64,000 bases of DNA, from the NCBI GenBank assembly GCA_035288865.1, contig DATDZA010000018.1, positions 10,065-74,064 on the forward strand. The letters run 5' to 3'. A model generated the notes under the pieces. It made no database searches. It was not told the origin of the DNA and saw only the letters and a list, made by a program, of their open reading frames with translations. Made by a program: the position numbers and the translations under genes. The DNA is from Candidatus Nanoarchaeia archaeon (GTDB taxonomy: Archaea; Nanobdellota; Nanobdellia; Woesearchaeales; GW2011-AR4). This document shows, one piece after another, positions 1 to 64,000 of the stretch (positions within the stretch are counted from its first letter, which is position 1; each line of letters starts with the position of its first letter).

Positions 1-113
1 CTGAACAGCCTTCTGTCTATCTAGAAATTCTTTAAACTTATTGCTCCCCATAGGGTTAGGATTATATATATCGGTATAAAAAGGTTGCGGGAACCTAAGC
101 TTTGTCCGAAAAG

Positions 114-509
114 TCATTTCCTCTTTATCAATCCAATAACGATAAAAATTATCCCTAATATTAAAGAAATTATTGACAAATAAAAGAACATATTAATAGT
201 TCTGCAAAAATTTAAAAATTCTTCAGAAATTGCACTACCCAATCCAGTCATCCAAGAATTACATACATTAAAACCTTCCAAAAGCGTGAAATATTGCCCT
301 TGTACATTTATCAACGAAAAATATATGTGACTAAAAAAAGTAGTTAATATCGATACAAAACCAAGAATCGACAAAACAAAACCTAAAAAAGTTAATCCTT
401 GATTCCTATTTTGAAATAATTTTCCTTCAGAAAATACACGCCAACTTAATCCAATTACTACAATTCCCAAAGAAATCAATGCGATTATAACCGTTTCATT
501 ATTACTCAT
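114..509 (-). CDS. hypothetical small integral membrane protein (131 aa, about 4 predicted TM helices)
   Basis: ORF is in the supplied track. It has long hydrophobic stretches and no recognisable catalytic motif. Confidence 0.35.
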   Translation of the reverse strand: MSNNETVIIALISLGIVVIGLSWRVFSEGKLFQNRNQGLTFLGFVLSILGFVSILTTFFSHIYFSLINVQGQYFTLLEGFNVCNSWMTGLGSAISEEFLNFCRTINMFFYLSIISLILGIIFIVIGLIKRK

Positions 510-645
510 GTATACTCATCAGAATATACTTTTTAATAAGGATATAAAAACTTTGTCATAAATACGCTTCGCCTCAAAACTACCATTGATTCAAAAGTAA
601 AATATTGACAGAAAGTAATATAAATATTCTTTATTTCAGGTCAAA

Positions 646-897
646 ATGGGTGAAAGTATGATTAAATGGAAAGATGAAAGGAAAGCATTGCTGGTGTGGC
701 TAATTTCAGATACTCCAGAGCATAGGGAATTTCTTATTAAAAACCTCGAAGGTAGTTCTGGGGCAATAAATACGATTTATGCTTCAAAAAAGAACATAAA
801 TGAGAATCTTAAATCACCTAAATTCTATAACGATAAAACTTATGACAAGATTTTAAAAAAATTTAGAGAACAAGGAATAAAACCTGATGTAGTTTAA
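646..897 (+). CDS. hypothetical small protein (83 aa)
   Basis: ORF only. Lys/Glu-rich with no recognisable motif. Confidence 0.25.
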   Translation: MGESMIKWKDERKALLVWLISDTPEHREFLIKNLEGSSGAINTIYASKKNINENLKSPKFYNDKTYDKILKKFREQGIKPDVV

Positions 898-910
898 AAT
901 GGGTTCATAA

Positions 911-1648
911 TCAAAACAACTTAAACCCTTTGCTCTCTTTTGCTGCTGTTATGCCTGCTTCAACTATTTTGAACAATAGCTCTTTTTCTGCCTGGATGTT
1001 TCTGTGTTTTCTTATGATGAGCCTCCGGTTTCCGTCCGGGGTTATCTGCAGCTCTATCAGGCATTTGCTTCCGTATTTGAGAATGTCCCCACCAACAATA
1101 TTGACCTTGTTCTTTTCATCAAAATCCATATAGATTTGATTGGTTATCAAAACAGGTATGTTTTTTTTTCTTGCAATTTCAGTAAGGTACCCTATTTGCC
1201 TTCCAAGTTCCCTGTTAACTTCCTGGAAATCTTCACTTTTGCCCAACTCCAGCCTGTAAAGCATTGCTATTGAATCAACAATAATAATTCCTATTTTATC
1301 ATTTACAATTTCCTTTAATTTTTCAAAGGATTTCTTTTGCTCGTCAAAGCTTGTTGGCCTAAGGAAAATCATGCCGTTTAATATTTCTTTGTAGTCATCA
1401 TTTGTGCTGGAAGCTACCTGTTTTAATCTTTCGACAGAAAAACCGCCTTCGCTGTCCACATAGATGACTTTCTTGCCGTTTTTGACTGCTGTCATCGCTG
1501 CCAAAATGCAGATTACCGTTTTGCCGGCGCCGGCAGGTCCGTAAATTGTTGTTATGACATCTTTTTCATAGCCGCCATTCAGTACTTCATCCAATATTCT
1601 GCTTCCGGTTGGCGTTTTGTTGTCAATGATATGATTTATTTCTTCCAT
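911..1648 (-). CDS. radB: RadB, archaeal RecA/RadA-family recombinase paralog
   Basis: Walker A GPAGAGKT, KaiC/RecA-like core (VDSIAMLYR..., PVLITNQ), and the 245-aa length typical of archaeal RadB. Confidence 0.8.
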   Translation of the reverse strand: MEEINHIIDNKTPTGSRILDEVLNGGYEKDVITTIYGPAGAGKTVICILAAMTAVKNGKKVIYVDSEGGFSVERLKQVASSTNDDYKEILNGMIFLRPTSFDEQKKSFEKLKEIVNDKIGIIIVDSIAMLYRLELGKSEDFQEVNRELGRQIGYLTEIARKKNIPVLITNQIYMDFDEKNKVNIVGGDILKYGSKCLIELQITPDGNRRLIIRKHRNIQAEKELLFKIVEAGITAAKESKGFKLF

Positions 1649-1799
1649 TCCTGATTAGTATAACCCAGATTATTATAAAATTTGCTATAAATCATCTTTA
1701 TCGTTACAATTTTAAAAATTAAAATTTTATTAGCAAAATTCCGAATGAACTAAACTTTTTTATCACAAACTTTTAATATCGAACCACTTAACTTAACTT

Positions 1800-2102
1800 A
1801 TGGAAAAAGCAGGCAATAAATTCAAGAAATCAAGCCTTAAAGCAATGATATCATTTATTTTTGGATTAACATTCTGGATACCTATACTTAATCTTATTTT
1901 TGGAATTGGGGCGATATATTTCGGCATGAGAGCTTTGATAAATATTAAAAAAGAACCGTCAAAATACGATGGGAAATGGCTTGCTTTAACCGGTATAAGT
2001 CTTGGAGCCTTAGTATGGATAACTTATTTTATTGGTGTTGGCATGTGCCTATTCGGAAATAAGAGCATATGCACCAGCATAGGGCTAAAATTCTTGGCCT
2101 AG
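1800..2102 (+). CDS. small membrane protein (two TM helices, DUF4190-like)
   Basis: Two hydrophobic helices flanking the conserved-looking segment KKEPSKYDGKWLALTGISLG. Confidence 0.35.
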   Translation: MEKAGNKFKKSSLKAMISFIFGLTFWIPILNLIFGIGAIYFGMRALINIKKEPSKYDGKWLALTGISLGALVWITYFIGVGMCLFGNKSICTSIGLKFLA

Positions 2103-2156
2103 CTATCAGAAACGTTTAAAAGCTCACCTGCTTATTCTTAATAACAATTTGACCCA

Positions 2157-3401
2157 ATGAAAGACATAATAATGCTTATATCCAGCGTGCTTTTCGGAGT
2201 GCTGTTTGCTTTTTTAGTTTTCATCTTTTCAGTTTTTGTTATTTCAAGATTTTTCAAGCATAAAACCGTGAAATTCGAGCCAAATGTAAGCATAGTGATT
2301 CCTGCTTATAATGAGGAAAAAAATATACAAGAGTGTGTGGATTCTGTTTTTAACTCTGATTATCCAAAAGAAAAGATGGAAGTCATAGTTGTTGATGACG
2401 GCTCAAAAGACAACACGCTGGAACTGCTTAAAAAATATAAAAAAATCAAAATACTCAGGCAAAACCATCTTGGGAAAGTCGAAGCGCTGAATTTGGGCGC
2501 AAGAAGTTCTTCCCATGATTTTATTTTTACAGCTGATGCCGACACAACTCTTGACAAGAACTGCCTCCGCGAACTGCTAATTCCCCTGGCTGATGAAAAA
2601 GTCGGGGCCACAACAGGAAACAACAACGTAAAAAATAAAAAATCCATTGCAAGCGCCTTTCAGAATGTGGAATACCATTTCATCAACCTGATAGCAAACA
2701 GCTTCTCAACAGTTTTTAACAACGGGATTTGGTTTTCCGGGTCGCTGGCATGCTACAGGAAAACTACTCTAAAAAAAATCGGCCACTTCAAAAAAGACAC
2801 ATTGGCAGAAGACCAGGACATAGCTTTGGAAATGAGAAGAGCTGGATATAAAACATTAAATTCGCCAATGGCATTCGGCTATACAGTTGTTCCTGATAAT
2901 TTTAAGGATTTATACAAACAGCGCTCCAGATGGTGGATTGGAACCCTCCAGTCAATAGTCAAAAACAAGACACTGTTTTCAAGGAAATCCTCCCCGTCGA
3001 TAATTTTTTTTTACATCAGCCAGTTCTGGTGGTCGTTCTATGCATTTCTGTCATTGCCGCTGATAATTTATCAAGTCAATTACTGGCTTCCATATAACAC
3101 TCAGAGTTTTTATGCTGTTTTCAGCTATTTTTTCAAGTGGTTCAGCCTGCTCGGCCCCGTTTATGTCATATACCAAATTCCTGATTCCGGCGTCTCAATA
3201 TACAGTATTTTTGGCGTGCTGTCGGGCCTGATGACAACTATCTTAAGCATATCTGCCCTCAAGATATTTAAAGATAGGATAACCTTAAAAAACGTGCTGG
3301 CAATCTTCTTTTACTTTCCTTATACAATAGTTTTAAATATAATAATCTTAGTCAGCTTATTGAGGAACCGGTTTTGGACCAAAAGCTACTATATAAAGTG
3401 A
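2157..3401 (+). CDS. processive-type family 2 glycosyltransferase (membrane-anchored)
   Basis: N-terminal TM helix, SIVIPAYNEE, DDGSKDNT, a DAD motif, and QRSRWW (QxxRW) followed by several C-terminal TM helices. This is the synthase-like GT2 architecture. Confidence 0.8.
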   Translation: MKDIIMLISSVLFGVLFAFLVFIFSVFVISRFFKHKTVKFEPNVSIVIPAYNEEKNIQECVDSVFNSDYPKEKMEVIVVDDGSKDNTLELLKKYKKIKILRQNHLGKVEALNLGARSSSHDFIFTADADTTLDKNCLRELLIPLADEKVGATTGNNNVKNKKSIASAFQNVEYHFINLIANSFSTVFNNGIWFSGSLACYRKTTLKKIGHFKKDTLAEDQDIALEMRRAGYKTLNSPMAFGYTVVPDNFKDLYKQRSRWWIGTLQSIVKNKTLFSRKSSPSIIFFYISQFWWSFYAFLSLPLIIYQVNYWLPYNTQSFYAVFSYFFKWFSLLGPVYVIYQIPDSGVSIYSIFGVLSGLMTTILSISALKIFKDRITLKNVLAIFFYFPYTIVLNIIILVSLLRNRFWTKSYYIK

Positions 3402-3405
3402 GATA

Positions 3406-4755
3406 ATGAGCCTAATTAATATCATAAAACAATATGTTGCCTTATTTGCGGACAGGGTAACAAGCTTTTTTTCATGGTATAGTTCTATCGGAAGAAATAT
3501 ATTGGACGTTTTGCATAATATATTTGAAAGCACCTTTAAAGTTCTACTGGTAATTACAGTTATTATGTCAGCAATATACCTGGTAATGGCAATTTATGCC
3601 GCCTTCCACAAACAAAAAAAGAAAGAAGATAAGGAATACAAAGGGGAACTGCCTTTTGTTACAGTGCAGATTCCTACATTTAATGAGCTCGTTGCGATAA
3701 GGTGCGCTGAGAGCTGTTTAAGATTTGATTACCCGCAAGACAAGTACGAGATAATCATTGGTGATGACAGCAACAGGCCGGAGGTTTCAGCAAAAATAAC
3801 GCAGTTTGCGCAAAAGCACGATTTGGTGAAAGTAATAAAAAGGGAAACTAACGAAGGCTACAAGCCAGGCAACCTGAACAATATGCTGAAATATTCCAAA
3901 GGAGAAGTTTTGGTTGTATTTGACTCTGATTTTGTACCCGAGCCGGATTTTCTTTCTAGAATTGTCACGCCATTTATGAAAGACGGGAATATTGCCGGAG
4001 TTCAGGCAAGATGGAAATTAATAAACCCGGGTCAAAATATGGTGACCTCGCTTGGCGCAACAATAATCTATACATGCCATTATGTGACTCTGCCTTTTAT
4101 TCACACTCAAAGAAAAATAAGCTTTCTGTGCGGCTCGGCAGAGGCTGTAAGAAAGAGCACTTTGATTGAATTAGGCGGATGGGAATCCGGAAATCTGACT
4201 GAGGACATTGAATTCTCTTTGAAGCTTCTCGAAAGTGGATATAAAATAGAATACATTGAAGGCCTTGATTGCGACGGGGAAGTGCCTCATACTTTGAGAG
4301 ATTTGTATCGACAGCAGATGCGGTGGGCTTATGGCGTCATATATTCATGGAAAAATCACTTTTTCACTATCTTAAGAAGCAAAAAAATCAGCCTGATTGA
4401 TAAAACTTACATGGCAATTTTCTTGAGCGGCTATCTTATTGCCGTGCTATTGGCAGCACTTTTTACAACCGGAACGCTGAGCTTCATAACACATGCTCCT
4501 GCTCCTGTCGAATGGGGGAAGCTCAGTTATGAATTGACAAGAAACATTCTCCTCACGAGCGGTTTGCTGATTGCAGGATGCGTGGCTTTGCTAAAAGCAA
4601 ACAAAAGCAAACTGACTCTGAAAATGATAGCATCGTCATTCAGCTACGGATTAGTTGTGACTTACTATGTAAACGTTGGCATAATAAAAGCCATTGCAAA
4701 AGTTCCAATGGAGTGGTATATGCTGAATAAGCATGGGAATAAGCTAATCGACTAA
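3406..4755 (+). CDS. processive-type family 2 glycosyltransferase (second tandem copy)
   Basis: VTVQIPTFNE, GDDSNRPE, DSD and RQQMRW (QxxRW) motifs with C-terminal TM helices. It starts 4 nt after the previous GT2 gene. Confidence 0.8.
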   Translation: MSLINIIKQYVALFADRVTSFFSWYSSIGRNILDVLHNIFESTFKVLLVITVIMSAIYLVMAIYAAFHKQKKKEDKEYKGELPFVTVQIPTFNELVAIRCAESCLRFDYPQDKYEIIIGDDSNRPEVSAKITQFAQKHDLVKVIKRETNEGYKPGNLNNMLKYSKGEVLVVFDSDFVPEPDFLSRIVTPFMKDGNIAGVQARWKLINPGQNMVTSLGATIIYTCHYVTLPFIHTQRKISFLCGSAEAVRKSTLIELGGWESGNLTEDIEFSLKLLESGYKIEYIEGLDCDGEVPHTLRDLYRQQMRWAYGVIYSWKNHFFTILRSKKISLIDKTYMAIFLSGYLIAVLLAALFTTGTLSFITHAPAPVEWGKLSYELTRNILLTSGLLIAGCVALLKANKSKLTLKMIASSFSYGLVVTYYVNVGIIKAIAKVPMEWYMLNKHGNKLID

Positions 4756-4779
4756 TATAATTCTTATCAGGCTGTTAAA

Positions 4780-6186
4780 ATGAAACTGAAAGATAATTCA
4801 GGGTTAGTTATTGTAATCATATTGTTCCTGATCCTCAATTTTGCTTTTATAAGTTTTGATAATGCTGGGTGGGACTCGGCAGTTTATGTCGGTATGGGGA
4901 AATATTTGTTTTCTCACGGCCAGGCAGGATTATGGGAGCCTATAAGGCCATTAACACTTCCGATAATTCTTGGATTCTTCTGGAAGATTGGATTAAATCC
5001 ACTAATATCTGGAGAAATATTTATTTTGCTGATTTCTATTGGAGTAATAATCTTAGCTTATACGCTATCCAATAAATTATTTGATAAAAATACTGCAATT
5101 GCCGCTTCAATTTTACTTGCTTTTTCTACTTTAATGCTAAAGGCAGGCCATCAGATACTGGTCGAGATTTTAGCTGTTTTCTTCCTATTGCTGGGATTTT
5201 ATTTTTATCTTGAGAAGAAAAATTTTATTTCTGGAGTTTTATTTGGTCTTGCTTTCCTGACCAAATTTCCTTCAGGACTTTTTTTGATTGTGATATTTAT
5301 TATAGAAACATTTTATTTATCTTTCAACAAGCATGATTTTTCTAAATATTTTAAAAAGATTTTTTATATAGGATTTGGATTCATCTTGATAATTTTCCCA
5401 TATTTCTTGTTTAATTATTTCAGCTATGATGCTATTTTATTTCCATTAAAATCCGCGCAATATGTCATAGACAATGTTGTCGGCTGCAACATACTTTACA
5501 GGCAGCCGTTTTATTATTATTTTCCCTTGATTGTACGGGATAATTTTCTGTTTTTATTTTTCATAATTGGGACTACCTTTGTATTTTTTAATAAAAACAA
5601 AATCAATAAGGTTCAAATTTTATTTTATGTCGCTGCATCCCTTATCTATTTTTCCAGCCTGGGCTGCAAGACGGAAAGATATCCCGTGCTTGTGCTGCCT
5701 TTTATTGCCATGATTTCCGGTTATGGTATTACCAGAATTTTTAGCAGATTGAACACGAAATATATCAAAATTGCATTAACCCTTGTATTTTTAATATCTT
5801 TATTCTTAGTTTTGAATTATACAATAAGAAATTTTCATCAAAACTTAAATAATAAGGAATTTTATTCTTATATGTCTTATAAAAAAATTAACGGAGAAGT
5901 ACTGACGACAAATCCATTTATTACAATATATTCCGATACAAAACTAAATTTGATTTATTATCCGCTTTATAATTCCAGCAGAATAGATTATTATCTCAAT
6001 TATGTTAATAAAAATAAATCCAATATTTCTTATATTTTAGTGGATACGGGAGATATACCCTGCCATCCAAAAGACTCTGAATGCCCCAAGAAAACCACAC
6101 AGTTCATTAATTTATTAAAGAATAATTTTAAAATTTCTTATTATAAAAAAATTAATGAGAATGAGCAGTTTATTTTTTCGCAATGA
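4780..6186 (+). CDS. GT-C fold membrane glycosyltransferase (ArnT/PMT-like, about 11 TM helices plus C-terminal soluble domain)
   Basis: Multi-pass hydrophobic N-terminal two-thirds, a short loop after TM1, and a C-terminal hydrophilic domain. No WWDYG motif is present. Confidence 0.5.
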   Translation: MKLKDNSGLVIVIILFLILNFAFISFDNAGWDSAVYVGMGKYLFSHGQAGLWEPIRPLTLPIILGFFWKIGLNPLISGEIFILLISIGVIILAYTLSNKLFDKNTAIAASILLAFSTLMLKAGHQILVEILAVFFLLLGFYFYLEKKNFISGVLFGLAFLTKFPSGLFLIVIFIIETFYLSFNKHDFSKYFKKIFYIGFGFILIIFPYFLFNYFSYDAILFPLKSAQYVIDNVVGCNILYRQPFYYYFPLIVRDNFLFLFFIIGTTFVFFNKNKINKVQILFYVAASLIYFSSLGCKTERYPVLVLPFIAMISGYGITRIFSRLNTKYIKIALTLVFLISLFLVLNYTIRNFHQNLNNKEFYSYMSYKKINGEVLTTNPFITIYSDTKLNLIYYPLYNSSRIDYYLNYVNKNKSNISYILVDTGDIPCHPKDSECPKKTTQFINLLKNNFKISYYKKINENEQFIFSQ

Positions 6187-6781
6187 TTATGAAGTGTGAA
6201 TAAAAGAAATTATCACACCTGATCGTTTCAGTCTTTATATTACTTTCTTTGAAAAAGGATTCAAACCATTCATGATTTCTAAAATAGAGCTTATCATTTA
6301 GGGTCATTATTTTGTCATGCATATAGTTCCATAAATACTTATGAAACGGCTTCCTGTCAATATCCTTGATTATAATTAAATTATTTTTTTTCATGGATTT
6401 TATTATGCTGTTCAATAGAAGAATCTGCTTATCATAAGAGATATGATGAAGAACATCAACCAATAAATGAATATCTGATTTTCTAATTATTATTTTTGAA
6501 GCATCTCCGACTTCAAATTTTACATTCGCGATATTCCTGCCGATTAATCTTGCTTTTTTAATTCTTTCAGCATTAAACTCTATTCCGATTATTTTCCTGT
6601 ATTTTGATGATAACCCGAGATAAAAAGAAATAATTCCAAAGCCGCACCCATAGTCTATTATTTTGCCGCTTTTTGGCACAATTTCATCGATATTCTTTAT
6701 GGGCAGGATTAGGAACCTCAGATAAGTGTATACTTTCAGTCCCAAAGTTGGGCATCTTTTGGCTATTTCATTTGTGCTCAT
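6170..6781 (-). CDS. class I SAM-dependent methyltransferase
   Basis: Motif I IIDYGCGFGIISFYL, then acidic motif II (IGIEFN) and LLVDVLHH. Confidence 0.7.
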   Translation of the reverse strand: MSTNEIAKRCPTLGLKVYTYLRFLILPIKNIDEIVPKSGKIIDYGCGFGIISFYLGLSSKYRKIIGIEFNAERIKKARLIGRNIANVKFEVGDASKIIIRKSDIHLLVDVLHHISYDKQILLLNSIIKSMKKNNLIIIKDIDRKPFHKYLWNYMHDKIMTLNDKLYFRNHEWFESFFKESNIKTETIRCDNFFYSHFIIIAKK

Positions 6782-6832
6782 TAATATCTGCAGATAAAAA
6801 CTTATTTAAATAACTATTGCGAATCTGTCGTA

Positions 6833-7684
6833 ATGAGGGCGTTTAACTATGTTAGGATAATGCGGCCAGAACAGTGGTACAAAAATCTTCTAGTTTTTCT
6901 TGCGATATTTTTCTCATTCAATATTTTTAATTTTGAAAAGCTGATATCAAGTTTTTTCGGTTTTTTAATTTTAATAATACTCTCGTCTGCAAATTATATT
7001 ATTAATGATGTTGCAGACAGAAGAAACGATCTTCAGGATATATCTAAGAAATCCAGAATGATAGCCTCGGGAAGAATACCTATTCAAAATGCAGCTATTT
7101 TCTCAATCATTTTGTTTTCTGCCGGCCTGTATTTATCTTATTTGATAAGCATAAATTTCTTTTGGCTTATGTTATTTTTTGTGATTATCTCAACTGCTTA
7201 CTCATTTTACCTGAAAAAAGAGATTTTTGCCGACATACTTTTGATTGCCGTTAATTTTGCAATAAGGGCGGTCGCAGGAGCAGTTATAATTAATGTTTAC
7301 ATATCTTCCTGGCTTATTTTGTGCCCTTTTTTTCTTTCACTTTTTCTTTCCGTCGGAAAAAGAAGAGTTGAGCTTGCAAATCTGGGCAAAAGAGCGGTAA
7401 TGCATAGGAATACATTGTTATATTATACTGAAGAAATGACCGCCGCCTTGATGATAATAACGACTGCGGTCCTTATTGTTGCCTATACTTTCTATACTTT
7501 GACTGTGGATTATGAATTAATTTTAACTTTGCCTGTTGTGCTTTACGCAATATTCAGATATTTTCAATTTATTTACACCAATTCAAAAATCGCCAGAAAT
7601 CCGGAATTGGTTTTGACCGACAAAAGGTTTGCTGCAGCCCTTATATTGTGGATTGTTATAACTTTTGCAGTGCTTTATTATTGA
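6833..7684 (+). CDS. UbiA-family prenyltransferase (membrane)
   Basis: NDVADRRNDLQD (NDxxDxxxD) motif and about 8 TM helices. Confidence 0.75.
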   Translation: MRAFNYVRIMRPEQWYKNLLVFLAIFFSFNIFNFEKLISSFFGFLILIILSSANYIINDVADRRNDLQDISKKSRMIASGRIPIQNAAIFSIILFSAGLYLSYLISINFFWLMLFFVIISTAYSFYLKKEIFADILLIAVNFAIRAVAGAVIINVYISSWLILCPFFLSLFLSVGKRRVELANLGKRAVMHRNTLLYYTEEMTAALMIITTAVLIVAYTFYTLTVDYELILTLPVVLYAIFRYFQFIYTNSKIARNPELVLTDKRFAAALILWIVITFAVLYY

Positions 7685-8163
7685 GTCTTTTTTATTTTTA
7701 TAAAATCTCCTAATGTGAAACCGCTTTCTGCCTTTGTTTTCTGCATCTGGTGCTTTTCTTCGTGCTCTTCCACTAATTTTATTCCAAGAATTCTCTCAAG
7801 CTTTCGTGCCATTTCCAAAGTAGGCTCAAAGGCGCCGGTTTCAATGTGATGAATCATTGATTCTTTTTCATTCAGCTTCATGGCAAAATCTTTTTGGCTC
7901 AAGCCCACCGACTCGCGTCTTTTTTTAATTAAATCCGCGTAATCCTCGACAAGAATTTGTATTTTTTCCTCTTTTGAAGCCTGCGGCTGGGCTCTTTGAA
8001 TCATTTTATGCTGCTCTTTTGGAGAATATCTTTTTACTTCTGCGATTACTTTTCCGAATTTGCTGCAGGCTCCGCATACAGTTAACTCAACACCTTCAAT
8101 AAGTGTTCTGCTTAATTGCTCACCAACTTTTCCGCATAAATCACAGTTAATTTGAATCACCAA
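7678..8163 (-). CDS. mbf1: archaeal multiprotein-bridging factor 1 (aMBF1; zinc ribbon + HTH)
   Basis: N-terminal CDLCG...CGAC zinc ribbon and a C-terminal XRE-type HTH (LSQKDFAMKLNEKESMIHHIETG). Confidence 0.8.
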   Translation of the reverse strand: MVIQINCDLCGKVGEQLSRTLIEGVELTVCGACSKFGKVIAEVKRYSPKEQHKMIQRAQPQASKEEKIQILVEDYADLIKKRRESVGLSQKDFAMKLNEKESMIHHIETGAFEPTLEMARKLERILGIKLVEEHEEKHQMQKTKAESGFTLGDFIKIKKTQ

Positions 8164-8557
8164 TAATTGTTACAACTATTTTTCTATCGCTTCGAGGCCC
8201 ATCAAGTTCACAAAATTGAAGCGCCTGCCACTGACCAAGCTGTAATTTACCATTATTTATAGGTATTGTTTCGCTGGCTCCCAGGATTGCTGATTTTAGG
8301 TGCGAGTCCGCATTGCCGTCAATTTTGTCGTGGCGCCAGATTCCGCTTGGTATTATTTTATTTAAAAAATCCAGCAAATCCAGGCAGATATTTGGGTCAT
8401 AGTTTTCGTTTATGATTATTGCTGCCGTTGCATGTGCCGTGAAAACATTGCACAAACCATTTTTTATTTTTGACTTTTTTACTAATGAATTGACCTGATC
8501 GGTAATATCCGTTAACTCCTGCTTTTTGGTGGTTGATAATACAATGCTTTCCTGCAT
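8147..8557 (-). CDS. YjbQ/UPF0047 family protein (secondary thiamine-phosphate synthase-like)
   Basis: Family-typical segments CNVFTAHATAAIIINEN...HLKSAILGASETIPI.... Confidence 0.7.
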   Translation of the reverse strand: MQESIVLSTTKKQELTDITDQVNSLVKKSKIKNGLCNVFTAHATAAIIINENYDPNICLDLLDFLNKIIPSGIWRHDKIDGNADSHLKSAILGASETIPINNGKLQLGQWQALQFCELDGPRSDRKIVVTIIGDSN

Positions 8558-8610
8558 AAATTAAGAAAAGACTAAGAATATTTAAATATAATCCTATAAA
8601 ACTGAGCAAT

Positions 8611-9135
8611 ATGAATATAATCGTAGTTACCGGAACACCAGGCACAGGAAAGACAACTTTGTCTAAATTGCTTGGTAAGAAATTGAATTTCTATTATCTT
8701 GATGTTAATAACTTTATTTCTAAGCATAAATTATCCGAAGGTTATGATAGGAAAATGCAAACTAAAATTATTGACGTTAATAAATTGAATGATAAACTTA
8801 TTAATGAAATAAAATTAATCCAGAAATCAAATAAAACTAATAAATATGGAAAATTTAAACAATTAAAAGGAATAATAATTGATTCTCATCTTTCACATTA
8901 TCTGCCACGAAAATATGCTGATTTCTGCATTGTTGCTAAATGTGGTATCAAAGAACTGAATAAACGGCTGAATAGGAAAAAATTTCATCAATCAAAAATA
9001 AAAGAAAATATTGAGGCTGAGATTTTTGATGTTTGCCTGAACGAAGCAAAACAAAGAAAACATAAAATCATTACAATAGACACTACAAAAGGTTTTAATA
9101 TTAATAGATTAATCAAGAGAATTGGTGGTCAATAA
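8611..9135 (+). CDS. P-loop nucleoside-monophosphate kinase (adenylate kinase isoenzyme 6/Fap7-like)
   Basis: Walker A VVTGTPGTGKTT and short NMP-kinase length. Ordinary housekeeping context. Confidence 0.55.
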   Translation: MNIIVVTGTPGTGKTTLSKLLGKKLNFYYLDVNNFISKHKLSEGYDRKMQTKIIDVNKLNDKLINEIKLIQKSNKTNKYGKFKQLKGIIIDSHLSHYLPRKYADFCIVAKCGIKELNKRLNRKKFHQSKIKENIEAEIFDVCLNEAKQRKHKIITIDTTKGFNINRLIKRIGGQ

Positions 9136-10302
9136 ATGCTATCTCAAAGGGCAAGAAATATAGCGCCGAGCGCTACTTTGGCGATTGATGCAAAAGCCAA
9201 GCAGCTGAAGAAAGAAGGGAAAGATGTAGTCATTTTCGGGGCAGGAGAGCCGGATTTTAATACTCCTGAAAATGTGAAGCAAGCTGCGAAAAAGGCGATT
9301 GACAATAACATTACGAGGTACACTCCTTCGGGCGGTATGGCTGAGCTGAAGAAAGCGGTGGCAGATAAATTAATTAGGGACAATAAATTAAGCTATGATG
9401 TTTCTGAAATTTTAATAAGCTGCGGAGGAAAGCATTCACTTTACAATATAATGATGTGCGTTCTTGAGAAAGGGGATGAAGCCATTTTGCCAACTCCTTA
9501 CTGGGTGAGCTACGATGAAATGGTTAAGCTTGCGGAAGCTAAGACGGTCTTATGTGAAACTGACAGTAAATTCAAGCTGACTGCAGAAATGGTTGAATCT
9601 AAGATAACTCCAAAAACAAAGATGCTTATTTTAAACAGCCCCAGCAATCCAACGGGAGCCGTATTTGACCAGGAAGAAATCAAGAAAATTGCCGAGCTTG
9701 CTGTGAGGCACAATTTTTATGTTGTTTCTGACGAGGTTTACGAGCATTTTGTCTATGGCAACAATAAACAGGTAAGCATCGCCTCTTTTGGGGAAGATAT
9801 CAAAAAGATTACACTCATCTCAAATTCTGTTTCAAAAACTTATGCAATGACAGGCTGGAGAATTGGATACACATCGGGTCCCAAGGAAATAATCAAAGCA
9901 ATGGATAACTTGCAGGGGCATTCAACTTCCAACCCCACAAGCGTAGCGCAGATGGCTGCCATTGAAGCGCTTTCCGGGCCGCAGGATTCTGTGAAAACCA
10001 TGGTCAAGGCTTTTGATGAGAGGAGGAAATTTATTTACAAGAGATTAAACGAGATTGATGGCATTTCATGCATTGAACCGGAAGGCGCTTTTTATGCATT
10101 TCCGAATATCGAAGAGACTGGAATGGATTCAATGACTTTTGCATCCAAACTGCTTGATGAAGCGCTTGTTGCCGTTGTTCCGGGCATTGCATTTGGAAGC
10201 GACAAGCATGTCAGATTAAGCTATGCAACTTCAATACATGAAATTACCCGGGGTATGGACAGGATAGAGAAGTGGCTGAAGCATAATACGATAAAGATTT
10301 GA
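9136..10302 (+). CDS. class I pyridoxal-phosphate aminotransferase (aspartate aminotransferase-like)
   Basis: SVSKTYAMTGWRIGY (PLP-lysine motif) and GEPDFNTP. The start codon abuts the upstream stop. Confidence 0.8.
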   Translation: MLSQRARNIAPSATLAIDAKAKQLKKEGKDVVIFGAGEPDFNTPENVKQAAKKAIDNNITRYTPSGGMAELKKAVADKLIRDNKLSYDVSEILISCGGKHSLYNIMMCVLEKGDEAILPTPYWVSYDEMVKLAEAKTVLCETDSKFKLTAEMVESKITPKTKMLILNSPSNPTGAVFDQEEIKKIAELAVRHNFYVVSDEVYEHFVYGNNKQVSIASFGEDIKKITLISNSVSKTYAMTGWRIGYTSGPKEIIKAMDNLQGHSTSNPTSVAQMAAIEALSGPQDSVKTMVKAFDERRKFIYKRLNEIDGISCIEPEGAFYAFPNIEETGMDSMTFASKLLDEALVAVVPGIAFGSDKHVRLSYATSIHEITRGMDRIEKWLKHNTIKI

Positions 10303-10327
10303 AAACCTTCTTAGGGGTAATAAACTT

Positions 10328-10915
10328 TTGACACACATGGCAACAATAAATCCAAGTGATATCGAAGCAATAATAAAAACTAAATTTCCAAGTGGGAAAA
10401 TTTCTATCAAGGCTGAAGGGGAAGAACCTGAGTTTAAGGGAGTTTCAAGATATTCTATAAGGTTTGTTTGCCTTGACACGCCTATAGAATTTAAATTGGG
10501 ATATAATTTGGTATTACTTATTGATGGAAGACCAACAAAATTCATGCCTCATATGCCAATCTCCGGCTCAGGTAGGGGCCTGACCCTAGGAGGTGTGCAC
10601 ATAAAAGGCGAATTTGCGGAAATAGAAGAATGGTTAGATCAAATTTCTAAATATATTCAGCAAGGAGAAGTGCCCAAGGTACAAGAACTTGCTAGGAAAT
10701 TTTTAGGTAAGGAAGAAAAAGTACAACTGAAGAAAGGAATGATAATAATTTATTATGACGTGTTCTTTGTTATTATCATTCCTCATTCTGGTGGTATTTA
10801 CAAGAATAAAGGCAACAGACTACTTTATTTAACCGAATTTGATAAAAAACCTATTGAAACTTTTTTTAGATTAGCGAAAGATTATGCAAACATGGTCAGG
10901 ACTGATCAACTTTAA
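10328..10915 (+). CDS. hypothetical protein (195 aa)
   Basis: ORF only, no recognisable motif. Confidence 0.35.
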   Translation: MTHMATINPSDIEAIIKTKFPSGKISIKAEGEEPEFKGVSRYSIRFVCLDTPIEFKLGYNLVLLIDGRPTKFMPHMPISGSGRGLTLGGVHIKGEFAEIEEWLDQISKYIQQGEVPKVQELARKFLGKEEKVQLKKGMIIIYYDVFFVIIIPHSGGIYKNKGNRLLYLTEFDKKPIETFFRLAKDYANMVRTDQL

Positions 10916-11288
10916 TAAAATGAAAATTAAGATTTTTGTAAATGATATTGAAGCGGAAGCCGAACTGAAGAATACTCCGACAGCAAAAGCTATTTTTAAG
11001 ATGCTTCCAACTGACGGAGCTGCAAACAGATGGGGTGATGAAATTTTTTTTGTGATTCCATTAAAAATAGATTTGGAGGGGGATGCAGATGATGTCGTTG
11101 AAAATGGAGACTTGGCTTACTGGCCGGAAGGGTGCTGCTTCTGTATTTTCTTCGGGAAAACTCCAGCTTCAACCGAAACAGAGATAAAAGCTGCTTCAAA
11201 AGTAAATGTGTTCGGCAAAATAAAAGGAGACCTGAGCGAGTTTAAGAGCGTCAGAAATGGCGATTTGGTTATTGTGGAGAAATCATGA
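10884..11288 (+). CDS. cyclophilin-like fold protein (DUF3830-like)
   Basis: ADDVVENGDLAYWPEGCCFCIFFG and the overall pattern resemble the TM1367/DUF3830 cyclophilin-like family. Confidence 0.45.
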   Translation: MQTWSGLINFNKMKIKIFVNDIEAEAELKNTPTAKAIFKMLPTDGAANRWGDEIFFVIPLKIDLEGDADDVVENGDLAYWPEGCCFCIFFGKTPASTETEIKAASKVNVFGKIKGDLSEFKSVRNGDLVIVEKS

Positions 11289-12388
11289 AAAAACAATTAT
11301 CTTCCCTGGACGCGCATTTTCTGGCCAAAGAATTAAGCCAATTAAAAGGATCCAAAATAGACAAGATTTACCAGCCGGAGGAAGATTTGATAATTTTCAG
11401 CTTTTACAAGACGAATGCAGGCAAAAAAATATTAAAGATTAAGGTTGGCATAAGTGCCTACCTAATTAATGAAAAAGAGAATTATGACGAAACTCTTGGC
11501 TTTGGAATGTTTTTAAGGAAGCATCTTGATGGCTTTTTTCTTGAAAATGCTGAGCAGCTTGAGCCTGAAAGGATTTTAAAATTCACTTTCAAAATCAAGG
11601 ATGAGAAGAAATTCTTTTATATAGAATTTTTTGGAAAAGGAAACGCTATTTTATGCAATGAAAATAATGCAATTCTCAATGCCCTTGAGCATCATGATTT
11701 CAGGGAGCGCTCTATAAGGCCGAAATTAAAGTATGTTTATCCTATGATGAATCATAATTTATTTGAGCTGAAAGATTTGAATATTATTTTTAAAAATTCC
11801 AAAAAGGATTCTGTAGTCACTTGTCTTGCGATAGAACTGGGATTGGGAGGACTGTATGCTGAGGAAGTATGTTCATTATCTCATGCTGATAAAACCATTA
11901 ATCCCAAGAATGTTGATGATAAGACAATAAAATTGATATATGATTCACTTGATAAAATAATAAGTAAAGAAATTGATGCTTATGTTATTCTTGAAAATGA
12001 TTTGGTTATAGACGTCATCCCTTTTGATATGGAGTTTTATAAAGGCAATGACAAAAAGAAATTTTTATCTTTCAGCGAGGCGCTTTCGTTCTTTTATCTG
12101 CAGTTTAGGGAGGTTAAGGAAACAGAGTTTGATAAAAAACTCAAAAACTTGCAGAGAATAATTGAAGAGCAGAAGCAGACAATCGAAGCGCTTGGCAAAG
12201 AAGAAATTGAGCTTCGGGAAAAAGGAGAATTGATTTATCATAAATATGCTTTGATTAAAGAAATTCTTGATGAGCTGAATAAAGCTTCCAAGAAATATTC
12301 GTGGAAAGAAATTAAAGAAAAAGTCAAAGGACATAATCTGATTAAGGAACTTAATGAGGAGGATAGGAAAGTTATTGTTGAACTCTAG
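11285..12388 (+). CDS. NFACT-N/HhH protein related to Rqc2/NEMF/FbpA, truncated form lacking NFACT-R
   Basis: N-terminal LDAHFLAKELSQLKGSKIDKIYQPEEDLIIFSF...FGMFLRKHLDG...ERILKFTF matches the NFACT-N signature. An HhH-like ELGLGGLYAEEVC follows, then a C-terminal coiled coil. No DUF814 domain. Confidence 0.55.
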   Translation: MKKQLSSLDAHFLAKELSQLKGSKIDKIYQPEEDLIIFSFYKTNAGKKILKIKVGISAYLINEKENYDETLGFGMFLRKHLDGFFLENAEQLEPERILKFTFKIKDEKKFFYIEFFGKGNAILCNENNAILNALEHHDFRERSIRPKLKYVYPMMNHNLFELKDLNIIFKNSKKDSVVTCLAIELGLGGLYAEEVCSLSHADKTINPKNVDDKTIKLIYDSLDKIISKEIDAYVILENDLVIDVIPFDMEFYKGNDKKKFLSFSEALSFFYLQFREVKETEFDKKLKNLQRIIEEQKQTIEALGKEEIELREKGELIYHKYALIKEILDELNKASKKYSWKEIKEKVKGHNLIKELNEEDRKVIVEL

Positions 12389-12605
12389 TAAAATACCATT
12401 TCATATCTCTTCCAGGTTGTTCTACAACATAAGATCCCGGTTCAATTTTCTCCTCGACTGCATGCAATAATGCGAGACCGAGATGTTTTTCTCTTGGATC
12501 ATTTAAGCTAATCATTGCTATGCCTCTTTTTGTGTCGTTTGATCTGTCTGCAGTTACAACTATATCTACAAGCGTTGCTGTTTCAGCAGGAATTGCTATT
12601 GCCAT
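12372..12605 (-). CDS. hypothetical small protein (77 aa)
   Basis: ORF only. Divergently oriented from the 5S rRNA gene. Confidence 0.3.
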   Translation of the reverse strand: MAIAIPAETATLVDIVVTADRSNDTKRGIAMISLNDPREKHLGLALLHAVEEKIEPGSYVVEQPGRDMKWYFTRVQQ

Positions 12606-12716
12606 AACCCTTAAGGATTTGGCGTCAGTATAAAAATCTTACTGAGATTTAGGAAAGTGTGCTGAACAAATGTTTACGAACTTTTTTTTATTTTCATATA
12701 CAAAAATTTACCACAA

Positions 12717-12724
12717 GCTTTTTA
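12717..12724 (+). promoter_or_regulatory. archaeal TATA-box-like element (TTTTTAAA) about 30 nt upstream of the 5S rRNA 5' end
   Basis: TTTTTAAA centred about 27-30 nt upstream of the inferred 5S start. Preceded by purine-containing ACAAGC as a possible BRE. Confidence 0.4.
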
Positions 12725-12747
12725 AACCGCATATTCTTCCTAATTGC

Positions 12748-12890
12748 CTTGGACGGCCATAGGGGCTTGGTATTACCTGATCCCATCTCGAAAGTAGGCA
12801 TTCAATGCCCGCCGAGTTCTCGGAAGTCAAGCAAGCCTCCGTTTCCAATCGTACTGTACTTATGTACGGGAGCCTGGAAAAGCTGTCCTC
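12748..12890 (+). rRNA. 5S ribosomal RNA (stand-alone gene) with an apparent internal insertion
   Basis: Matches conserved 5S blocks CCTGATCCCATCTCGAA, CTCGGAAGTCAAGC and GTACTG...GGGAGCCTGGAAA. The 5' GGACGGC pairs with 3' GCTGTCC as helix I. A T-rich tract (CCTTTTCTT) follows. Confidence 0.75.
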
Positions 12891-12896
12891 CTTTTC

Positions 12897-13685
12897 TTAT
12901 AATGTTTTTAATAATATGCTTAGATTTTTAAGAGATTCTTTAGTATCCCCATAAGAAGTGTTCTCGATTATCAGCTTCCCATCAAAGCCCTTGTTTTTCA
13001 ACTTTGAAAGTATCTTTTCGAAATTTATTTTTCCTTCCCCTATTACTTTGTGCTCGTCTATGCTCAAATTGTTGTCGTGAATATGAACATAATCCACATT
13101 CATTTTTTCCATAAGTTCGTTAATTTGATCTGTAATCACCCCGTGTGCAATATCAAAACAAAAGCCAGCTTCAGGAATCAATTCTTGAATTTTTATTATG
13201 TCTGATGCTCGGCTGCCTATGTTACTTCCATGAAGGTTCTCAACGACTATTTTTAACCCATTTTTTGAATATTTCTTGAATATTTTTCTAAATCTTTGCG
13301 CAAATAATCTAATGAAAAAATCTATGGATTTCTTATTCTCAATCATTGTATAGAATCTCGGTATGAGCCCGCCATGAATCACGTAATGTGAACATCCGAT
13401 ATCTGTCGCAGCTTTTAATGATTTTTCAATCAATTTTATTTGAGGAGCAGAAAAACTAGAATTAAGATGCGTAAACATAACGCCAATATAAGGGCAATGC
13501 ATTGAAAAATCCAGATTCCTGCTTTTCAGTATTTTTACTTCTTCAGCTGTTAAGATATTATTATATTCGTAGGATATTTCAATAGCATCAAAGCCAGCTT
13601 TTTCAAGCTCATTGACAGATTCAATTACCGGCTTATTAATCACTCCATAGCAAGTTGATGCCCCTATTTTCATAGTGGTATTCAT
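12897..13685 (-). CDS. sugar-phosphate isomerase/epimerase (xylose isomerase-like TIM barrel)
   Basis: AP-endonuclease-2/xylose-isomerase-like barrel pattern (FDAIEISYEY..., HGG..., IENLHG). Co-oriented directly downstream of the RHH-nucleotidyltransferase. Confidence 0.65.
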   Translation of the reverse strand: MNTTMKIGASTCYGVINKPVIESVNELEKAGFDAIEISYEYNNILTAEEVKILKSRNLDFSMHCPYIGVMFTHLNSSFSAPQIKLIEKSLKAATDIGCSHYVIHGGLIPRFYTMIENKKSIDFFIRLFAQRFRKIFKKYSKNGLKIVVENLHGSNIGSRASDIIKIQELIPEAGFCFDIAHGVITDQINELMEKMNVDYVHIHDNNLSIDEHKVIGEGKINFEKILSKLKNKGFDGKLIIENTSYGDTKESLKNLSILLKTL

Positions 13686-13713
13686 AAGTTTATAGTTTAT
13701 AAATTTTTTTAGT

Positions 13714-14517
13714 TTATTTTCTTAATTTCTCAGCATCTCTCTTAGAATGAACATGAATCTCTTTTTCAGAGCTTAAATGGCCGTTTAAAAGACCTTTTTT
13801 AGCCATCTCGGGAAAAACATCAGACTCAAGGCTTGAGCCTGAATATTCGAAAATCTGGGGCTCTGTGACGAATATTGGGGAGAATACAAGATAAATGTCT
13901 GATTTTTTTGGCTTCTGCTCAAATGTTAGAACTTTATTGCCTTCAACCCTCACAGTGCCTTTTTCGCTGGGCCTTGAGGAAGTGGTCAGCATTATGGTTG
14001 CAATTGAATTCTGCTTTATGTGGTCATTCCATAATCCATCTATACTTATCTTATTGAAAATAATATCACCATAAGCAACAAGAAAGTTTGTGCTGACTTT
14101 TCCTTTCAGATACTTTAAGGAATCTGCAGTCCCGTTGGAAGATTTTTCCTCAATGTAATTTATTTTGACACCGTAATCTGTTCCGTCTTTCAGCATTTCA
14201 AATAATTTTGTCAATAAAATATGGCGGGCTATAATAAAAATATTTTTGAAATTATTTTCCCGCAGTTTTTTTAATGCCATCTCAATAACAGAACTGTTTT
14301 TTATTCTTGCGGTTGGCCTGTAGTCGTCCCTTGAAATTTTGATTTTCGCTTCGTTTCCACCAAGAAGAATTACTGCTGTCTTGTTCTCGCCCAAAGCATT
14401 CTTGGCAAGATGCTCTATTGCCTGCGACCTGTTTCTGATGTAGATATTGTCAATTATGGAATCTATGTCCTGCAAAGTTTTTTCGTTGATCGTGATTGAG
14501 ATTTTGGTTTTGACCAT
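13714..14517 (-). CDS. sugar-1-phosphate nucleotidyltransferase with an N-terminal ribbon-helix-helix-like motif
   Basis: N-terminus KISITINEKTLQDIDSIID...RSQAIEHL looks RHH/CopG-like. Then AVILLGGNEAK...GTADSL...VAYGDIIF is a GlmU/RmlA-like nucleotidyltransferase core. Confidence 0.6.
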   Translation of the reverse strand: MVKTKISITINEKTLQDIDSIIDNIYIRNRSQAIEHLAKNALGENKTAVILLGGNEAKIKISRDDYRPTARIKNSSVIEMALKKLRENNFKNIFIIARHILLTKLFEMLKDGTDYGVKINYIEEKSSNGTADSLKYLKGKVSTNFLVAYGDIIFNKISIDGLWNDHIKQNSIATIMLTTSSRPSEKGTVRVEGNKVLTFEQKPKKSDIYLVFSPIFVTEPQIFEYSGSSLESDVFPEMAKKGLLNGHLSSEKEIHVHSKRDAEKLRK

Positions 14518-14543
14518 TTTGTTTAGTTATACAGTTTTTATTT

Positions 14544-14960
14544 TTAGTGCATTCTAAATTCTTTTACTATATGATGTTTTTCTAACAAATATTTCCTAAT
14601 TTTTTGGCGTCCCCAATGACCTTTGTGCCCTCTTTGCCTTATTGTAATGTGACTTGCGCTAATAACAATCCTAAATAACTCATTTTTTGTTGGGTTGCGC
14701 TTATTTTTGCGCTTGAATTTGTTGAGTAATTTGTTGAATTTCCTATCTGCCTTATTTTTTATCCTCCTGGAAAGCAAAATTCTCTTTCTTTTTTGTAATA
14801 TTTTTAGCAGGGACTTTATTATAATATATGCAACTATTATTAATCCTAAAATCAATAATAAATTTTGTGTAGTGTACTCCATTTCAATCATTAAAATTTT
14901 TATTATCAATCCCTTTCGTGCCATCAAAGATAGTGCAATTTTTGATAAACTTTTTCGCAA
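14544..14960 (-). CDS. hypothetical basic protein with one TM helix
   Basis: ORF only. Lys/Arg-rich C-terminal half. Confidence 0.3.
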   Translation of the reverse strand: MRKSLSKIALSLMARKGLIIKILMIEMEYTTQNLLLILGLIIVAYIIIKSLLKILQKRKRILLSRRIKNKADRKFNKLLNKFKRKNKRNPTKNELFRIVISASHITIRQRGHKGHWGRQKIRKYLLEKHHIVKEFRMH

Positions 14961-15027
14961 AAAGTTTGAGTAGGATGAAGTAGGATAATGGTAAGATATT
15001 TAAATAACTTGCGCTTCTAGAGGTACT

Positions 15028-17060
<2,033 letters not shown>

Positions 17061-17207
17061 AAATTCATTATTTTACTTGTGATCGTATTAAATAAATAAG
17101 TGCGATAAGTTAAATTACAGCAAAATAATAGTAATTTAAAATTATCATCAACAAGATTTGTTAATTTAAATATATTCAATTAAAAAAAAACGATTCAAAA
17201 CTTTAAA

Positions 17208-18143
17208 ATGGAAACAATTCTTATCACCGGCGGATCAGGCTTTATCGGAAGCCATCTGTGTGATTTTCTTATTGGCAAGGGATATAAAGTAATTGCAATG
17301 GATAACCTTATTACCGGAGACTTAAAAAATATTGAGCACCTGAGAGGAAACAAAAATTTTAGTTTTATTCATCATAATGTCAGCAGTCATATAGCCGTTA
17401 ATGAAAATCTTGATTTTGTGATGCACTTTGCGTCTCCGGCTTCCCCCATAGACTACCAAAAAATTCCAATTCAGACTCTTAAAGCTGGAAGCCTTGGAAC
17501 ACATAATGCCTTAGGATTGGCTTTGACAAAAAAAGCAAAATTTCTTTTAGCGTCAACCTCGGAAGTTTATGGCGACCCGCTGGTTAATCCACAGCCTGAA
17601 ACATATTGGGGAAATGTAAATCCGGTTGGAATTCGAGGCTGCTATGATGAAGCAAAACGATTTTCAGAAGCACTAACGATGGCATATCACCGAATTCATA
17701 AATTGGATACAAAAATTGTGAGAATATTTAACACCTATGGCCCACGCATGAGAAAAGATGACGGGAGGGTTGTTCCTAATTTTATCGGGCAGGCATTACG
17801 AAACGACCCTATAACTGTAAATGGGGATGGAAAACAAACAAGAAGTTTTTGTTTTGTAAGCGATTTAATTGATGGCATTTACAAATTAATGATTTCTGAT
17901 TTGAACGAGCCAGTCAATATCGGCAATCCCGAGGAAAAAACAATCATGGAATTTGCTGAACTTATAAAAGAACTTGCAAAAAGCAGGAGCAAGATTGCTT
18001 CTAACCCTTTGCCGGCTGATGACCCTCATGTAAGGTGCCCGGATATTTCAATGGCCAGGAAAGAATTAAAATGGCAGCCAAAGGTTAATTTAACGGAAGG
18101 AGTAATAAACACAATTGAATGGTTTAGAGAAAATTCCGATTAA
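17208..18143 (+). CDS. UDP-glucuronate decarboxylase (UDP-xylose synthase)
   Basis: Near-collinear with UXS1-type enzymes: [51 protein letters not shown]. Confidence 0.85.
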
Positions 18144-18224
18144 TTTTTATATGAAGTAAAATTGTCTGGAGTTTTTAAATGTAAACTGAAGAAGCAATAT
18201 TTCGAATGTTTGGCCCACGGCCCA

Positions 18225-19682
18225 TTAAAGAGAATTAGTTTTTGATATTTCTTTTATGTCAGCTTTGATGAAAATTTTCCTGAATATCTGATAATCCTCT
18301 TCTTCAAAAGTTCTTAATAATAAAATTACAGCAAAATAAATCAATACGGCTAACGGCATTATTAAAAACAATCTGAGCTTTGCATAAATTATGAAAGTCA
18401 CCATTATCCCAGTGGCAATCAACGGCTTAATTAATATTGGAGCGAAATTAAATCGGTGCAATGATTTTGATGTGTACCAATAATACAAAATAAATAAAAA
18501 TATTTCAGTGAAAAATGTCGAGACAGCAGCGCCTATATACCCCATTTTTGGAATTAAAATTAAATTGAGAACCACATTGAATGCCGCAGTCAAGCCTTGC
18601 CCAATCATTCTGCTGTTCTGCTGGTCAACTGACGATAATGCATATGCCATCAGATAATTCAGGAATTTGATGAATAAAAACCAGGATATAATCTGCAGTG
18701 CTATGACTGAACTTTTGTATGGCTCCCCATAAAAGAAAAATATTATCCTGCCTGCCAAAACATACAGTCCTGCTGAAATTGGCAATCCTATTATGTACAA
18801 ATACTTGAATGATTTTTTGTATAGGTAAATCAAATTTTCTTTTGAAGTTTTGTAGTATCTTGACATTACTGGGTAGACTGCATTTGTATAAACTGCTGGA
18901 ATGAATAAAATCGCCAAAGCAAGATTATACGCAACGCTGTAGATTGCGACTTCAACATCGCCTTTCATTTTTGAAAGCATTATGCTGTCAATATAGAAAT
19001 AGATTGAGCTGAAAAAGAATGCCATGCCGAGCGGAAAAGCGGTTTTTACAATATTTTTCATAAACCGTAGGCTTAAATCAAGTCTGATTTTTATGAAGTT
19101 TTTTTGGGCTATAATACACGCCAAACTGACCATGAGAATTTCAACAACGATGAATACAAAACTGAAAGCAAGGATGCCATAACCATTGATTAAAACATAC
19201 AGCCCCACAGATGCCAAAATTGACATTCTTAATATTTTTATCAATGAATCATAGAACATCCTCTCGAAAGCCCTGAAAATTGAATAAAACAAATCGGTGA
19301 AGGTTGAGATAATTGTAAAGATCCAGATTAAATAGACAATATATCTTGTATCTTTGGGGTAGTTTAATGCATTGAGCAAGAATATTATGAAAACCCATGT
19401 AATCAGTGCAAAAACCAATTTTACTACGAAAGCATTTATGAAATATTTGCCCGCATTTCCCTTGTCTCTTGCGATTTCTCTTATCAGCAATTGATTTATT
19501 CCAAGATCGGCTGTTATGATTGCTATGAATGACAGCGATAAAGCAAAGCTGAATTTGCCGAAAGAAGCCTGGTCTAAAATTCTTGCAGCATAGACCATCA
19601 AAACGAACTGCAGTATTTTTGAGATTATTTCCCCGCTGCTCAAAAACAATAAATTTCTGTATATGCTCCTGACGGTGCTCAT
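18225..19682 (-). CDS. Wzx-like oligosaccharide flippase (MOP/polysaccharide biosynthesis family)
   Basis: About 14 TM helices with the family-typical layout. Sits in the glycan cluster. Confidence 0.7.
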   Translation of the reverse strand: MSTVRSIYRNLLFLSSGEIISKILQFVLMVYAARILDQASFGKFSFALSLSFIAIITADLGINQLLIREIARDKGNAGKYFINAFVVKLVFALITWVFIIFLLNALNYPKDTRYIVYLIWIFTIISTFTDLFYSIFRAFERMFYDSLIKILRMSILASVGLYVLINGYGILAFSFVFIVVEILMVSLACIIAQKNFIKIRLDLSLRFMKNIVKTAFPLGMAFFFSSIYFYIDSIMLSKMKGDVEVAIYSVAYNLALAILFIPAVYTNAVYPVMSRYYKTSKENLIYLYKKSFKYLYIIGLPISAGLYVLAGRIIFFFYGEPYKSSVIALQIISWFLFIKFLNYLMAYALSSVDQQNSRMIGQGLTAAFNVVLNLILIPKMGYIGAAVSTFFTEIFLFILYYWYTSKSLHRFNFAPILIKPLIATGIMVTFIIYAKLRLFLIMPLAVLIYFAVILLLRTFEEEDYQIFRKIFIKADIKEISKTNSL

Positions 19683-19902
19683 ATCCTAAACCAACATATA
19701 TGCGTTTAAAAAGTTTGTTATAAACAGGCTCTAAAGAGAAAAGCTTAAATACATTTAATTTAATTTTCATATTTGGGGTTTAAATTAAAAAATTGGGGTT
19801 GATCTTCACTGCACTTATTTTTACTAGACTTGCTTATGTAAAAATTTACAAATTATTTTTCTTAATAATCCGTTCTAATCTAAAAAATATTCGAGGTGCT
19901 TT

Positions 19903-20541
19903 ATGAAAAAGACAAATATTTTTCTTATGACGGCTATAATTATTGTTTTGCTCTCAATAGTCGTATGGAGCCAGATTTCTCCAGTAAGCTATCTGCAAAC
20001 CAAAAATACTTCAATAACCCCCACAATAAAAATTGAGGAAACAAAAACATGCACAACTACTTTTTACAATCAAATACAAGATGTTTATGGCAACTGTGTT
20101 TATTACAGCAATTATACGAGCTGCCTAAATACCTCAGGACCATCAACAGACTGCTCATTAGAGCATAGTCAACGGAGTTTTAGCTGCAAGACAGGAGAGA
20201 CCATCATAGTAAATAATAGGACTGAATGCAAGCCGGATAATAAATTTCTGATAGTAATTGACAAAGGAAATGCCGTTGTTAAGAACCAAATAGATTCTTC
20301 AGATTGGGGACCTTGCGTTTACACCACTGAAAATAACTGCTTGATTGTAACTTGCGTATCTATCTATGATGGTGCACATAAAGGGCAATTTACAGACTGC
20401 AATAGCGGCAAAAGCTGCGAGAAATTTGAGATTTGTGATAATAGCGTGAAAACTTTCTACAAAAATTCAAGAGACGATTTTGCAGAGGATGATACAAGCT
20501 TCCATCTGAATAAATTATCAATTCAGGAGGTGGGACAATGA
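19903..20541 (+). CDS. secreted cysteine-rich protein (signal peptide, about 16 Cys)
   Basis: N-terminal hydrophobic signal (IFLMTAIIIVLLSIVVWS), many Cys, and several N-x-S/T sequons. Confidence 0.45.
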   Translation: MKKTNIFLMTAIIIVLLSIVVWSQISPVSYLQTKNTSITPTIKIEETKTCTTTFYNQIQDVYGNCVYYSNYTSCLNTSGPSTDCSLEHSQRSFSCKTGETIIVNNRTECKPDNKFLIVIDKGNAVVKNQIDSSDWGPCVYTTENNCLIVTCVSIYDGAHKGQFTDCNSGKSCEKFEICDNSVKTFYKNSRDDFAEDDTSFHLNKLSIQEVGQ

Positions 20542-21974
20542 AAAAGATTAATTTTATTTTAATCATCACAATGTTTTTATTAGTGTTACCTTTAGGATAC
20601 TCCCAAATTGCAGTTAATAATCTTGAAGAATGTTATTCTTTTGACATAGATGCCAATGGTGTAATGAACCGTTTTCCAGGAACAGTATCAGGAGCAACAC
20701 TTGTGCCAGGAGGCCCGGATGGGAATTATTATGCCTTTGATGGCAGCACATCTTATATCGATTTTGGCTCTGTAATTTTAAGAGATGAATCAAGAGCAGG
20801 AAATGGAACAATATACATAGTCTTTAAGATAAACACTACTTTAGGAAGTACTGTGGGAGTAGGGGGAAGGGAAGATGGAAGCAATAATAATTATCCTAAT
20901 TTAAGAAGAAATCCAGCCGCAGGAACAGGAGATGGCTTTAGATTTGCATGGATAAATGCTCCTCAAGACGATAACACAATAGACTTGACAACAGCCACCG
21001 CTTTCCCTGTAGATGAATGGCGAGGAGTGTTTATAACATGGAATTTAACTTCATCAGAAATGGCAATCAACGGAACAGTAAATGTCACATTCAATAATCC
21101 GAATACTGCTAATTTAAAGATGTATGCTGGTGCTAACAGCTTTGTTGTAGGGAAAGACCCAAGAACTTCTCCATTTTGGCTTCAGGGCGGAATAGCTGAA
21201 ATGGCAATATGGAATGCAACATTAAACGACAGAAATATGAGTGCATTATTTCCAAACGGCAAAATGGCAAATTGCACGCTGATAATCAATGGAACTCCAT
21301 CAGCAGCAGATACAACACCTCCAGAGATAAACTTTTACAATATGACTTCAGAAGGAGGCACAGGCTGCACTAACTGGAATGCAAATAAGTCAAACCCATG
21401 CGCAACAAACGACACAACTCCAACTACATTTTTTAGAACAAATGAGAATGCATTTTGTGCAGTAGGCATTTCTGATTTAAATTATTCTAATCTAGGAAGC
21501 AGCAGGAACTGCACGGGCGGGGAAGGCACAGCAGAACATACTTGCACTTTAACTATTCAAGACAAATTGACCCAAGCAAATTCAAACATTTATATAAGCT
21601 GCAAGGACTCTAATGAAAATCAAAATTCAACAAGCACAAGCGGTGCCTTGGCAATAAATCTATTCGCAAAGGAAACAGGCGCAGCCCAATCAATAGGAAT
21701 TGGCATACAAAACGCCCTGTTAAGTAGTTATTCTAATTACACAAACCAGCAAATTTCTGCGAGAGACATTAGCAATAACCAATTTCTTGGCACTTTTGAC
21801 TGGGTTGCAAGGAAAGGAAATAAAGTCTGGGCTTTAAATTACATCAGTTCTGGAGAAAGCCATGTTGCTGGCACTTTCAACATGACGCCTGTTTTGTATG
21901 TTCTGCAAATGACAAACACGACGCAGCAACAAGTCACTCTTGAAGTCGAAAGGATGATTAATGCAACTAAGTGA
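20538..21974 (+). CDS. secreted surface protein with concanavalin-A/LamG-like domain, sequon-rich
   Basis: Signal peptide. VPGGPDGNYYAFDGSTSYIDFG-type jelly-roll signature. More than 20 N-x-S/T sequons. ATGA overlap with the previous gene. Confidence 0.45.
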   Translation: MKKINFILIITMFLLVLPLGYSQIAVNNLEECYSFDIDANGVMNRFPGTVSGATLVPGGPDGNYYAFDGSTSYIDFGSVILRDESRAGNGTIYIVFKINTTLGSTVGVGGREDGSNNNYPNLRRNPAAGTGDGFRFAWINAPQDDNTIDLTTATAFPVDEWRGVFITWNLTSSEMAINGTVNVTFNNPNTANLKMYAGANSFVVGKDPRTSPFWLQGGIAEMAIWNATLNDRNMSALFPNGKMANCTLIINGTPSAADTTPPEINFYNMTSEGGTGCTNWNANKSNPCATNDTTPTTFFRTNENAFCAVGISDLNYSNLGSSRNCTGGEGTAEHTCTLTIQDKLTQANSNIYISCKDSNENQNSTSTSGALAINLFAKETGAAQSIGIGIQNALLSSYSNYTNQQISARDISNNQFLGTFDWVARKGNKVWALNYISSGESHVAGTFNMTPVLYVLQMTNTTQQQVTLEVERMINATK

Positions 21975-21980
21975 CTAATT

Positions 21981-23708
21981 ATGCTTATAGAAATATTTAA
22001 AACAAAAGTGCAGTTAAATAGCATTATTCTTTTTCTAGTTATTATTGTAATCTTAAATGTTGCAAGAGCCAATGAATGGACAGAATTTGGAGGAAATTTT
22101 AATGGAACCCATTACGTTCCTAATATTAGCAACGATAATTATGATTGGACCAATTTTAATATCTCAATAGGACAAGACCAAGAAATTTCAGTTGGCAATT
22201 TTGTAGGAGATTCTTCTATGGAAGCATTAATCTGGAATAACTCCAATTACAGGCTTTTTTTAATAAATTTGACTAATAGCGGCTCAATTATCCAGCAATT
22301 TAACATTAATGCCGCTTTATTAGGGGAGCCAACCGTTTTCAAAAGCAAATATTATGCTATTGTAAAAAGTAATATAGATACTAACAGCTATTTTTATGAA
22401 ATCAAGTTTAGTGAAAGCACATACAACGTAACTTATAATTTTAGCTTTGGAGATTCAAGTTTTGGAGTGCAAGTTGGCGTAAGATGTGCAACCACTAATG
22501 GCACTGATTATTGTATTTTTATTGATATTAACAATACAATATATCGTGTAGATGTTTCCAATAAGACATATACAAAATTTAAAAATGACTTTCTTGTACC
22601 TTTTGACTTAAGAGTTATGAAAAGAGTTCCAGCCTTAGCCGATATACAACAAGACGGCGGTCTAGATGCCATATTTACTTATACGAGCAATGACACTAGA
22701 TCTCCAGTAACTGTACAAACAGCTTCAATCTTTGTTTATGATATCCCAGCAAATGCGTCAAATAATGGATTTAATGGTAATGGACATGCTTTTGCATTAG
22801 ATGCAGGAACAAACGTACTTAACATTACACCAGCTTTCGTACATAAGTATAACAACCAAGACAATAGATTAGATATTACAACTGCAGCGCAAACAAATAA
22901 TCCTGAGTTAGTTATTTTTGATGCAAATGGAACTCGTTTATTTTACAGACATTCAAGCAATAACAGAGATTATACTACCATTCCTGTTTTATCAAATTGT
23001 AATTTTGACGGTCAATCAAGACTTGGAGTGCAATTTTTTACAGGTGAAGCTTCGTTATTTGATAATAGCTATCAGATGTTTTGGATACATCCTAATTTGA
23101 GCAGCGATTTTTCTGAACTAGGTCCAAGTGCAGGTGGAACTAACATAGAATCTTTTATAAAACAAACGCAAAGCATGGTAGCAGCCGACTTTAATGGAGA
23201 TGGGCAAAGCGAGCTTCTGTTTAGCTTTAGTAGATATGATAACGGGGCAACAACTTTATCTATAGTAAACTGCTCAAACTCCACTCATATTCTAAAAAAT
23301 TTGACAGGAATTGATAGCAACAAGCTAAGATACCATAACATAGTTGTTGATTTTGATAATGACGGAAGAAATGATATAATATTGACTACAGAAGGAAAAA
23401 CTTTGGTATTCAGGTCTAATCTTTTTGCTGATTTGGAAATAGTCAGCATCACTCCAGTTCAAGTCATTCCAGATGTAGACATGGTTCTTGGAAAGACTGG
23501 ATTGGTCAGAGTTAATGTTCGTAACAATGGCAATATAAACGCCAATGGGACGGTTACCATCACTTTCGAAGGAAACCAGCTTATTCAGTGGCAAGGTGAT
23601 AACAACACGAAACAAATCAATTCAAGCCTAACTGAGAATTTTGATTTTAGCTTTAGGCCAACAATGGCTGGAACGCAGATGTTTAGTACGAATGTGAGTA
23701 TTAGTTAA
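21981..23708 (+). CDS. secreted surface protein with FG-GAP/VCBS-like repeats and C-terminal CARDB-like domain
   Basis: Signal peptide. DFNGDGQSELLF and VDFDNDGRNDIIL match FG-GAP/VCBS repeats. A C-terminal β-sandwich segment (VRVNVRNNGN...TVTITFEG) looks CARDB-like. Many sequons. Confidence 0.45.
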   Translation: MLIEIFKTKVQLNSIILFLVIIVILNVARANEWTEFGGNFNGTHYVPNISNDNYDWTNFNISIGQDQEISVGNFVGDSSMEALIWNNSNYRLFLINLTNSGSIIQQFNINAALLGEPTVFKSKYYAIVKSNIDTNSYFYEIKFSESTYNVTYNFSFGDSSFGVQVGVRCATTNGTDYCIFIDINNTIYRVDVSNKTYTKFKNDFLVPFDLRVMKRVPALADIQQDGGLDAIFTYTSNDTRSPVTVQTASIFVYDIPANASNNGFNGNGHAFALDAGTNVLNITPAFVHKYNNQDNRLDITTAAQTNNPELVIFDANGTRLFYRHSSNNRDYTTIPVLSNCNFDGQSRLGVQFFTGEASLFDNSYQMFWIHPNLSSDFSELGPSAGGTNIESFIKQTQSMVAADFNGDGQSELLFSFSRYDNGATTLSIVNCSNSTHILKNLTGIDSNKLRYHNIVVDFDNDGRNDIILTTEGKTLVFRSNLFADLEIVSITPVQVIPDVDMVLGKTGLVRVNVRNNGNINANGTVTITFEGNQLIQWQGDNNTKQINSSLTENFDFSFRPTMAGTQMFSTNVSIS

Positions 23709-23734
23709 AAATGTTTTATGCAAGGTGATAAATT

Positions 23735-24106
23735 ATGAAAATTGCCGAAGAAAAAAGATATTTTAGTTATAAGAAATTCTTAATTGAATTTTTTAGACCA
23801 ACAAAATGGAAAATTATCTTAACTGCATTTTTTTCTCTATTAGTACTTCTAATATCTATTGGTATACCCTTACCTATATTAAGTAAGAGAGTCTATTTTA
23901 CTGATAGTTCTAAAATAGATCTCAACCCAATCCTTTACATGCCTATTAGTGCAATCTTAGAAACTTTTTCCATAAATATAAACTTTGGCAGTTTAGGCTT
24001 TTATATTTACATCTTATTACTACTTTTATATTATTATATAATTGCATCATTAAGTATTTTTATTTGTAGAATAGTTGTGAATTATTTAAAAAATGCAAGC
24101 AAATAA
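23735..24106 (+). CDS. hypothetical small membrane protein
   Basis: ORF with three hydrophobic helices. Confidence 0.3.
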   Translation: MKIAEEKRYFSYKKFLIEFFRPTKWKIILTAFFSLLVLLISIGIPLPILSKRVYFTDSSKIDLNPILYMPISAILETFSININFGSLGFYIYILLLLLYYYIIASLSIFICRIVVNYLKNASK

Positions 24107-26369
24107 AAGAAGTTTAATGTCGTTTTGTATATTTATAATGGTTTCGTACAGTGCATTAGGTATAGTAGATACTAATCCATCTAACAATTTTAAAAATATA
24201 ACTATAAGTGTTGCCACAACGCAGAAATTAGAGTTAACTTTCATCCCAATAGATAATCCGCTTGATTTTAATGTTACCGTTTTAGATTTCATAAAATTTT
24301 TTAATGCAACTTACCCAGTAGCAGATAATTACTTGACATTTACTTATGGTAAACCTTACGCAAGTCTACCAGAGGAAAAAAGTGACTTAGATAGGTTATT
24401 ATCTAAATTAGCAAGACGGGGAATACTAAGTTATAAGAGAACTATCGGTGTAGTTCCGAAATATTGGTTTAAGAACTATACAGTTTTAGCAACAGCTGAT
24501 GGGTATACCTTAGTTCAACATGGTATCGTGCTGTTTCCTGGTGGTATTGCCGAAGCAAGGAACCAAAGGCATATAGCCGCACATGAGATTGGGCATACTT
24601 TTGGATTGTGTGACGAGCACTCTTCAAGTTACTGGAATTCTCAGAATAAAATAGCAGCGGTGCCTGGCTTTTGTCCAAATGGCGATGTGGATAATAACGA
24701 AGTTTTAGATTCAAATTGTGAGCCTTTAGGTTGTGCTACATCCACAATAAATAGAGTAATACCCTGGATTAACTCTACTGGGGAGGTTAATTTATACAAT
24801 CTTATGGGTAGTGCCGACCAAGACTCTGCATGGATTTCCAATGAGAGTTATCTACATTTATTAAACAAATTCAAACAAAATTCTTTGATTGCTGTAACTG
24901 GACTAGTTTTGAGTGGGATAATTAATAAATCAAGTGAAGCTATAGACGTATATCCTTCTTATATAATCAACAATGTTGAAATAACACAACCAAATACAAC
25001 AGTGAATGGAAATTATTCAATAGAGATTCTAGATAATGATAGCCAAGTAACTTCAAAAATTAATTTTACTCCATCATTTTTAGATGTGGGTTTTAATGGA
25101 AGTAGTATTGAGACAAATATAATTTATTTCATTGTTGTCATGAACTTTTCTTCAAACAATAAAGGTTTCAGGATTAAAAATAATGATGTGGTGAAAAAAG
25201 AAATAAACAAAACGCCCAATACCCCCTCACTCAACCTTACCTTTCCCTTCGGCAACGAAGTTGTTTCCAACAAAATGAATATTACTTATAATTCTTCTGA
25301 TTCTGATGGGGATATCCCAAATTACGCAATCTTAATATCATCAGATAACGGAAGTTCATATTCAACCCTAGACATAGATGTAGTAAACAAATCTTTTTTC
25401 GTAAACACATCCGATTTGCCCGAGGGCAAAAATTACTTAGTAAAAGTCTTAGCAACAGACGGAATCAACACAAACACAACGGTTTCTGAAAATACTTTTG
25501 AGATTGATAATGATTTGAGAATAACAAATTTAACAACGCTAAATCAAAACAGCACTAAGGAAATATTTTATTATGAAACCAAGAACACTTTAGAAACTCC
25601 TTTAACAAATGTTTCTGAACAATTGAATACAGGCGAATCAACAGTCCAGTTCACAACAAATCATTCTTTAAACTCAAACGAAAATATTATGGTATTCGTA
25701 GCTTACGATTATAACACTACAGGAACTAAAACTTTAACAGCAACTGCAACCTCTGGCTCTTACGTTGAGATAGAATCATCAACCATAATAGTTCCAGACA
25801 TAGAAATAAAAGATTTTATGATTTTAAACCAAAGCATAACAAAAAGATTGTTTGGATTTATCATCTTAAACAACTTAAACCAGACTATAAGTAATCTGAA
25901 CTGGACTTTAAGCACTCAATTAGGAAATATCTCATTGCCGCAATTTGTTTCTTTAACATCAAATCAAAACCTGTTCAATTTCGTGTTTTATGATTTTGTA
26001 AATAAGGGAAATTATAATATAACTATAACCGCTTCAAACGGAAGCATTAATGCTTCACAAAGCATGGTAATTAAGGTTAAAGACATAAGAGTGGATAATT
26101 TAACAGTTGCATTTGACAACAACACAAACAAGATATTTAATTTCATAATAAGCAATGACTGGAATTCAAGTTTGCCTGCTGTGAATTGGACATTGAATAA
26201 CAGCCAAAACATTACCATATCTAATAATTTGATAAGTCTTGTTCCGGGTGAAAATATATTGGTTTATGTCAATTCTAACTTTACATCAACTGGAAACTTT
26301 AATGTAAATGCGAGTGCAATTAACGGAACAACTTTGGATTCGGAATTGACAAGCGTTAGTGTAACTTAA
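24093..26369 (+). CDS. secreted zinc metallopeptidase (metzincin-like) with three C-terminal Ig-like repeats
   Basis: Signal peptide. Zinc-binding HEIGHTFGLCDEH (HExxHxxGLxDEh, as in M6/M7/M64-type metzincins). The C-terminal third is three ~95-aa sequon-dense repeats. Confidence 0.6.
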   Translation: MQANKRSLMSFCIFIMVSYSALGIVDTNPSNNFKNITISVATTQKLELTFIPIDNPLDFNVTVLDFIKFFNATYPVADNYLTFTYGKPYASLPEEKSDLDRLLSKLARRGILSYKRTIGVVPKYWFKNYTVLATADGYTLVQHGIVLFPGGIAEARNQRHIAAHEIGHTFGLCDEHSSSYWNSQNKIAAVPGFCPNGDVDNNEVLDSNCEPLGCATSTINRVIPWINSTGEVNLYNLMGSADQDSAWISNESYLHLLNKFKQNSLIAVTGLVLSGIINKSSEAIDVYPSYIINNVEITQPNTTVNGNYSIEILDNDSQVTSKINFTPSFLDVGFNGSSIETNIIYFIVVMNFSSNNKGFRIKNNDVVKKEINKTPNTPSLNLTFPFGNEVVSNKMNITYNSSDSDGDIPNYAILISSDNGSSYSTLDIDVVNKSFFVNTSDLPEGKNYLVKVLATDGINTNTTVSENTFEIDNDLRITNLTTLNQNSTKEIFYYETKNTLETPLTNVSEQLNTGESTVQFTTNHSLNSNENIMVFVAYDYNTTGTKTLTATATSGSYVEIESSTIIVPDIEIKDFMILNQSITKRLFGFIILNNLNQTISNLNWTLSTQLGNISLPQFVSLTSNQNLFNFVFYDFVNKGNYNITITASNGSINASQSMVIKVKDIRVDNLTVAFDNNTNKIFNFIISNDWNSSLPAVNWTLNNSQNITISNNLISLVPGENILVYVNSNFTSTGNFNVNASAINGTTLDSELTSVSVT
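25510..26366 (+). repeat. three tandem ~285-nt intragenic repeats encoding sequon-dense β-sandwich modules
   Basis: Protein segments starting ITNLTTLNQNS..., IKDFMILNQSIT... and VDNLTVAFDNNT... share a NLT/NxS-rich pattern. Confidence 0.45.
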
Positions 26370-26418
26370 ATGACTTCAAACAGCTAAATTTATAAACCAT
26401 CTTCCTAAATTAAGCATT

Positions 26419-27612
26419 ATGAAAACAGCGTTAGTTTTAACATCAACTTTCCCAAGATGGAAGAATGACACAACTCCAAGATTTGTTTATGAACTAAGCG
26501 ACAGGCTGGCAGAGATGGGAACAAAAATAATAGTTATGGCTCCGCATGCTGATGGGGCTCTGAAGCAGGAAAATATAGAGCACGTTGATATTCACAGGTT
26601 TCGATATTTTTATCCGTATAAATTACAGAAGCTGGCTTACGGCGCTGGAATTATTCCTAATTTTAAAAGAAGCTTTGCAGCCAAGCTAAACGTTCCATTT
26701 TTTCTTTTGTCGGAATATTTTTCAGCCAGTAGATTAATTAAGCAGGAAAATCCTGACATTATTCATGCGCATTGGCTCATACCTCAGGGAATTATAGGCG
26801 CAATGCTGAAAAACAAGAAAACTAAACTTATTGTGACAGTCCACGGAAGCGATTTGTTTCCGCTGAAGAATTTTATTTTCAGGTTTTTGCAGAGAAATGT
26901 TTTAAAGAAAGCAGATTTCTGCACGGTGAACAGCGAAGCTACATGGAATGAATTGGTCAAAAGATTTCCGGAATACCAATCTAAAGTGAAATTAATTCCC
27001 ATGGGAGTTGACACAGACTTATTTGTCCGTAAAGATGTCAAATCCAAATTCAGGCAATACAAAAATAAAAAAATCATTCTTTATGTAGGCCGGCTGAACG
27101 AGCAGAAAGGCATAGGCTATCTGATTAAATCATTGCCAACAGTAAATAAAAAAATATCAAATTCAAGATTACTTATTATAGGGGAGGGAGCGTACAAAAA
27201 AGAACTTCAAAAGCTTGTGGATTCATTAAATCTGGAGAATGTAGAATTTCTTGGCTCAATTCCACACAAAAATCTTGTTGATTACTATAATCTTGCCGAT
27301 GTTTTTGTATTGCCGGCGGTGACAAGCAGGATTGGAACAGAAGGGCAAGGCCTTGTTTTGGCTGAAGCAATGGCATGTGGGGCCTGCGTAATTGGCACAG
27401 AAACAGGTGGCATCAAGTTTCTGATAAAAAACAATCAAAATGGACTATTGGTCAAGGAAAAAGATGAATCTCATCTGGCAGATAGCATTATTCAAGTTTT
27501 AAGCGACAATAAATTAAAGAAAAAATTATCAAAGAACGGAATTCAATTTGTAAAGAAAAATTATTCGTGGGGCACCATTGTCAGGAAATTTAATAATTTA
27601 TACAATAGCTAA
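26419..27612 (+). CDS. family 4 (GT-B) glycosyltransferase
   Basis: EGQGLVLAEAMACGACVIGTETGG (E-x7-E region) and the GT4 N-terminal domain. Confidence 0.8.
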   Translation: MKTALVLTSTFPRWKNDTTPRFVYELSDRLAEMGTKIIVMAPHADGALKQENIEHVDIHRFRYFYPYKLQKLAYGAGIIPNFKRSFAAKLNVPFFLLSEYFSASRLIKQENPDIIHAHWLIPQGIIGAMLKNKKTKLIVTVHGSDLFPLKNFIFRFLQRNVLKKADFCTVNSEATWNELVKRFPEYQSKVKLIPMGVDTDLFVRKDVKSKFRQYKNKKIILYVGRLNEQKGIGYLIKSLPTVNKKISNSRLLIIGEGAYKKELQKLVDSLNLENVEFLGSIPHKNLVDYYNLADVFVLPAVTSRIGTEGQGLVLAEAMACGACVIGTETGGIKFLIKNNQNGLLVKEKDESHLADSIIQVLSDNKLKKKLSKNGIQFVKKNYSWGTIVRKFNNLYNS

Positions 27613-28672
27613 GATGAAAAAATTAAAAATTGGATTGTATAATATGTTGAACATACCTTTAGGAAAGAGATCCCTGAAACTAATGTCAAAATCAGTTTAC
27701 GTTAAAAATCTTAAAGGCAATAATAAATCAACAAATAAAAGTAGTCCAAAAATCAAACACAAAAAATTCCTGATATCAATAACGATAGATACCGAATCTG
27801 GTTATGTAAAGAAAAATAATGAAAGAGTTTGGCAAAAAGAGAATCCGAAGGCTTACATCGGTTATTATAAAGGAATTGAAAACTGGAGGAATTTATTAAA
27901 CAGATACAATGCAAAAGCCACTTTTTTCTTATCTACAAACTGCTTTAGCGCCAAAAATTCAGAATTAAATAAAATCAACAATCAGTTAAAATCATTATTA
28001 AAAGAAAATCATGAAATTGGGCTGCATCTGCATCCTGACAGTGATTTGGCTTTGCAAAAAGAACTGAACAAGGAATTTGAATATACTAGCTCTAAATTTT
28101 ATAATAAAAAGGAAATAAATAAATTGATTTCAACTTCAAGGAAAATAATTAAAAATAATTTAAAAATTAATCCAACAAGCTTCAGATGGGGGAATTGGGC
28201 ATTGAATACCGATGCTGCAAAAGCACTGCAGGAGAATGGATTTAAAGTTGACAGCTCTGCAACGCCGGGAATTAAAGGGCATTTAAAAGATGGAATGCAT
28301 TTTGATTGGTCTAAAACAGATGAGCATTACCTTTGGAAACTGTCATTAAATAATTATCAGGACACTAAAACTCAAAATTCTAAAATTCTTGAGATTCCGA
28401 TTGCTACATTTAATTTCATGGGTAAGACATTAAGAGCAGATCCAGTTTATTCTGAATTATTAAAAGCAGCTTTTAATTATTATTATAAAAATGCTGACCG
28501 GTCAAAGAAACCATTTGTTTTTGTTGTTATATCCCACAGCATCGAGGCAACGCATGAAGATGGGAGCATTACTCAAGTTATTAAGGACACTGAGGAATTT
28601 ATCAAGCATTGCAAGAAGTTTAAGGAAGTTGAGTTTGTGACGGTAGATGAGGCTTATAAAAAAATTAAATAA
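27578..28672 (+). CDS. polysaccharide-deacetylase-like (CE4-like) protein with Lys-rich N-terminal extension
   Basis: ISITIDTESG (TFDDG-like), HEIGLHLHP (HxxxH) and FRWGNW resemble CE4 motifs. The real start may lie downstream of the overlap. Confidence 0.35.
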   Translation: MSGNLIIYTIAKMKKLKIGLYNMLNIPLGKRSLKLMSKSVYVKNLKGNNKSTNKSSPKIKHKKFLISITIDTESGYVKKNNERVWQKENPKAYIGYYKGIENWRNLLNRYNAKATFFLSTNCFSAKNSELNKINNQLKSLLKENHEIGLHLHPDSDLALQKELNKEFEYTSSKFYNKKEINKLISTSRKIIKNNLKINPTSFRWGNWALNTDAAKALQENGFKVDSSATPGIKGHLKDGMHFDWSKTDEHYLWKLSLNNYQDTKTQNSKILEIPIATFNFMGKTLRADPVYSELLKAAFNYYYKNADRSKKPFVFVVISHSIEATHEDGSITQVIKDTEEFIKHCKKFKEVEFVTVDEAYKKIK

Positions 28673-29539
28673 CTATTTCTTTCCTTTTCCCATCATCGCA
28701 ACATAATAATGGTAGATTGTATTGCCTTTGTAATGCACTATAAAAGAAATGATCTGAATTAAGACAGAAACGCTTCCGTATATCATTAAGTACCAATAAA
28801 GCATCGAGTATTTAGGCAATGCATTCCAGTAATAATTGTTTAATGTTTCCAATAAAACTAAGATGTTAATGTGGATTATGTTAAAAGGGGCGCCCCAGAA
28901 TTCCTTAATAAAATCATAAGTATGATATAATTTTGCTCCTGTTTCTGTTGAGCCGCCTTCAACATTTGGGCTCTTTCCGACTATTGAAGAGTATTTTTTT
29001 AATTTTTCGTCACTTCTGTTATTTTTTCTGTCTCTTATTGCATTCTTGACTACTGCAGACTTTATGGCTGACAGAACAGTTGACCTTGAAAATACTCCGC
29101 ACAGAAATCCGAAAATTACTGCTGACTTGTAGCCAGTTGCTAGAAATATCCCAAAACCCAAACTGAAAAAAATTAATGGGACTGACAATTCATGATAATA
29201 TTGCTCCAGAAAAGTTCCCATCATGCTTCCTTCTTTCCTGTACCGTGCGACTTCACCGTTAACGTTGTCTAAAATAACTGTGAAATGAATTATTAAAATT
29301 CCTATTAACATTAATTTTAATGTTCCAAATGTCATGAAAGCTGAACCCAGGATAGCCAATAAAATCATGCCAATCGTAATCATGTCCGCACTTATTGGGG
29401 TGTATAAAAGCAATTTAGTGACGTAAATAGAAATTTTCATGGTCACCCATTCCATGTACAATGGTCTTCTGCTTTTTGAATCCTTGTAGCAGATTTCCCT
29501 TAGTTCTTTTATGGATTCTACCATTGTAATTAAAGTCAA
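28673..29539 (-). CDS. CDP-alcohol phosphotransferase-family membrane protein (variant motif)
   Basis: LDNVNGEVARYRKEGSMMGTFLEQYYHE approximates DG(x)2AR(x)8G(x)3D(x)3D, with terminal E/H substitutions. Multi-TM. Confidence 0.45.
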   Translation of the reverse strand: MTLITMVESIKELREICYKDSKSRRPLYMEWVTMKISIYVTKLLLYTPISADMITIGMILLAILGSAFMTFGTLKLMLIGILIIHFTVILDNVNGEVARYRKEGSMMGTFLEQYYHELSVPLIFFSLGFGIFLATGYKSAVIFGFLCGVFSRSTVLSAIKSAVVKNAIRDRKNNRSDEKLKKYSSIVGKSPNVEGGSTETGAKLYHTYDFIKEFWGAPFNIIHINILVLLETLNNYYWNALPKYSMLYWYLMIYGSVSVLIQIISFIVHYKGNTIYHYYVAMMGKGKK

Positions 29540-29550
29540 GAATAGGATAT

Positions 29551-30426
29551 TTAAAGGTATCTTTTAAGATTTATGTGATTTCTTAGATTCTTTAGTACCG
29601 AATAAGGAATTTTCAGCTTTCCTAAAACCTGGTCGGGCCGTCCGTGAAAATCCGAGCCGCCGGTTTCCAATATATTTTTTTCTTTTACGATTTTTCTGAA
29701 TTCGCTGATTGTTTTTGCATTTGCCCTTTTTCCGGTGTGGTATCTTGATGTTTCATAAGAATAATATGTTTCAATCCCATCACCGCCATTTTTCAGGAAG
29801 TAGTCAATGAATTTGTCTATGTTAAAATTATTATAAACTCCCGGGTGCGAAATAAAAACCAAGCCATTTGCCGCATGAACTGCCTTTATCGCTTCTTTTA
29901 TGCTTATTTTATTTCTTCGTTCAACATAAGCTAATTTTCCGACTGACAAATATTTGTCAAAGGCTTCATCAAATGAATTTACTTTATCAGGATTATTTTT
30001 TATTATTATTTTTGCGATATGGGGCCTTCCAATTTCTCCTTTTGCTATTGCCTTTACCTCATCAAATGTTATCTTAAATCCCAGTTTCCTGAATTTAGTT
30101 ATTATTTCTTTTTTTTGCCTCTCTCTGCAAGTTCGCGCTTTTTTTATTAAAGACTTAAGTGTTTTGTTTTTGTGATTGATAAATAAACCCAAGATGTGCG
30201 TATCAACATAGCCTTTGTCGTCGCAGCTTATTTCGACTCCCGGAACTATTTCAATATTTTTTCCTTTAGCCGCTATTATTGCCTCATCAATTCCGTTGAA
30301 AGAGTCATGGTCCGTTATTGCGATTGCGCTGAGGTTTTTTTTTATAGCGAGTTCAACAAGCTTTCTTGGAGAAAGCTTACCGTCTGATGCTGTAGTGTGG
30401 CACTGCAAGTCTATATTTTTCATCAT
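29551..30426 (-). CDS. PHP-domain phosphoesterase (TrpH/YciV family; pAp phosphatase or RNase AM-like)
   Basis: IDLQCHTTASDGKLSP...AIAITDHDS N-terminal PHP metal-binding motifs, further His motifs (ISHPG..., GSDFHG) and ~290-aa length. Confidence 0.75.
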   Translation of the reverse strand: MMKNIDLQCHTTASDGKLSPRKLVELAIKKNLSAIAITDHDSFNGIDEAIIAAKGKNIEIVPGVEISCDDKGYVDTHILGLFINHKNKTLKSLIKKARTCRERQKKEIITKFRKLGFKITFDEVKAIAKGEIGRPHIAKIIIKNNPDKVNSFDEAFDKYLSVGKLAYVERRNKISIKEAIKAVHAANGLVFISHPGVYNNFNIDKFIDYFLKNGGDGIETYYSYETSRYHTGKRANAKTISEFRKIVKEKNILETGGSDFHGRPDQVLGKLKIPYSVLKNLRNHINLKRYL

Positions 30427-30429
30427 GGA

Positions 30430-30960
30430 TTATAAAATAATTTTAGATTTAATTACTTTCAGCAATTTACCTACAGATTCCTCGACTGACTCCCTGTCAG
30501 TATTAAGCGTCAAGTCCGGATTTTTAGGCTCTTCATATTTTGAAGAAGTGCTCAAGAAATTCTCAAATCCCTTTTCCTTTCTTTTGGCTTTCTTGTAATG
30601 CCCTTTTACATCCCTTTGTCTGCATATCTCGAGCGGGCATTTTACATGGACTAAAAGCATTTTTTTCAGAATACTCTTTGCGTATTCCCTTGAGCTTTCT
30701 GTAGGTGAAGCAACAGATGCTATAACAAGAACTCCATTTTTAGATATTATTCTGCATATTCCGGCTACTCTTTTCATGTGCTTATTTCTTTCTTCAACTG
30801 TGTATCCCAAATCAGAGGAAACAGTTTTTCTTATTTCATCTCCATCTACAATCACAACACTAATCTTATCATGCCTTAGCTTGTCTGCCAGCCCGGAAGC
30901 AATGGTTGACTTTCCAGCTCCGTGATGGCCTGTAAACCATATTGTCCAAGATTCTTTCAT
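30430..30960 (-). CDS. cysC: adenylyl-sulfate (APS) kinase
   Basis: FTGHHGAGKST (P-loop), VDGDEIRK and GFENFLSTSSKYEEPKNPDLTLNT, matching the CysC signature GFTGIDSPYEAPENPEL. Confidence 0.85.
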   Translation of the reverse strand: MKESWTIWFTGHHGAGKSTIASGLADKLRHDKISVVIVDGDEIRKTVSSDLGYTVEERNKHMKRVAGICRIISKNGVLVIASVASPTESSREYAKSILKKMLLVHVKCPLEICRQRDVKGHYKKAKRKEKGFENFLSTSSKYEEPKNPDLTLNTDRESVEESVGKLLKVIKSKIIL

Positions 30961-31844
30961 TTTCCTGCCGATTTGTTTCTTGTTTTAACTGCTTTTTTAA
31001 GGTTTTCCAAAATGTTTTCAGGTATCTGTATTTCTCCCAAAGTTGACCTGTACATATCATGGTGGTCATTCCCGCCGCTTTCGAGCAGGTTTTTTGATTT
31101 TACAATTTTTTTATAAAATTTATTTAATTGTTCATTACCATCCCTGTCAATTTTAAGCTCAGGGCATACTATGTGGTACGGGTAATAAGTTTCTATGCCG
31201 TCGCCGCCACTGGCAATAAAATGATCAACAAGCTTTAATGAATGTTCTCTTGGATAAATGCCCGGATGGGCAAGTATAGCCAATCCTTTTGCCTGCTTTA
31301 TTATCCTTATTGCATCTGCTACAGATACTCTGCTCTCAGTCTTTACAAAAGCTTTTTTCCCTCTTCCAATAAGTTTGTCAAAAACATCCCTCACAGAAGA
31401 GAATTTATCAGGATACTTTTTGATAAGGTATTTTGCAATATGCGGCCTTCCAAAAGTTCCGCCAACAGTTTTTTTTACATCGCTGTAAGTTATCTTGTAT
31501 CCTAAATACCTTAATTTTCCAATTATGAGCTTTTTGTTTTCCTCTCTTTTGAAATTTATGTGTTTAATTAGATTTAGAAGTTCTTTATTCTTATAATCTA
31601 TAAATAATCCAAGCACATCTATCTTTTCATAAGAAAAAAGCGGGTCATCACAGCTGAGCTCCACACCAGGGATTATTTCTATGTTTTTTCCTTTAGAGTA
31701 TTCTATGGCTTTTCTTAATGATCCAACAGAATCATGATCGGTAATTGCAATAGCGCTTAACTTCTTTTTTATCGCCAGCTCTATCAATTCCTCCGGGGAT
31801 AGTTCTCCGTCAGAGGCTGTTGTATGGCTTTGCAGGTCTATCAT
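30957..31844 (-). CDS. PHP-domain phosphoesterase (paralog of 29551..30426)
   Basis: MIDLQSHTTASDGELSP...AIAITDHDS. Collinear with the other PHP paralog. Overlaps cysC by 4 nt. Confidence 0.75.
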   Translation of the reverse strand: MIDLQSHTTASDGELSPEELIELAIKKKLSAIAITDHDSVGSLRKAIEYSKGKNIEIIPGVELSCDDPLFSYEKIDVLGLFIDYKNKELLNLIKHINFKREENKKLIIGKLRYLGYKITYSDVKKTVGGTFGRPHIAKYLIKKYPDKFSSVRDVFDKLIGRGKKAFVKTESRVSVADAIRIIKQAKGLAILAHPGIYPREHSLKLVDHFIASGGDGIETYYPYHIVCPELKIDRDGNEQLNKFYKKIVKSKNLLESGGNDHHDMYRSTLGEIQIPENILENLKKAVKTRNKSAGK

Positions 31845-31886
31845 TTTAGGTAATGGAAGTCAGTAACTATTTCACATTATTTCTTA

Positions 31887-32510
31887 TTATCTCTTCAGCA
31901 GCAATGCAAGCCTTTTTGCCAGCTTTTCAAACCTGCCCGAACCAATTTCAATTTTTTTTACAGGAATCATCTTCACGAACTCTTTTCCATTTTTATCTTT
32001 GAATATCTCTTTTTTGCCGAAAGAACTGTCAACAGTATAGGGCTGGCCTATATTGTCCCGGAATGGAAATACTTTGATGTGGAGGTGCTCCTTTTTCTCT
32101 TTCCATGTAGTGCACTTGCCATAGGCTGCAACAGGTGCGGAAGAGATTTTCTGTTCGGCGTTGGCCAATAAATTTTCGTTTTGCATCAAAATCACCGTCA
32201 TGGCCCTGCAAATCCTGGAAAATGACAATCCAAAATTTTCTGCCATTCCCTGATATGCGCCGATCTGGGAAAAATGAGTAAGATGGGATATCGGCATAAG
32301 CTGTATTGTAAAATCAAATTCAGGATTGCCCCCGGTTTGTGGGGACAAAGTAGCGAACCAGCCGTTTTTTTTATTCCCTATTTTAAAAATAACCGCACCA
32401 TATCCGGTTTTTTCTCCGACTTTATAGGCTGCATCTTTGCATAAATTACAATTCTTTTTTTGGCCGGCATTCTCCTGCAGAAGCTTTTCTGCTTCCTTGA
32501 CCGCGTGCAT
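31887..32510 (-). CDS. HIT-superfamily GalT/Apa2-branch-like nucleotidyltransferase/phosphorylase (tentative)
   Basis: N-terminal CNLCKD (CxxC, as in GalT/Apa2 zinc sites) and HLHIKVFPF (HxH-x-K in place of HxHxQ). The 207-aa length is typical of Ap4A phosphorylase/ADP-sulfurylase-like proteins. Confidence 0.4.
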   Translation of the reverse strand: MHAVKEAEKLLQENAGQKKNCNLCKDAAYKVGEKTGYGAVIFKIGNKKNGWFATLSPQTGGNPEFDFTIQLMPISHLTHFSQIGAYQGMAENFGLSFSRICRAMTVILMQNENLLANAEQKISSAPVAAYGKCTTWKEKKEHLHIKVFPFRDNIGQPYTVDSSFGKKEIFKDKNGKEFVKMIPVKKIEIGSGRFEKLAKRLALLLKR

Positions 32511-32511
32511 T

Positions 32512-33597
32512 TCAGTCGACCGCCTTTATGTATTCATAATCCCTTCTGCCGCTTAAATAAGAGTCAAAATAACCGACAACAAGCCTGTGATATTTTTTTC
32601 CGGATTTAGGAATCACTTCCTCAACAACGCCGCTCGCCTCAATTTTTTCATTTTTATATGCAAGCATGCAGTAGTCCCTTGAGTAAAAAACTACTTTGCT
32701 TATGGCGGCATTTGTGCACGTTGAATCGCCATCAAGAAATCTTGAATCAGAAATCAAATAGCAGCCAGGCCTGACCACTGAATTTTTATGGTCTCCGACC
32801 AAACCAATATATTTTGCCTGCCCAATTCTTCTGTATTTTTCACTGCCCCACTTGAACCATGCTTCATTTTCAAGCTCGACGGCGAATATTACAAACAAGG
32901 TCCCCTTGAAGAAGCCTTCTGACTTTTTTCTGTGCATATTTTCTATATATTTCTCCTTTTTATGCACCATATGCCTGTTGCGCTTTTTGTAGAATGATTC
33001 CCACTCGCTGTAAGTTTTCCACCTTAGGCCTTTGTTGGATGTTTTTTTAAGAAATTCCATAAGGCTCCAAAATTTATTTTTTCCATAAACCACGATGTTT
33101 ATGTCAGACATATTGGGTGAGTAATGGCCCATAAGTGTCGAGTAGGTTATCCCAAAATCTTCAGGCTTGAGGCCGCTTTTTAAAAGCAGCGACACAAGCT
33201 CAACCACATTCCTAAGGTGCTGGTCCAGGTCTTTATCCGGCATTCCCATAAGCTGTGCCAGGCCCTCTCTTGGGGAATATTCCCTTTCTATATTTTTTTT
33301 TGGCACTGCAAAAAACAGGGGGCTTTTGTCGTGAACAGGGCTCCTGAAAATGTACTGGGGATAAGCCTTTGCAAATGAATTAATGTATTGCGTAAGCTTT
33401 TCAGTGTCAATCCACAAATCCAGGCGGTTCATCTTTCTTCCGGAAATAAATCTGTAGGACAGAGCGTCGCTTGAAATTATATCGGTAGGAATATATTTTG
33501 GCTTGATCAAAACCCTGCCTTCAGGATGCTGATTGCCATAAACTTGGCAATGCAATCCGTCAATTGTGGTAATTATTGAAGATTCGTAAAAGTGCAT
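32512..33597 (-). CDS. Polβ-superfamily nucleotidyltransferase-domain protein, paralog A (DxN variant)
   Basis: Central MGHYSPNMSDINIVVYGK aligns with the minimal-NTase GS...SDIDL motif, with the second acidic residue replaced by N. The likely start is the MHFYES methionine at 33597, not the upstream ATG of the track ORF. Confidence 0.55.
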   Translation of the reverse strand: MHFYESSIITTIDGLHCQVYGNQHPEGRVLIKPKYIPTDIISSDALSYRFISGRKMNRLDLWIDTEKLTQYINSFAKAYPQYIFRSPVHDKSPLFFAVPKKNIEREYSPREGLAQLMGMPDKDLDQHLRNVVELVSLLLKSGLKPEDFGITYSTLMGHYSPNMSDINIVVYGKNKFWSLMEFLKKTSNKGLRWKTYSEWESFYKKRNRHMVHKKEKYIENMHRKKSEGFFKGTLFVIFAVELENEAWFKWGSEKYRRIGQAKYIGLVGDHKNSVVRPGCYLISDSRFLDGDSTCTNAAISKVVFYSRDYCMLAYKNEKIEASGVVEEVIPKSGKKYHRLVVGYFDSYLSGRRDYEYIKAVD

Positions 33598-33598
33598 T

Positions 33599-34708
33599 TT
33601 AAAAACCCGACTTAATAAATTCTTTTTCTCTCCTTTCATTGAGATAAGCGTCAAAATAACCGATTACCAGCCGGTAATATTTCGTGCCTTTTTTAGGAGT
33701 CACCATCTCAAGGAGCCCGCAGGCAGTTATTTCTTCCCCTTTCAGTGCCTGCTGCACAAAAGGGATTGAGTATGTCACAACTCTTTTGATTTCCAAAGAA
33801 CCATCAATTTTTATATTTTTTAAATGAAAATCTATTATTTTTCCGTTTGTAATTTCATAAAATCCTGGTCTCACATGGCTGTTATAATGATCTGTAACTT
33901 TTCCTTTTATTGTGACCGTTCCCAGCGGCTCAAATTTGTCCTCGCCCCATCTGAACCAGGTTTCCTGAGGCTCTTCAACAGTAAATAATGTGAAAACTGT
34001 GCCGGAGAACATTCCTTCATACCTTTTTCTCCTCATATGGTCGACATATTCTTTTTGCGTGAATTGCACTGATTCCGAAGTTTTATGCTCCTGATAATAT
34101 CTTTTCCATTCTTCATCAGTTTTCCAGTGCAATTTTTCATGCTTTGCATTTTTGAGATAATTAAAAATTTTCCATCCGTTGCCCTTGCCGTAGATTATTA
34201 TATCAATGTCGGACTTTCCAATAGTATAATTTCCCATTAAAGTAGAATGTGTTATGCCGAGATTTTCAGGCTTTACTCCGCTTTTTGCCAGGAATTCGAT
34301 GAGTTCCATTACGGAAATCAAATATTCATCCAAGTCTTTTCTTGGAACCTGCATTAGCTCCTGCAGGCCTTTCCGTGGATCATGGATTGCGATTATTTTT
34401 TCTCTCGGAACAGCAAAAAACCAGTTTTTGGTGTCATTGCAGTTATATATATAGTCAGGAAATTTTTTCTTGAACTGCACGACATAAGACTTGAGCTTTT
34501 CCTTGTCTGCAAACAAATTAAACCTTATCATGCATTTTTCAAATAAAAATCTGTACTTCAGGCCGCTGCCTTCCAGCGCATTTTTAGGTATGTATTTGGG
34601 CTTGACTATAACATATCCTTTGGGGTGCTCGTTCGAGTACGATTTGCACTGAAACCCGTCCACAGTATCCAGCAATATTGATTCGTAAAAATGCATATAA
34701 ATCACCAA
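33599..34708 (-). CDS. Polβ-superfamily nucleotidyltransferase-domain protein, paralog B (intact DxD)
   Basis: MGNYTIGKSDIDIIIYGK (G-S...DxD). Same tri-partite layout as paralog A. The likely start is MHFYES at 34696. Confidence 0.55.
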   Translation of the reverse strand: MVIYMHFYESILLDTVDGFQCKSYSNEHPKGYVIVKPKYIPKNALEGSGLKYRFLFEKCMIRFNLFADKEKLKSYVVQFKKKFPDYIYNCNDTKNWFFAVPREKIIAIHDPRKGLQELMQVPRKDLDEYLISVMELIEFLAKSGVKPENLGITHSTLMGNYTIGKSDIDIIIYGKGNGWKIFNYLKNAKHEKLHWKTDEEWKRYYQEHKTSESVQFTQKEYVDHMRRKRYEGMFSGTVFTLFTVEEPQETWFRWGEDKFEPLGTVTIKGKVTDHYNSHVRPGFYEITNGKIIDFHLKNIKIDGSLEIKRVVTYSIPFVQQALKGEEITACGLLEMVTPKKGTKYYRLVIGYFDAYLNERREKEFIKSGF

Positions 34709-34812
34709 AAACTTATTGTAAATGTATTATTCTATTCTATTTAAATTTAACTTAATGCGATAAGGAAACCAGTCTGTAATAAATTATGCTAGTTCAGATT
34801 TTAATCTGCATT

Positions 34813-35898
34813 TTATTTTAAATCTTTAAGAATTTTATTTAATTTTTCTGATAATTTTTTCCAGTCAAAGTTTATAACATCTTCACCATAATCTGGCCTG
34901 GAATTATTTTCAAGCTTGAGCATTATCTTCTCGCTGAAATCATCAACATTGCCGGGAGAAGCCAGGCTTCCATTATATTTCTTAAGCATAAATGAAACAT
35001 CTCCGATGTCGGTTGCAACAATCGGAACATTGCATGCCAAGTATTCCGCTAATTTATACGGGAAGCAGTATTTAGTAAATTCGTTTGCTGTATTTGGAAT
35101 AACAGCAACATCAGCAGAATTAATTCCCAGAACAACATCCTCCCTTTTTGGAAAAGCCCTAAATATGATATTTTTCTGCTTTATGTTAAGCCCTTTTTCA
35201 ATCTCTCCGCTCAGGAGAAGATAGGTATCAGGAAAATCCTGCTTTACTTTGCTAAAAGAATGAAGCAGTATATTGGCGCCTTTTAATTTCTCAAGATGGC
35301 CAATGTATACTATAATTTTGGATTTTAATGGTAATTTTAATTTTTTTCTTGCTTTTTCCCTATCTATAGGCTTGAATAAATCTAGCTCAATTCCGTTTTG
35401 AATAACGTACGTCGGCTTTTTCCTTGTCTTTGAAACATACTCCTTCAAACTCTCGCTGACCGTCAGAACAATATCAGCTTCATCAACAGCTTTTTTATGA
35501 AAATATGAAACAAAAGGAAACCTGTATGTATCATATGTTTCAAAATTATCCTGCAGGTCATATATTAAAGGTAAATGAAATTTTTTTGATAGGTGATTAC
35601 CCAGAGCACCAATTAACGGGTCAGATGATGCTACAATAACATCATAATTTTCTTTTTTAATTAATTTTTTTGCTTCATCGATAAAAGAAAATATTGAAAA
35701 AAATGATACCGGGGCAATAAAGAAACTCACACCATTTCTTTTAATAATCTTGGATTCTTTTTTTGTATAATCCGGGCATAGAAAATCAATTTGATGCTCT
35801 TTTGCCAGATTTTCAAACAATCTTATCTGGCGCCCGAAATAGGTGAGAACCATGTCCTTATTGGCGCCAAAGCGCTTCATTATGACGAGAATTTTCAT
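34813..35898 (-). CDS. family 4 (GT-B) glycosyltransferase
   Basis: GT4 fold, C-terminal CNVPIVATDIGD region, 361 aa. Confidence 0.7.
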   Translation of the reverse strand: MKILVIMKRFGANKDMVLTYFGRQIRLFENLAKEHQIDFLCPDYTKKESKIIKRNGVSFFIAPVSFFSIFSFIDEAKKLIKKENYDVIVASSDPLIGALGNHLSKKFHLPLIYDLQDNFETYDTYRFPFVSYFHKKAVDEADIVLTVSESLKEYVSKTRKKPTYVIQNGIELDLFKPIDREKARKKLKLPLKSKIIVYIGHLEKLKGANILLHSFSKVKQDFPDTYLLLSGEIEKGLNIKQKNIIFRAFPKREDVVLGINSADVAVIPNTANEFTKYCFPYKLAEYLACNVPIVATDIGDVSFMLKKYNGSLASPGNVDDFSEKIMLKLENNSRPDYGEDVINFDWKKLSEKLNKILKDLK

Positions 35899-35922
35899 TT
35901 TTTTAATTAGATTTTAATTATT

Positions 35923-36906
35923 TTAATTAATATTATTTTTATAATAATTTCTGTACCACTCAATCGTTTCTTTCAGGCCTTGTTCAATTGTGTATTTTGG
36001 CCGCCATTTCAGCAATTTCTGAGCTTTTTCCGTTGCAAGATACTGCCTGTCAATTTCATTTTTTGCCTGGCCGAGGATTTTAGGTTTTGTATTTTTTCCC
36101 ATCAGTTTTATTATTTTATTGTATAAATCAATGACGCTTATGGGTTTTGAAGTTCCAAAATTAAATGCCTGCCCGACAACTTCTTTCCTATGCAGGTTTT
36201 CTGCCAATGTCAAATAAGCGCTGACGGCATCCTTGATGTACAGATAATCCCTTTCTGGAGTGCCGTCACTTCTTATCACAGGCTGTTCTCCCAGAAGTAC
36301 AGTAGTTATCACATCCGGAATAATCCTGCTCATGTTCATATCAGCTGGGCCGTATGTGTTTGCATTCCTGGTTATAGCTAATGGCAGATTGTAAGTCATA
36401 AAATAGCATCTTGCAAGAATCTCAGCGCACGCTTTTGATGCGTCATAAGGATAATACCCGTTTAATGGGGATTCTTCGGTGTAAGGCAATTTTTTTTGTT
36501 GGCCGTAGGCTTTGTCTGATGATGCAATAATTAATCCTTTAACGGTCTTTGATAATCTTGAAGTTTCCAGAATGTTCCATGTTCCTTTTATGTTGGATTC
36601 GAATGTTGACAGCGGGCTTCTGTTCGCAGGGCCCACAATTGCCTGAGCTGCAATGTGGAAGACAAACTGAATGTCATATTCATTTATGGTTCTTTCGCAA
36701 TCATGAAAATTAACTAAATCACCGTGTATAATACTAACTTTATTTCTTAATCCCAAAACGTCAATGTTGCTTGTTTTTTTAACGTCCCGGACAATTGTTG
36801 TTACAACTGCTCCTTTGTCGACCAACGCTTTTGCAATATGGCTTCCTATAAATCCGTCTGCTCCGGTAACCAGAACATTCATGCCTTTCCAGCTTATTTC
36901 AGCCAT
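35923..36906 (-). CDS. rfbG: CDP-glucose 4,6-dehydratase
   Basis: SWKGMNVLVTGADGFIGSH, SSDKAYG, YDASKACAE (YxxxK). Collinear with DdhB/RfbG-type enzymes. Confidence 0.75.
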   Translation of the reverse strand: MAEISWKGMNVLVTGADGFIGSHIAKALVDKGAVVTTIVRDVKKTSNIDVLGLRNKVSIIHGDLVNFHDCERTINEYDIQFVFHIAAQAIVGPANRSPLSTFESNIKGTWNILETSRLSKTVKGLIIASSDKAYGQQKKLPYTEESPLNGYYPYDASKACAEILARCYFMTYNLPLAITRNANTYGPADMNMSRIIPDVITTVLLGEQPVIRSDGTPERDYLYIKDAVSAYLTLAENLHRKEVVGQAFNFGTSKPISVIDLYNKIIKLMGKNTKPKILGQAKNEIDRQYLATEKAQKLLKWRPKYTIEQGLKETIEWYRNYYKNNIN

Positions 36907-37586
36907 TTCATTTCTCCTTTATTATAAATTTCATTAAGCTCGATGACATCCTTCAGGGTATTCATTGACTTCCAATAACCTTTGTGTCTGAAAGCTGCAA
37001 TTTGTTTTGATTTTGCCAAATCTCTTAAAACATCCCTTTCCAAATCGTATCCTTTTTTCATGTATTTGAAAATTTTTTTATTGAAAACATAAAAGCCTCC
37101 GTTCATGAAATGTTCTAATTTTGGCTTTTCTTTAAAGCCAATGACTTCGCTTTTTTTGTTTAATTCCAAAATTCCGAATGGGGATTCAAGATTTACTGCA
37201 GTTAATGTAACTGTTTTCTTATTTTTCTTATGAAATTCCAATAATTTTTTCAGGTCAACATCACTCAAGTCATCGCCGTATGTGACAAAAAAATTATCAT
37301 CCTTGATTAAGTGCTTCACTTTCTGTATTCTTTCTGCCTTGTTTGTTTCTGCGCCAGTATCAATGAATTGAATTTCTATTTTTTTTTCATTTTTGAAATA
37401 TTCTCTGATTTTTTCTCCCTTGTAGCCCAAGCAGAAAACAAAATCTTTATGGCCAAATCTTTTGTACATCTGAACAAGATGCCATAAAATCGGCTTATTG
37501 CCTACATTAATCAAGGGCTTAGGAATTTCCTCAGTATATTCGCTTAATCTGGTACCTTTCCCCCCGCATAACACGATAACTTGCAT
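36894..37586 (-). CDS. rfbF: glucose-1-phosphate cytidylyltransferase
   Basis: VIVLCGGKGTRLSEYTEEIPKPLINVGNKPILWHLVQMY is near-identical in pattern to RfbF/DdhA. Confidence 0.85.
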   Translation of the reverse strand: MQVIVLCGGKGTRLSEYTEEIPKPLINVGNKPILWHLVQMYKRFGHKDFVFCLGYKGEKIREYFKNEKKIEIQFIDTGAETNKAERIQKVKHLIKDDNFFVTYGDDLSDVDLKKLLEFHKKNKKTVTLTAVNLESPFGILELNKKSEVIGFKEKPKLEHFMNGGFYVFNKKIFKYMKKGYDLERDVLRDLAKSKQIAAFRHKGYWKSMNTLKDVIELNEIYNKGEMKWLK

Positions 37587-37639
37587 ATCAGCTAAGGTTA
37601 GAATTCAGTTTAAAAAGATTGCGGATTAGATTGGTAGTC

Positions 37640-38290
37640 TTACTTTTTCTCAGCAACCACAAAATAATAAGTCGGGAACCTCGCTGTTTTATCTAGAAAA
37701 TCCAGAATGCTGAATATTTGTGATATAATATAAAATGGCCATAAAATACAAGTCAATATTTGAATAAACTTCCTAATTTGCTTTGGAAATAATAATGGAA
37801 TTCCTTTAATTAGTGAATGCAAAATCACAGCAGGCACATTGAAAATTCCGCCTATGGTTTCAATTCTTTTAATTTTAAAATCTTCTTCCAATAAGGTTCT
37901 TAATCCATATTCTGTAAAGCGGTATTTATCATCGGGCGCATCGTGGATTGGATAAAAAAATGGCACTATCAGAATTAATTTTCCGTCATTTTTTAATATT
38001 TTATTTATGGATTTTATAACAATAAACGGATTTTTGAAATAATAAAATGAATTCACAGAAATAACTTTGTCAAAAGAATTGGATTTGAAGGGAAGATTAT
38101 TAGCGTCAGAAACGATGTGCGTTCTGGAAGTTTTGTTTATGTCCAGGCAAACAATTTTTCCTTCAATATCTTCGTGATAATATGGCTTTGAGCCGCAGCC
38201 CAAATCAAGAATTTTGTCTGATTTTTTGTCAAACCATTCATTAATTAATCTTTTTATTTTTTCTTTTATAAAAAAAAATTCCCCTATCAT
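37640..38290 (-). CDS. class I SAM-dependent methyltransferase
   Basis: ILDLGCGSKPY motif I and the acidic loop HIVSDANNLPF. Confidence 0.65.
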   Translation of the reverse strand: MIGEFFFIKEKIKRLINEWFDKKSDKILDLGCGSKPYYHEDIEGKIVCLDINKTSRTHIVSDANNLPFKSNSFDKVISVNSFYYFKNPFIVIKSINKILKNDGKLILIVPFFYPIHDAPDDKYRFTEYGLRTLLEEDFKIKRIETIGGIFNVPAVILHSLIKGIPLLFPKQIRKFIQILTCILWPFYIISQIFSILDFLDKTARFPTYYFVVAEKK

Positions 38291-39012
38291 TTTATTGCCT
38301 TCACAACGATATAATGGCTATGGTAAATATCAATCTTTGATAAAAAAACCGATATGAAATGCGGAAATGGATAGTATCCAAATCCTTCTGAACTCTTAAT
38401 TTTGAAATTAAAATCTTTTAATAAGCCAATCAATGCTTTTGTCGTCATCACTTTGACATGGTCCAATGTTTCAGATTCCTCTGAAAAAATTTTTTTCATT
38501 CTGGCTTTGTTTAATTGTTTTACAATGCCGCAGTCAGATTTGTAATCCGGCTTTATTGTTGGGCCGGAAAATGGCTGGATTCCCATAAATAAGGCAAAAA
38601 CATTATGCCAGCTTGCGAGATTTGGGGTGCCTATAATTACATACCCATTTTTTTTTAATATCCTGTGCAGTTCGGAAACAAAAAGTCGCACATTGACCAG
38701 ATGTTCTATCACATGATAGGCTATTATGACATCAAAAAGATTGTCATTGTAAGGCAATTTTTTGTTTAAATCTGAAATCTTAACTTTAATCCCATTTTTT
38801 TGAGCTTCCAGCGCCTTGTTTTTATTTAATTCAATTCCGTGCAGAAATTTTGTTCCTATAATGCTGCCAAATTTTTTTGTGTTGATTCCGTCCCAGCATC
38901 CACAGTCCAGCAGAACTGCATTTTTATATTGCTCAAGCATAGACTCGGCAGCTATGCCTGAATTTTTTGCAGTATTCTCGTATAGGTTAGAAAAATAATT
39001 TCTTAGCATCAA
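38287..39012 (-). CDS. class I SAM-dependent methyltransferase
   Basis: VLLDCGCWDGINT motif I and DVIIAYHVIEHL. Confidence 0.65.
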   Translation of the reverse strand: MMLRNYFSNLYENTAKNSGIAAESMLEQYKNAVLLDCGCWDGINTKKFGSIIGTKFLHGIELNKNKALEAQKNGIKVKISDLNKKLPYNDNLFDVIIAYHVIEHLVNVRLFVSELHRILKKNGYVIIGTPNLASWHNVFALFMGIQPFSGPTIKPDYKSDCGIVKQLNKARMKKIFSEESETLDHVKVMTTKALIGLLKDFNFKIKSSEGFGYYPFPHFISVFLSKIDIYHSHYIVVKAIK

Positions 39013-39951
39013 TTATCTGCCCTCAAACATATCAGCTAGTAATGCAAATGTCAAAAGCTGAAATCCTATGCTTAGGATTATCACGTCCAGCATCATCAAT
39101 GCAAGATGTCCCGCAATTCCGGTTGTCAAGTGGAGGTAAATCAGGTAAACCCCAATTAGGATGCCAAATGAAAAGATTAATGTTCCCAGAACTCCAAAAA
39201 ATTTTAGTGGCTTGTAATCGCGGTATATCCTTAAAATATTTATCCATGCTTTTAATGCATAACTGAATGGGTTGCTTATCAGCCTGCTTTTATCCTTTCT
39301 CTTTGCAAAATAAATCGGAACTTCTTTAATTTTAAATTTATTTTTAGCAGCTCGTATTATCTGCTCCTGCGTGTATGTGTGGTCTGACCTTATTATAACT
39401 TTTTTTGCAAAGTCTTTTGTAAACGCCCGGAACCCTGTCTGCGCATCTGAAATTTTTATTCCTGCAATGCCGGAAACAACGTCGGAAAATGCTTTATTGC
39501 CAAACCTGTTTATCATTGGCATATATTCTATTTTTCCCAAGAATCTGCTTCCCAAAACCAAATCATACCCTTTATTTATTTCATTAATCAGTATTGGAAT
39601 CTCATTTGCCTGATACTGCATGTCCGCATCAATGTGCACAATCACATCTGCGCCAAGCTCCAAAGATTTTTCTATCTCGGTTCTGAAAGTTTCCGCCAGC
39701 CCATAATTTTTTGCGTGCGAATAAACAACCGCTTTTGCGCTCTTTGCAGCTTTTGCTGTCTTGTCAGAGCTACCATCATCGAGAACGAGAATTTTATAGC
39801 TATATCTCTTTTCTTTCATTACCTTATGGATATTGCCAACCAAAGCGCCTATTGTTTTTTCCTCATTATAGGCGGGAATAGTGACTACAATCATCATGCA
39901 TTGCAATAAGAAAGTTCGGTTTAAATATGTTTCTAAATTTGTATTATTCAA
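39013..39951 (-). CDS. GT2 dolichyl-phosphate sugar synthase-like glycosyltransferase (DPM1/AglD-like, C-terminal TM)
   Basis: VTIPAYNEE, LDDGSSDKT, DADMQY and C-terminal membrane helices. The true start is probably the internal MMIVV. Confidence 0.75.
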   Translation of the reverse strand: MNNTNLETYLNRTFLLQCMMIVVTIPAYNEEKTIGALVGNIHKVMKEKRYSYKILVLDDGSSDKTAKAAKSAKAVVYSHAKNYGLAETFRTEIEKSLELGADVIVHIDADMQYQANEIPILINEINKGYDLVLGSRFLGKIEYMPMINRFGNKAFSDVVSGIAGIKISDAQTGFRAFTKDFAKKVIIRSDHTYTQEQIIRAAKNKFKIKEVPIYFAKRKDKSRLISNPFSYALKAWINILRIYRDYKPLKFFGVLGTLIFSFGILIGVYLIYLHLTTGIAGHLALMMLDVIILSIGFQLLTFALLADMFEGR

Positions 39952-39990
39952 TCCAAAAAGCTTTTAATATGCATTAATTTAATTCATTAA

Positions 39991-42051
39991 ATGGTATACC
40001 TTTCGATATTAGTATTTTTTGCATTGACGTTTTTTCTCGGATATAGTGCAACTTCTTTTGTCAAAAACTCCGGGAATTTTCTTGAAAGAAACCTTATGAG
40101 AATCGGAATCGGTTTGGCTTTGATTCCGCTTGTGGGGCTAATGCTGAATATTATTCACGTTCCGATTGACTGGAAAATTATTTTGGGATTGAGCTTGATT
40201 TATCCGGTTTATTATGTTATACGATTCAGACCAAAACCGAAGTTTGAATTCAAGCTTACAAAAGCGGATATAGGCATTTTGGTGATGCTGCTAATTTTCC
40301 TTGCGAACTTCTATGTGTACGCTTCGGGCGCATTCCGCTATCCTTACCTTGAGGATGATGACTCATGGAGCCATGCGATTGGAGCAAAATATGCATCTGT
40401 CGAAAAAAATGTTTTTACGCAGCAAAGGACCCTTCATTATGTTGATCCTTATCCTCCGTCTTATGATATGGTGATGGGAATTATGCATCAAGCAAATGAT
40501 TCACTTTACTTTACATTAAAATTTTTTAATGCTCTAATAATTTCATTATCAATAATCTTCTTTTATTTTTTTGTGAATGAGTTATTAGGGAACCGGAACA
40601 AGGCTTTGTTTGCAGCTTTCGCCCTTGCATCTGTGCCTGCATTTATGTCACATTTCATCTGGGCAATATCGCTTGCAGTTCCATTATATTTTGTATGCTT
40701 CTATGCATTAGAAAAGATAAAACAAGACAATAAATGGTGGATTGTTGCAGGCTTAAGCATGGCAACAACATTTACTGTGACACCAACTCATTCAACTTAT
40801 TTTGGCCTGATGCTGATTTTGTATGTTGGCTCTAAAATGATTGTAGAAAGAAAAATTTTATTTTACCATCTCGGGGCTGGAATTCTCGGCGCCTCTTTGT
40901 CATTTTTGCTGTGGTGGCTGCCAATGCTGCTCAAGCACGGGTTTGTTGGTGTACTGGAGGGGATTGGATTCAGCACTGAAATATTGAGCACGGTGGGGAG
41001 CGCTGCGGCTTTTAGAGGCACTGGCGATAGGGCATACAATTTTGCTGATTTTTTTATAGCCCAGAAGCAAAACATGGTTAACAATCCAATCGGCATCGGT
41101 ATTGTCTTATTTATTCTATTACTCCTTTCGATTATTCTGGCTTATTATCTTGTTTATAAAAATTCGAAAAATCTCAAAGAGCAATCAAAAGCAAAATACT
41201 ATATTCTGAACGGGATTGAAATAAGTTCAATAATTCTTTTTATTATCGGAATATTTCTTTTTGTCACCTCCAATAATTATGACATAACCAAAGCCGATCA
41301 AATCTGGCAACTGACAAGCCACATGAAGACTACACTTCCGTTCTTATTCATTTCATTATTAATAGTAATTTTACTTTTATTTTATCTTTCTGAAAAAATT
41401 CCTGAAGAAAGCAGATGGGTTTCAATTGCGCTTGTGTGGCTCTTATTTACTTTTTATGCTGTTAATGCGTCCATTTATCCGATAAAATTGTCAGCTTTCA
41501 GAACGTGGATGCTTTTTGTAATTCCTTTATGCATGCTGGCAGCAGAAGCGGCATTTGGAATTATGAATCTCGCCAAGGGATTGGCTGGAAATGCTGCTAA
41601 ATATATCATACTAATTTTATTGATTGGCGGAATATTTTTTACATCAACTCAGCAGAAAATCGCTGTGAATACCTCCCCAAACTGGCCACCGGGTGGATTT
41701 TGGACTTCTGCGGATGAAATAACGTCTTACATCTGGATGAAGGACAATCTTCCAAAGAACAGCCACGTTTTTACTTTTGCAAATGACGGCACAGTTATTG
41801 GGATGGATATGTATACATGTAAATGGTGCGATGAAGTAAAAGAATACAAAAAGAACGGATTTAACCAGACAGCGCAGGATACTTATGATTGGTTCAAATC
41901 AAATGATTATGATTATGTAATAATCGACGGGCAGACTGTCAGCAAATTTGGATTAAATGAGTCCCTCAGCAAATTAAAAGAATTTGAGGCCTCCGGAAGG
42001 TTTCACGCAGTTTTTTCCAATAATGGCGGAGTGATTTTTAAGGTAGCTTAG
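39991..42051 (+). CDS. large GT-C-like membrane glycosyltransferase (about 13 TM helices plus C-terminal extracytoplasmic domain)
   Basis: Multi-TM N-terminal region with acidic loop YPYLEDDDSWSH and a ~130-aa hydrophilic C-terminal domain. No WWDYG motif, so not a canonical AglB. Confidence 0.45.
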   Translation: MVYLSILVFFALTFFLGYSATSFVKNSGNFLERNLMRIGIGLALIPLVGLMLNIIHVPIDWKIILGLSLIYPVYYVIRFRPKPKFEFKLTKADIGILVMLLIFLANFYVYASGAFRYPYLEDDDSWSHAIGAKYASVEKNVFTQQRTLHYVDPYPPSYDMVMGIMHQANDSLYFTLKFFNALIISLSIIFFYFFVNELLGNRNKALFAAFALASVPAFMSHFIWAISLAVPLYFVCFYALEKIKQDNKWWIVAGLSMATTFTVTPTHSTYFGLMLILYVGSKMIVERKILFYHLGAGILGASLSFLLWWLPMLLKHGFVGVLEGIGFSTEILSTVGSAAAFRGTGDRAYNFADFFIAQKQNMVNNPIGIGIVLFILLLLSIILAYYLVYKNSKNLKEQSKAKYYILNGIEISSIILFIIGIFLFVTSNNYDITKADQIWQLTSHMKTTLPFLFISLLIVILLLFYLSEKIPEESRWVSIALVWLLFTFYAVNASIYPIKLSAFRTWMLFVIPLCMLAAEAAFGIMNLAKGLAGNAAKYIILILLIGGIFFTSTQQKIAVNTSPNWPPGGFWTSADEITSYIWMKDNLPKNSHVFTFANDGTVIGMDMYTCKWCDEVKEYKKNGFNQTAQDTYDWFKSNDYDYVIIDGQTVSKFGLNESLSKLKEFEASGRFHAVFSNNGGVIFKVA

Positions 42052-42052
42052 C

Positions 42053-43264
42053 CTATTTTTTCACAAAACTTTCATAAACTTTCATTAGTTTCTTTACAGA
42101 CGCCGATACCGAGAATTCAGCTGCTCTTGCAAGCAATTTCTTCTTATTCCATTTTCTATTCATGGCAAGAATTATTTTTTCTGCCAGTTCGCTCACGTCT
42201 TTTGGCTTGACTAAAAATCCTACATCACTATTAACCAATTCCGGAGTTCCAGCAACATTTGTTGCAACAACAGGCTTCCCGCATGCTAGAGCCTCGCATA
42301 AAACAACCGGAAGGCCTTCATTCAGACTGGGCAAAACAAATAAATCGCAGGCATTCATGTAATCTGCGACCTCGTCATTTGTTCTCATGCCAAGAAATGT
42401 TATATTGCCGCAGAGATCCAAGTCAGACGCTAGTTTTCTTAAGCCAGAGTCCAGGTCGCCTCTTCCTATAATCAGGCATAAAATATTTTTTTCTTTTTTA
42501 GTTATTATTTTCATTGCCTTGATAAGATATTCTACTCCTTTTCTTGTGAAAAGATGCCCGACAAAAAGTATTATTTTCTTGCCTTTGGGCAGATTTAGCT
42601 GTTTCCTTGATTTGGTATTATCCTTGGGCTTGAATCTATCAAGCCTTGCACCCATTGGAATTATATGGAACTTTTTATCTTTGATTCCCAAGCTTTCAAT
42701 CTCCCTTTTTAAAAAATCACTTTGGCATATTATTACATCAGAATTTCTCAATGTGGATTTAGTCAAAATGCTTGAGGGAAATTCATGCGCAAGCCTGGTT
42801 ATATCCTCCCCGTAAACTGTGACGCATAGCGGCACGCTGTATTTTTTCTTTATATGGCTTCCTAACAATCCCTCGCTTAAAGAGCCGTGCATATGTATAA
42901 TGTCGGGGTCCCATTCTTCAACAATTTTCTCTGCGAGCTTTTTGGATGCATAATATGAGAAAAAGCTTTCAAATGGCAGATAGAAATTGAGCAGTTTCAG
43001 CTTGAATATAACCCTTGGCATCATGAAATATTTTGGATGGTAAACTTCCATGCCATTGACTTTTTCTTCGGCAGGAATTTCAGAAAACCTGTGATACGGA
43101 TTAAAAGCCTTAATTTTTGGGACATAAGCATGAGGAAATATTATCTTTATTTTACAAAATTTTTTTAATTCATCGAGATGATTTAAAAGAAAAACTGAAG
43201 CTATGGGATTATGCTTTGTCGGTAAAGTATGCGTCAAAACAAGAATTTTTAATTTTTTACTCAT
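42053..43264 (-). CDS. family 4 (GT-B) glycosyltransferase
   Basis: EGLPVVLCEALACGKPVVATNVAG region and GT4 N-terminal domain. Confidence 0.75.
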   Translation of the reverse strand: MSKKLKILVLTHTLPTKHNPIASVFLLNHLDELKKFCKIKIIFPHAYVPKIKAFNPYHRFSEIPAEEKVNGMEVYHPKYFMMPRVIFKLKLLNFYLPFESFFSYYASKKLAEKIVEEWDPDIIHMHGSLSEGLLGSHIKKKYSVPLCVTVYGEDITRLAHEFPSSILTKSTLRNSDVIICQSDFLKREIESLGIKDKKFHIIPMGARLDRFKPKDNTKSRKQLNLPKGKKIILFVGHLFTRKGVEYLIKAMKIITKKEKNILCLIIGRGDLDSGLRKLASDLDLCGNITFLGMRTNDEVADYMNACDLFVLPSLNEGLPVVLCEALACGKPVVATNVAGTPELVNSDVGFLVKPKDVSELAEKIILAMNRKWNKKKLLARAAEFSVSASVKKLMKVYESFVKK

Positions 43265-44237
43265 CTTTATTTGATTGGCTTTTATCAGCTTTGTTTTCCC
43301 ACCATCTTTTGTTGGACTTATACCATTCTATTGTCTCGTTCAATCCGTCTTCAAAACTGTATTGCTGCATCCACCCCAGCGCTTTTATTTTTCTGGTATC
43401 CACACTATACCTCCTGTCATTGAATGGCCTGTCCTCAACAAAATCAATATGGCTGTCATCTTTTCCAAGTTTTTTTAAAATCAATGTGGCGAGCTTAAGG
43501 TTTGACATTTCATCAGATGTTCCAAGATTGTATATTTCACCTATCCTGCCTTTGTTAAATACCAAGTCAAGCGCATTTGCAAAGTCATTGACGAACATGT
43601 AAGTCCTTATGTTTGAGCCGCTGCCGTGCAAGGGGATTTTTTTGTTCTTCAGGAGCCTTGTTATAAATCTAGGTATTATTTTTTCGGGATACTGGAATGG
43701 CCCATAAACATTGTTGCTTCTGACCACTGTTAAAGGCATCCTGTATGTCTTGTAATAGGATCTCGCTATCATCTCAGCGCCTGCTTTTGATGCAGAGTAA
43801 GGGTTATTGGGGCTTAGTATAGAATCTTCCTTGAAAGAACCTTTTTCTATATCACCATAAACTTCGTCAGTTGAAACGTGCAAAAATTTTTTTATTTTAT
43901 TTAATCTCGCAGCCTCAAGCAAAACATGAGTGCCATAAGTGTTAGACATTGTAAATATCAGCGAATTGCCTATTGAATTGTCAACGTGGCTCTCTGCAGC
44001 TAGATGCACGACGCAATTGACATCTTTAAGAAGTTTAATCAGGAATTTAAAATTACAAACATCGCCATTTACAAATTTATAGTTCTTCTTGTTTTTTATG
44101 TCATCAAGGCTTTTTAAGTCTGCCGCGTAAGTGAGCTTGTCTAAATTAATTATTTGATGCTCAGGATACTTATTAACCATGAGCCTTGTAAAATTACTGC
44201 CCATGAATCCTGCGCCGCCTGTTACTAGTATTTTCAT
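43257..44237 (-). CDS. rfbB: dTDP-glucose 4,6-dehydratase
   Basis: MKILVTGGAGFMGSNF, HLAAESHVDNS, YSASKAG. Collinear with RmlB. Confidence 0.85.
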   Translation of the reverse strand: MKILVTGGAGFMGSNFTRLMVNKYPEHQIINLDKLTYAADLKSLDDIKNKKNYKFVNGDVCNFKFLIKLLKDVNCVVHLAAESHVDNSIGNSLIFTMSNTYGTHVLLEAARLNKIKKFLHVSTDEVYGDIEKGSFKEDSILSPNNPYSASKAGAEMIARSYYKTYRMPLTVVRSNNVYGPFQYPEKIIPRFITRLLKNKKIPLHGSGSNIRTYMFVNDFANALDLVFNKGRIGEIYNLGTSDEMSNLKLATLILKKLGKDDSHIDFVEDRPFNDRRYSVDTRKIKALGWMQQYSFEDGLNETIEWYKSNKRWWENKADKSQSNKDE

Positions 44238-44238
44238 T

Positions 44239-45192
44239 CTAATCCTCTACTCTCCTATGGAATTCTATAGCTTTTTTGAGCCCGTCATCAAGATTTGTTT
44301 TTGGCTTCCATCCAAATGTTTTTTTTGCCTTTGAAATTTCAAAATAAAAACTTCCCAATTCAAAATCCGAAATTTCATTCGGGAAAGGGACAAGCTTGAA
44401 TTTACCGGACTTGCACATTGATATTATTTTTTCAGCAACTTCCTTCAAAGTCACTTTTATGCCGGAGCCGGCATTGAAAATTCCGTCTTCGTGGCCTGAA
44501 TTTATTATTTTAATTATCAAGTCAATTAAATCATCAATGTACACAAGGTCTTTGATATCTTTCCCGTATCCGTTTACATAGAAAGTTTCATTTTTTAGTG
44601 CCATTTTTATGAACTTGTCCAGCACGCTGTACGTTTGTTCGCCGCTCAGGCTTGGCCCATAAACCTGCGATAGCCTTATTATTACTGACTTAAGTCCAAA
44701 CGCACGTCTGTATAACTCACAATAGCCCTCTGCTGCCTGCTTGTTTATACCATACAATGATATTGGTTTTTTGCAGTAATCTTCTTTAACGGGCTGCTTG
44801 GGATCCTTTACTATTCCAAACTGCGCCCTAGTGCCGAAGAAAATATATTTTGAATTTTTATTTATTTTTCTTCTTGCCTCAAGCACATTAATCTGGCCTT
44901 TGCAGTTTATATCAAGATCATCGTAAGGATTAAATATCGGCCCGTGATTGACAACAGAAGCAAGGTTAATTACAATATCTTTTCCCCCCACTGCGCTTTC
45001 AACCGATTTGTAATTGCAAATATTCCCTTCAATAAACTTTATATTTTTTGCAAAGCCAAGTTTTTTGATTTTAGAAGAATCTTTTGAGAATATAACTACT
45101 TCCTGCTCTAGCTCAACAAGCTTTTTTGCAAGGTGGAGCCCTATGAAGCCTGCACCACCGATTAAAAGAATTTTTTTGTTTTTTAGTCTCAT
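44239..45192 (-). CDS. NAD-dependent nucleotide-sugar epimerase/dehydratase (GalE/WbpP-like)
   Basis: ILLIGGAGFIGLHL, YGINKQAAE (YxxxK), 317 aa. Confidence 0.7.
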   Translation of the reverse strand: MRLKNKKILLIGGAGFIGLHLAKKLVELEQEVVIFSKDSSKIKKLGFAKNIKFIEGNICNYKSVESAVGGKDIVINLASVVNHGPIFNPYDDLDINCKGQINVLEARRKINKNSKYIFFGTRAQFGIVKDPKQPVKEDYCKKPISLYGINKQAAEGYCELYRRAFGLKSVIIRLSQVYGPSLSGEQTYSVLDKFIKMALKNETFYVNGYGKDIKDLVYIDDLIDLIIKIINSGHEDGIFNAGSGIKVTLKEVAEKIISMCKSGKFKLVPFPNEISDFELGSFYFEISKAKKTFGWKPKTNLDDGLKKAIEFHRRVED

Positions 45193-45251
45193 TTTATGAT
45201 TTACTTAAGTTTTTTACTGAGCTATTTTTAGGCGGGAACCATAAACGGTGA

Positions 45252-46100
45252 TTATTTCTTAAAATTATAAAGAGCATCGGTAATGTATCTATGGCGCTCC
45301 ATATTGTAATAAAAAGCCAAAATCCATATTAATTTTGCAATAAATAATACTAACAAATATGGCACAATAAACCCCACCACTGAGATTGGATAGTCCATTT
45401 TGTTTCTAAAAATATACTCCGTTAATGTTAAGATGATTAGTATAGGGCAGGAGAAATATGCTGAATAAAATAGGCCGTTGAATGGGTAAATCCCGAATAG
45501 CTTATGGATTATGCTTGTCTTAGACCACACGATCTTTTTTTGAGTATTCCATAATAATCTGCCCATCACTGGCCTGTAATTTTTTAGTGGCATACCCATT
45601 TCCATCATGCCGGTTTTTATTGATGACCTCATTGCGTAAGTTATAGAATGTTCTAAAGTTATAATCAGGGTGATGGCCAATCCCAGGTATAAATATAATC
45701 CATTGCTGTAAATTTTTGAGAGGCCAACACCAATTCCAGTACCAAAGCATATAGACCAAACGTAATGGCTCATCTCATCGAAGAAGATACCCTCAAAACT
45801 TTTTTGATTAAGTATTCTTGCGATGTCCCCGTCTGAGCTGTCTAGAGTATAAAATAAAAAAAATAATGCAATCCCGACTGCGAAATAAATATATGTGCCT
45901 AAGGATAAGAATATGTAGCCCAAAACTCCCAAGAGATACGTGAATAGGGTTAGCTTGTTTGGTGTAGCGCCTAATTTTATCAGAATATATGTAAACGGAA
46001 GAGAAATTTTAACATATATTGTGTTCCCCTTTTTCTTTGATTTTATATCCGCTTCCTGCCTCGCTGCTAAATCTTTAAATGAAATATTCTTGCTCGTCAT
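45252..46100 (-). CDS. CDP-alcohol phosphotransferase-family membrane protein (variant motif), paralog of 28673..29539
   Basis: DSSDGDIARILNQKSFEGIFFDEMSH approximates D(x)2DG(x)2AR(x)8G(x)3D(x)3[D>H]. Multi-TM. Confidence 0.5.
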   Translation of the reverse strand: MTSKNISFKDLAARQEADIKSKKKGNTIYVKISLPFTYILIKLGATPNKLTLFTYLLGVLGYIFLSLGTYIYFAVGIALFFLFYTLDSSDGDIARILNQKSFEGIFFDEMSHYVWSICFGTGIGVGLSKIYSNGLYLYLGLAITLIITLEHSITYAMRSSIKTGMMEMGMPLKNYRPVMGRLLWNTQKKIVWSKTSIIHKLFGIYPFNGLFYSAYFSCPILIILTLTEYIFRNKMDYPISVVGFIVPYLLVLFIAKLIWILAFYYNMERHRYITDALYNFKK

Positions 46101-46197
46101 TTATCTAATAATCAATGTAATCTATTTAAATCTTTACCTCTAAAATAATTACTTTATTACCGCAACTTATTTATATGCTGCTGTACTTAATTAGTTT

Positions 46198-48072
46198 ATG
46201 TGCGGAATATGCGGTTTCAATTTTGAGGATCCGAAGCTTGCCAAAGTGATGAATGATTCCATAAGCCACAGGGGTCCGGATTCCGATGGAGTTTACACAG
46301 ACAAAGGGATTTCTCTTGGCAACAGGAGGTTGAAAATAATTGATTTGTCAGCCAACGGCAGAATGCCCATGGCAAATATAGAAGGAAATTTGATAATAAC
46401 TTTTAATGGAGAAATTTACAATTTCCAGAAAATCAGAGACCAATTGGAAAAAAAAAGGCATAAATTTAATTCCCACTCAGATACGGAAGTTATTTTATAC
46501 GCTTATCAAGAATACGGAAGCAAATGCCTGGGACTGTTCAATGGGGATTTTGCATTTGCAATATGGGATTCACAAAAAAAAGAATTATTTCTTGCTAGGG
46601 ACAGGATTGGGATAAAGCCGCTGTATTATTACAATAAAGATGGCAAATTTATCTTTGCGTCTGAAATAAAAGCGATACTTCAGCACAAGGATGTCAAGCG
46701 GGCTGTCAATGAAAATTGCCTGAGGCAAATTATTCTTTATGCCTATCCAATAAGGGAAGAAACTCTGATTGAGAATATAATGGAGTTAAAGCCCGGGCAT
46801 TTTCTCATCGTAAAAAACAACAAAATAAAGATTGAGAAATATTGGGATTTGCAAGCAAATGAAACAAACAAGACAGAAAATTTCTACAAAAAAACTGTCC
46901 AGCACCTGCTTTCTGAGTCGGTTAAAAGAAGAATGGTGGCCGATGTCCCATTGGGAGTATCACTATCCGGCGGCATTGATTCAAGCGTTCTTGTTGCGAT
47001 GGCTAGCAGGCACAGCAAAGAGCCGGTGAAGACATTTACCGTAGGCTTTGGCGCAAATGATGAAGACTGCAGGCATGCGAGGATAATTGCTGACCACTTT
47101 GGAACAGACCATAGAGAAATTCATCTTGAATATGGAGACATGACAAAAGCTTTGGTCAAAGTGCTGTGGCACATGGAAATTCCAATTTCAAGGCCCGCAA
47201 TGACCCCTCTTTATTATCTCTACAACAAAATAAGAGAGAAACTCACCGTCAGCTTAGCCGGGGAAGGTTCGGACGAGATTTTTGCCGGATACAATCGATA
47301 TGATGCATACACCAAATTACCAAAGCCCGGCGAGGTAAAAGATAAAACCTATTACGATCAGTTAAAAGAAAAAATAAGCATGCCCCTTAACAAAAAAATA
47401 GAATATGTATCTTCAGGAGTTTTCAACAAGGATAAAAAGAAATTTTTTGGCAACAAGTTATTGAAAATCCCAAAAAATATCAATGTTATGAACACTTTTG
47501 GGCCTTACCTGAAAAACACAAAAAACGATGGAAAACAGCTTAACAAGACACTGCTTTACGAACTCAAGACGGAAATACCTTATTTCCACTGCAACAAGCT
47601 GGACAAGCTTAGCATGGCAAATTCTCACGAGGTAAGAGTGCCATACCTTGATCACACTCTTGTCGAGTTTGCCATGACAATACCGTCGGAATACAAATTT
47701 TACGGCGCAGGGAAAAAAATAATCCTGCAAAAAATTGCCAATGAGCTGCTTCCGAGGGAAGTTGCAAAAAGAAGAAAAATGCCGATGGCAGTCCCATTGC
47801 ATGATTTTTTCAATAAAGAATTTATTGATATTGCAGACAATTTGCTTTCAGAACCGCAGATTAAGAAAAGAGAATATTATAAAATACCGGGAGTCAGGAA
47901 ACTGGTAAGCAATATAAAACAAAACAAAGTTGTATTAGATAAAAATAATGTGACCGAAGACAATGCTTACAGGCAGCTTTTGTTTTTTACAAACTTGGAG
48001 TTGTGGATAAAATTATTTATTGAGAATGATAACTTCAGAAACCCTGACCTTGATATTAATTCTTATTTGTGA
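46198..48072 (+). CDS. asnB: asparagine synthetase (glutamine-hydrolysing)-type amidotransferase
   Basis: MCGICGF (N-terminal nucleophile Cys2), SGGIDSS (PP-loop), 624 aa. Confidence 0.85.
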   Translation: MCGICGFNFEDPKLAKVMNDSISHRGPDSDGVYTDKGISLGNRRLKIIDLSANGRMPMANIEGNLIITFNGEIYNFQKIRDQLEKKRHKFNSHSDTEVILYAYQEYGSKCLGLFNGDFAFAIWDSQKKELFLARDRIGIKPLYYYNKDGKFIFASEIKAILQHKDVKRAVNENCLRQIILYAYPIREETLIENIMELKPGHFLIVKNNKIKIEKYWDLQANETNKTENFYKKTVQHLLSESVKRRMVADVPLGVSLSGGIDSSVLVAMASRHSKEPVKTFTVGFGANDEDCRHARIIADHFGTDHREIHLEYGDMTKALVKVLWHMEIPISRPAMTPLYYLYNKIREKLTVSLAGEGSDEIFAGYNRYDAYTKLPKPGEVKDKTYYDQLKEKISMPLNKKIEYVSSGVFNKDKKKFFGNKLLKIPKNINVMNTFGPYLKNTKNDGKQLNKTLLYELKTEIPYFHCNKLDKLSMANSHEVRVPYLDHTLVEFAMTIPSEYKFYGAGKKIILQKIANELLPREVAKRRKMPMAVPLHDFFNKEFIDIADNLLSEPQIKKREYYKIPGVRKLVSNIKQNKVVLDKNNVTEDNAYRQLLFFTNLELWIKLFIENDNFRNPDLDINSYL

Positions 48073-48151
48073 TAGAGAATAACATAAACTTTTGGCAAAC
48101 AAAATTATAAAACTTATTATACAACGCCTATAGCTTCTTTCGTTTTATATT

Positions 48152-48958
48152 TCATAAAGGTATCTCTTTAATCCTTGTCTTGCTTGATTTTATCCCCACA
48201 CCAACCCAATTCTCGCCAAATAATCTCTCCAGCTTTAATATATCTATAAGTTTTGCTATCGGCTTTGGAAATAGTGTCATGCCAAATGCTTTGCTTTTGT
48301 AATCAAAGAAAACCCCCATCCTATACTTTGTTGCTTTAATCTTGTAAGGAAACAATTTTTCAAATTGCCTTTTTGAATAGACTTTTAGCAACGGAGCTCC
48401 CCATTCTTCCGTATTTTTATCTTTTTTTGATTCTGACATGAATCTAAAATAAAATTTCCTAAAAATGTAATGCTTCCATCCTTTTGCATACAGATGAATT
48501 AAAATCTTGCCATTAGGTCTTAGAACTCTATATGCCTCCCTTATTGCTTTTTCCGTATCTGGAGTATGATGCAGCACGCCAAGAGAATAAACAAAATCAA
48601 AAGTATTATCCTCAAAAGGCAGGTTTTCTGCATCGGCTTGAATGAAAGTGCCTTTTAAATTATAAATATCAAATCGCCTTTTTGTTATTTTTATTGCAGT
48701 TTCTGTTAAATCTATTCCAGTTACTATTGCTCCGTTCTTGGCAAACTGAAGTATATCAGTTCCACCTCCGCAGCCTATCTCTAAGACTTTCTTTCCTTTC
48801 CACTTATCCCATTTCAGAATTTCTGGAAAATACTTGTAATAAATTTCATATCTTTTTTGCTCCTGTTCATCAAAATAAGGTTTTGTATTAATCTTTTTGC
48901 TTGAATAAGCATCCTGCGGAAGATGGTTCTCCCACCAGTTCTTTATTTTTGTTTTCAT
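48152..48958 (-). CDS. class I SAM-dependent methyltransferase
   Basis: VLEIGCGGGTDILQFAK motif I and DFVYSLGVLHH. Its 5' end lies inside the tandem duplication. Confidence 0.7.
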   Translation of the reverse strand: MKTKIKNWWENHLPQDAYSSKKINTKPYFDEQEQKRYEIYYKYFPEILKWDKWKGKKVLEIGCGGGTDILQFAKNGAIVTGIDLTETAIKITKRRFDIYNLKGTFIQADAENLPFEDNTFDFVYSLGVLHHTPDTEKAIREAYRVLRPNGKILIHLYAKGWKHYIFRKFYFRFMSESKKDKNTEEWGAPLLKVYSKRQFEKLFPYKIKATKYRMGVFFDYKSKAFGMTLFPKPIAKLIDILKLERLFGENWVGVGIKSSKTRIKEIPL

Positions 48959-49088
48959 CTTCTGTCATCTTAAACTGTTATTTATCTTTTTCAAACAATG
49001 AATTTTATTCTCCCACCAGTTCTTTATTTTTGTTTTCATCTTCTGTCATCTTAAACTGTTACTTGTCTTTTTCAAACAATGAATTAAT
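48927..49088. repeat. perfect-register tandem duplication of an 81-bp unit (2 copies, 3 mismatches)
   Basis: TTCTCCCACCAGTTCTTTATTTTTGTTTTCATCTTCTGTCATCTTAAACTGTTA... occurs at 48927 and again at 49008. It spans the stop of the GAPDH-family gene and the start of the methyltransferase gene. Confidence 0.85.
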
Positions 49089-50105
49089 CAAGTCAATAAC
49101 CCTGCAGCTGTAACCCCACTCGTTGTCGTACCATAAAATTAATTTTAAATAATTGCCACTGTTTATTGTTGTCCATCTTTGGTCTATAATTGCAGAGTAC
49201 TCGCTTCCCTTGAAATCAATAGAGACAAGGGGGTCATAATTGTTATAGAATATATTGAATTTTTGCTTTTTCGCCGCATTTTCAAACAACGATCTAATTT
49301 CATCGACAGTAGTTTTTTTCCCTAGTTTTACTGATATATCGGATGAAGACACAGTAGCAGTGGGCACCCTGTATGAAAACGAATCAAACTTTCCCTTGAG
49401 GAATTTCAGCACTTTGCAGGCTGCCTCGACTGTCGTAGTGGGCTTTGGCAGCAGTGAAAACGTGCTTGCGCGCCCGAAAATATAATTGGAGTATATGTGG
49501 CCCGGATATGAAAAGGAAGGGCTCGGGCCGTCAAGAAGATTTTGGTACTGGAGCCAGGGATGCAGCGTCGTGATAAAACCGTGCTCTACCCCAAATTCCT
49601 GGTTCAGTACATTCATAACCGGCCCGAAGGCATTCGCATCACAAATGCTGTTTGAAATCACAAAATCTTTCTTGACATCAATATCATCTTCGTTTATGCC
49701 CACGATTACTGACTTGTCAACCAGTTTTTCTTCCGGGGAATGAGTCAATATAACCTGCCTGACCTTATTTTTTAAGTTTCTCGCCTTAACAACGTTTTCG
49801 TGAACACCGGAAGCATCAATTACCCTTGTTATGCCGTGCAAATCCCAGGGAACTTCATCAATATTATTTTCGTGATAGATTAAAATTTTCTTTCCATTTA
49901 CAACCATACCGGTCTGATTGGACTTGATATCCTGCTTTAGTATGCCGTACAAGGAATCATATTTTAATTGATAAGCAATATTGTTGTTGTCCGGATTTAT
50001 GTCGTTAATTACTACAACATCAAAATCCCTGCTCTCCAGAACTTTCCTGAACACAGCCCTGCCGATGCGCCCGAATCCGTTGATGCCAACAAGTTTATTA
50101 ACCAT
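49059..50105 (-). CDS. type-I (bacterial-type) GAPDH-family dehydrogenase with divergent active-site region
   Basis: VGINGFGRIGR (NAD motif) and ITTLHPW (cf. TTVHA). The catalytic-Cys region reads SNSICDAN instead of SNASCTTN. Confidence 0.65.
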   Translation of the reverse strand: MVNKLVGINGFGRIGRAVFRKVLESRDFDVVVINDINPDNNNIAYQLKYDSLYGILKQDIKSNQTGMVVNGKKILIYHENNIDEVPWDLHGITRVIDASGVHENVVKARNLKNKVRQVILTHSPEEKLVDKSVIVGINEDDIDVKKDFVISNSICDANAFGPVMNVLNQEFGVEHGFITTLHPWLQYQNLLDGPSPSFSYPGHIYSNYIFGRASTFSLLPKPTTTVEAACKVLKFLKGKFDSFSYRVPTATVSSSDISVKLGKKTTVDEIRSLFENAAKKQKFNIFYNNYDPLVSIDFKGSEYSAIIDQRWTTINSGNYLKLILWYDNEWGYSCRVIDLINSLFEKDK

Positions 50106-50150
50106 ACAATTTGGTATGCCCCGGGCATTTAAAAATATTCCTAAATTCCT

Positions 50151-50594
50151 TTAAACATATTTTTCTATAGATATAAATTCGAGATTATTTGAATCATTAT
50201 CTTTTGCATAAACCACAAGCCTTCCCCTGTTTGGCCCTTTGGGAATTATCTGCGGCCTGCCGGCAAGTTTCACTTTATTTTTTTTGAGCTTATTCATAAG
50301 ACTCATAAATCCATCAACATTAAAACAAATGTGTGCGCTGCCAATGTTGCAGGTTGCCGTGTCCAGCTTCTTGCCTTTCGGTGATAAATATTGGATAAGC
50401 TCTATCGAGCAATTGTTGCCGGATAGATAAGCAATTTTCAACTCAGCTTTTGGTATCCCGGTCACTTTTTCTGAGAACTTTGAATCTCGCATTGAAATAT
50501 CCATCAGCCTAAGCCCAAGAATATCTTTATAAAATTTTACAGAGTTGTCCAGGCTGCGCACAGTAAAACTCAAGTGATTCACGCTTGTAATCAT
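50151..50594 (-). CDS. VOC (glyoxalase/bleomycin-resistance/dioxygenase) family protein
   Basis: INHLSFTVRSLDNSVKFYKDILGL is the βαβββ VOC N-terminal module, repeated. 147 aa. Confidence 0.6.
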   Translation of the reverse strand: MITSVNHLSFTVRSLDNSVKFYKDILGLRLMDISMRDSKFSEKVTGIPKAELKIAYLSGNNCSIELIQYLSPKGKKLDTATCNIGSAHICFNVDGFMSLMNKLKKNKVKLAGRPQIIPKGPNRGRLVVYAKDNDSNNLEFISIEKYV

Positions 50595-50595
50595 C

Positions 50596-51732
50596 TTAAT
50601 AATCCAACTCCTCTTTTTTTATATAATTTGCGCAGTCTTCTATCAAATAATCATAAGTTTCGATGAACTCCCCCAAGAACGCTCTTACAAAATCCGGAGT
50701 GGTCCTATAGAAAGGAACGCCTTTTTTGGAATAAGGCCGTGCAATGCCGTTAATCAAAACAAGATTGATGCCCGTGCTCGAAGACTTTTTGTCCCTCATC
50801 ATGAAATTAACAAGATTATCCACATTAATATTCCGGTCAATATATATATTCAATCCCAATTCTTTCATCAGGCTTATTATGCGCTGAACAGATTTAGAAT
50901 CAATAATGCCGAGTTTTTTTGAAAAATGCAATGACATAACGGTTCCGGCGCTTATGGCATCTCCATGAAGTATTTCAAAATTTGAAATCTTTTCTATCGC
51001 ATGGCCAAAGGTGTGGCCAAGATTGCTCGCGAGAGGATTTATTTTTCTTATTTTTATTCTAGTCTCTGAAGCTAATTTTATTATATTCATAAGCAAATTG
51101 GGAGATGGTTTTTTTGAATATAGTCGCATCATGCCTATCAGCCTTGACGAGCCAAGAAGCCCGTATTTAAAAATTTCAGAATATCCCTGCCTTAAATGAT
51201 ATCTAGAATTTGTGCTGAGAAAATTGATGTTGTTGTATACTTTTAAGGGATAATAAAAAGTTCCAAGGAGATTTTTTGAATTTGAAGTATTAAGGCACGT
51301 CTTGCCTGCCGTTGAAGCATCAATCTGCCCAATAAGCGTTGTTGGGATGGCATAAAACGGCATGGCCCTCATGTAAGTGGAGCATGTGAAGCTTACAAGG
51401 TCTATTACTATACCGCCGCCAATGGCGATAACAAGGTCGGATAGATTGGACTTGTGCTTTTCAAGAAAATCCACAAGCTTAGGGTAGAAATTGATAGACT
51501 TGCTCTGCTCGCTAGCCTCAACCTCAAAGAAGAACATCGGCTTTTTGTGTGTGTTCAATCCCTTTCGTATTTTGCTGCCCCAAAGCCTACTTACTTCTTC
51601 GTCCATTATTACAAAAAATCTTTCAAAGCTGTGGCTGTCAAAATCGCCAATCCAGGTCATATTTGGGTCGTCATCAATTATAAAATCAATAGTATCCTTT
51701 TTTACATAAGTTGTTTTTATGTTCTTTATCAT
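50596..51732 (-). CDS. 3-dehydroquinate-synthase-family sugar-phosphate cyclase
   Basis: IAIGGGIVIDLVSF...AIPTTLIGQIDASTAGKTCLN and NLGHTFGHAIE...HGDAISAGTV align closely with AroB-type DHQS motifs (GGGV.GDL..F, PTTLL.QVDSS.GGKT, LNLGHTFGHAIE, HGEAV..GM). Confidence 0.75.
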   Translation of the reverse strand: MIKNIKTTYVKKDTIDFIIDDDPNMTWIGDFDSHSFERFFVIMDEEVSRLWGSKIRKGLNTHKKPMFFFEVEASEQSKSINFYPKLVDFLEKHKSNLSDLVIAIGGGIVIDLVSFTCSTYMRAMPFYAIPTTLIGQIDASTAGKTCLNTSNSKNLLGTFYYPLKVYNNINFLSTNSRYHLRQGYSEIFKYGLLGSSRLIGMMRLYSKKPSPNLLMNIIKLASETRIKIRKINPLASNLGHTFGHAIEKISNFEILHGDAISAGTVMSLHFSKKLGIIDSKSVQRIISLMKELGLNIYIDRNINVDNLVNFMMRDKKSSSTGINLVLINGIARPYSKKGVPFYRTTPDFVRAFLGEFIETYDYLIEDCANYIKKEELDY

Positions 51733-51733
51733 A

Positions 51734-52501
51734 TTAAAGTGCGTCCGTTTGATTCTGGACTAAATATTTTCCGCCGCTTATTTCAATATTTGCGCCCGTT
51801 AGATAAGATGCACCATCTGAGCACAGAAAAAGGACGGCCTGTGCAACTTCATCTGAGTTGCCATAGCGGCCAAGTGCAATCGCATCGGCAAGATTTTTCT
51901 TTTTTCTTATCAGGACTTTGTTCATGTCTGTCTCAATTACGCCGGGGCAATAGCTGTTGACTCTGATTCCATAGGGGGCAAGCTCAGCTGCCATGCTTTT
52001 TGTGATGCTTGCGACACCAGCCTTTGAAGCCGCATATACACAGCTTCCCACAGAAGGCATGACTGCGGCAAATGAAGATGCATTAATGATAACTCCATTT
52101 CGGTTTTTTTTCATGTGCTCGGCGGCAAACAGGGATAAAAAAAACAGTGATTTTAGGTTTGTTTCAAAAGTCCTATCCCAATGCTCTTCGGTTACTTGCA
52201 GCAGTTTTGATTGCAGGCACACTCCGGCATTGTTTACCCAAATGTCAATTCTTTTCCCATTTTTTGTGTAGCTTTCAATCCAATCTTTTACAGATTTAAG
52301 ATTTGTTATATCAAGCTGCACAAATTTATAATTATTACCTGCAGGCTTTTTTGTATTCTGAGGCGATCTTGAGATATTAATGACATTCGCCCCACTTTTG
52401 AGGAAGCTTTTAGCTATAGAAAACCCGATTCCTCTGGATGCACCTGTTATGACTACATTCTTTGCCCTGAAATCGAACTTTATGCCGCTCATATTATTCA
52501 T
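51734..52501 (-). CDS. short-chain dehydrogenase/reductase (SDR)
   Basis: VVITGASRGIGFSIA (TGxxxGIG), NNAG, and YAASKAG (YxxxK). Confidence 0.8.
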   Translation of the reverse strand: MNNMSGIKFDFRAKNVVITGASRGIGFSIAKSFLKSGANVINISRSPQNTKKPAGNNYKFVQLDITNLKSVKDWIESYTKNGKRIDIWVNNAGVCLQSKLLQVTEEHWDRTFETNLKSLFFLSLFAAEHMKKNRNGVIINASSFAAVMPSVGSCVYAASKAGVASITKSMAAELAPYGIRVNSYCPGVIETDMNKVLIRKKKNLADAIALGRYGNSDEVAQAVLFLCSDGASYLTGANIEISGGKYLVQNQTDAL

Positions 52502-52545
52502 AATTGCAAAAGTTATAGCTATTTAAATAAATTTCTTTTATTTTT

Positions 52546-53886
52546 TTATTTGCCTTGAAGGTAAACATTGATATCTCCCACATTTGTGTTAGTTGGCTTT
52601 GTTAAAATCAATGTATTAAGTATTTTATGGAGATCAAATGAATTGTTGTTTTTTATAAATGCCCCAATATCAAGCCTCAATTTCTGAGATTTTGAATAAG
52701 TGCTGTTGTCCGCAATTGCCCCCCCTACACCCGGCAGAAAATCAATGCCATCCGAATCTATGGAAGCAGCGACGCAATTACTCAAGTTTTTTATTTCATT
52801 AATTAAATATGCAATGTACTCCTGATTCCTCCCGCCTTTGCCCTTGCCTTTAACAGTGACGGTGTTCTCGCTACTGTAGATAAACGCAAACTTACCTTTC
52901 TGCAGCTTCTGCTTCCGTTTGAATATTTTTGACATTTTCGCCGCGACATTTTTAACTTCTCCTTCAGTATGCTCTGGGAGTATCTCAGTATCAAACCCAA
53001 GCTCAGCGGCTTTTTCTCCCATTGCTTCAAGGGCAGTTCTGTAGTCTGCAATAGTGTAATTATGGACATTTCCAAGAAATTTTTCATTTGGTTTCACAGT
53101 TTCTGGTATTTTGCCTTGCATGCCTTTTTTTATGTGACGTGTGACGCTTTGTGGCACTTTTTTCCATAATTTGTGTTTCTTTAATATCTCATAAGATTGC
53201 CTGAAGGTTGAATTATCAGGGCATGTAGGGCCTGACGCAGTCACATCATTTGGGTTTATCACATCAGATAAAATCAGCGAGATCACTCTTGCAGGCTGCA
53301 GGGTTCTTGCAAAATTTCCGCCTTTTAGCATTGATGTGTGCTTTCTGAGATTATTTAATTCGTAGCTTTTTGCCCCAGATTTTATCATCATTTCCGTCAT
53401 TCTCTTAAGATCTTTTAGCGTTATCCCTTCTGCAGGATCCGGAAGTAATGCAGAGCCGCCGCCGGAAATCAAGAATATTACTGTGTCACCCTTACGCGCT
53501 TTTTTTGCAATATCGAGCATCCGCTTTGTTCCATTTACACCCCTTTCATCGGGAACCGGATGAGATGCCATGTTAATTTTTATTTTTTCTGTTTTTATGC
53601 TGTTTGTGCTGCAGTTTACAATTCCAGCAGTTATGTGTTCTTTTGGAATAATCTTTTCCAAGGCACTTGCCATGGCTGCAGATGCTTTTCCGAAGCCTAT
53701 GACATAGATTTTTCCTTTTGATATATTAAGTTCGTCCCCGCAAATCTTGAGAATTCCATTGTTGAAGGCGACTTTTTTTGGCAATGCAGTCTGAGGCATT
53801 ACACTATTCACTCCAGCTAAAAGGATATCAAGTGCATCTCTCTTGAGGGGAGCTGAAGCAATTTGGCTATAATTTTTAATTATCAT
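52546..53886 (-). CDS. MOFRL-family glycerate kinase-like protein
   Basis: VIGFGKASAAMASALE and DTVIFLISGGGSALL (MOFRL/GckA-type motifs), 446 aa. Confidence 0.7.
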   Translation of the reverse strand: MIIKNYSQIASAPLKRDALDILLAGVNSVMPQTALPKKVAFNNGILKICGDELNISKGKIYVIGFGKASAAMASALEKIIPKEHITAGIVNCSTNSIKTEKIKINMASHPVPDERGVNGTKRMLDIAKKARKGDTVIFLISGGGSALLPDPAEGITLKDLKRMTEMMIKSGAKSYELNNLRKHTSMLKGGNFARTLQPARVISLILSDVINPNDVTASGPTCPDNSTFRQSYEILKKHKLWKKVPQSVTRHIKKGMQGKIPETVKPNEKFLGNVHNYTIADYRTALEAMGEKAAELGFDTEILPEHTEGEVKNVAAKMSKIFKRKQKLQKGKFAFIYSSENTVTVKGKGKGGRNQEYIAYLINEIKNLSNCVAASIDSDGIDFLPGVGGAIADNSTYSKSQKLRLDIGAFIKNNNSFDLHKILNTLILTKPTNTNVGDINVYLQGK

Positions 53887-54628
53887 TTTTTAAAATAAGT
53901 TTTAACCTCTTATTGGCCTTTCTTAGATCATTAGCATTATCAATTTCCTGCCATGCGTATTTTCCAGTTTTTATTATATAAAGATTAGAGTGCATGATAA
54001 ACTGGTGAATGGCCATTTCAATCTGTCCGAAACTCTTTCCCAGAGATATCTGATTTTTATTTTTGGAAATTACTTTTTTTATCTCCATGAAATACTTTCT
54101 TGCGCCTTTTGGAGAATACCTATATATCCCTATTGCCCTTGCATTACTATCTCTTAAGTTCCTTCCAATTCCGATAATTCTGTTGCGCGCTACTTTAACT
54201 TTCATAGCATTTTTTTCTAATTTGATTTTATTGTCTATAACTGCTATATCTGGGTAAGCGGCAGAAATAAGATTTTTTAATATGTTTATATTAAATAATA
54301 CGTCAGCATTGAGAAAAATAAACCCATCATCAATATCGTCTCTAGCTTCCCATAAAGAATACATATTGTCAGTTTTACCATAGTTCTTGTTTATGCGGTA
54401 TTTTATTCTGCAATTCTTGTATCTGGTTCCAATCATTTTTCTGAATTTTTTTGACTTATAACCGGCCACTATAATGACTTCATTTATGCCGCACGCGGAC
54501 AGATTATCCAAAGCATATTCAATAATCCTTTTTCGCCCGATTCTGATTAAGCATTTGGGAATATTATCTGTGTAAGGCCTCAGTCTTCTTCCCTGCCCGG
54601 CTGCGCATATTATAGCTTTCATTATCAA
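53876..54628 (-). CDS. LicC/MobA-like nucleotidyltransferase (sugar- or alcohol-phosphate cytidylyl/guanylyltransferase-like)
   Basis: AIICAAGQGRRLRPYTDNIPKCLI and NMYSLW. Overlaps the kinase gene by 11 nt. Confidence 0.65.
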   Translation of the reverse strand: MIMKAIICAAGQGRRLRPYTDNIPKCLIRIGRKRIIEYALDNLSACGINEVIIVAGYKSKKFRKMIGTRYKNCRIKYRINKNYGKTDNMYSLWEARDDIDDGFIFLNADVLFNINILKNLISAAYPDIAVIDNKIKLEKNAMKVKVARNRIIGIGRNLRDSNARAIGIYRYSPKGARKYFMEIKKVISKNKNQISLGKSFGQIEMAIHQFIMHSNLYIIKTGKYAWQEIDNANDLRKANKRLKLILKNDN

Positions 54629-54811
54629 GTAAGAGTATTTGTAATCTTATCTTATTAAAATTATCCATTATTTAATAAATGTATATTATTAAAATAGGCA
54701 GCACTTTTTATGGATATAAACCCAGTTACTCAGTTATGAACATGAATAATTCATATAACAATTGGAGTAATAAATAAATCAAGCTAGAAGCCTAAGCATA
54801 AGATATATAAA

Positions 54812-56206
54812 TTGACAAGTTTGTCCAGAACAAGTGAAATGATGAATATTTTGCTGCTTATTATAGATGCTTTAAGACCCGATCATTTAGGTGCATGTGG
54901 TTATAGCCGGGAAACCAGCCCAAATATTGATAAGCTTGCAAATGAAGGAGTAGTATTCTTGAATGCTTATTGCACACTGCCAAGATCCGACCCTTCTATA
55001 ACTTCGATGCTTACCGGAAACTACCCATATTCCCATGGGGTAAGGATGATTACAAACAACAAAGTAGATCCTTCGATTTCCACTCTCCCCGAAATACTCA
55101 AGAGCCACGGTTACAGGACAGGATTCATAAAGCCGGGAACAATCCCTCCGGAAGGATACAGCAGGGGCTTTGATGATTATGATTTGGTTGGATGGAAAAT
55201 CAAGAATAAAATTAAGAGGGGAATATTCAAGATAAAAAATCCCGGAAATTTCTTGGGACCGGCAGCACAAAGATTTTCAACAGCCGTTAAGTGGATTAAT
55301 AAAAATGCACACAAAAAATTCTTTTTAGCTGTGCATACGCACGACTTGCACTGGCCATATCCCGTGCCCAAGCCATATGACCATATTTTTGACCCCGGCT
55401 ATAAAGGTGCACACACATTTGCTGATTTGGGCAAAGGGACAATCAGCAGGGGCGACCTCAGTTTTGGAGTCAAGAAACTCCCTAAAGAAGAAATTGACCA
55501 CGCGATTGCCCATTATGATGGCGGAATAAAGTATGTTGACGAATCGCTCAAAACAGTTTTCGATGCGCTGAAGGAAAAAAATATCTATGACGATACTTTA
55601 ATTATTATAGTTTCAGACCATGGCGAACACTTTGATGAGCATGGTTATTATTTTCAGCATGGCGCCAGCCTTTATGAACCCAGTGTAAAATCAACTTTTA
55701 TTATGAGATATCCAAAAAGGATTCCTCAGAAAAAAATAATTGAAAGCAGAGTTCAGTTGCTGGATATAACTCCAACAATTCTTGACATCCTCAATATACC
55801 TTTAATAGAAAAGAAAGAAGGCGTAAGCCTTATGCCACTTATAGACGGAAAAGTCAATGAAGCCCGTGATTTTGTATTCGTTGAGGGAATCGAAGAGTAT
55901 TTTAGCCAGCACAAGAGGATTTATCTGAAAGGCATAAAAGGAAAATGGCGAATGATTATTGTCGGTGACTGGAAACTTATATATATACCACATCCTGAAA
56001 AAAATATTTTTGAACTTTACAATCTGCGCCAAGACCCAAAGGAAGAAAGCAACCTGGTTGGCAAAGAGCAGGAAATATTTTTATCACTAAAGACGAAATT
56101 ATTTGATTTTTTGAGCTTGCAGAGCAATGAAGGCGAAGTCAACATTAAGGATTTGTCACAAAAGTCAAGGCAATTGCTGATTAAAGCTGGCTATCTGGAA
56201 AAATGA
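54812..56206 (+). CDS. sulfatase-family (alkaline-phosphatase superfamily) protein, cytoplasmic, non-canonical Cys motif
   Basis: NILLLIIDALRPDHLG N-terminus and SDHGEHFDEHGYYFQHG. A candidate formylglycine site CTLPRS sits where CxPxR is expected, with P shifted one residue. No signal peptide. Confidence 0.65.
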   Translation: MTSLSRTSEMMNILLLIIDALRPDHLGACGYSRETSPNIDKLANEGVVFLNAYCTLPRSDPSITSMLTGNYPYSHGVRMITNNKVDPSISTLPEILKSHGYRTGFIKPGTIPPEGYSRGFDDYDLVGWKIKNKIKRGIFKIKNPGNFLGPAAQRFSTAVKWINKNAHKKFFLAVHTHDLHWPYPVPKPYDHIFDPGYKGAHTFADLGKGTISRGDLSFGVKKLPKEEIDHAIAHYDGGIKYVDESLKTVFDALKEKNIYDDTLIIIVSDHGEHFDEHGYYFQHGASLYEPSVKSTFIMRYPKRIPQKKIIESRVQLLDITPTILDILNIPLIEKKEGVSLMPLIDGKVNEARDFVFVEGIEEYFSQHKRIYLKGIKGKWRMIIVGDWKLIYIPHPEKNIFELYNLRQDPKEESNLVGKEQEIFLSLKTKLFDFLSLQSNEGEVNIKDLSQKSRQLLIKAGYLEK

Positions 56207-56220
56207 TATTGTGAACGAGA

Positions 56221-57369
56221 ATGAAAATTCCATTTCTCTCCGGAAAAAGAAAACCCAACATCGTAATGATTCTGATAGATTGCGGCGGGCGAGAAGATGC
56301 CATCACGAAAGTGCCGTTCTACCAGAAGCTAAAAGAATCGTCTGTACTATTTTCAAGTTTTATAACTTACGCCCCTTATACCATCGGGGCCCTAAATGCA
56401 ATGTTTTCAGGAATGTACGGCAATTTGAATGGCGTTCAGGGATATTATAAGAGTTATAGCTTTGACAAGGACCACGTTTTTACATTGACGCAATACCTGA
56501 AAGACGAGGGATATTACACCGAGATGGATTTTCCGATTGAAGACGTACTTCCCCAACAGGGTTTTGATAAGGTGAGGCTTTTCGGCAAGGACGAAACTAA
56601 AGAGATAGACCTTTTACAGCGCCATTGCGAGGTCCTTAACCAAATAAAAGACAAACAGCCATTCTTCCTTTTCCTTGAATACAACAAACTGGGATTGACC
56701 CTTATGAGGGAAGTAATAAAGAAATATGATGATTACAATGAAGATTATTTCAGGAACAAGGAAAAAAACTTTTCCAGATATTTAAAAGAGCTCGAGGAAA
56801 GCGGTAATTACCTGGAAGGATACTTCACAAAGATGAAAGAGCTTGATTTGTTTGAAAATTCAATAATTGTAGTGTTTGCCGACCACGGAAGCAGTGTGGG
56901 TGATAAACCAGGGGAAAAAGTCTATGGTACATATCTGTATGATTACACCATAAAATGCTGGGCCTATGTGATTGGCAATGGCATACCTAAGAATCTGGAA
57001 ATTAGGCAAGTTGTGAGGAATATAGACTTGCTTCCAACTATTCTGGAATTATTAAAAATATCAGTAAAGAAAAAATATAAACCAATTCAGGGCAGGTCGC
57101 TGCTGCCATTGCTGACGGGAAAAAAAGAAGCTAGGATTGCTTATTCGGAAACAGGCGGCCTTGGAGGACCAACACCTTCGCCGGAAAAACACAATATCAG
57201 GGCGGTAAGAACTGACAAATGGAAATTGATCTATAATGAAACCAACAAGAAAAAAGAGTTATATGACTTGGAGAATGACAGAGAGGAAATAAATAACCTC
57301 ATAGGCAAGGGGCTGGATATAGAAAAATTACTGTGGGATGAGCTGCAGAGACAGGGCGAGCTTCTTTAA
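56221..57369 (+). CDS. sulfatase-like alkaline-phosphatase-superfamily protein lacking the C/S-x-P-x-R motif
   Basis: NIVMILIDCGGRED and VVFADHGSSVGD (DHG). No formylglycine motif and no signal peptide. Confidence 0.55.
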   Translation: MKIPFLSGKRKPNIVMILIDCGGREDAITKVPFYQKLKESSVLFSSFITYAPYTIGALNAMFSGMYGNLNGVQGYYKSYSFDKDHVFTLTQYLKDEGYYTEMDFPIEDVLPQQGFDKVRLFGKDETKEIDLLQRHCEVLNQIKDKQPFFLFLEYNKLGLTLMREVIKKYDDYNEDYFRNKEKNFSRYLKELEESGNYLEGYFTKMKELDLFENSIIVVFADHGSSVGDKPGEKVYGTYLYDYTIKCWAYVIGNGIPKNLEIRQVVRNIDLLPTILELLKISVKKKYKPIQGRSLLPLLTGKKEARIAYSETGGLGGPTPSPEKHNIRAVRTDKWKLIYNETNKKKELYDLENDREEINNLIGKGLDIEKLLWDELQRQGELL

Positions 57370-57769
57370 ATTTTAAAATAATGAAAAAGAATTAAGATTT
57401 TAATGCAGTAAAATGTTGGAAATTTTACACTAGTCAAAGGCTAGTAGCCGAAATATAATTGATTTGGTAATTGTATAAAATTTTCAAGCACATTTAAGAA
57501 TGACTTGTCTGTCTGGGGAATGTAAGCTAACGTTTTATTTTACCAGTCTGTAACTGCTGGTTCTGGTATTCTACAAGACAATATTTTGGGCGGTATACAA
57601 TAAATATCATAAAATAGTCATGACGCCAAATTAAATGCGCAAAACAATGGAATCAGGCATAGAAACATTTAAATAATTTGGTCAAGTATCTGGAGGAACC
57701 TATAAGTGGAATTATTAGACACGGGGGATAATTAATGATATACTCTTCGCAGTATAATTAAGATGACCA

Positions 57770-59188
57770 ATGAGCACACAAGAAAAGACTGGCAGTCAGA
57801 TGCCCAAGCCAAGTTCTGGGAAATATGCTAACCAGATTTATGGCGATTTCTGCATGGCTTCAGCGAAGCAATTAAACTTAGTTCCTATTGATATGGGATA
57901 TGGTGACCCTGCGTCAGATAAGTTTATACCCAAGGAATTGCTGAGACATTTTCTAGATCAGCTTCATAATAAGAATGCAGGAGCCTATCCGGATGTTAAA
58001 GGTGATATAAATCTTATCAATAAATTCAAGGAATTCATAAAAAATGATGAGGGACTGTCATATGATTACGACGTTGCAGTTGTCAGCGGCGGCGGCAGGT
58101 CTGCAATTACAAATATTTTAAGCATTTTCTTAAAGCCGAAAGACATCGTCCTTATACCTTATCCGGCATGGAGCGGCTATAAATCACTGGCAAGATTTGT
58201 GGATGCAATTATTTACCCAATTACTACAACAATGAATAAGCGGTTCATCCCTTCTGTAGCAGACATAGAATCGGCAATAGCCGAATCCAAAAAAAGCCAC
58301 CCCAACAGTAATGTTAAGCTGATGATTTTAAACACGCCACATAACCCTACAGGATCAGTTTACTCAAGCGATTCCATAAGGGAAATTCTGCAGATTCTGC
58401 ATAAGCATGGAATAGCCTGTCTTGCAGATTATACTTATAGGGCGATTAGGGACAAGGGCACGCCCATGCAGTCAGTCCATAAAATTGCTGAAGATATTGA
58501 GTTTGAGGAGCAGCTTCCAAAAGGCACATTTACTGATAACATAGTGGCTATGCAGACAGTCGGTAAAGTATCGCTTACGCCTGGGTTCAGGATAGGATAT
58601 GTAGCAACTACCAACTCAAAGGTCATCGAGGCGTTTTGCACCAAAAAACAAGCAATAGACTTCTCGGGAATTTTATTCATACAAAAAGCATTTTCAGAAT
58701 ACCTGCTTACGCAAAGCCAGGCAAATGAATTTGAGCAAACAATCAACTTATTTGATAAAAGAAGAAGCACATTTATAGACCAGATAAGTAAATATGGATA
58801 CGCTCCAGATAAACATAACATAATTATAAACAAATCTGGATTTTACATCTCTTTTGAGATACCACGCCAATATCACAAAAAATACCCCCTGGAGCAGTTT
58901 CATCAACTGGTGCAGAAATACCCTTTTATTGAAAAGTGCATTAACCTTGACGAATACAAGGGATGGTTTGCGGAAAGAGGATACATACCGGCTTCTGAAA
59001 TATTTGTCTTGGATATTATTAGTAAAACGGCTATTAATCTGCTTCCCGGATACCTTTTCTGTTCCGTGAACAAGCAATTTCCGAATGAGTATGAAAATTG
59101 GGTTAGGGTTGCATTAATACAAGATGAAAGTTCAATTAATGAGGCGTTTAAAAGAATAGAAAATCATAAGGATTTGCTTAAGTGGTGA
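57770..59188 (+). CDS. class I pyridoxal-phosphate aminotransferase with ~90-aa N-terminal extension
   Basis: VGKVSLTPGFRIGYV is the fold-type I PLP-lysine region (cf. SVSKTYAMTGWRIGY in the other aminotransferase). 472 aa. Confidence 0.7.
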   Translation: MSTQEKTGSQMPKPSSGKYANQIYGDFCMASAKQLNLVPIDMGYGDPASDKFIPKELLRHFLDQLHNKNAGAYPDVKGDINLINKFKEFIKNDEGLSYDYDVAVVSGGGRSAITNILSIFLKPKDIVLIPYPAWSGYKSLARFVDAIIYPITTTMNKRFIPSVADIESAIAESKKSHPNSNVKLMILNTPHNPTGSVYSSDSIREILQILHKHGIACLADYTYRAIRDKGTPMQSVHKIAEDIEFEEQLPKGTFTDNIVAMQTVGKVSLTPGFRIGYVATTNSKVIEAFCTKKQAIDFSGILFIQKAFSEYLLTQSQANEFEQTINLFDKRRSTFIDQISKYGYAPDKHNIIINKSGFYISFEIPRQYHKKYPLEQFHQLVQKYPFIEKCINLDEYKGWFAERGYIPASEIFVLDIISKTAINLLPGYLFCSVNKQFPNEYENWVRVALIQDESSINEAFKRIENHKDLLKW

Positions 59189-59901
59189 ATATTATGGCAA
59201 AAGCAGTAATAATGGCGGCGGGCATGGGCAGGAGATTGGAAGGCGCTATCGGTGATATACCAAAAAGTTTGATTAATCTTGGTGGAGAGGCGCTTATAAC
59301 TAAACAGATTAACATGCTTAAGGAATGTGGCATAAAAAAAATTGCAGTTGTAGTTGGCTATAGAAAAGAAAAGATTAAAGAGTTATTGGGGAATAATGTG
59401 ACTTATTATTTTAATCCATTTTTTGAAACGACAAATAGTGTTACATCCTTGTGGTTCGCCAAGGAATTCTTTTCTGATGAGGATGTTATAGTAATGAACG
59501 GCGATATGCTCGTTGAATCTTCTGTTGTTAAGGATTTATTAATTGATAAGAACCCCGTATGCGTAACTGTAGAAGTGGGAAAATACAATGAGATTGGCTA
59601 CAAGGCGAGAATAAAAAATAATTTTGTTGATTTTATGGGAATGAATATACATAAAAGTGAAGTTGCAGGAGAATACGTCGGCGTATCTAAAGTATCACGT
59701 AACATATTTCCAATTTTTATCAAAACTCTGGAAAATTTCATGGAAAAAAAAGAATTTGGAACATGGTACGAGACGGCGTATGTGCAGATGATCGGTGAAG
59801 GAGTCAGAATATCTTTTGTTGACACTAACCAAAGGTCCTGGCTTGAAATTGACACGCCTGATGATATTGAAAAGGCAATCCAGTATTTTAATTTGCAATA
59901 A
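59182..59901 (+). CDS. LicC/MobA-like nucleotidyltransferase (paralog of 53876..54628)
   Basis: AVIMAAGMGRRLEGAIGDIPKSLI and NSVTSLWFA. Overlaps the aminotransferase by 7 nt. Confidence 0.65.
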   Translation: MVNIMAKAVIMAAGMGRRLEGAIGDIPKSLINLGGEALITKQINMLKECGIKKIAVVVGYRKEKIKELLGNNVTYYFNPFFETTNSVTSLWFAKEFFSDEDVIVMNGDMLVESSVVKDLLIDKNPVCVTVEVGKYNEIGYKARIKNNFVDFMGMNIHKSEVAGEYVGVSKVSRNIFPIFIKTLENFMEKKEFGTWYETAYVQMIGEGVRISFVDTNQRSWLEIDTPDDIEKAIQYFNLQ

Positions 59902-59906
59902 AAGGA

Positions 59907-60626
59907 ATGACAATCGGAAAAGTCGCTTTAATAACTGGTTCTAGCAGGGGAATAGGGCTTGAGATAGCAAAAACATTATACAGAAATAACTATTCAGTCA
60001 GCTTGATTAGCAGAAACAAGGATGAACTACAGCGCTCATTTGGCAAAAGCAAGAATGCACTATTCATAAAATGTGATGTCTCGTCTGTGGATGACATTAA
60101 ATCTGCAGTAGCGCAAACAATAAAGAGGTTTGGCAGGATTGACATTCTCGTAAATAACGCAGGCGTTAACTTAAGAACTGATTTCATGCATACTACTAAA
60201 GAAGAATGGAACGAAGTGATTAATACAAACCTTACGAGCGTGTTCTTCATTTCCCAGTTTGTTGGGAACATCATGCTCAAGCAGAAAGGAGGCTCCATCA
60301 TAAATATATCATCTGTACTCGGTATAAAGGCAGATTCTGTTTCTGTTCAATACGGGGTGTCTAAAGGGGCAATAATTACATTAACAAAATATCTGGCAAA
60401 AACGTTTGCGCCCAACATCAGCGTGAACTGTATAGCTCCGGGCTTTGTAAACACCGGCTGGCATTCTGATAAATCTCCTGAACGTATCCAGAGTATAATA
60501 GAAAGGATACCGATGAAGCGCTTTGCCGAGCCCAAAGAAGTTGCACAATTGGCGTTCTTTTTGGCATCACAGGGAAGGTATATAACAGGCGAAACAATAA
60601 TTATGGATGGAGGGTATAGCTTGTGA
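59907..60626 (+). CDS. short-chain dehydrogenase/reductase (SDR, FabG-like)
   Basis: ALITGSSRGIGLEIA, NNAG, YGVSKGA (YxxxK). Confidence 0.8.
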   Translation: MTIGKVALITGSSRGIGLEIAKTLYRNNYSVSLISRNKDELQRSFGKSKNALFIKCDVSSVDDIKSAVAQTIKRFGRIDILVNNAGVNLRTDFMHTTKEEWNEVINTNLTSVFFISQFVGNIMLKQKGGSIINISSVLGIKADSVSVQYGVSKGAIITLTKYLAKTFAPNISVNCIAPGFVNTGWHSDKSPERIQSIIERIPMKRFAEPKEVAQLAFFLASQGRYITGETIIMDGGYSL

Positions 60627-60635
60627 CTTACAGGC

Positions 60636-62126
60636 TTAATGAATAACTCTTTTGTACAGCATTTTTAATTCTTCTATCGTTACTGCCCTGAACAGAAAGA
60701 GCAGAATTACATAAGATGATGATGCTATGGCAAGCACTATAAAAGTCTCAAGCCACACATTCAAAACGAGCCCTCTTTTTAATACCCATATAATAGAGGT
60801 AAAAATGATTCCGGCGCTAAATGTTTTTACCCATAAACCCACTGGAAACTCTATATTAATAAATTTCTTTATATAAAATAATCCGACAGCCATCATTATG
60901 AAATAGCTTATGGTTGTAGTTATTGCAGCGCCTATAATTCCAAATATGGGGATCAAAATTATATTACCAACAAAATTAAAAGCTGCGGCAGCATAAACCA
61001 CTATTGCAGTAATTCTCGGCTTCCCTATCCCGGCAAAAAAACTTATGTTTATTCCGTATAAGACTGCAAAAATCATCCCTATGCTCAGCACTTTCATTGA
61101 ATTGCTGGCCATTATATAACCCTTCCCATAAAGAACCGTTATAAGGAGGTCGCTGAACGAAAACATGATAAAAACTGCCGGAATTATAAGAATGATTGAA
61201 TATTTGTACAGTGATTCTATTCCAATCTTCAGCAGATCATTTTTCTTTTTTACCCACAATTCAGATGTCAATGGCAATAAAACGCCGCTGATCGCTCTAG
61301 GAAAGTACAGTAAGACTTTTGTTGTAGGCAATGCCACGCTGTACAGGCCGACACTTTTCAGGTCGGAGAAATAAGTCAGTGCCACGATATCAGTATAATA
61401 AAGAATCATTCCAGCTGCACTTGTTTCTGTGACAAAAATGCTGTATTTTGATATTTTTTTTATCAAGCCCATGTCAAAAGAGAATTTGGACGTTGAAAAA
61501 TCTGGAAAAACATTTTTCAAAAGTATCCAGCCGAATACAAGCAGCAGAATAAATGGTGTTATAGTATATGCTATCACTGGTCCCAGCAGGCCATAATTCA
61601 TTTTTATCCCAATAAATATTATGATTAAAATGAGAATCATCCTGACGATATCTATCACTGAAAAATAAATCATTTTTTTAAATCCCTGGAATGCAAATTT
61701 GACAACCATAACAAAGCTGTCAACAAAAAAAGCAATTGCAAGAAGCTTAAGGACAATGCCTGCCTTTGGGCTTTGGAAAAAATTCATGCTCAAATAACTG
61801 GAAAATAAATACACGCCTAAAATTATTATTATGTTTATCACCAGCATTATGATGCATACATAAAAAATGGAGCTTTTTATGAAATCTTTTTTATTTTCGT
61901 GCAGAAATTCTGGAATAAATTTTATAAGCGCCTTGTCAAAACCCAGGCTTTTGAATACCCCCAGCAATCCTAAAAAAGAAAAAACTGAATTGAACAATCC
62001 AAAGTCCTCAACGCTAAGATTTCTTGCCATCACAAGCCGTACAAGGTAGCCAAGAAATGCCGCAAACAAGGATATGACTAATACTGTAATAGTCCCCCTG
62101 ACTGCGAATTTTGTGTAATTTGTCAT
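60636..62126 (-). CDS. Wzx-like flippase (MOP superfamily polysaccharide biosynthesis protein)
   Basis: About 14 TM helices and family-typical topology. Second flippase in the island. Confidence 0.7.
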   Translation of the reverse strand: MTNYTKFAVRGTITVLVISLFAAFLGYLVRLVMARNLSVEDFGLFNSVFSFLGLLGVFKSLGFDKALIKFIPEFLHENKKDFIKSSIFYVCIIMLVINIIIILGVYLFSSYLSMNFFQSPKAGIVLKLLAIAFFVDSFVMVVKFAFQGFKKMIYFSVIDIVRMILILIIIFIGIKMNYGLLGPVIAYTITPFILLLVFGWILLKNVFPDFSTSKFSFDMGLIKKISKYSIFVTETSAAGMILYYTDIVALTYFSDLKSVGLYSVALPTTKVLLYFPRAISGVLLPLTSELWVKKKNDLLKIGIESLYKYSIILIIPAVFIMFSFSDLLITVLYGKGYIMASNSMKVLSIGMIFAVLYGINISFFAGIGKPRITAIVVYAAAAFNFVGNIILIPIFGIIGAAITTTISYFIMMAVGLFYIKKFINIEFPVGLWVKTFSAGIIFTSIIWVLKRGLVLNVWLETFIVLAIASSSYVILLFLFRAVTIEELKMLYKRVIH

Positions 62127-62231
62127 TACCAGAGGCTCGGATTGTTGTTATTTAAAGCTTTCTGGACAGCAAGCACAGTTTAGAAAATTTTATATACCAA
62201 CTTAAAAACGTCTGAATAGGGGCAAAATACA

Positions 62232-64000
62232 ATGGTAGAAAATACTATAATAGGCATACGCTCGTATTTTACTGGCCAGAACGCTGATGAGTTGGAAATG
62301 CAGCTGAGGGGGGCAAGGAAATATTTTCCCGAAAGCAAAATCGTGGTTGCATTGTGCGGGGACGAGCCCACTAAAGCAATAAAAGGCTACGCAACAAAAA
62401 TCTTCCATTACAGCAAAAAACCGGTTGGATGGACGCAGCCATGGAAAATACTCACAGATTATGCAAAATCATCCAAGGCAACCGAGCTTATAGTGGTTGA
62501 TGGTGATGGTCAGCACATATTCTCAGAAATAAGGAGAATCTATGATAAAAATCGGGGGAAAGTTGTAGTGCCTGAAAGGGAAAAGAGAATAATTTTTCTT
62601 TCGGACTCGGAAATAAGCAGGGTGACTTTGGAAGATCTTGAAAATACTTTCTTAAGAGTGAAATACAATTGCACCTTAAAAGACCCGCAGCCAGGATTAT
62701 TTATGATTCTGAATAGGAATGTCATATACAAAATAAATTTTAATAATATAGACCCATGGATTGGAGATGCCGCGTTTCTTGCGCATCTTTATGAAAACAA
62801 AGTGAAAATAGCCTCCCCAAAAATAAAAGTAAGGAGCCAGACAACAACCTCCCTGAATTTGGATATTGTATTCAAGGGAATAATAGAGCTTGAAAAATAT
62901 TTTGGCATAAGTTTTTTGGATATCATAAACGCCATGAAAAAAAGGCCTGAGCAATATCTCTACCAGGGACGGTTGACGGAACTAGATTATATCAAGAAAA
63001 AATATGGTGAGTTCCAGAATAAAACAAAAATAAAAAGTATGAAAGGCCTTATACTAAGTGGCGGACACGGCACAAGGCTCAGGCCGATAACGCACACAAA
63101 ACAGAAGCAGCTGATACCAATTGCAAACCGTCCAATTCTGTTTTATGTTATTGATGATTTGGCGAAATCCGGAATTACTGAAATAGGAATAATAACTGGT
63201 CCAAACAAGGACCAAATTCAAAATATTGTCGGTGATGGCTCAAAGTGGAATGTCAAAATCACATACATGGAGCAGCAAAGCCCTCTTGGACTGGCTCACG
63301 CTGTCAAAATTTCAAGAGATTTTATCCGAGATGATGATTTTATCATGTATCTGGGTGATAACCTTCTTAATGACAATATAACTGAATTTGTTTCAAACTT
63401 TCAAAATTCGAATGCCGATGCGAGCATCCTGTTGAATCCGGTAAAAGATCCAAGTAATTTTGGTGTTGCAACACTGAATAAAAAAGGGGAAATTGTCAGG
63501 CTAGTTGAAAAGCCTAAAAATCCATCATCAAATCTGGCTGTTGTTGGAGTTTATGCATTTAGAAAATCAATCTTCAAGGCAATAGACCACCTGAAGCCCT
63601 CTGCACGTGGAGAATTGGAAATAACCGACGCAATACAATGGCTCGTTGAGCATTCTTACAAGGTAACATCAGAGCTTGTTGAAGGCTGGTGGAAAGATAC
63701 TGGAAAAGCAGACTCTCTTCTCGAAGCAAATCATCTTATTCTTGACGGCAAGCTTGAAGTTCTAAACAAAGGAACAATAGAAGACGGTGCAATCGTGAGT
63801 GGAAGAGTAAATATAGGGGATGGCACTGTTATCAAGAAAGGAGCATCAATAAGGGGTCCAGTCATAATCGGGCAAAATTGTTTTATAGGTCCGAATGTTT
63901 TTATAGGTCCATTCACTTCAATTGGAAATAATGTACAGGTTTTAAGCGGTGAAATTGAATACTCAATACTTCTTGCCGATTGCAAGATCAACACAAACCA
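62232..64000 (+). CDS. partial CDS (runs off the window): GT2-like domain fused to glucose-1-phosphate thymidylyltransferase (RmlA-like) with left-handed β-helix tail
   Basis: Open frame from ATG 62232 to the window end, absent from the track because there is no in-window stop. N-terminal VVDGDGQH (DxDxQH-like). Then GLILSGGHGTRLRPIT...LGDNLL is classic RmlA, followed by hexapeptide repeats (GDGTVIKKGASIRGPVIIGQNCFIGPNVFIG). Confidence 0.6.
   Translation, partial: MVENTIIGIRSYFTGQNADELEMQLRGARKYFPESKIVVALCGDEPTKAIKGYATKIFHYSKKPVGWTQPWKILTDYAKSSKATELIVVDGDGQHIFSEIRRIYDKNRGKVVVPEREKRIIFLSDSEISRVTLEDLENTFLRVKYNCTLKDPQPGLFMILNRNVIYKINFNNIDPWIGDAAFLAHLYENKVKIASPKIKVRSQTTTSLNLDIVFKGIIELEKYFGISFLDIINAMKKRPEQYLYQGRLTELDYIKKKYGEFQNKTKIKSMKGLILSGGHGTRLRPITHTKQKQLIPIANRPILFYVIDDLAKSGITEIGIITGPNKDQIQNIVGDGSKWNVKITYMEQQSPLGLAHAVKISRDFIRDDDFIMYLGDNLLNDNITEFVSNFQNSNADASILLNPVKDPSNFGVATLNKKGEIVRLVEKPKNPSSNLAVVGVYAFRKSIFKAIDHLKPSARGELEITDAIQWLVEHSYKVTSELVEGWWKDTGKADSLLEANHLILDGKLEVLNKGTIEDGAIVSGRVNIGDGTVIKKGASIRGPVIIGQNCFIGPNVFIGPFTSIGNNVQVLSGEIEYSILLADCKINTN

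Follow-up and report, generated by a model that had tools for sequence, protein, structure and literature searches.

A gene triad of DPANN archaea that may stand in for ATP sulfurylase in a surface-glycan island

The gene string and its APS kinase

Positions 28673-34696 (minus strand) of the window, the whole 64-kb stretch of DNA that was analysed, hold a single tightly packed gene string that lies, as the initial annotation had recognised, within a surface-glycan island. The archaeon is a tiny DPANN symbiont of Nanoarchaeia/Woesearchaeota-like type. The genes run in the order NT-A, NT-B, HIT, PHP-2, CysC, PHP-1 and a CDP-OH-transferase-like (CDPOH-like) membrane protein, with the following features:

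34697..34812, minus strand: AT-rich intergenic region of 116 bp upstream of NT-A, containing the stretch TTTAAATTTAAATA
33599..34696, minus strand: NT-A, 365 aa, Pol-beta-type nucleotidyltransferase with a C-terminal OB fold; triad gene 1
32512..33597, minus strand: NT-B, 361 aa, NT-A paralog; triad gene 2
31887..32510, minus strand: HIT, 207 aa, divergent zinc-type HIT-fold protein; triad gene 3
30957..31844, minus strand: PHP-2, 295 aa, PHP-domain phosphoesterase (PF02811)
30430..30960, minus strand: CysC, 176 aa, archaeal-type adenylyl-sulfate (APS) kinase by homology (PF01583, TIGR00455)
29551..30426, minus strand: PHP-1, 291 aa, PHP-domain phosphoesterase (PF02811)
28673..29524, minus strand: CDP-alcohol phosphatidyltransferase-like membrane protein (PF01066, 25.2 bits), the last gene of the operon

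The unit first described consisted of HIT, PHP-2, CysC and PHP-1. These four open reading frames are real and occupy the minus strand at the coordinates listed, but the two genes upstream, NT-A and NT-B, had been missed. Similarly, the 4-nt overlaps reported on both sides of cysC are found on one side only, where PHP-2 and CysC share a 4-nt ATGA, whereas a 3-nt gap separates CysC from PHP-1. The TTTAAATTTAAATA stretch is a candidate archaeal TATA-like promoter that could drive the string from NT-A to the CDPOH-like gene.

CysC scores 149 bits against PF01583 (cutoff 21.1) and 167.5 bits against TIGR00455 (curated cutoff 138.7), and its best solved relatives are the archaeal and cyanobacterial APS kinases 7yq0, 2yvu, 5cb6 and 8a8h, with E-values of about 1e-36. 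The P-loop GxxGxGK[ST], the DGD motif, the archaeal-type EERxxH and the [IS]SP motif are all present, as GHHGAGKST, VDGDEIR, EERNKHMKR and VASP, and align with those of 7yq0, 2yvu and 8a8h. By homology, CysC is an APS kinase, and its initial description as a clear one is borne out by profile scores above the cutoffs and by the motifs of solved APS kinases. A role like that of Cj1415 in the Campylobacter phosphoramidate pathway was considered and set aside, as the motifs are those common to solved archaeal APS kinases and as the same clade pairs with canonical ATP sulfurylase (Sat) in sister islands.

The NT-A, NT-B and HIT proteins

The 207-aa protein had been called HIT-like and likened to the GalT/Apa2 branch. 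It does have the HIT alpha/beta fold, and it carries C21xxC24, H76, the motif E-H142-L-H144-I-K146 and a lysine-rich segment ahead of this motif. Across its family, in which the His at the nucleophile position, the zinc-binding residues and the basic pocket are all retained, the motif reads E-H-L-H-[ILV]-K with both His invariant; an invariant Lys occupies the position of the third His, and the histidine triad H-phi-H-phi-H-phi-phi is thus absent. The GalT/Apa2 assignment, which implies a tandem pair of HIT half-domains spanning ~300-350 aa, the motif H-x-H-x-Q and GalT or Apa2 as the closest structure, does not fit the protein. The profile comparison of 31887..32510 that the initial annotation proposed matched no HIT subfamily in Pfam, NCBIfam or the PDB: there is no Pfam or NCBIfam match at E≤0.01, HIT-clan profiles such as PF01230, PF11969, PF01087 and PF02744 included, and no sequence match in the PDB by phmmer or even by family profile. 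Searching 1.84 billion representative proteins with the HIT-family profile returned 48 relatives only, none of which connects the family to a named HIT subfamily.

HIT enzymes known to process APS by way of an AMP-enzyme intermediate include Fhit, Hint4 and DcpS (PMC4613722). Unlike these enzymes and the Ap4A phosphorylase Rv2613c, and more distantly GalT and Apa1/Apa2, the HIT protein has no sequence-level match to HIT entries of Pfam or the PDB; unlike Fhit, Hint4, DcpS and Rv2613c, it is also restricted to DPANN, obligately linked to two nucleotidyltransferase paralogs and at times fused to one of them. From HIT enzymes acting on APS or Ap4A it further differs by the invariant Lys and by a 60-aa C-terminal extension of its own. 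The known HIT activities on APS are all degradative in direction (PMC4613722), whereas the direction proposed below is APS synthesis, in which no HIT enzyme has been shown to run.

NT-A and NT-B are paralogs with 44% identity, each pairing a Pol-beta nucleotidyltransferase fold with an OB fold, and the signature hG[GS]x9-13Dh[DE]h and the fold of the Pol-beta superfamily were both found; neither protein has a match in Pfam, in NCBIfam, or in the PDB by phmmer or profile search. The nucleotidyltransferase triad signature is intact in NT-A (H150, D163-x-D165), which of the two paralogs is the one predicted to be catalytically active. NT-B carries the invariant changes D165N and H150Y, with Y150 and N165 found in 36/36 orthologs, and is likely a non-catalytic or altered partner subunit. 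The fold of NT-A, a TUTase/GLD2-like nucleotidyltransferase with a nucleic-acid-type OB fold, resembles an RNA- or oligonucleotide-directed enzyme more than a sulfate-directed one, which counts against a role in sulfate activation.

Wherever the adjoining flank is long enough, NT-A and NT-B accompany HIT (38/43 GTDB loci), and NT-B::HIT fusions occur at L016:8900-10630 and in P0363. The triad as a whole is confined to DPANN, and at the loci examined it always lies within glycan islands and never beside RNA-processing genes. The HIT protein had been proposed as a non-canonical enzyme working alone; it is never solitary, being the third gene of the NT-A/NT-B/HIT triad. A literature search found no described system of this kind.

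A position shared with ATP sulfurylase

Related islands that have their flanking genes in common carry, in the slot immediately ahead of cysC, either canonical ATP sulfurylase or the NT-A/NT-B/HIT triad. The upstream flank of these islands comprises NTP-transferase, SDR, GT4 and sometimes PK-like genes, and the downstream part CysC, sometimes PHP, CDPOH-like, flippase, SDR, NTP-transferase and UGDH genes. Sat-type islands are L049 (PUA_2 plus PF01747, 251.8 bits), L051/L060 and L062; triad-type islands are the window, L050, L052, L058, L061, L063, L065, L067, L069, L084 and L085. Among the distinct loci found via CysC, 10 carry the triad, 3 carry Sat, none carries both and 1 carries neither; L086 is such a CysC locus, with neither nearby, which counts against a replacement of Sat by the triad. 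The CysC clade of the window also adjoins canonical Sat in L049, L051 and L062, in indirect support of phosphorylation of APS at its 3'-OH, and the CysC proteins of Sat-type and triad-type islands are mutual nearest relatives, at 72-74% identity.

The Sat motifs QxRNPxHxxH and GRDHAG are missing from the window, none of its triad proteins has a Pfam match, and a scan for Sat/CysD motifs found none in any frame of the 64 kb nor in the first 48 related loci, in agreement with the initial statement that the window holds no sat or cysDN. That Sat sits at the same position in related islands indicates a substitute, so the earlier idea of APS made by something non-canonical stands in this respect; the unit concerned, as opposed to what had been thought, would be the triad. 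It is taken to be the whole triad because HIT never occurs alone and is sometimes fused to NT-B. NT-A, NT-B and HIT, occupying the exact slot of the sulfate-activation gene that this operon lacks, may represent a new route to activated sulfate.

With the known Sat-CysC-CysQ cassette, the gene string shares an archaeal-type CysC and the order activation enzyme, kinase, phosphoesterase, and its flanking glycan genes match those of the sister DPANN islands with canonical Sat. It differs in that two Pol-beta nucleotidyltransferase/OB proteins and HIT fill the Sat slot, and in having phosphoesterases of the PHP family rather than of the CysQ/IMPase or DHH families. Other loci add connections of this kind: L016 reads Sulfotransfer_2, NT-A, NT-B::HIT and an IMPase/CysQ::APS-kinase fusion, and Sulfotransfer_2 genes adjoin the triad in L040-L042. 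The IMPase/CysQ::CysC and PHP::CysC fusions, with the adjacent Sulfotransfer_2 gene, link the triad with PAPS metabolism. Against this, 18-20 of some 43 triad loci (about 40%) lack CysC within 10 kb and carry alkaline-phosphatase-family genes instead, so the triad product may be used otherwise, or may not be APS.

PHP-1 and PHP-2 are 49% identical; among solved structures they are related to 9etk, 3e0f, RNase AM (7ug9) and the pAp phosphatase Cv1693 (2yb1), with E-values of 1e-23 to 1e-25 against 2yb1 and 7ug9. They share with Cv1693 and RNase AM/RNase RNM (YciV) the PHP fold, most metal ligands, the GRPH arginine and the stacking Phe, but differ from them in both score and active site. PHP-1 reaches 161.6 bits against NF041577 (pAp phosphatase) and 167.3 bits against NF047791 (RNase RNM), and PHP-2 reaches 135.1 and 149.2 bits, all below the equivalog cutoffs of 400 and 375 bits, respectively. 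Measured against the RNase AM active-site residues H13, R141 and R201 (PMC9410882), the R141 equivalent (GRPH, 5'-phosphate pocket) is retained in 48/51 family members, the R201 equivalent (scissile-phosphate contact) has become Val or Ile in 41 of 46, and the H13 equivalent, the first His of HxH, has become Gln in 30 of 51, the two window copies among them. Scores this far under both cutoffs and active-site positions that differ do not support the earlier link of these proteins to pAp phosphatase.

Unlike Cv1693 or RNase AM/RNM, the family is also split into HIT-linked and CysC-linked paralogs. The PHP-1 type always lies directly downstream of CysC, Sat-type islands included, and the PHP-2 type directly downstream of HIT or, where a HAD gene comes after HIT, of that gene; PHP-2 is present at 33/43 triad loci, and is fused as PHP-2::CysC in L015 and as HAD::PHP-2 in L063. 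What had been described as duplicated pAp-phosphatase candidates are thus not equivalent duplicates but position-specific paralogs, PHP-1 being the better candidate for a pAp (3',5'-ADP) phosphatase. A recent redundant duplication was rejected on the grounds of their degree of identity and of each type holding its own position across lineages.

A possible route to activated sulfate and its alternatives

Genomic context and predicted folds give a roughly even chance (about 0.5) that 28673-34696 is a PAPS-supply/recycling cassette for surface glycan or lipid sulfation in which NT-A/NT-B/HIT replaces ATP sulfurylase, the replacement being argued from gene displacement at the Sat slot. The triad would be a counterpart of ATP sulfurylase by functional analogy only, not by homology. 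In such a pathway, NT-A, NT-B and HIT would form a complex that carries out the first step (sulfate + ATP to APS) in place of the canonical enzyme. NT-A would bind ATP and transfer the adenylyl group in the Pol-beta manner, NT-B would serve as its catalytically altered partner, and HIT would form a covalent AMP-His144 intermediate and hand the AMP to sulfate in the lysine-rich pocket that includes K146. Such chemistry is made plausible by the action of known HIT enzymes on APS, by the residues that the HIT family retains and by the intact signature of NT-A. CysC would then convert APS to PAPS, pulling the unfavourable equilibrium, and the PHP phosphoesterases would remove pAp or other nucleotide by-products after sulfuryl transfer. 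APS formation is thermodynamically uphill, and the triad contains no obvious extra driving force, which counts against this reading.

To our knowledge, only two types of enzyme activate sulfate, Sat and CysDN. Like CysD/CysN, the triad would be a multi-subunit system in which a catalytic subunit is joined by a second subunit of another role (compare NT-A and NT-B, predicted to be active and altered, respectively); unlike CysD, a PP-loop ATP pyrophosphatase, and CysN, a GTPase, its members show no homology to either and have no visible GTPase or other energy-coupling domain. We propose only tentatively that the triad is a third, evolutionarily independent sulfate-activating class, a Pol-beta heterodimer with a HIT adenylyl-transfer subunit, feeding a non-canonical sulfation machinery.

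The triad might instead be unrelated to sulfate, acting as a nucleotide/oligonucleotide module that shares the glycan-island hot spot or as the maker of another nucleotide-activated donor for phospho-type surface decoration, with Sat located elsewhere when needed. In one form, a terminal nucleotidyltransferase could act with a HIT de-adenylylase or decapping-like enzyme and a PHP 5'-3' exonuclease/phosphatase, in keeping with the resemblance of NT-A to TUTase/GLD2-type enzymes, its nucleic-acid-type OB fold and the presence of RNase AM among the PHP relatives. Most deep-branching triad loci are without CysC and have PF01663/PF00884 alkaline-phosphatase-family genes instead, HD, HAD and metallophosphoesterase genes replace or join PHP, and CysC homologs such as Cj1415 can phosphorylate other nucleotides. 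This account is nevertheless rather unlikely, as triad and Sat exclude each other at one identical position in CysC-anchored islands, as CysC proteins of this clade are partnered by canonical Sat in sister islands, as the IMPase/CysQ::CysC fusion and the sulfotransferase gene adjoin the triad in L016, and as the triad keeps to glycan islands away from RNA-processing genes.

Very improbable is a placement of the triad downstream of APS/PAPS, either as a consuming transferase or as a salvage or quality-control unit, with APS coming from the host or another source; HIT could, for instance, keep APS in check as an APS phosphorylase or adenylylsulfatase, regulated by the nucleotidyltransferases. 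DPANN archaea do rely on hosts for many metabolites, the role is vacant in that the window has no recognisable sulfotransferase, and degradation is the known direction of HIT enzymes on APS (PMC4613722). A consumer would, however, be expected to co-occur with Sat, leaving the exclusion of Sat and triad at the same locus unexplained, and classical sulfotransferase genes adjoin the triad in L016 and L040-L042. It is likewise improbable that HIT alone, as a GalT/Apa2-type enzyme, forms or recycles APS and that the nucleotidyltransferase-like genes upstream are unrelated neighbours: its fold with an intact nucleophile His, its place within the cysC operon and the ability of HIT enzymes to interconvert APS with ADP or AMP (PMC4613722) favour this, and its constant company of NT-A and NT-B argues against it.

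If the triad does activate sulfate, sulfur biochemistry would gain an unrelated third solution of textbook rank, HIT would be the first enzyme of its kind to act in the synthetic direction, and functions would be assigned to two sizeable orphan families that Pfam does not yet model. Many DPANN archaea would then sulfate their own cell surfaces, which mediate host attachment. The prediction is directly testable, as three small soluble proteins (NT-A, NT-B and HIT) are involved.

Neither a sulfotransferase nor a sulfate transporter is recognisable in the window, which counts against the cassette reading, and a 5'-PSB motif scan for sulfotransferases found none there. One candidate sulfotransferase would be the CysC-linked CDPOH-like membrane protein, in which His takes the place of the catalytic Asp. 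Barely over the PF01066 cutoff of 22, it shares with its CysC-linked orthologs the motif D-N-V-N-G-E-V-A-R-x7-G-x3-E-x3-H, which departs from the canonical CDP-alcohol phosphatidyltransferase motif D-x2-D-G-x2-A-R-x7-8-G-x3-D-x3-D, and its gene stays beside CysC/PHP whether the island is of the Sat or the triad type. Other candidates would be Thr/Ser-nucleophile 'sulfatase'/NPP-family proteins, the donor being PAPS or, in lineages without CysC, perhaps APS directly. A further link to PAPS comes from genes of the sulfatase family, whose pairs come after CysC in L085 and L086 and border the module in L004.

The gene string and its APS kinase

The source organism belongs to the DPANN archaea. RadB and MBF1-like proteins are encoded in the window, and the MAGs closest to it (70-97% protein identity) carry the labels Nanoarchaeia, Woesearchaeota or Nanoarchaeota. 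A compact gene string occupies 28673-36906 on the minus strand, listed here from its upstream end.

Genes and spacer of the string
35923-36906, minus, CDP-glucose-4,6-dehydratase-like SDR, the most upstream gene
34813-35898, minus, GT4 glycosyltransferase, second in the string
34697-34812, minus, AT-rich spacer of 116 bp between GT4 and NT-A
33599-34696, minus, NT-A, 365 aa
32512-33597, minus, NT-B, 361 aa
31887-32510, minus, HIT-fold protein, 207 aa
30957-31844, minus, PHP-2, 295 aa
30430-30960, minus, CysC, 176 aa
29551-30426, minus, PHP-1, 291 aa
28673-29524, minus, CDP-alcohol-transferase-like membrane protein, the downstream end

From NT-A to the CDP-alcohol-transferase-like gene, the spacers are 1, 1, 42, -4 (an overlap), 3 and 26 nt; of the 4-nt overlaps that the initial annotation placed on both sides of CysC, one is present and the other is a 3-nt spacer. 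The identity of CysC as an APS kinase is solid. It scores 149 bits against PF01583 and 167.5 bits against TIGR00455 (cutoff 138.7), and among proteins of solved structure it is nearest to archaeal and cyanobacterial APS kinases, the Methanothermococcus enzyme 8a8h among them, with which it has the P-loop, DGDxxR, EERxxH and SP motifs in common. At the pathway level, the string is the same as the Sat-CysC-pAp-phosphatase cassette of PAPS supply, but at the enzyme level, proteins unrelated to Sat (the canonical ATP sulfurylase) and to CysDN seem to carry out the first step. The window and the first 48 related loci were free of both Sat and CysD signatures.

Sat and the triad at one position

Additional loci, collected through CysC instead of the HIT protein, include sister islands whose flanking genes are identical in kind and order to those of islands with the NT-A/NT-B/HIT triad. 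Upstream lie an NTP-transferase, an SDR, a GT4 and sometimes a pyruvate-kinase-like gene; downstream lie CysC, sometimes a PHP, a CDPOH-like membrane protein, a flippase, an SDR, an NTP-transferase and a UDP-glucose dehydrogenase. Directly upstream of cysC is a canonical ATP sulfurylase in the related loci L049 (PUA_2 plus PF01747, 251.8 bits), L051/L060 and L062, and the triad in the window, L050, L052, L058, L061, L063, L065, L067, L069, L084 and L085. Among distinct CysC-found loci with enough flank, 10 have the triad, 3 have Sat, none has both and one has neither, the last being L086, whose contig ends 5.1 kb upstream. A script count of all loci with a DPANN-clade CysC, leaving out L084-L086, gave 22 loci with the triad, 3 with Sat, none with both and none lacking both, a result biased toward the triad, since searching with the HIT protein had supplied 16 of these loci. 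In sequence similarity, CysC proteins from Sat-type and triad-type islands are intermingled: that of L049 (Sat type) is nearest to that of L013 (triad type, 74% identity), and that of L051 (Sat type) shares 72% identity with that of L061 (triad type) and just 69% with that of L049.

Non-orthologous gene displacement classically leaves such a pattern, which is the main reason for proposing, from genomic context and predicted folds, that the triad supplies APS to CysC. The observation in the initial annotation is confirmed, and its interpretation holds in part: the idea of a non-canonical activation step is right, with Sat and the triad alternating at one position in sister islands.

Immediately upstream of Sat or the triad, many islands encode a pyruvate-kinase-like protein with a PK barrel plus PK_C (L009:6446-7837, L021:5398-6810, L049:7179-8858, L050:4037-5464, L051:7145-8863), the shorter forms (L009, L021) having a MarR-like winged helix at the N-terminus; the gene is absent from the window.

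Composition and possible mechanism of the triad

The 207-aa protein has no sequence match in Pfam, NCBIfam or PDB, and belongs to a highly conserved family (310 homologs, 60-97% identical) in which C21, C24, H76, H142, H144, K146 and numerous lysines are invariant. By its AlphaFold model, built on the homolog alignment (pLDDT 86.6), it clearly has a HIT fold, with a Foldseek probability of 0.99 to Fhit and Hint at weak E-values. The HIT part of the initial assignment to the GalT/Apa2 branch is thereby borne out; the branch itself is not, the protein being a single-domain, zinc-type HIT protein with the motif H-x-H-x-K. An exhaustive search of 1.84 billion representative proteins with the family profile returned just 48 relatives and no bridge to a named HIT subfamily.

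The HIT protein had been thought to substitute for ATP sulfurylase alone, an idea opposed by NT-A and NT-B preceding its gene in all 38 loci with sufficient flank (of 43 collected via HIT, from distinct GTDB species) and by NT-B::HIT fusions in two independent sequences, L016:8900-10630 and P0363. NT-A and NT-B are paralogs (44% identical) with no sequence match in Pfam or PDB. The model of NT-A (pLDDT 93.5) predicts a TUTase-like nucleotidyltransferase part and, at the C-terminus, an OB fold of the type that binds nucleic acids. H150, D163 and D165 are present in 36/36 distinct NT-A orthologs, and Y150, D163 and N165 in 36/36 NT-B orthologs, a fixed difference that suggests one catalytic and one altered subunit.

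Because HIT enzymes are known to process APS by way of an AMP-enzyme intermediate (PMC4613722), AMP might be passed from His144 of the HIT subunit to sulfate in a lysine-rich pocket; NT-A would bind ATP, with NT-B as its altered partner, and CysC and the phosphoesterases would pull the reaction forward. Sulfate is not an obvious acceptor for the TUTase-like nucleotidyltransferase part and the OB fold of nucleic-acid type predicted in NT-A. Forming APS is energetically unfavourable, and no energy-coupling domain was seen in the triad proteins. We found no description of such a sulfate-activation system in the literature, and there is a realistic chance that the triad represents a truly novel enzyme class for sulfate activation.

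Three classes of triad locus can be told apart: about 24 with CysC and PHP, about 16 with PF01663/PF00884 alkaline-phosphatase-family neighbours and no CysC within 10 kb, and 3-4 with Sulfotransfer_2 and an HD-domain protein. For the second class, either CysC lies elsewhere in the genome, APS is used directly, or the triad's product is broader than APS. In these CysC-less loci (L019, L022, L024, L025, L031, L032, L035, L037-L039, L043-L046, L048), the triad is flanked by one or two genes of the PF01663 (NPP/alkaline-phosphatase) family, 460-520 aa in length, which often have a conserved ~81-aa ORF ahead of them (e.g. L031:6187-6432); the presence of PF01663 genes and that of CysC are nearly exclusive.

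Phosphoesterases, sulfotransferases and the surrounding island

PHP-1 and PHP-2 both match PF02811, are 49% identical, and count the pAp phosphatase Cv1693, RNase AM, 3e0f and 9etk among their relatives; their scores of 135-167 bits lie below the NCBIfam equivalog cutoffs of 375-400. When residue roles reported for RNase AM (PMC9410882) are applied to the PHP family, the 5'-phosphate-pocket arginine (GRPH) is retained in 48/51 members, the scissile-phosphate-contacting arginine is Val or Ile in 41/46, and Gln takes the place of the first metal-binding His in 30/51, both window copies included. They are not the simple duplicates they had seemed, as each type keeps its own position. PHP-2 always directly follows HIT, or a HAD gene that follows HIT; present in 33 of the 43 triad loci, it belongs to the triad and may clear a by-product of its reaction. 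PHP-1 always directly follows CysC, even in the Sat-type L049, which makes it the stronger candidate of the two for the PAPS cycle's pAp phosphatase. Some lineages have another phosphoesterase inserted after HIT: a HAD-like protein of 271-273 aa (L013:10617-11432, L043:10546-11367, L050, L058), a 302-aa metallophosphoesterase-like protein assigned by eye (L015:12078-12986) and, in place of PHP, a 248-aa HD-domain protein (L041:10540-11286).

Further ties to PAPS metabolism are found in L016, where Sulfotransfer_2 (PF03567, 33 bits), NT-A and NT-B::HIT are followed by a fusion protein that joins an inositol-monophosphatase/CysQ-family domain (172 bits) to an APS kinase domain (154 bits). L063 has a HAD::PHP-2 fusion, and L015 a PHP-2::CysC fusion that a single-base assembly error could mimic, given the 4-nt overlap of these genes in the window. 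In L040-L042, too, the triad has Sulfotransfer_2 neighbours. Conserved pairs of "sulfatase-family" genes (PF00884 plus SGSH_C) come directly after CysC in L085 (8600-11073) and L086 (5743-8316) and flank the module in L004 (4363-6832); the window's pair (54812-56206 and 56221-57369) lies about 24 kb from CysC. At the formylglycine position these have [ST]-x-P-S-[IV] in place of C/S-x-P-x-R, so they are unlikely, judging by this motif, to be classical formylglycine sulfatases.

The CDP-alcohol-transferase-like protein adjoining CysC/PHP (window 28673-29524; L049:11471-12289 and orthologs) has the motif D-N-V-N-G-E-V-A-R...G...E...H, as against the canonical DxxDGxxAR...G...D...D, and keeps it in Sat-type and triad-type islands alike; the window's second paralog (45252-46100) is nearer the canonical form. 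More speculatively, the protein could be a PAPS-using membrane transferase.

Elsewhere in the window, a stand-alone 5S rRNA gene (12749-12891, plus strand; Rfam RF00001, 50.2 bits) is the only rRNA gene, and no tRNA gene was found within the 64 kb. Four successive large secreted/surface proteins very rich in N-x-S/T sequons (19903-26369, plus strand), one with a Laminin_G_3 domain, one with FG-GAP repeats and a 758-aa member with an HExxH-like motif (HEIGHTFG), are probably surface glycoproteins that the island around them serves. A second biosynthetic cluster (49059-54628 and 57770-60626) comprises GAPDH-like and 3-dehydroquinate-synthase-like genes, two SDR genes, a DUF4147/MOFRL gene, presumably glycerate-kinase-like, two NTP-transferase genes and a class I/II aminotransferase gene, and could produce an unusual activated sugar, cyclitol or glycerate-type decoration.

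Follow-up and report, generated by a model that had tools for sequence, protein, structure and literature searches.

A pair of paralogous proteins with a predicted Pol-beta nucleotidyltransferase (NTase) fold, here termed B and A, is encoded by adjoining genes of a Candidatus Nanoarchaeia archaeon and, together with a HIT-like protein, forms a module that recurs in fixed gene order among DPANN archaea. This module sits where a related genome carries an ATP sulfurylase gene, which suggests that it is probably an undescribed route to activated sulfate for cell-surface sulfation. More specifically, B, A and the HIT-like protein may well constitute a non-canonical APS-forming (sulfate adenylyltransferase) complex which feeds PAPS-dependent glycan sulfation. 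The window analysed is a stretch of 64,000 nucleotides of contig DATDZA010000018.1 (positions 10,065 to 74,064), and all coordinates given below are those of the window. Beyond B and A themselves, the functional unit takes in the HIT-like protein, usually a PHP-domain protein and often an NPP-type phosphodiesterase.

The paralogous B/A pair

The two genes lie in adjoining minus-strand open reading frames, 33599..34708 and 32512..33654, and their limits were set by taking the methionines of the shared MHFYES sequence as starts. B (33599-34696, minus strand) then encodes 365 amino acids and A (32512-33597, minus strand) 361 amino acids; the B reading frame stops at 33601-33599, and after a single further base A opens with an ATG at 33597. 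The upstream limit at 34708 is a TTG codon, and the ATG at 34696 was taken as the true start of B on the basis of homologues; the extent of 32512-34708 given earlier for the pair is correct, with its upper end at the upstream TTG. The BLASTP alignment of B and A covers their full length with 160/365 identities (44%) at E 1e-114, which shows true paralogy rather than a fortuitous likeness, and the original prediction of tandem paralogs, one base apart and with common MHFYES starts, is borne out.

The motif sequence of B, GITHSTLMGNYTIGKSDIDIIIYG (SDIDI), yields the signature G147-ITH-S151-x11-D163-I-D165-I, which conforms to the Pol-beta pattern hG[GS]-x9-13-[DE]h[DE]h, and with this intact G..S..x11..D-I-D arrangement B is the presumed catalytic subunit. 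A (GITYSTLMGHYSPNMSDINIVVYG; SDINI) has the same motif spacing, but with D-I-N in place of D-I-D and with a tyrosine where B has the histidine beside the motif serine, and it is presumably a non-catalytic or altered subunit. Two glutamates, E241 and E245, are invariant in the alignment and are candidates, and candidates only, for the third carboxylate.

This division between the paralogs is strictly maintained. DxN is present in 25/25 aligned sequences of the A lineage and at every locus with a readable motif (about 55 loci), while DxD is found in 37/37 sequences of the B lineage. Since DxD is also the consensus of the wider family, the asparagine of A is a state that arose, and has been kept, in a single lineage. 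The original prediction would have been contradicted had the asparagine been the family consensus, and this is not so. Both genes are under purifying selection, with dN/dS for B of about 0.08 in comparison with locus L006, and A is not decaying; the proposed pattern of an enzyme with an altered paralog is thereby upheld. Because just one of three carboxylates has changed, from Asp to Asn, some residual or altered activity of A is possible.

Searches against known families yielded little. B scored 15.3 bits against Pfam NTP_transf_2, below the cutoff of 21, and a Pfam scan of A gave no match; neither protein matched an NCBIfam model, and PDB sequence searches with B and with a B/A profile produced nothing useful. 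Two distant full-length relatives, P0386 (27.3 bits) and P0383 (23.4 bits), do exceed the NTP_transf_2 cutoff; they are tied to B/A by profile search (E 1e-41 to 1e-42), and the distant relatives carry GITGS-x11-SDID. By these searches neither B nor A belongs to a characterised family, in accord with the earlier reading.

In an AF2 model of B (pLDDT 94.2, pTM 0.91), a beta/alpha domain takes up about residues 1-105 at the N-terminus. The NTase core follows at about 107-250, and an OB-like barrel at about 254-345 forms the C-terminal domain. Foldseek searches gave weak matches of the C-terminal domain to the OB domains of SSB and LysRS, and of the core to Pla1 and the CCA-adding enzyme (prob 0.2-0.5). 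Both flanking domains had been described as unrecognised, which holds for the apparently novel N-terminal domain and not entirely for the C-terminal one, which takes the form of an OB-like barrel in the model. A TiaS-like tRNA modification enzyme, combining a catalytic domain with an OB fold, was considered and dropped after Pfam gave no DUF1743 or tRNA_anti-codon match; the idea that the OB domain binds oxyanions in the manner of Mop/TOBE proteins was also rejected, its fold matches being SSB/LysRS-like and not TOBE.

Organisation of the operon

Upstream of B lies an intergenic region of 116 nt (34697-34812, minus strand), which likely provides the archaeal promoter and translation start of the operon. 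It carries a TTTAAATA box at about 34745-34738, the archaeal TATA consensus being TTTAWATA, and a Shine-Dalgarno-like GGTGAT element at 34706-34701 ahead of the ATG at 34696. The region is bordered by a gene for a GT4-family glycosyltransferase (34813-35898, minus strand; PF00534/PF13439), directly upstream of B, which serves as a syntenic anchor. Downstream of A, on the same strand and with gaps of -4 to 42 nt, follow genes for the HIT-like protein, a PHP protein, APS kinase, a second PHP protein and a CDP-alcohol phosphatidyltransferase, and the pair thus heads the operon to which the HIT-like, PHP and cysC genes belong, as had been predicted.

The HIT-like protein (31887-32510, minus strand; 207 aa) joins B and A as a third component that is almost always present. 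Its invariant residues comprise a CxxC motif (C21, C24), H76/H79-FSQ and KKEH142-L-H144-I-K146, and the motif H142-L-H144-I-K146-I-F carries a lysine at the third position of H-phi-H-phi-H/Q-phi-phi. None of its 310 homologues is named and none carries a Pfam domain. The protein itself is without a Pfam, NCBIfam or PDB sequence match, including searches of its profile against PDB, and an hhalign comparison of this profile with human FHIT aligned just the His motif and was not significant. In a model of a natural A+HIT-like fusion, the C-terminal domain matched 3o0m of the HIT family (prob 0.97, TM 0.59), as well as Fhit (7p8p; prob 0.75) and DcpS, with moderate model confidence for this domain (pLDDT 50-95). 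On this moderate fold match we assign a predicted HIT fold to the 207-aa protein.

The first PHP-domain phosphoesterase (30957-31844, minus strand; PF02811 1e-13) is a probable 3',5'-bisphosphonucleotide (pAp) phosphatase. Among NCBIfam models it comes closest to RNase RNM and 3',5'-nucleoside bisphosphate phosphatase, without reaching the cutoff of either, and its nearest solved structures are 7ug9, 9etk and 2yb1. The second (29551-30426, minus strand; PF02811 1.2e-14) is its paralog, with the same NCBIfam result, and its gene order is repeated in loci L006, L022, L077 and L082. Between them, the CysC protein (30430-30960, minus strand) matches PF01583 (1.4e-43, 149 bits) and TIGR00455 (167.5 bits, above the cutoff of 138.7) and is by these scores a bona fide APS kinase. 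The last co-directional gene encodes a CDP-alcohol phosphatidyltransferase-family membrane protein (28673-29539, minus strand; PF01066 2.4e-5).

Conservation of the module among DPANN archaea

B with DxD precedes A with DxN in constant order in about 57 DPANN loci. The longer B-A-HIT-like order is found in about 50 of the 52 eligible loci, the HIT-like gene being either separate or fused to A; eight A+HIT-like fusions of 570-597 aa were found, of which seven are in the scripted count. In two loci (L031 and L034) the HIT-like slot is taken up by a ProRS-like class II aaRS core without a recognisable anticodon domain; this, too, is a kind of enzyme that makes X-AMP mixed anhydrides from ATP, in keeping with a role of the module in APS formation. 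Identities across DPANN classes are 55-80%, with fixed synteny.

Synteny with cysC and PHP genes, which had been suggested as a check, is widespread. A PHP gene comes next in 35/47 loci, and an APS kinase gene lies within 10 kb in 17 of the 35 fully flanked loci. In L015 and L017 the APS kinase is fused to PHP, and in L020 and L053, both of which are without the PHP gene, to a CysQ-like domain. These fusions, and the adjacency of APS kinase, tie the module to PAPS/pAp metabolism. An NPP-type phosphodiesterase (PF01663; no NCBIfam match) is encoded directly upstream of B in 22/47 loci, with seven further cases of fusion to B, and a SpoT-like HD domain is an alternative frequent fusion partner of B. 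Genes for sulfotransferases and sulfatases are frequent neighbours. The distant relatives of B/A, also encoded in tandem, lie in archaeal gene clusters for F420, methanopterin and methanofuran, and not in sulfur contexts; one such pair, at L076, is linked to CofC/CofD/CofE. The family is not described in the published work consulted on archaeal sulfate activation, on DPANN APS kinase and ATP sulfurylase and on ADP-sulfurylase/HIT proteins, and the haloarchaeal Agl7/sulfotransferase literature held nothing informative on the module.

Replacement by a canonical ATP sulfurylase

The most direct functional indication arises from locus L085, and also L087, where the order GT1-[B, A, HIT-like, PHP]-APS kinase-CDP-alcohol transferase of the module-type loci is replaced by GT1-[pyruvate kinase + canonical ATP sulfurylase]-APS kinase-CDP-alcohol transferase. 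Both loci carry a PUA_2+ATP-sulfurylase protein (PF01747 1e-73) and pyruvate kinase directly upstream of the APS kinase, and neither has a B, A or HIT-like gene. The flanking genes of L085 are 57% (GT1, the first gene of that locus), 64% (APS kinase), 60% (CDP-alcohol transferase), 75% (epimerase) and 68% (UDP-Glc dehydrogenase) identical to those of the window.

An independent scan seeded with APS kinase yielded 11 flanked loci with B-A-HIT-like-PHP next to the APS kinase and two of the Sat type. Over all loci, the module occurs without Sat in 22, Sat without the module in two and both together in none, these being co-occurrence counts within loci of 21 kb or less each. The canonical Sat motifs QxRNPxH and GRDHAG, which were found in L085 and L087 as positive controls, are absent from 1.2 Mb of B/A-seeded loci. 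B, A and the HIT-like protein gave no PF01747 match in Pfam/NCBIfam searches and are not canonical ATP sulfurylases, and the operon gave no PAPS_reduct or GTP_EFTU match in Pfam that would indicate CysD/CysN. Two SGGKDS matches, the sole ones across the loci, were considered as CysD and rejected on a sequence context that resembles sugar amidotransferases. Of the functions first suggested for the pair, sulfate adenylylation is the one favoured by this comparative evidence.

Proposed function and alternatives

For the proposed APS-forming complex, B would contribute a complete two-metal site and A, a conserved paralog minus one metal ligand, would be the second subunit of the same NTase, the two associating as a putative heterodimer. 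With the HIT-like protein, adjoining or fused to A, they would convert ATP and sulfate to APS and PPi, and Pol-beta NTases typically transfer a nucleotidyl group from ATP and release PPi. The adjacent APS kinase would convert APS to PAPS for the sulfation of surface glycans or lipids built by the surrounding cluster, and the pAp left over would be cleared by the PHP proteins or, in other genomes, by a CysQ-like domain. A pyrophosphatase role may fall to the NPP-type phosphodiesterase or the SpoT-like HD domain, often fused to B, such that PPi removal pulls the unfavourable reaction. Enzymes of the HIT/GalT branch are known catalysts of AMP-sulfate/AMP-phosphate exchange, for example APS phosphorylase.

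A more detailed version of this scheme, which we regard as rather improbable in all its parts, would make the module a third class of sulfate adenylyltransferase with a ping-pong mechanism. With ATP as donor, B would transfer AMP to His144 of the HIT-like protein, docked on or fused to A, the NPP or HD domain fused to B would destroy the PPi, and sulfate would attack the His-AMP phosphoramidate to give APS, passed straight to APS kinase. The ProRS-like adenylate-forming core would replace the HIT-like protein in some lineages, and the wider tandem pairs in F420, methanopterin and methanofuran clusters would be oxyanion/phosphate-adenylylating enzymes filling missing cofactor steps.

Several observations count against APS synthesis. 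Replacing a single 385-aa enzyme by three or four proteins is unparsimonious, the displacement is known from two contigs, just about half of the loci have an APS kinase gene no more than 10 kb away and the distant relatives are in cofactor clusters rather than sulfur contexts. The HIT assignment of the third protein comes from a moderate fold match, its sequence searches having given nothing significant. Moreover, Pol-beta NTases normally take hydroxyl and not oxyanion nucleophiles, and an RNA-directed role would likewise be in keeping with the OB-like domain, with the likeness of the PHP to RNase AM and with the aaRS-like protein that replaces the HIT-like one. A KEGG-based survey has reported sulfate adenylyltransferase genes in all hydrothermal-vent DPANN MAGs (PMC8091004), which also favours the first alternative considered here, namely that APS comes from a canonical enzyme encoded elsewhere.

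This alternative, clearly less probable than APS synthesis by the module, retains the PAPS pathway and assigns B/A, the HIT-like protein and the NPP-type phosphodiesterase either to an unconventional sulfotransferase or acceptor-activating machinery (for instance by nucleotidylation of a glycan or lipid acceptor, or by LicD/fukutin-like sulfate transfer from APS/PAPS) or to APS/pAp recycling or buffering. Recognisable sulfotransferases are encoded near the module in just 8/35 fully flanked loci, so the sulfotransfer step is also missing locally; the operon is often closed by a CDP-alcohol transferase, and Pol-beta-fold LicD/FKRP enzymes move phospho-alcohols from NDP donors. HIT proteins, moreover, hydrolyse or exchange APS, as exemplified by the APS reactions of Fhit (PMC4613722), a property which is compatible with both readings. 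What argues against it is that the gene exchanged for the module in L085 and L087, within unchanged flanks, is an ATP sulfurylase (with pyruvate kinase) and not a sulfotransferase, that Sat and the module share no locus, and that in L005 the module and APS kinase stand alone amid housekeeping genes with no glycan genes near.

An RNA- or tRNA-directed NTase, active in tailing, repair or modification together with a HIT-like de-adenylase or decapping enzyme, a PHP 5'-3' exoribonuclease and the phosphodiesterase, would render the linkage to sulfation incidental, and we consider it unlikely. The likeness of the OB-like barrel to SSB and the LysRS anticodon-binding domain, of the B core to poly(A) polymerase and the CCA-adding enzyme and of the HIT fold to DcpS would all suit such a role, as would the nearest solved relative of the PHP protein, a 5'-3' exoribonuclease (7ug9; RNase RNM model), and the ProRS-like protein in the HIT-like slot of two loci. 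However, all these fold matches are weak (E > 0.03), and the module occurs consistently in glycan and sulfation contexts, is fused or adjacent to a bona fide APS kinase and CysQ-like pAp phosphatases and is displaced in situ by ATP sulfurylase, while its distant relatives belong to small-molecule cofactor clusters and not to RNA-processing contexts. Finally, the other original suggestions, an OAS/cGAS-like signalling pair or an antibiotic/metabolite NTase pair, taken here to include cyclic-oligonucleotide signalling, defence and inactivating enzymes, draw on the generic Pol-beta motif and the active/inactive pairing and nothing else, and are regarded as very improbable, given that PADLOC gave no match for B, A, the HIT-like protein or the phosphodiesterase, Pfam and Foldseek no cGAS/OAS/Mab-21 or KNTase-like match and the neighbourhoods examined no effector or sensor genes, and that the invariable surface-glycan/sulfation context, the 55-80% identity and the fixed synteny are typical of metabolism and not of defence islands.

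If APS synthesis by the module is correct, it would have wider consequences. To our knowledge, sulfate activation, a universal step, has two enzyme solutions, Sat and CysDN, and a third, unrelated one, based on a Pol-beta-fold enzyme/pseudo-enzyme pair with a HIT-like protein, would be new to enzymology. Such a route would account for the supply of PAPS for sulfated surface glycans in many genome-reduced DPANN archaea, provide a function for several hundred 'hypothetical' proteins and lead to correction of the sulfur-cycle annotations of metagenomes. Solving B/A could also point to missing steps of cofactor biosynthesis, given the tandem relatives in F420, methanopterin and methanofuran clusters.

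Comparison with known systems

Like the module, canonical ATP sulfurylase (Sat/MET3; PF01747 with PUA_2) is encoded upstream of APS kinase in the syntenic cluster, and both Sat and CysD/CysN carry out what is presumed to be the same net reaction, ATP + sulfate -> APS + PPi, feeding CysC. Sat is, however, an HxxH alpha/beta phosphodiesterase-type nucleotidylyltransferase unrelated to B/A in sequence and fold, and CysD is a PP-loop ATP pyrophosphatase with an EF-Tu-like GTPase partner, whereas the module would be a Pol-beta-fold heteromeric pair with a HIT-like protein.

The HIT-like protein shares with the GalT/Apa branch of the HIT superfamily the fold match, the H-x-H-x-[K] strand motif and a GalT-like CxxC/His set. 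Members of this branch, which include APS:phosphate adenylyltransferase/ADP-sulfurylase, the Ap4A phosphorylases Apa1/2 and Fhit, make or break the AMP-sulfate bond via His-AMP. It differs in showing no significant sequence match to HIT/GalT models, in the lysine replacing the third His/Gln and in being a single 200-aa domain always coupled or fused to A. The operon PHP proteins are homologous to the PHP-family pAp phosphatase Cv1693 (2yb1) and to RNase AM (YciV, 7ug9) at E 1e-20 to 1e-27, although they fall below the NCBIfam equivalog cutoffs for both functions, and elsewhere their place can be taken by a CysQ-like domain that is fused to APS kinase.

With the Pol-beta NTases, including minimal NTases, CCA-adding enzymes, poly(A) polymerases and kanamycin NTase, B shares G-x3-S-x11-D-x-D. 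B/A differ from these in an apparently new architecture of a novel N-terminal beta/alpha domain, NTase core and OB-like barrel, in an obligate tandem duplication with DxN fixed in one copy and in their HIT-like, PHP, NPP and APS kinase partners, which are known for no characterised member. The closest parallels to the pairing are found among pseudoenzyme partnerships, for example the NF45/NF90 DZF heterodimer and MiD51, where, as in B/A, one paralog retains its catalytic carboxylates and the other is strongly conserved with a metal ligand replaced; these are eukaryotic, RNA- or organelle-related and homologous in fold only, and for B and A a heterodimer is the putative arrangement. Even if the reaction proves to differ from that proposed here, the DxD/DxN split provides a clean prokaryotic case of a long-kept partnership between catalytic and non-catalytic paralogs.

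Tandem Genes and Their Operon

Two open reading frames on the minus strand, each starting from the Met of MHFYES, encode proteins B (33599-34696, 365 aa) and A (32512-33597, 361 aa). The single base between the stop codon of B and the ATG of A, and an end-to-end alignment at 44% identity (E 1e-114), confirm them as the tandem paralogs of the original prediction. B carries the motif G147-ITH-S151-x11-D163-I-D165 and A has the same frame but reads S-D-I-N. Pfam detected NTP_transf_2 in B at 15.3 bits, under the cutoff of 21, and yielded no match for A, while neither protein produced a match in NCBIfam or in PDB sequence and profile searches. In the 116 nt spacer 5' of B, a TTTAAATA box is the putative promoter, and GGTGAT, ahead of the ATG at 34696, the putative ribosome-binding site. 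Spacing between the genes 3' of A is tight (-4 to 42 nt), and their order is HIT-like (207 aa), PHP1, APS kinase (PF01583, 1e-43; TIGR00455, 167.5 bits, cutoff 138.7), PHP2 and CDP-alcohol phosphatidyltransferase, such that the operon does continue, as predicted, into the HIT-like, PHP and cysC genes.

The whole window is a large surface-glycan island encoding glycosyltransferases, sugar-nucleotide enzymes, flippases and methyltransferases. On the plus strand it carries two adjoining sulfatase-family (PF00884) genes (54812-56206 and 56221-57369), 20 kb from the B-A genes, and two open reading frames lacking Pfam matches, of 758 aa (24093-26369) and 212 aa (19903-20541). The CDP-alcohol phosphatidyltransferase-family gene closing the sulfation operon (28673-29539, minus strand) has a second copy within the island (45252-46100, minus strand). 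The operon-closing gene is kept 3' of the APS kinase both in loci of this type and in those carrying canonical ATP sulfurylase (Sat), and its conservation may point to a pathway acceptor that is lipid-linked or a phospho-alcohol.

Two Maintained Lineages

The pair is ancient. Database relatives of B (389) and A (253), all either unnamed or labelled "predicted nucleotidyltransferase", fall into two distinct lineages (55-80% identity) that range over the Woesearchaeales/Nanoarchaeia, Aenigmatarchaeota and Iainarchaeia (Diapherotrites). In a 62-sequence alignment, SD[IM]D occurs in 37/37 B-type and SD[ILMV]N in 25/25 A-type sequences, and the motif difference of the original prediction extends to the lineages. 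At least 90% conservation is seen at 73 positions in both lineages alike, and 14 positions are fixed yet different between them, including D165N and H150Y, the latter directly adjoining the motif Ser. Against L006, the nearest genome, B gives a dN/dS of about 0.08 and A one of no more than 0.1 (dS being saturated for A), and the HIT-like gene is under similar constraint. Given the fixed DxN and the low dN/dS, A is a maintained and specialised paralog rather than a decaying one, which supports the earlier suggestion of an enzyme paired with an altered paralog. Between the window (32512-34696) and L006 (10001-12188), B is 90% identical, A 71% and the HIT-like protein 72%; the lower values reflect either faster evolution of A and the HIT-like gene or recombination inside the operon.

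The Conserved Gene Module

Custom HMMs were used to analyse 67 loci from GTDB species genomes together with several metagenomic contigs. Across these archaeal loci B precedes A without exception, about 50/52 eligible loci have the HIT-like gene either 3' of A or, in 8 cases, fused to it, and a PHP gene follows in 35 of 47. A gene of the NPP/alkaline phosphatase superfamily (PF01663) lies directly 5' of B in 22/47 loci and is fused to B in another seven, three of which have an inserted SpoT-like HD domain (1087-1105 aa; L046 7757-11074, L051 7808-11071 and L061 6712-9975). APS kinase occurs within 10 kb in 17 of 35 fully flanked loci, and sulfotransferase and sulfatase genes are frequent neighbours. 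The module is self-contained, since at locus L005 the set phosphodiesterase-APS kinase-B-A-HIT-like-PHP is isolated amid housekeeping genes.

Further fusions include HD with B (626 aa; L047 2531-4411) and A with the HIT-like protein and a HAD-like C-terminal domain (812 aa; L045 11061-13499). Free-standing HD_4 proteins are encoded 3' of the module in L009 and L065. At two loci the HIT-like slot between A and PHP is occupied by a ProRS-like class II aaRS paralog (L031 12183-13493 and L034 6222-7721). These belong to two independent lineages, and each comprises a tRNA-synt_2b core and ProRS C-terminal domain, with no anticodon-domain match detected. One module-bearing contig is titled Patescibacteria (L065, JAGXBC010000002.1) and many are titled "uncultured Methanosarcinales" (L008, L013, L015 and others). 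Judging by their gene content, and by proteins 70-79% identical to those of Woesearchaeota/Nanoarchaeia, these titles seem to stem from mis-binning or placeholder taxonomy.

Structure and the HIT-Like Protein

An AlphaFold2 model of B, built with the family alignment (pLDDT 94.2, pTM 0.91), is confident, with residues 1 to about 105 forming a beta/alpha N-terminal domain, residues from about 107 to 250 an alpha/beta core that bears the motif, and residues from about 254 to 345 a C-terminal beta-barrel. Among the relatives of A, 570-aa proteins combine A with the HIT-like open reading frame in one chain, and the C-terminal domain of one modelled fusion (pLDDT 86) matches the HIT-family structures 3o0m (prob 0.97, TM 0.59), Fhit and DcpS. 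No significant sequence homology to HIT was found by PDB profile search or by alignment to human FHIT. The HIT-like family has 310 members, none annotated, and its invariant residues, CxxC, H76/H79 and KKEH142-L-H144-I-K146, recall the zinc site of GalT-type proteins together with the histidine motif.

Links to the PAPS Cycle

APS kinase is fused to PHP at two loci (L015 12830-14239 and L017 12796-14205) and to a CysQ/IMPase-like (WxxDPxDGT) domain at two others, both lacking PHP (L020 3590-4888 and L053 12790-14082), an apparent non-orthologous swap of pAp phosphatase. The PHP proteins are also homologous to 7ug9 and to 2yb1, the pAp phosphatase Cv1693, and, on the basis of the fusions, the replacement and this homology, PHP is assigned as the predicted pAp phosphatase of the PAPS cycle. 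Of the PAPS pathway, the module includes the kinase and the predicted pAp phosphatase, but no ATP sulfurylase is recognisable in it.

Displacement by Canonical ATP Sulfurylase

The Sat signatures QxRNPxH and GRDHAG were absent from 1.2 Mb of loci seeded with B/A. To counter seeding bias, metagenomes were scanned with the APS kinase of the window, and 11 sufficiently flanked loci had B-A-HIT-like-PHP adjoining the kinase. At two contigs, L085 and L087, with kinases 64% and 61% identical to that of the window, B, A and the HIT-like gene are all absent, and overlapping genes for pyruvate kinase and canonical PUA_2+ATP-sulfurylase (PF01747, 1e-73) lie directly 5' of the APS kinase (L085 1307-4166; L087 133-2953). 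This pyruvate kinase, an unusual partner for Sat, carries an HTH-like N-terminal extension of about 95 aa, and perhaps regenerates ATP locally.

The remainder of L085 shares synteny with the window. The glycosyltransferase directly 5' of B (GT1) corresponds to the first gene of L085 at 57% identity, the CDP-alcohol transferases agree at 60%, and identities for the epimerase, NTP-transferase, UDP-glucose dehydrogenase and flippase range from 43 to 75%. One position is therefore filled in two alternative ways, GT1-(B, A, HIT-like, PHP1)-APS kinase-CDP-alcohol transferase and GT1-(pyruvate kinase, Sat)-APS kinase-CDP-alcohol transferase. The module and Sat co-occur at none of the DPANN-type kinase loci, of which 22 carry the module but not Sat and two carry Sat but not the module, a classic signature of non-orthologous displacement resting on two contigs. 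For DPANN MAGs from vents, however, a KEGG-based study has reported genes for sulfate adenylyltransferase (PMC8091004).

It is mainly this displacement that makes APS formation, by sulfate adenylylation, the best-supported function of the module, and of the functions originally suggested "adenylylating sulfate" has fared best. A rather unlikely alternative, in our view, is that within the PAPS pathway the module is an unconventional device for sulfotransfer, for acceptor activation or for the recycling of nucleotides.

Distant Relatives

A profile search yielded 944 clusters, including full-length relatives (25-28% identical, all GITGS...SDID) in Thermoproteota, Bathyarchaeia and Asgard archaea. 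The wider-family consensus is DxD, and thus the Asn of A is not the family consensus. Outside DPANN, distant relatives, all with DxD, occur in cofactor-biosynthesis contexts, often again as tandem pairs, for example CofD-CofC-pair-CofE for F420 (L076 5348-9847), ATP-grasp-pair (L075 5806-9065), a Vulcanisaeta methanopterin/methanofuran cluster beside CitG-like, MfnB and ATP-grasp genes (L073 1-14356) and a tandem pair in Terraquivivens (L070 9920-11955). A further such locus is L074 (5626-9086), and one relative is fused to HPPK (P0440). The cofactor clusters and tandem pairs support a probable small-molecule substrate and heteromeric action for the family, and these contexts show the sulfur association of the DPANN members to be a specialisation within it. 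The distant relatives may supply missing steps of cofactor pathways.

An OB-like barrel, an RNase-AM-like PHP and an aaRS-like partner would suit a module directed at RNA, a reading to which we attach very little probability. Defence, signalling of the OAS/cGAS type and antibiotic nucleotidyltransferase activity, also suggested originally, are unsupported by PADLOC or by fold searches.

Proposed Mechanism

For sulfate adenylylation, B and A would form a heterodimer in which B, which keeps the complete nucleotidyltransferase signature, binds ATP-Mg and releases PPi. An NPP or HD partner may dispose of the PPi; candidate pyrophosphate- or phosphodiester-hydrolysing domains are found fused to B. 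A, whose fixed Asn replaces one metal ligand, would act as a non-catalytic scaffold carrying the HIT-like subunit, and the complex would pass APS to APS kinase. The AMP-sulfate bond could arise by direct attack of sulfate at the site of B or by a ping-pong reaction via His144-AMP of the HIT-like subunit.

AMP-sulfate exchange has an established enzymology in APS phosphorylase and Apa1/2. The ping-pong option is attractive because enzymes of the HIT/GalT branch are known catalysts of this exchange (PMC4613722). Class II ProRS-like aaRSs likewise make X-AMP mixed anhydrides, and the presence of their core in the HIT-like slot supports the third module component handling an adenylate. No known sulfate-activating family corresponds to the module, and the literature that could be searched does not describe it; it would constitute a Pol-beta-fold nucleotidyltransferase system that, with a HIT-like partner, has been recruited to a known reaction.

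Follow-up and report, generated by a model that had tools for sequence, protein, structure and literature searches.

Six co-directional genes occupy positions 49059-54628 on the minus strand of the window, by which we mean the whole 64-kb stretch of DNA that was analyzed (Table 1). An initial annotation had described them as an operon-like block, and the open reading frames are found at the coordinates it gave, with Pfam families that agree. The NTP-transferase and MOFRL kinase genes overlap by 11 nt, and the gaps that follow measure 44 nt between kinase and SDR, 1 nt between SDR and the enzyme of the 3-dehydroquinate synthase (DHQS) family, 1 nt between the DHQS-like and VOC genes, and 45 nt between the VOC and GAPDH-like genes. 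The setting is the surface-glycan island that had been proposed, with GT4 and GT2 glycosyltransferases and Polysacc_synt flippases in the same window along with several dehydratases, NTP-transferases and methyltransferases. No shikimate-pathway (aro) genes were found among the ORFs of at least 150 aa scanned in the window, in keeping with the earlier remark that none lies nearby. A CDP-alcohol phosphotransferase and an AsnB-like amidotransferase, both beyond the coordinates of the initial annotation, were overlooked there.

Table 1. Genes of the block and of its surroundings in the window.
Feature	Position	Strand	Length	Pfam family
NTP-transferase	53876-54628	-	250 aa	NTP_transferase + NTP_transf_3
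MOFRL kinase	52546-53886	-	446 aa	DUF4147 + MOFRL
SDR	51734-52501	-	255 aa	adh_short / adh_short_C2
DHQS-family enzyme	50596-51732	-	378 aa	DHQ_synthase + DHQS_C
VOC-fold protein	50151-50594	-	147 aa	Glyoxalase (VOC)
GAPDH-like dehydrogenase	49059-50105	-	348 aa	Gp_dh_N + Gp_dh_C
SAM-dependent methyltransferase	48152-48958	-		Methyltransf_11/25/31
AsnB-like glutamine-dependent amidotransferase	46198-48072	+		GATase_7 + Asn_synthase
CDP-alcohol phosphotransferase, membrane protein	45252-46100	-		CDP-OH_P_transf
GT4 glycosyltransferases	26419-27612, 34813-35898, 42053-43264			
GT2 glycosyltransferases	2157-4755, 39013-39951			
Polysacc_synt flippases	18225-19682, 60636-62126			

Phmmer mapping over GTDB loci shows the cassette surrounding the DHQS-family gene in 24 non-redundant loci, which come from DPANN, CPR, gut Lachnospiraceae, SAR86 and others, and this recurrence in different phyla of both prokaryotic domains means that the gene set is not a product of chance. 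The SDR gene adjoins the DHQS-like gene in 23 of the 24, and 22 carry the GAPDH-like gene; both exceptions are loci truncated at a contig end, and one of them has a longer copy in which the gene is seen. These three genes form the invariant core, while the kinase, the NTP-transferase (in the cassette in approximately 18 of 24 loci) and the CDP-alcohol transferase are variable; the VOC gene (18/24) is missing from a divergent sub-clade. The conserved neighborhood, the DHQS–VOC fusions (P0011, P0012, P0014 and P0015) and a single reading frame that joins NTP-transferase and SDR at locus L014 argue for functional coupling of the genes. In all phyla the neighbors are glycosyltransferases, flippases, Wzy-like polymerases and sugar-nucleotide enzymes, and no shikimate family appears within the 25 commonest families of 125 neighboring ORFs. 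The best explanation is that the cassette is one horizontally mobile biosynthetic unit that includes the six genes. The CDP-alcohol phosphotransferase belongs to the same unit, and the AsnB-like amidotransferase and the methyltransferase are probably members as well.

The DHQS-family enzyme, in which a profile-HMM search matched both domains of the family, is by its sequence a member of a new clade, monophyletic in 200/200 bootstraps and with 21–27% identity to AroB, SH7P cyclases, DDGS, DOIS and an EboD-like protein. Its best PDB sequence matches are DHQS. In the alignments the active site keeps R130, D146, K152, N162, E194, K197, N268, H271, H275, H287 and K356, and the NAD, metal and phosphate ligands are all present. 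A 6-residue deletion takes out the DExExGxR loop and hence R264, the arginine for the DAHP carboxylate, while K250 is Arg in all aligned members of the clade and a C-terminal extension of ~40 aa is present. The fingerprints of the relatives are absent, as SH7P cyclases have Met250, Asp/Ala268 and Pro275, DOIS has Glu268, and the EboD-like reference has H250 and D268. The AF2 model (pLDDT 91.5) has the sugar-phosphate-cyclase fold, with TM values of 0.76–0.83 to DHQS, DOIS, EEVS and DDGS alike, a comparison that does not discriminate between them, and the match to EEVS 4p53 (TM 0.83) is as good as that to DHQS. The aroB model gives 238.8 bits, under its equivalog cut-off of 305, and with the carboxylate-binding loop deleted and the shikimate context missing we reject an AroB identity, as we do that of a G1P dehydrogenase (EgsA model, 40 bits vs. 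a cut-off of 413). The initial annotation had named both identities as findings that would overturn its reading, and in this respect it stands; its analogy to the C7-cyclitol cyclases (EEVS, DDGS, DOIS) is not supported, given the separate clade and the lack of an SH7P-cyclase or DOIS fingerprint.

The GAPDH-like protein was correctly described as a divergent type-I GAPDH, with 266.9 bits against TIGR01534 (GAPDH-I, cut-off 367.2) and with GAPDH as its best PDB sequence matches; it stays below the Epd cut-off as well. It falls in a distinct clade marked by an “SICD” active-site motif, in which C149, H176, R195, R231, T208 and N313 are kept. Relative to GapA this clade has S148→I, T150→D and T179→L (where Epd has Met) plus a 9–10 aa insertion; T150→D, T179→L and the insertion are invariant in 24 aligned copies, and S148→I is found in 23, with Thr in L018. 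The inorganic-phosphate site of GAPDH is changed by S148I and T150D. From these features we predict an aldehyde dehydrogenase of a distinct GAPDH-family clade.

The residues H7, E65, H88 and E139 of the VOC protein are invariant in 17 loci, and it is predicted to be a metal-dependent epimerase or isomerase whose substrate is the ketone made by the DHQS-like enzyme. The resemblance of this protein to C7-cyclitol epimerases, which completed the initial analogy, did not materialize, as its only likeness is the generic one to glyoxalase, FosB and methylmalonyl-CoA epimerase. The SDR is FabG-like, scores under every equivalog cut-off, and is a predicted ketoreductase of the classical type.

At the kinase position, nine loci carry Gly_kinase (PF02595), seven carry MOFRL and three a small kinase-like protein, so that two unrelated glycerate-kinase families alternate in the cassette; two of three tested Gly_kinase versions pass TIGR00045 “glycerate kinase” (216 and 206 bits vs. 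a cut-off of 168). The MOFRL kinase of the window, whose closest relatives are PH0495 (PDB 1x3l, 277 bits) and TM1585 (2b8n), is predicted to re-phosphorylate a dephosphorylated product. That most variants carry a kinase agrees with prior elimination of the phosphate in the pathway. The argument for a “glycerate-like” substrate is weakened by a third, unrelated kinase family in the VOC-less sub-clade and by five loci (L011, L012, L018, L022 and L025) with no kinase in the fetched DNA. Two of these, L022 and L025, have a class-V aminotransferase instead, so products may vary between sub-clades.

Among solved structures, the NTP-transferase is most closely related to LicC (1jyk, E 1e-17), PntC (6pd1) and inositol-1-P cytidylyltransferase (IPCT; 2xme/4mnd), which agrees with the earlier “LicC-like” label and points to an enzyme like the cytidylyltransferases for small alcohol phosphates, predicted to convert X-phosphate to CDP-X. 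The CDP-alcohol phosphotransferase (CDP-OH_P_transf, 32.9 bits vs. a cut-off of 22) has AF2299 (4o6m) as its best PDB relative and DIPPS/AIP-synthase as its nearest models, and carries the motif DSSDGDIARx8Gx3Dx3H, in which the last Asp is replaced by His. This family adjoins the cassette in 10 loci and is absent from many others; its predicted role is to move X-phosphate from CDP-X onto an acceptor hydroxyl. The AsnB-like amidotransferase passes TIGR01536 (496 bits vs. 267) and has an orthologue beside the cassette in 6–7 loci (including L001, L006, L008, L010, L026 and L028), which fits a carboxylate in the product; the enzyme may amidate that carboxylate or one on a neighboring uronic acid. 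The methyltransferase, a homologue of which (196 bits) immediately precedes the DHQS-like gene in L006, is a probable accessory tailoring enzyme; methyltransferases are among the commonest neighbors (8 of 125 ORFs), although their link is weaker than that of the core genes.

With a probability of about 0.5, we favor a reading in which a small hydroxylated molecule, X, is built by the cassette and converted to CDP-X, from which X-phosphate is then attached through a phosphodiester to a surface glycan or lipid. The logic of building, re-phosphorylating, CDP-activating and phospho-transferring is much better supported than the identity of X, for which we offer a hypothesis; substrate, step order and product are inferred from the chemistry of the enzyme families. 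The GAPDH-like enzyme, which retains the catalytic Cys and His and two anion-site arginines and has Asp beside the cysteine, would oxidize an open-chain aldose phosphate to a phospho-aldonic acid, the leading candidate being erythrose-4-phosphate to 4-phosphoerythronate. The DHQS-like enzyme would then stop midway through the DHQS reaction, after transient NAD-dependent oxidation, beta-elimination of phosphate and re-reduction; as no carbonyl acceptor would be available, the product would be a linear omega-deoxy keto-acid such as 2-hydroxy-3-oxobutanoate and not a carbocycle. It is also important to consider that the loop deletion could widen the pocket instead of fitting it to a smaller acid. 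The metal-dependent VOC protein would epimerize or isomerize beside the ketone, and the SDR would reduce the ketone, giving a dihydroxy acid that resembles glycerate. One such acid is 2,3-dihydroxybutanoate (3-methylglycerate), of which we found no report from any glycan in the literature searched. Phosphorylation by the glycerate-kinase-family enzyme, formation of the CDP derivative by the LicC/IPCT-like enzyme and transfer of the phospho-acid by the CDP-alcohol phosphotransferase would follow, with amidation and methylation as optional tailoring.

The cyclitol idea of the initial annotation is the main rival to an acid product, live but weaker, and we consider it rather unlikely. Here the DHQS-like enzyme would take hexose-6-P or sedoheptulose-7-P as its substrate and cyclize it to a ketone of the inosose or valiolone type, to be epimerized by the VOC protein, reduced by the SDR, phosphorylated, converted to a CDP-cyclitol and installed as cyclitol-phosphate as in CDP-inositol/DIPPS chemistry. 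The conserved NAD, metal and phosphate residues are those of every known cyclase of the superfamily, the fold fits EEVS, and in the cyclitol pathways of EEVS and its VOC epimerase the VOC gene likewise lies next to or is fused with that of the DHQS-family enzyme. The NTP-transferase and the membrane transferase are similar to IPCT and DIPPS/AF2299, a pair whose closest precedent is CDP-inositol, itself a cyclitol, and EboD illustrates that new cyclase specificities are still turning up (PMC12904256). Against this, the clade and fingerprint are unlike those of the SH7P cyclases, DOIS and the EboD-like reference, and the GAPDH-like enzyme, the commonest partner and present in essentially all loci, is left with no role. 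The kinases alternate between two glycerate-kinase families, whereas those of known cyclitol pathways are of ROK or sugar-kinase type, as with the ROK genes beside the reference SH7P cyclases. For the frequent AsnB-like amidotransferase, a neutral cyclitol offers no evident target. A C7 cyclitol pathway is thus probably not encoded. The alternative that had been offered, an NDP-glycerate-type donor, lies closer to the reading favored here, but plain CDP-glycerate itself seems improbable. In that case kinase and NTP-transferase would take D-glycerate through 2-phosphoglycerate to CDP-glycerate, while the DHQS-like enzyme, the VOC protein, the SDR and the GAPDH-like dehydrogenase would supply glycerate or modify an unrelated sugar. 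Both main kinase types do come from glycerate-kinase families, and D-glyceramide 2-phosphate, cited in PMC6222762 as a phosphodiester-linked O-antigen substituent of Providencia alcalifaciens O22, would suit the adjoining amidotransferase; this known substituent lends support to the favored reading as well. However, phosphoglycerates are central metabolites, making a four-enzyme supply superfluous; the invariant core consists of the DHQS-like, SDR and GAPDH-like genes, with kinase, NTP-transferase and CDP-alcohol transferase as the variable part; the NTP-transferase/SDR reading frame links both halves in one pathway; and the kinases score far under the glycerate-kinase equivalogs (205 vs. 670, the glycerate 2-kinase figure for MOFRL, and 165 vs. 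625).

Still less probable is transfer of CDP-X onto a non-glycan acceptor, giving a novel polar lipid head group on diacylglycerol or archaeol (CDP-choline/CPT-type) or a compatible solute on another small phosphate ester (DIPPS-type). The nearest matches of the phosphotransferase are AF2299 and the models for DIPPS and archaetidylinositol-phosphate synthase, and its acceptor is not readable from sequence, but the glycan neighborhood in all phyla and the many loci lacking this transferase speak against such a use. That the genes are housekeeping ones, an AroB or G1P dehydrogenase and a glycolytic GAPDH placed in a glycan setting by chance, is very hard to maintain: aroB and GAPDH-I are the top curated models and DHQS and GAPDH the top PDB matches, yet both scores are under cut-off, the EgsA score is far lower still, the R264 loop, K250 and the GAPDH phosphate site are lost or altered, aro genes are missing from the window and the common neighbor families, and the genes keep strict synteny with glycan genes from phylum to phylum. 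The cassette is not one of aromatic amino-acid metabolism, and it very probably ends, as had been suggested, in a nucleotide-activated donor that serves a surface glycan. In gut Lachnospiraceae no CDP-alcohol phosphotransferase was found near the cassette, which is embedded there in a nonulosonic-acid cluster that also has an ATP-grasp ligase, so use of the product may differ in these bacteria.

The initial annotation described six co-directional minus-strand genes at 49059-54628, and the open reading frames were found there with Pfam domains in agreement. They are joined by an 11-nt overlap followed by gaps of 44, 1, 1, and 45 nt, and all six encoded proteins score under the curated equivalog thresholds of NCBIfam, which means that they are divergent superfamily members and not housekeeping enzymes. 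The earlier placement of this block in a surface-glycan island also holds, with glycosyltransferases, flippases, and sugar-nucleotide genes found across the window; further genes include PMT_2, UDP-glucose dehydrogenase, several NTP-transferases, 4,6-dehydratase/epimerases, methyltransferases, and an APS kinase, and the entire window is a single large glycan-assembly island. As previously remarked, shikimate genes are missing nearby, with zero aro genes among the ORFs of at least 150 aa scanned across the 64-kb window. The window also contains no tRNA gene and hence no integration-site evidence.

Features of the cassette and its surroundings, in window positions
Feature	Position	Strand	Length	Pfam or placement
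Rad51/RadA-family gene	911-1648			
GT2 glycosyltransferases	2157-4755, 39013-39951			
Polysacc_synt flippases (n=2)	18225-19682, 60636-62126			
GT4 glycosyltransferases	26419-27612, 34813-35898, 42053-43264			
CDP-alcohol phosphotransferase	45252-46100	minus		downstream of six-gene block
AsnB-like amidotransferase	46198-48072	plus		downstream of six-gene block
Methyltransferase	48152-48958	minus		directly downstream of six-gene block
GAPDH-like protein	49059-50105	minus	348 aa	Gp_dh_N+Gp_dh_C
VOC protein	50151-50594	minus	147 aa	Glyoxalase
DHQS-like enzyme	50596-51732	minus	378 aa	DHQ_synthase+DHQS_C
SDR	51734-52501	minus	255 aa	adh_short
MOFRL kinase	52546-53886	minus	446 aa	DUF4147+MOFRL
NTP-transferase	53876-54628	minus	250 aa	NTP_transferase / NTP_transf_3
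Class I/II aminotransferase	57770-59188	plus		second activation set
NTP_transf_3 cytidylyltransferase-like protein	59182-59901	plus		second activation set
SDR	59907-60626	plus		second activation set

The protein at the center of the block, previously assigned to the 3-dehydroquinate synthase (DHQS) family, matches both domains of that family above the gathering score (DHQ_synthase 104.4 bits, DHQS_C 84.7 bits), and its best PDB sequence matches are DHQS 3okf (152 bits), DDGS (105), EEVS (93), and DOIS 2d2x (68). An AF2 model (pLDDT 91.5) gives TM scores of 0.76-0.83 to DHQS, DOIS, EEVS, and DDGS alike, so that the fold (TM about 0.8) places the enzyme in the superfamily only, without separating classes. 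Residues were compared by alignment to DHQS structures and E. coli AroB (A. nidulans numbering). The GGG motif of the NAD site and the D146 and K197 equivalents are kept, as are the metal ligands E194, H271, and H287 and the phosphate ligands R130, K152, N162, N268, H275, and K356, with H275 replaced by Gln in one family member (locus L003). Since the NAD motif and both sets of ligands are the same as in AroB and the sugar-phosphate cyclases, the half-reaction of NAD-dependent oxidation and phosphate beta-elimination is very likely retained.

The remainder of the pocket has changed. A six-residue deletion takes out the DExExGxR loop, including R264, in every aligned family member and in no reference, and K250 has become Arg in every aligned member. 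R264 and K250 are ligands of the DAHP carboxylate in the AnDHQS-carbaphosphonate complex. Judging from the alignment, the part of the pocket that would hold the PEP-derived half of DAHP is rebuilt; further residues are newly invariant within the family (R181-Q182, C146, and D258), and the enzyme has a C-terminal extension of about 40 aa.

The fingerprint was drawn from annotated reference genes (plasmids, E. coli) comprising five AroB, three sedoheptulose-7-phosphate (SH7P) cyclases, one DDGS-like gene chosen beside an O-methyltransferase, two DOIS, and one EboD-like gene chosen beside a TatD hydrolase. Relative to these references, with 21-27% identity to every one, the family is monophyletic in 200/200 replicates of a Kimura-distance NJ bootstrap.

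Fingerprint residues of the reference classes and of the family (DHQS positions)
Position	AroB	DOIS	SH7P cyclases/DDGS	EboD-like	Family
250	K	K	M	H	R
268	N	E	D / A	D	N
275	H	H	P	H	H
356	K	K	variable	Q	K

The initial annotation had noted that clustering with AroB or with glycerol-1-phosphate dehydrogenase (EgsA) would point to aromatic or lipid metabolism, and the family stands apart from AroB with an altered fingerprint. An AroB identity is rejected by a TIGR01357 score of 238.8 bits (cut-off 305), the lost R264 loop, Arg at position 250, and the absent aro genes, and an EgsA identity by a score of 40.4 bits against a cut-off of 413 as well as by fingerprint and context. The SH7P cyclases (EEVS/EVS/DDGS) are set aside by R250, N268, and H275 and by the separate clade in 200/200 bootstraps, while for DOIS position 268 is Asn instead of Glu and the DOIS references group by themselves in 200/200. 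Grouping with the single putative EboD of the comparison, a Gloeothece protein assigned by gene context and carrying H250 and D268, occurred in 1/200 bootstraps, and none of the ebo partners (UbiA prenyltransferase, TatD-like hydrolase, and others) adjoins the DHQS-like gene. According to a 2026 review (PMC12904256), the classes known so far are DHQS, aminoDHQS, DOIS, EEVS, EVS, DDGS, and EboD; the family belongs to none of them. Unlike the superfamily references, its members are also encoded with a GAPDH-like protein and an SDR in nearly all of their glycan loci.

That partner was correctly described as a divergent dehydrogenase of the type I GAPDH family: it scores 266.9 bits against the type I phosphorylating GAPDH model (TIGR01534, cut-off 367.2) and 213 bits against the Epd equivalog (cut-off 539), and it keeps C149 and H176 along with R195, R231, T208, and N313 (GapA numbering). 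The active site reads SICD in place of ASCT, with T150→D and T179→L invariant in all 24 aligned copies and S148→I in 23 (Thr in locus L018); the inorganic-phosphate site (S148, T150, T208, and G209) is thus altered, G209 being replaced by Ser or Thr, and the S-loop carries an insertion of 9-10 residues. Position 179 is non-polar in the GAPDH-like protein (Leu) and in Epd (Met) alike. From these residues, the protein should still be able to take an anionic aldehyde to the thioacyl intermediate, and we infer that the Asp beside the cysteine would favor hydrolysis to the free acid. The VOC protein keeps all four metal ligands (H7, E65, H88, and E139), and its PDB matches are generic only (1ss4, FosB, methylmalonyl-CoA epimerase).

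The remaining proteins resemble enzymes of activation and transfer. The nearest PDB relatives of the MOFRL kinase are PH0495 (277 bits) and TM1585; the two-domain architecture is present, with glycerate 2-kinase equivalog scores of 205 (cut-off 670) and 186 (cut-off 550). At other loci the kinase is a Gly_kinase protein (PF02595) unrelated to MOFRL, and two of the three examined exceed the TIGR00045 glycerate-kinase threshold. The NTP-transferase, earlier called LicC-like, is indeed nearest to LicC, PntC, and inositol-1-P cytidylyltransferase, and the membrane transferase to AF2299 and to DIPPS / archaetidylinositol-phosphate synthase models. The latter matches PF01066 with 32.9 bits (cut-off 22) and has the signature DxxDGxxARx8Gx3Dx3D save for the final Asp, which is His in the window copy and in two comparison loci (L003:2425-3210, L013:5283-6065), Gly, Ser, or Val in other cassette-linked copies, and Asp in three only.

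How widely these genes travel together is evident from the relatives of the DHQS-like protein, for which a search gave at least 120 cluster representatives among the matches listed, at 43-83% identity; the few that carried source names came from Pacearchaeota, Nanoarchaeia, and Woesebacteria. The best cassette matches lie in Woesearchaeota and Pacearchaeota loci, which along with the Rad51/RadA-family gene suggests that the window comes from an archaeon of DPANN type. Gene tables around three distant members have the same gene set plus the CDP-alcohol phosphotransferase. An identical DHQS-like protein occurs on 14 metagenome contigs with gene order unchanged. Beside one such identical protein (L043:2139-2593), ORF calling splits the VOC gene in two (100 and 51 aa), which is a frameshift or assembly error. 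Scanning a single genome for each species revealed 24 cassette loci, in archaea (Woesearchaeota, Pacearchaeota, and Nanoarchaeota) and in bacteria (Woesebacteria, Peregrinibacteria, Nitrospinia, Gemmatimonadaceae, Epsilonproteobacteria, Bdellovibrio, Desulfobacterales, SAR86, Marinamargulisbacteria, gut Lachnospiraceae, Solobacterium, and Firmicutes CAG:95). Heimdallarchaeota were rejected as a host: the contig concerned (L027, MAG RS678) matches a SAR86 single-cell contig (L026:6751-20854) with 93.6% DNA identity along its full 14.1 kb and is probably mis-binned. Family members were absent from plasmids, where every match fell below 33% identity, and relatives were absent from viral contigs.

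Collapsing duplicates among the scan loci and adding the window and the gene-table loci gave 24 non-redundant loci, which were mapped by phmmer. The SDR adjoins the DHQS-like gene in 23 of these, and the GAPDH-like gene is present in 22, both exceptions ending at a contig edge and a longer copy of one having the gene. VOC is found in 18 loci and is missing from a divergent sub-clade of six. An NTP-transferase is present in about 18, the CDP-alcohol phosphotransferase in 10, and the AsnB-like amidotransferase in 7. The kinase is of the MOFRL type in 7 loci and the Gly_kinase type in 9, with no kinase gene in the fetched DNA of 5/24. Another three encode a conserved protein, roughly 225 aa long, whose DPHxxNF…YVDxxPP motifs resemble those of kinases (L024:9147-9875; L026:11870-12538, minus; L028:11799-12587) and which has a weak partial DUF6206 match and otherwise none. 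It takes the place of the glycerate-kinase-family gene in the VOC-less sub-clade, and is probably a small-molecule kinase with a protein-kinase-like fold.

DHQS-like and VOC domains are fused in four relatives (P0011, P0012, P0014, and P0015; e.g., L001:8001-9581), in several DPANN archaea, and an Epsilonproteobacteria MAG has NTP-transferase and SDR in a single reading frame of 508 aa (L014:8478-10001). Among 125 neighboring ORFs at 23 loci, GT4, methyltransferases, DegT aminotransferases, CDP-OH_P_transf, AsnB, and dehydratases are the commonest, and no shikimate family is among the 25 commonest Pfam families. In SAR86 the cassette lies within an O-antigen-type locus with Wzy, and in gut Lachnospiraceae within a nonulosonic-acid cluster (NeuB, NeuC-like epimerase, CMP-transferase, ATP-grasp ligase). 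Conservation across loci together with these glycan neighbors indicates a mobile glycan-tailoring module and not a chance juxtaposition.

The Lachnospiraceae locus (L019:1409-17425) is on a 418-kb contig, where DegT, Bac_transf, NeuB, and ATP-grasp ligase genes lie on one flank of the cassette and PHP, UDP-GlcNAc 2-epimerase, CMP-transferase, dehydratase, and CBS-NTP-transferase genes on the other; a near-identical locus in Firmicutes CAG:95 (L029) has both its Gly_kinase and DHQS-like ORFs split in two. At two deltaproteobacterial/Bdellovibrio-type loci a class-V aminotransferase directly follows the SDR (L022:11758-13005, L025:11818-12993), with neither VOC nor a recognizable kinase found there, which suggests an amino derivative of the cassette product in this sub-clade. 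Products probably differ among sub-clades, given the VOC genes missing in some and this aminotransferase.

Across loci, a constant core (GAPDH-like, DHQS-like, SDR, and VOC in most) is accompanied by a variable periphery of kinase, cytidylyltransferase, and phosphotransferase. We propose that the core would build a small molecule, X, which the periphery would activate and install. The kinase of most variants is expected if the DHQS-like step takes off the sole phosphate of its substrate, and we consider this logic of building, re-phosphorylation, CDP activation, and phospho-transfer probable. The nucleotide-activated donor of the initial annotation, destined for a surface glycan, is very probable. 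Its C7-cyclitol identity for that donor meets opposition from the fingerprint, the clade, the GAPDH-like enzyme, and the kinase type.

Members of the GAPDH family are known to act on triose and tetrose phosphates, which are obligately open-chain. For DHQS chemistry a hydroxyl must lie two carbons away from the carbon that bears the phosphate, which makes 4-phosphoerythronate a possible substrate and rules out 3-phosphoglycerate; moreover, carbons 4-7 of DAHP come from erythrose-4-P, and the retained half of the DHQS pocket would therefore already fit this fragment. In the most economical scheme, every step of which we infer, erythrose-4-P would be oxidized to 4-phosphoerythronate, which the DHQS-like enzyme would convert to 2-hydroxy-3-oxobutanoate; VOC and SDR would then give 2,3-dihydroxybutanoate (3-methylglycerate), followed by its phosphate, a CDP derivative, and finally a phosphodiester on the glycan, with optional amidation or methylation. 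The DHQS-like enzyme would accordingly be a non-cyclizing, NAD-dependent, phosphate-eliminating deoxygenase acting on a phospho-aldonate made by the GAPDH-like protein, and yielding a 4-deoxy-tetronic acid for a CDP donor and phosphodiester decoration. To this reading as a whole we give a probability of roughly 0.25. That X is some acyclic acid and not a cyclitol seems to us an even call, and its specific identity as the C4 compound is tentative.

The choice between an acid and a ring depends on several features of the loci. A GAPDH-family enzyme, converting aldehyde to carboxylate, is encoded along with the DHQS-like enzyme at almost all loci, the kinase comes from either of two families known only as glycerate kinases, the amidotransferase is frequent, and the aldehyde once oxidized would leave no carbonyl for aldol ring closure, all of which favor the acid. 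The cyclitol product first proposed would draw on a catalytic core that is that of a cyclase, on the VOC partners of EEVS pathways, and on CDP-inositol as the closest precedent for the transferase pair, but it gives no account of the GAPDH-like enzyme, the kinase choice, or the amidotransferase, and we regard it as unlikely, though still a serious candidate. A plain CDP-glycerate donor is improbable, as it would make the invariant core superfluous. The transferase family would fit a lipid head group or solute, which the glycan context does not, making such a product more improbable still. That these are simply housekeeping AroB or GAPDH enzymes is scarcely credible given their scores, fingerprints, and context.

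Validamycin, acarbose, and cetoniacytone pathways share with the cassette a DHQS-family enzyme, VOC, SDR, kinase, and NTP-transferase, and end in a nucleotide-activated, pseudo-sugar-like donor. The cassette differs from them in cyclase fingerprint and clade, in its glycerate-type kinases (ROK or sugar-kinase types in those pathways), in the near-constant GAPDH-like dehydrogenase that they lack, in the predicted use of the donor by a CDP-alcohol phosphotransferase instead of a pseudoglycosyltransferase, and in its setting, where DPANN archaea and CPR and gut bacteria assemble surface glycans, as opposed to actinomycete secondary metabolism. The order of kinase, cytidylyltransferase, and phosphotransferase is that of modules by which glycans receive phospho-substituents from CDP-activated small molecules: LicA/LicC/LicD (phosphocholine), IPCT/DIPPS (CDP-inositol), PntC (CMP-aminoethylphosphonate), and the CDP-glycerol and CDP-ribitol systems. 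Unlike in these systems, X would be built by a dedicated route of four enzymes (GAPDH-like, DHQS-like, VOC, and SDR) and not drawn from central metabolism, and the kinase comes from glycerate-kinase families. Activation and transfer are thus of a known kind, and the biosynthetic core is uncharacterized.

For a nucleotide-activated 2-phospho-hydroxy-acid moved to an alcohol, as proposed for X, CofC/CofD of F420 biosynthesis (2-phospho-L-lactate guanylyltransferase/transferase) provide a precedent without sequence relationship to the cassette. We know of no genes for glyceramide-phosphate decoration. A chemical precedent for a phosphodiester-linked, amidated C3 hydroxy acid is the D-glyceramide 2-phosphate of the Providencia alcalifaciens O22 O-antigen (cited in PMC6222762); the hypothetical acid of the cassette would be longer and deoxygenated. 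Curated libraries and the searchable literature yielded no description of the cassette or its clade-specific enzymes, nor was anything relevant published, as far as could be searched, on this combination of enzymes, on DHQS-like genes in DPANN glycosylation, or on glycans that contain dihydroxybutanoate.

Very little is known of the surface chemistry of DPANN archaea and CPR bacteria, which live attached to other cells. Retained in such small genomes and exchanged with gut bacteria and free-living ones, the seven-to-nine-gene cassette points to selection for a surface decoration. If the proposed reading is correct, both the CDP-activated acid donor and its phosphodiester decoration would be previously unknown, and horizontal transfer would have made the decoration common to DPANN archaea, CPR bacteria, and Lachnospiraceae of the human gut; if the DHQS-like enzyme does cyclize, it would add one more class of cyclitol, and the glycan decoration would be the first of its type to use a cyclitol phosphate. 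The cassette brings together three uncharacterized enzyme clades, namely the DHQS-like enzymes with the lost carboxylate loop, the GAPDH-like proteins with SICD, and divergent members of the glycerate-kinase families. Cyclizing or not, the automatic labels "3-dehydroquinate synthase" and "GAPDH" mislead metabolic reconstructions of the organisms that carry them.

Elsewhere in the window, ORFs at 24093-26369 (758 aa), 32512-34708 (380 and 369 aa), and 39991-42051 (686 aa) have no Pfam matches at E ≤ 1e-4. A second CDP-alcohol phosphotransferase gene (28673-29539) heads a run that continues with PHP, APS kinase, and PHP genes (28673-31844, minus), and two Sulfatase-family ORFs of the alkaline-phosphatase superfamily (54812-57369, plus) flank the cassette on its other side; a homologue of the first (581 bits) adjoins the cassette at locus L006. 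These two gene groups could be a glycan sulfation or phospho-transfer module. Finally, a second set of small-molecule activation genes, which overlap at their ends (57770-60626, plus), is similar to modules that combine an aminotransferase with a PntC-type enzyme.
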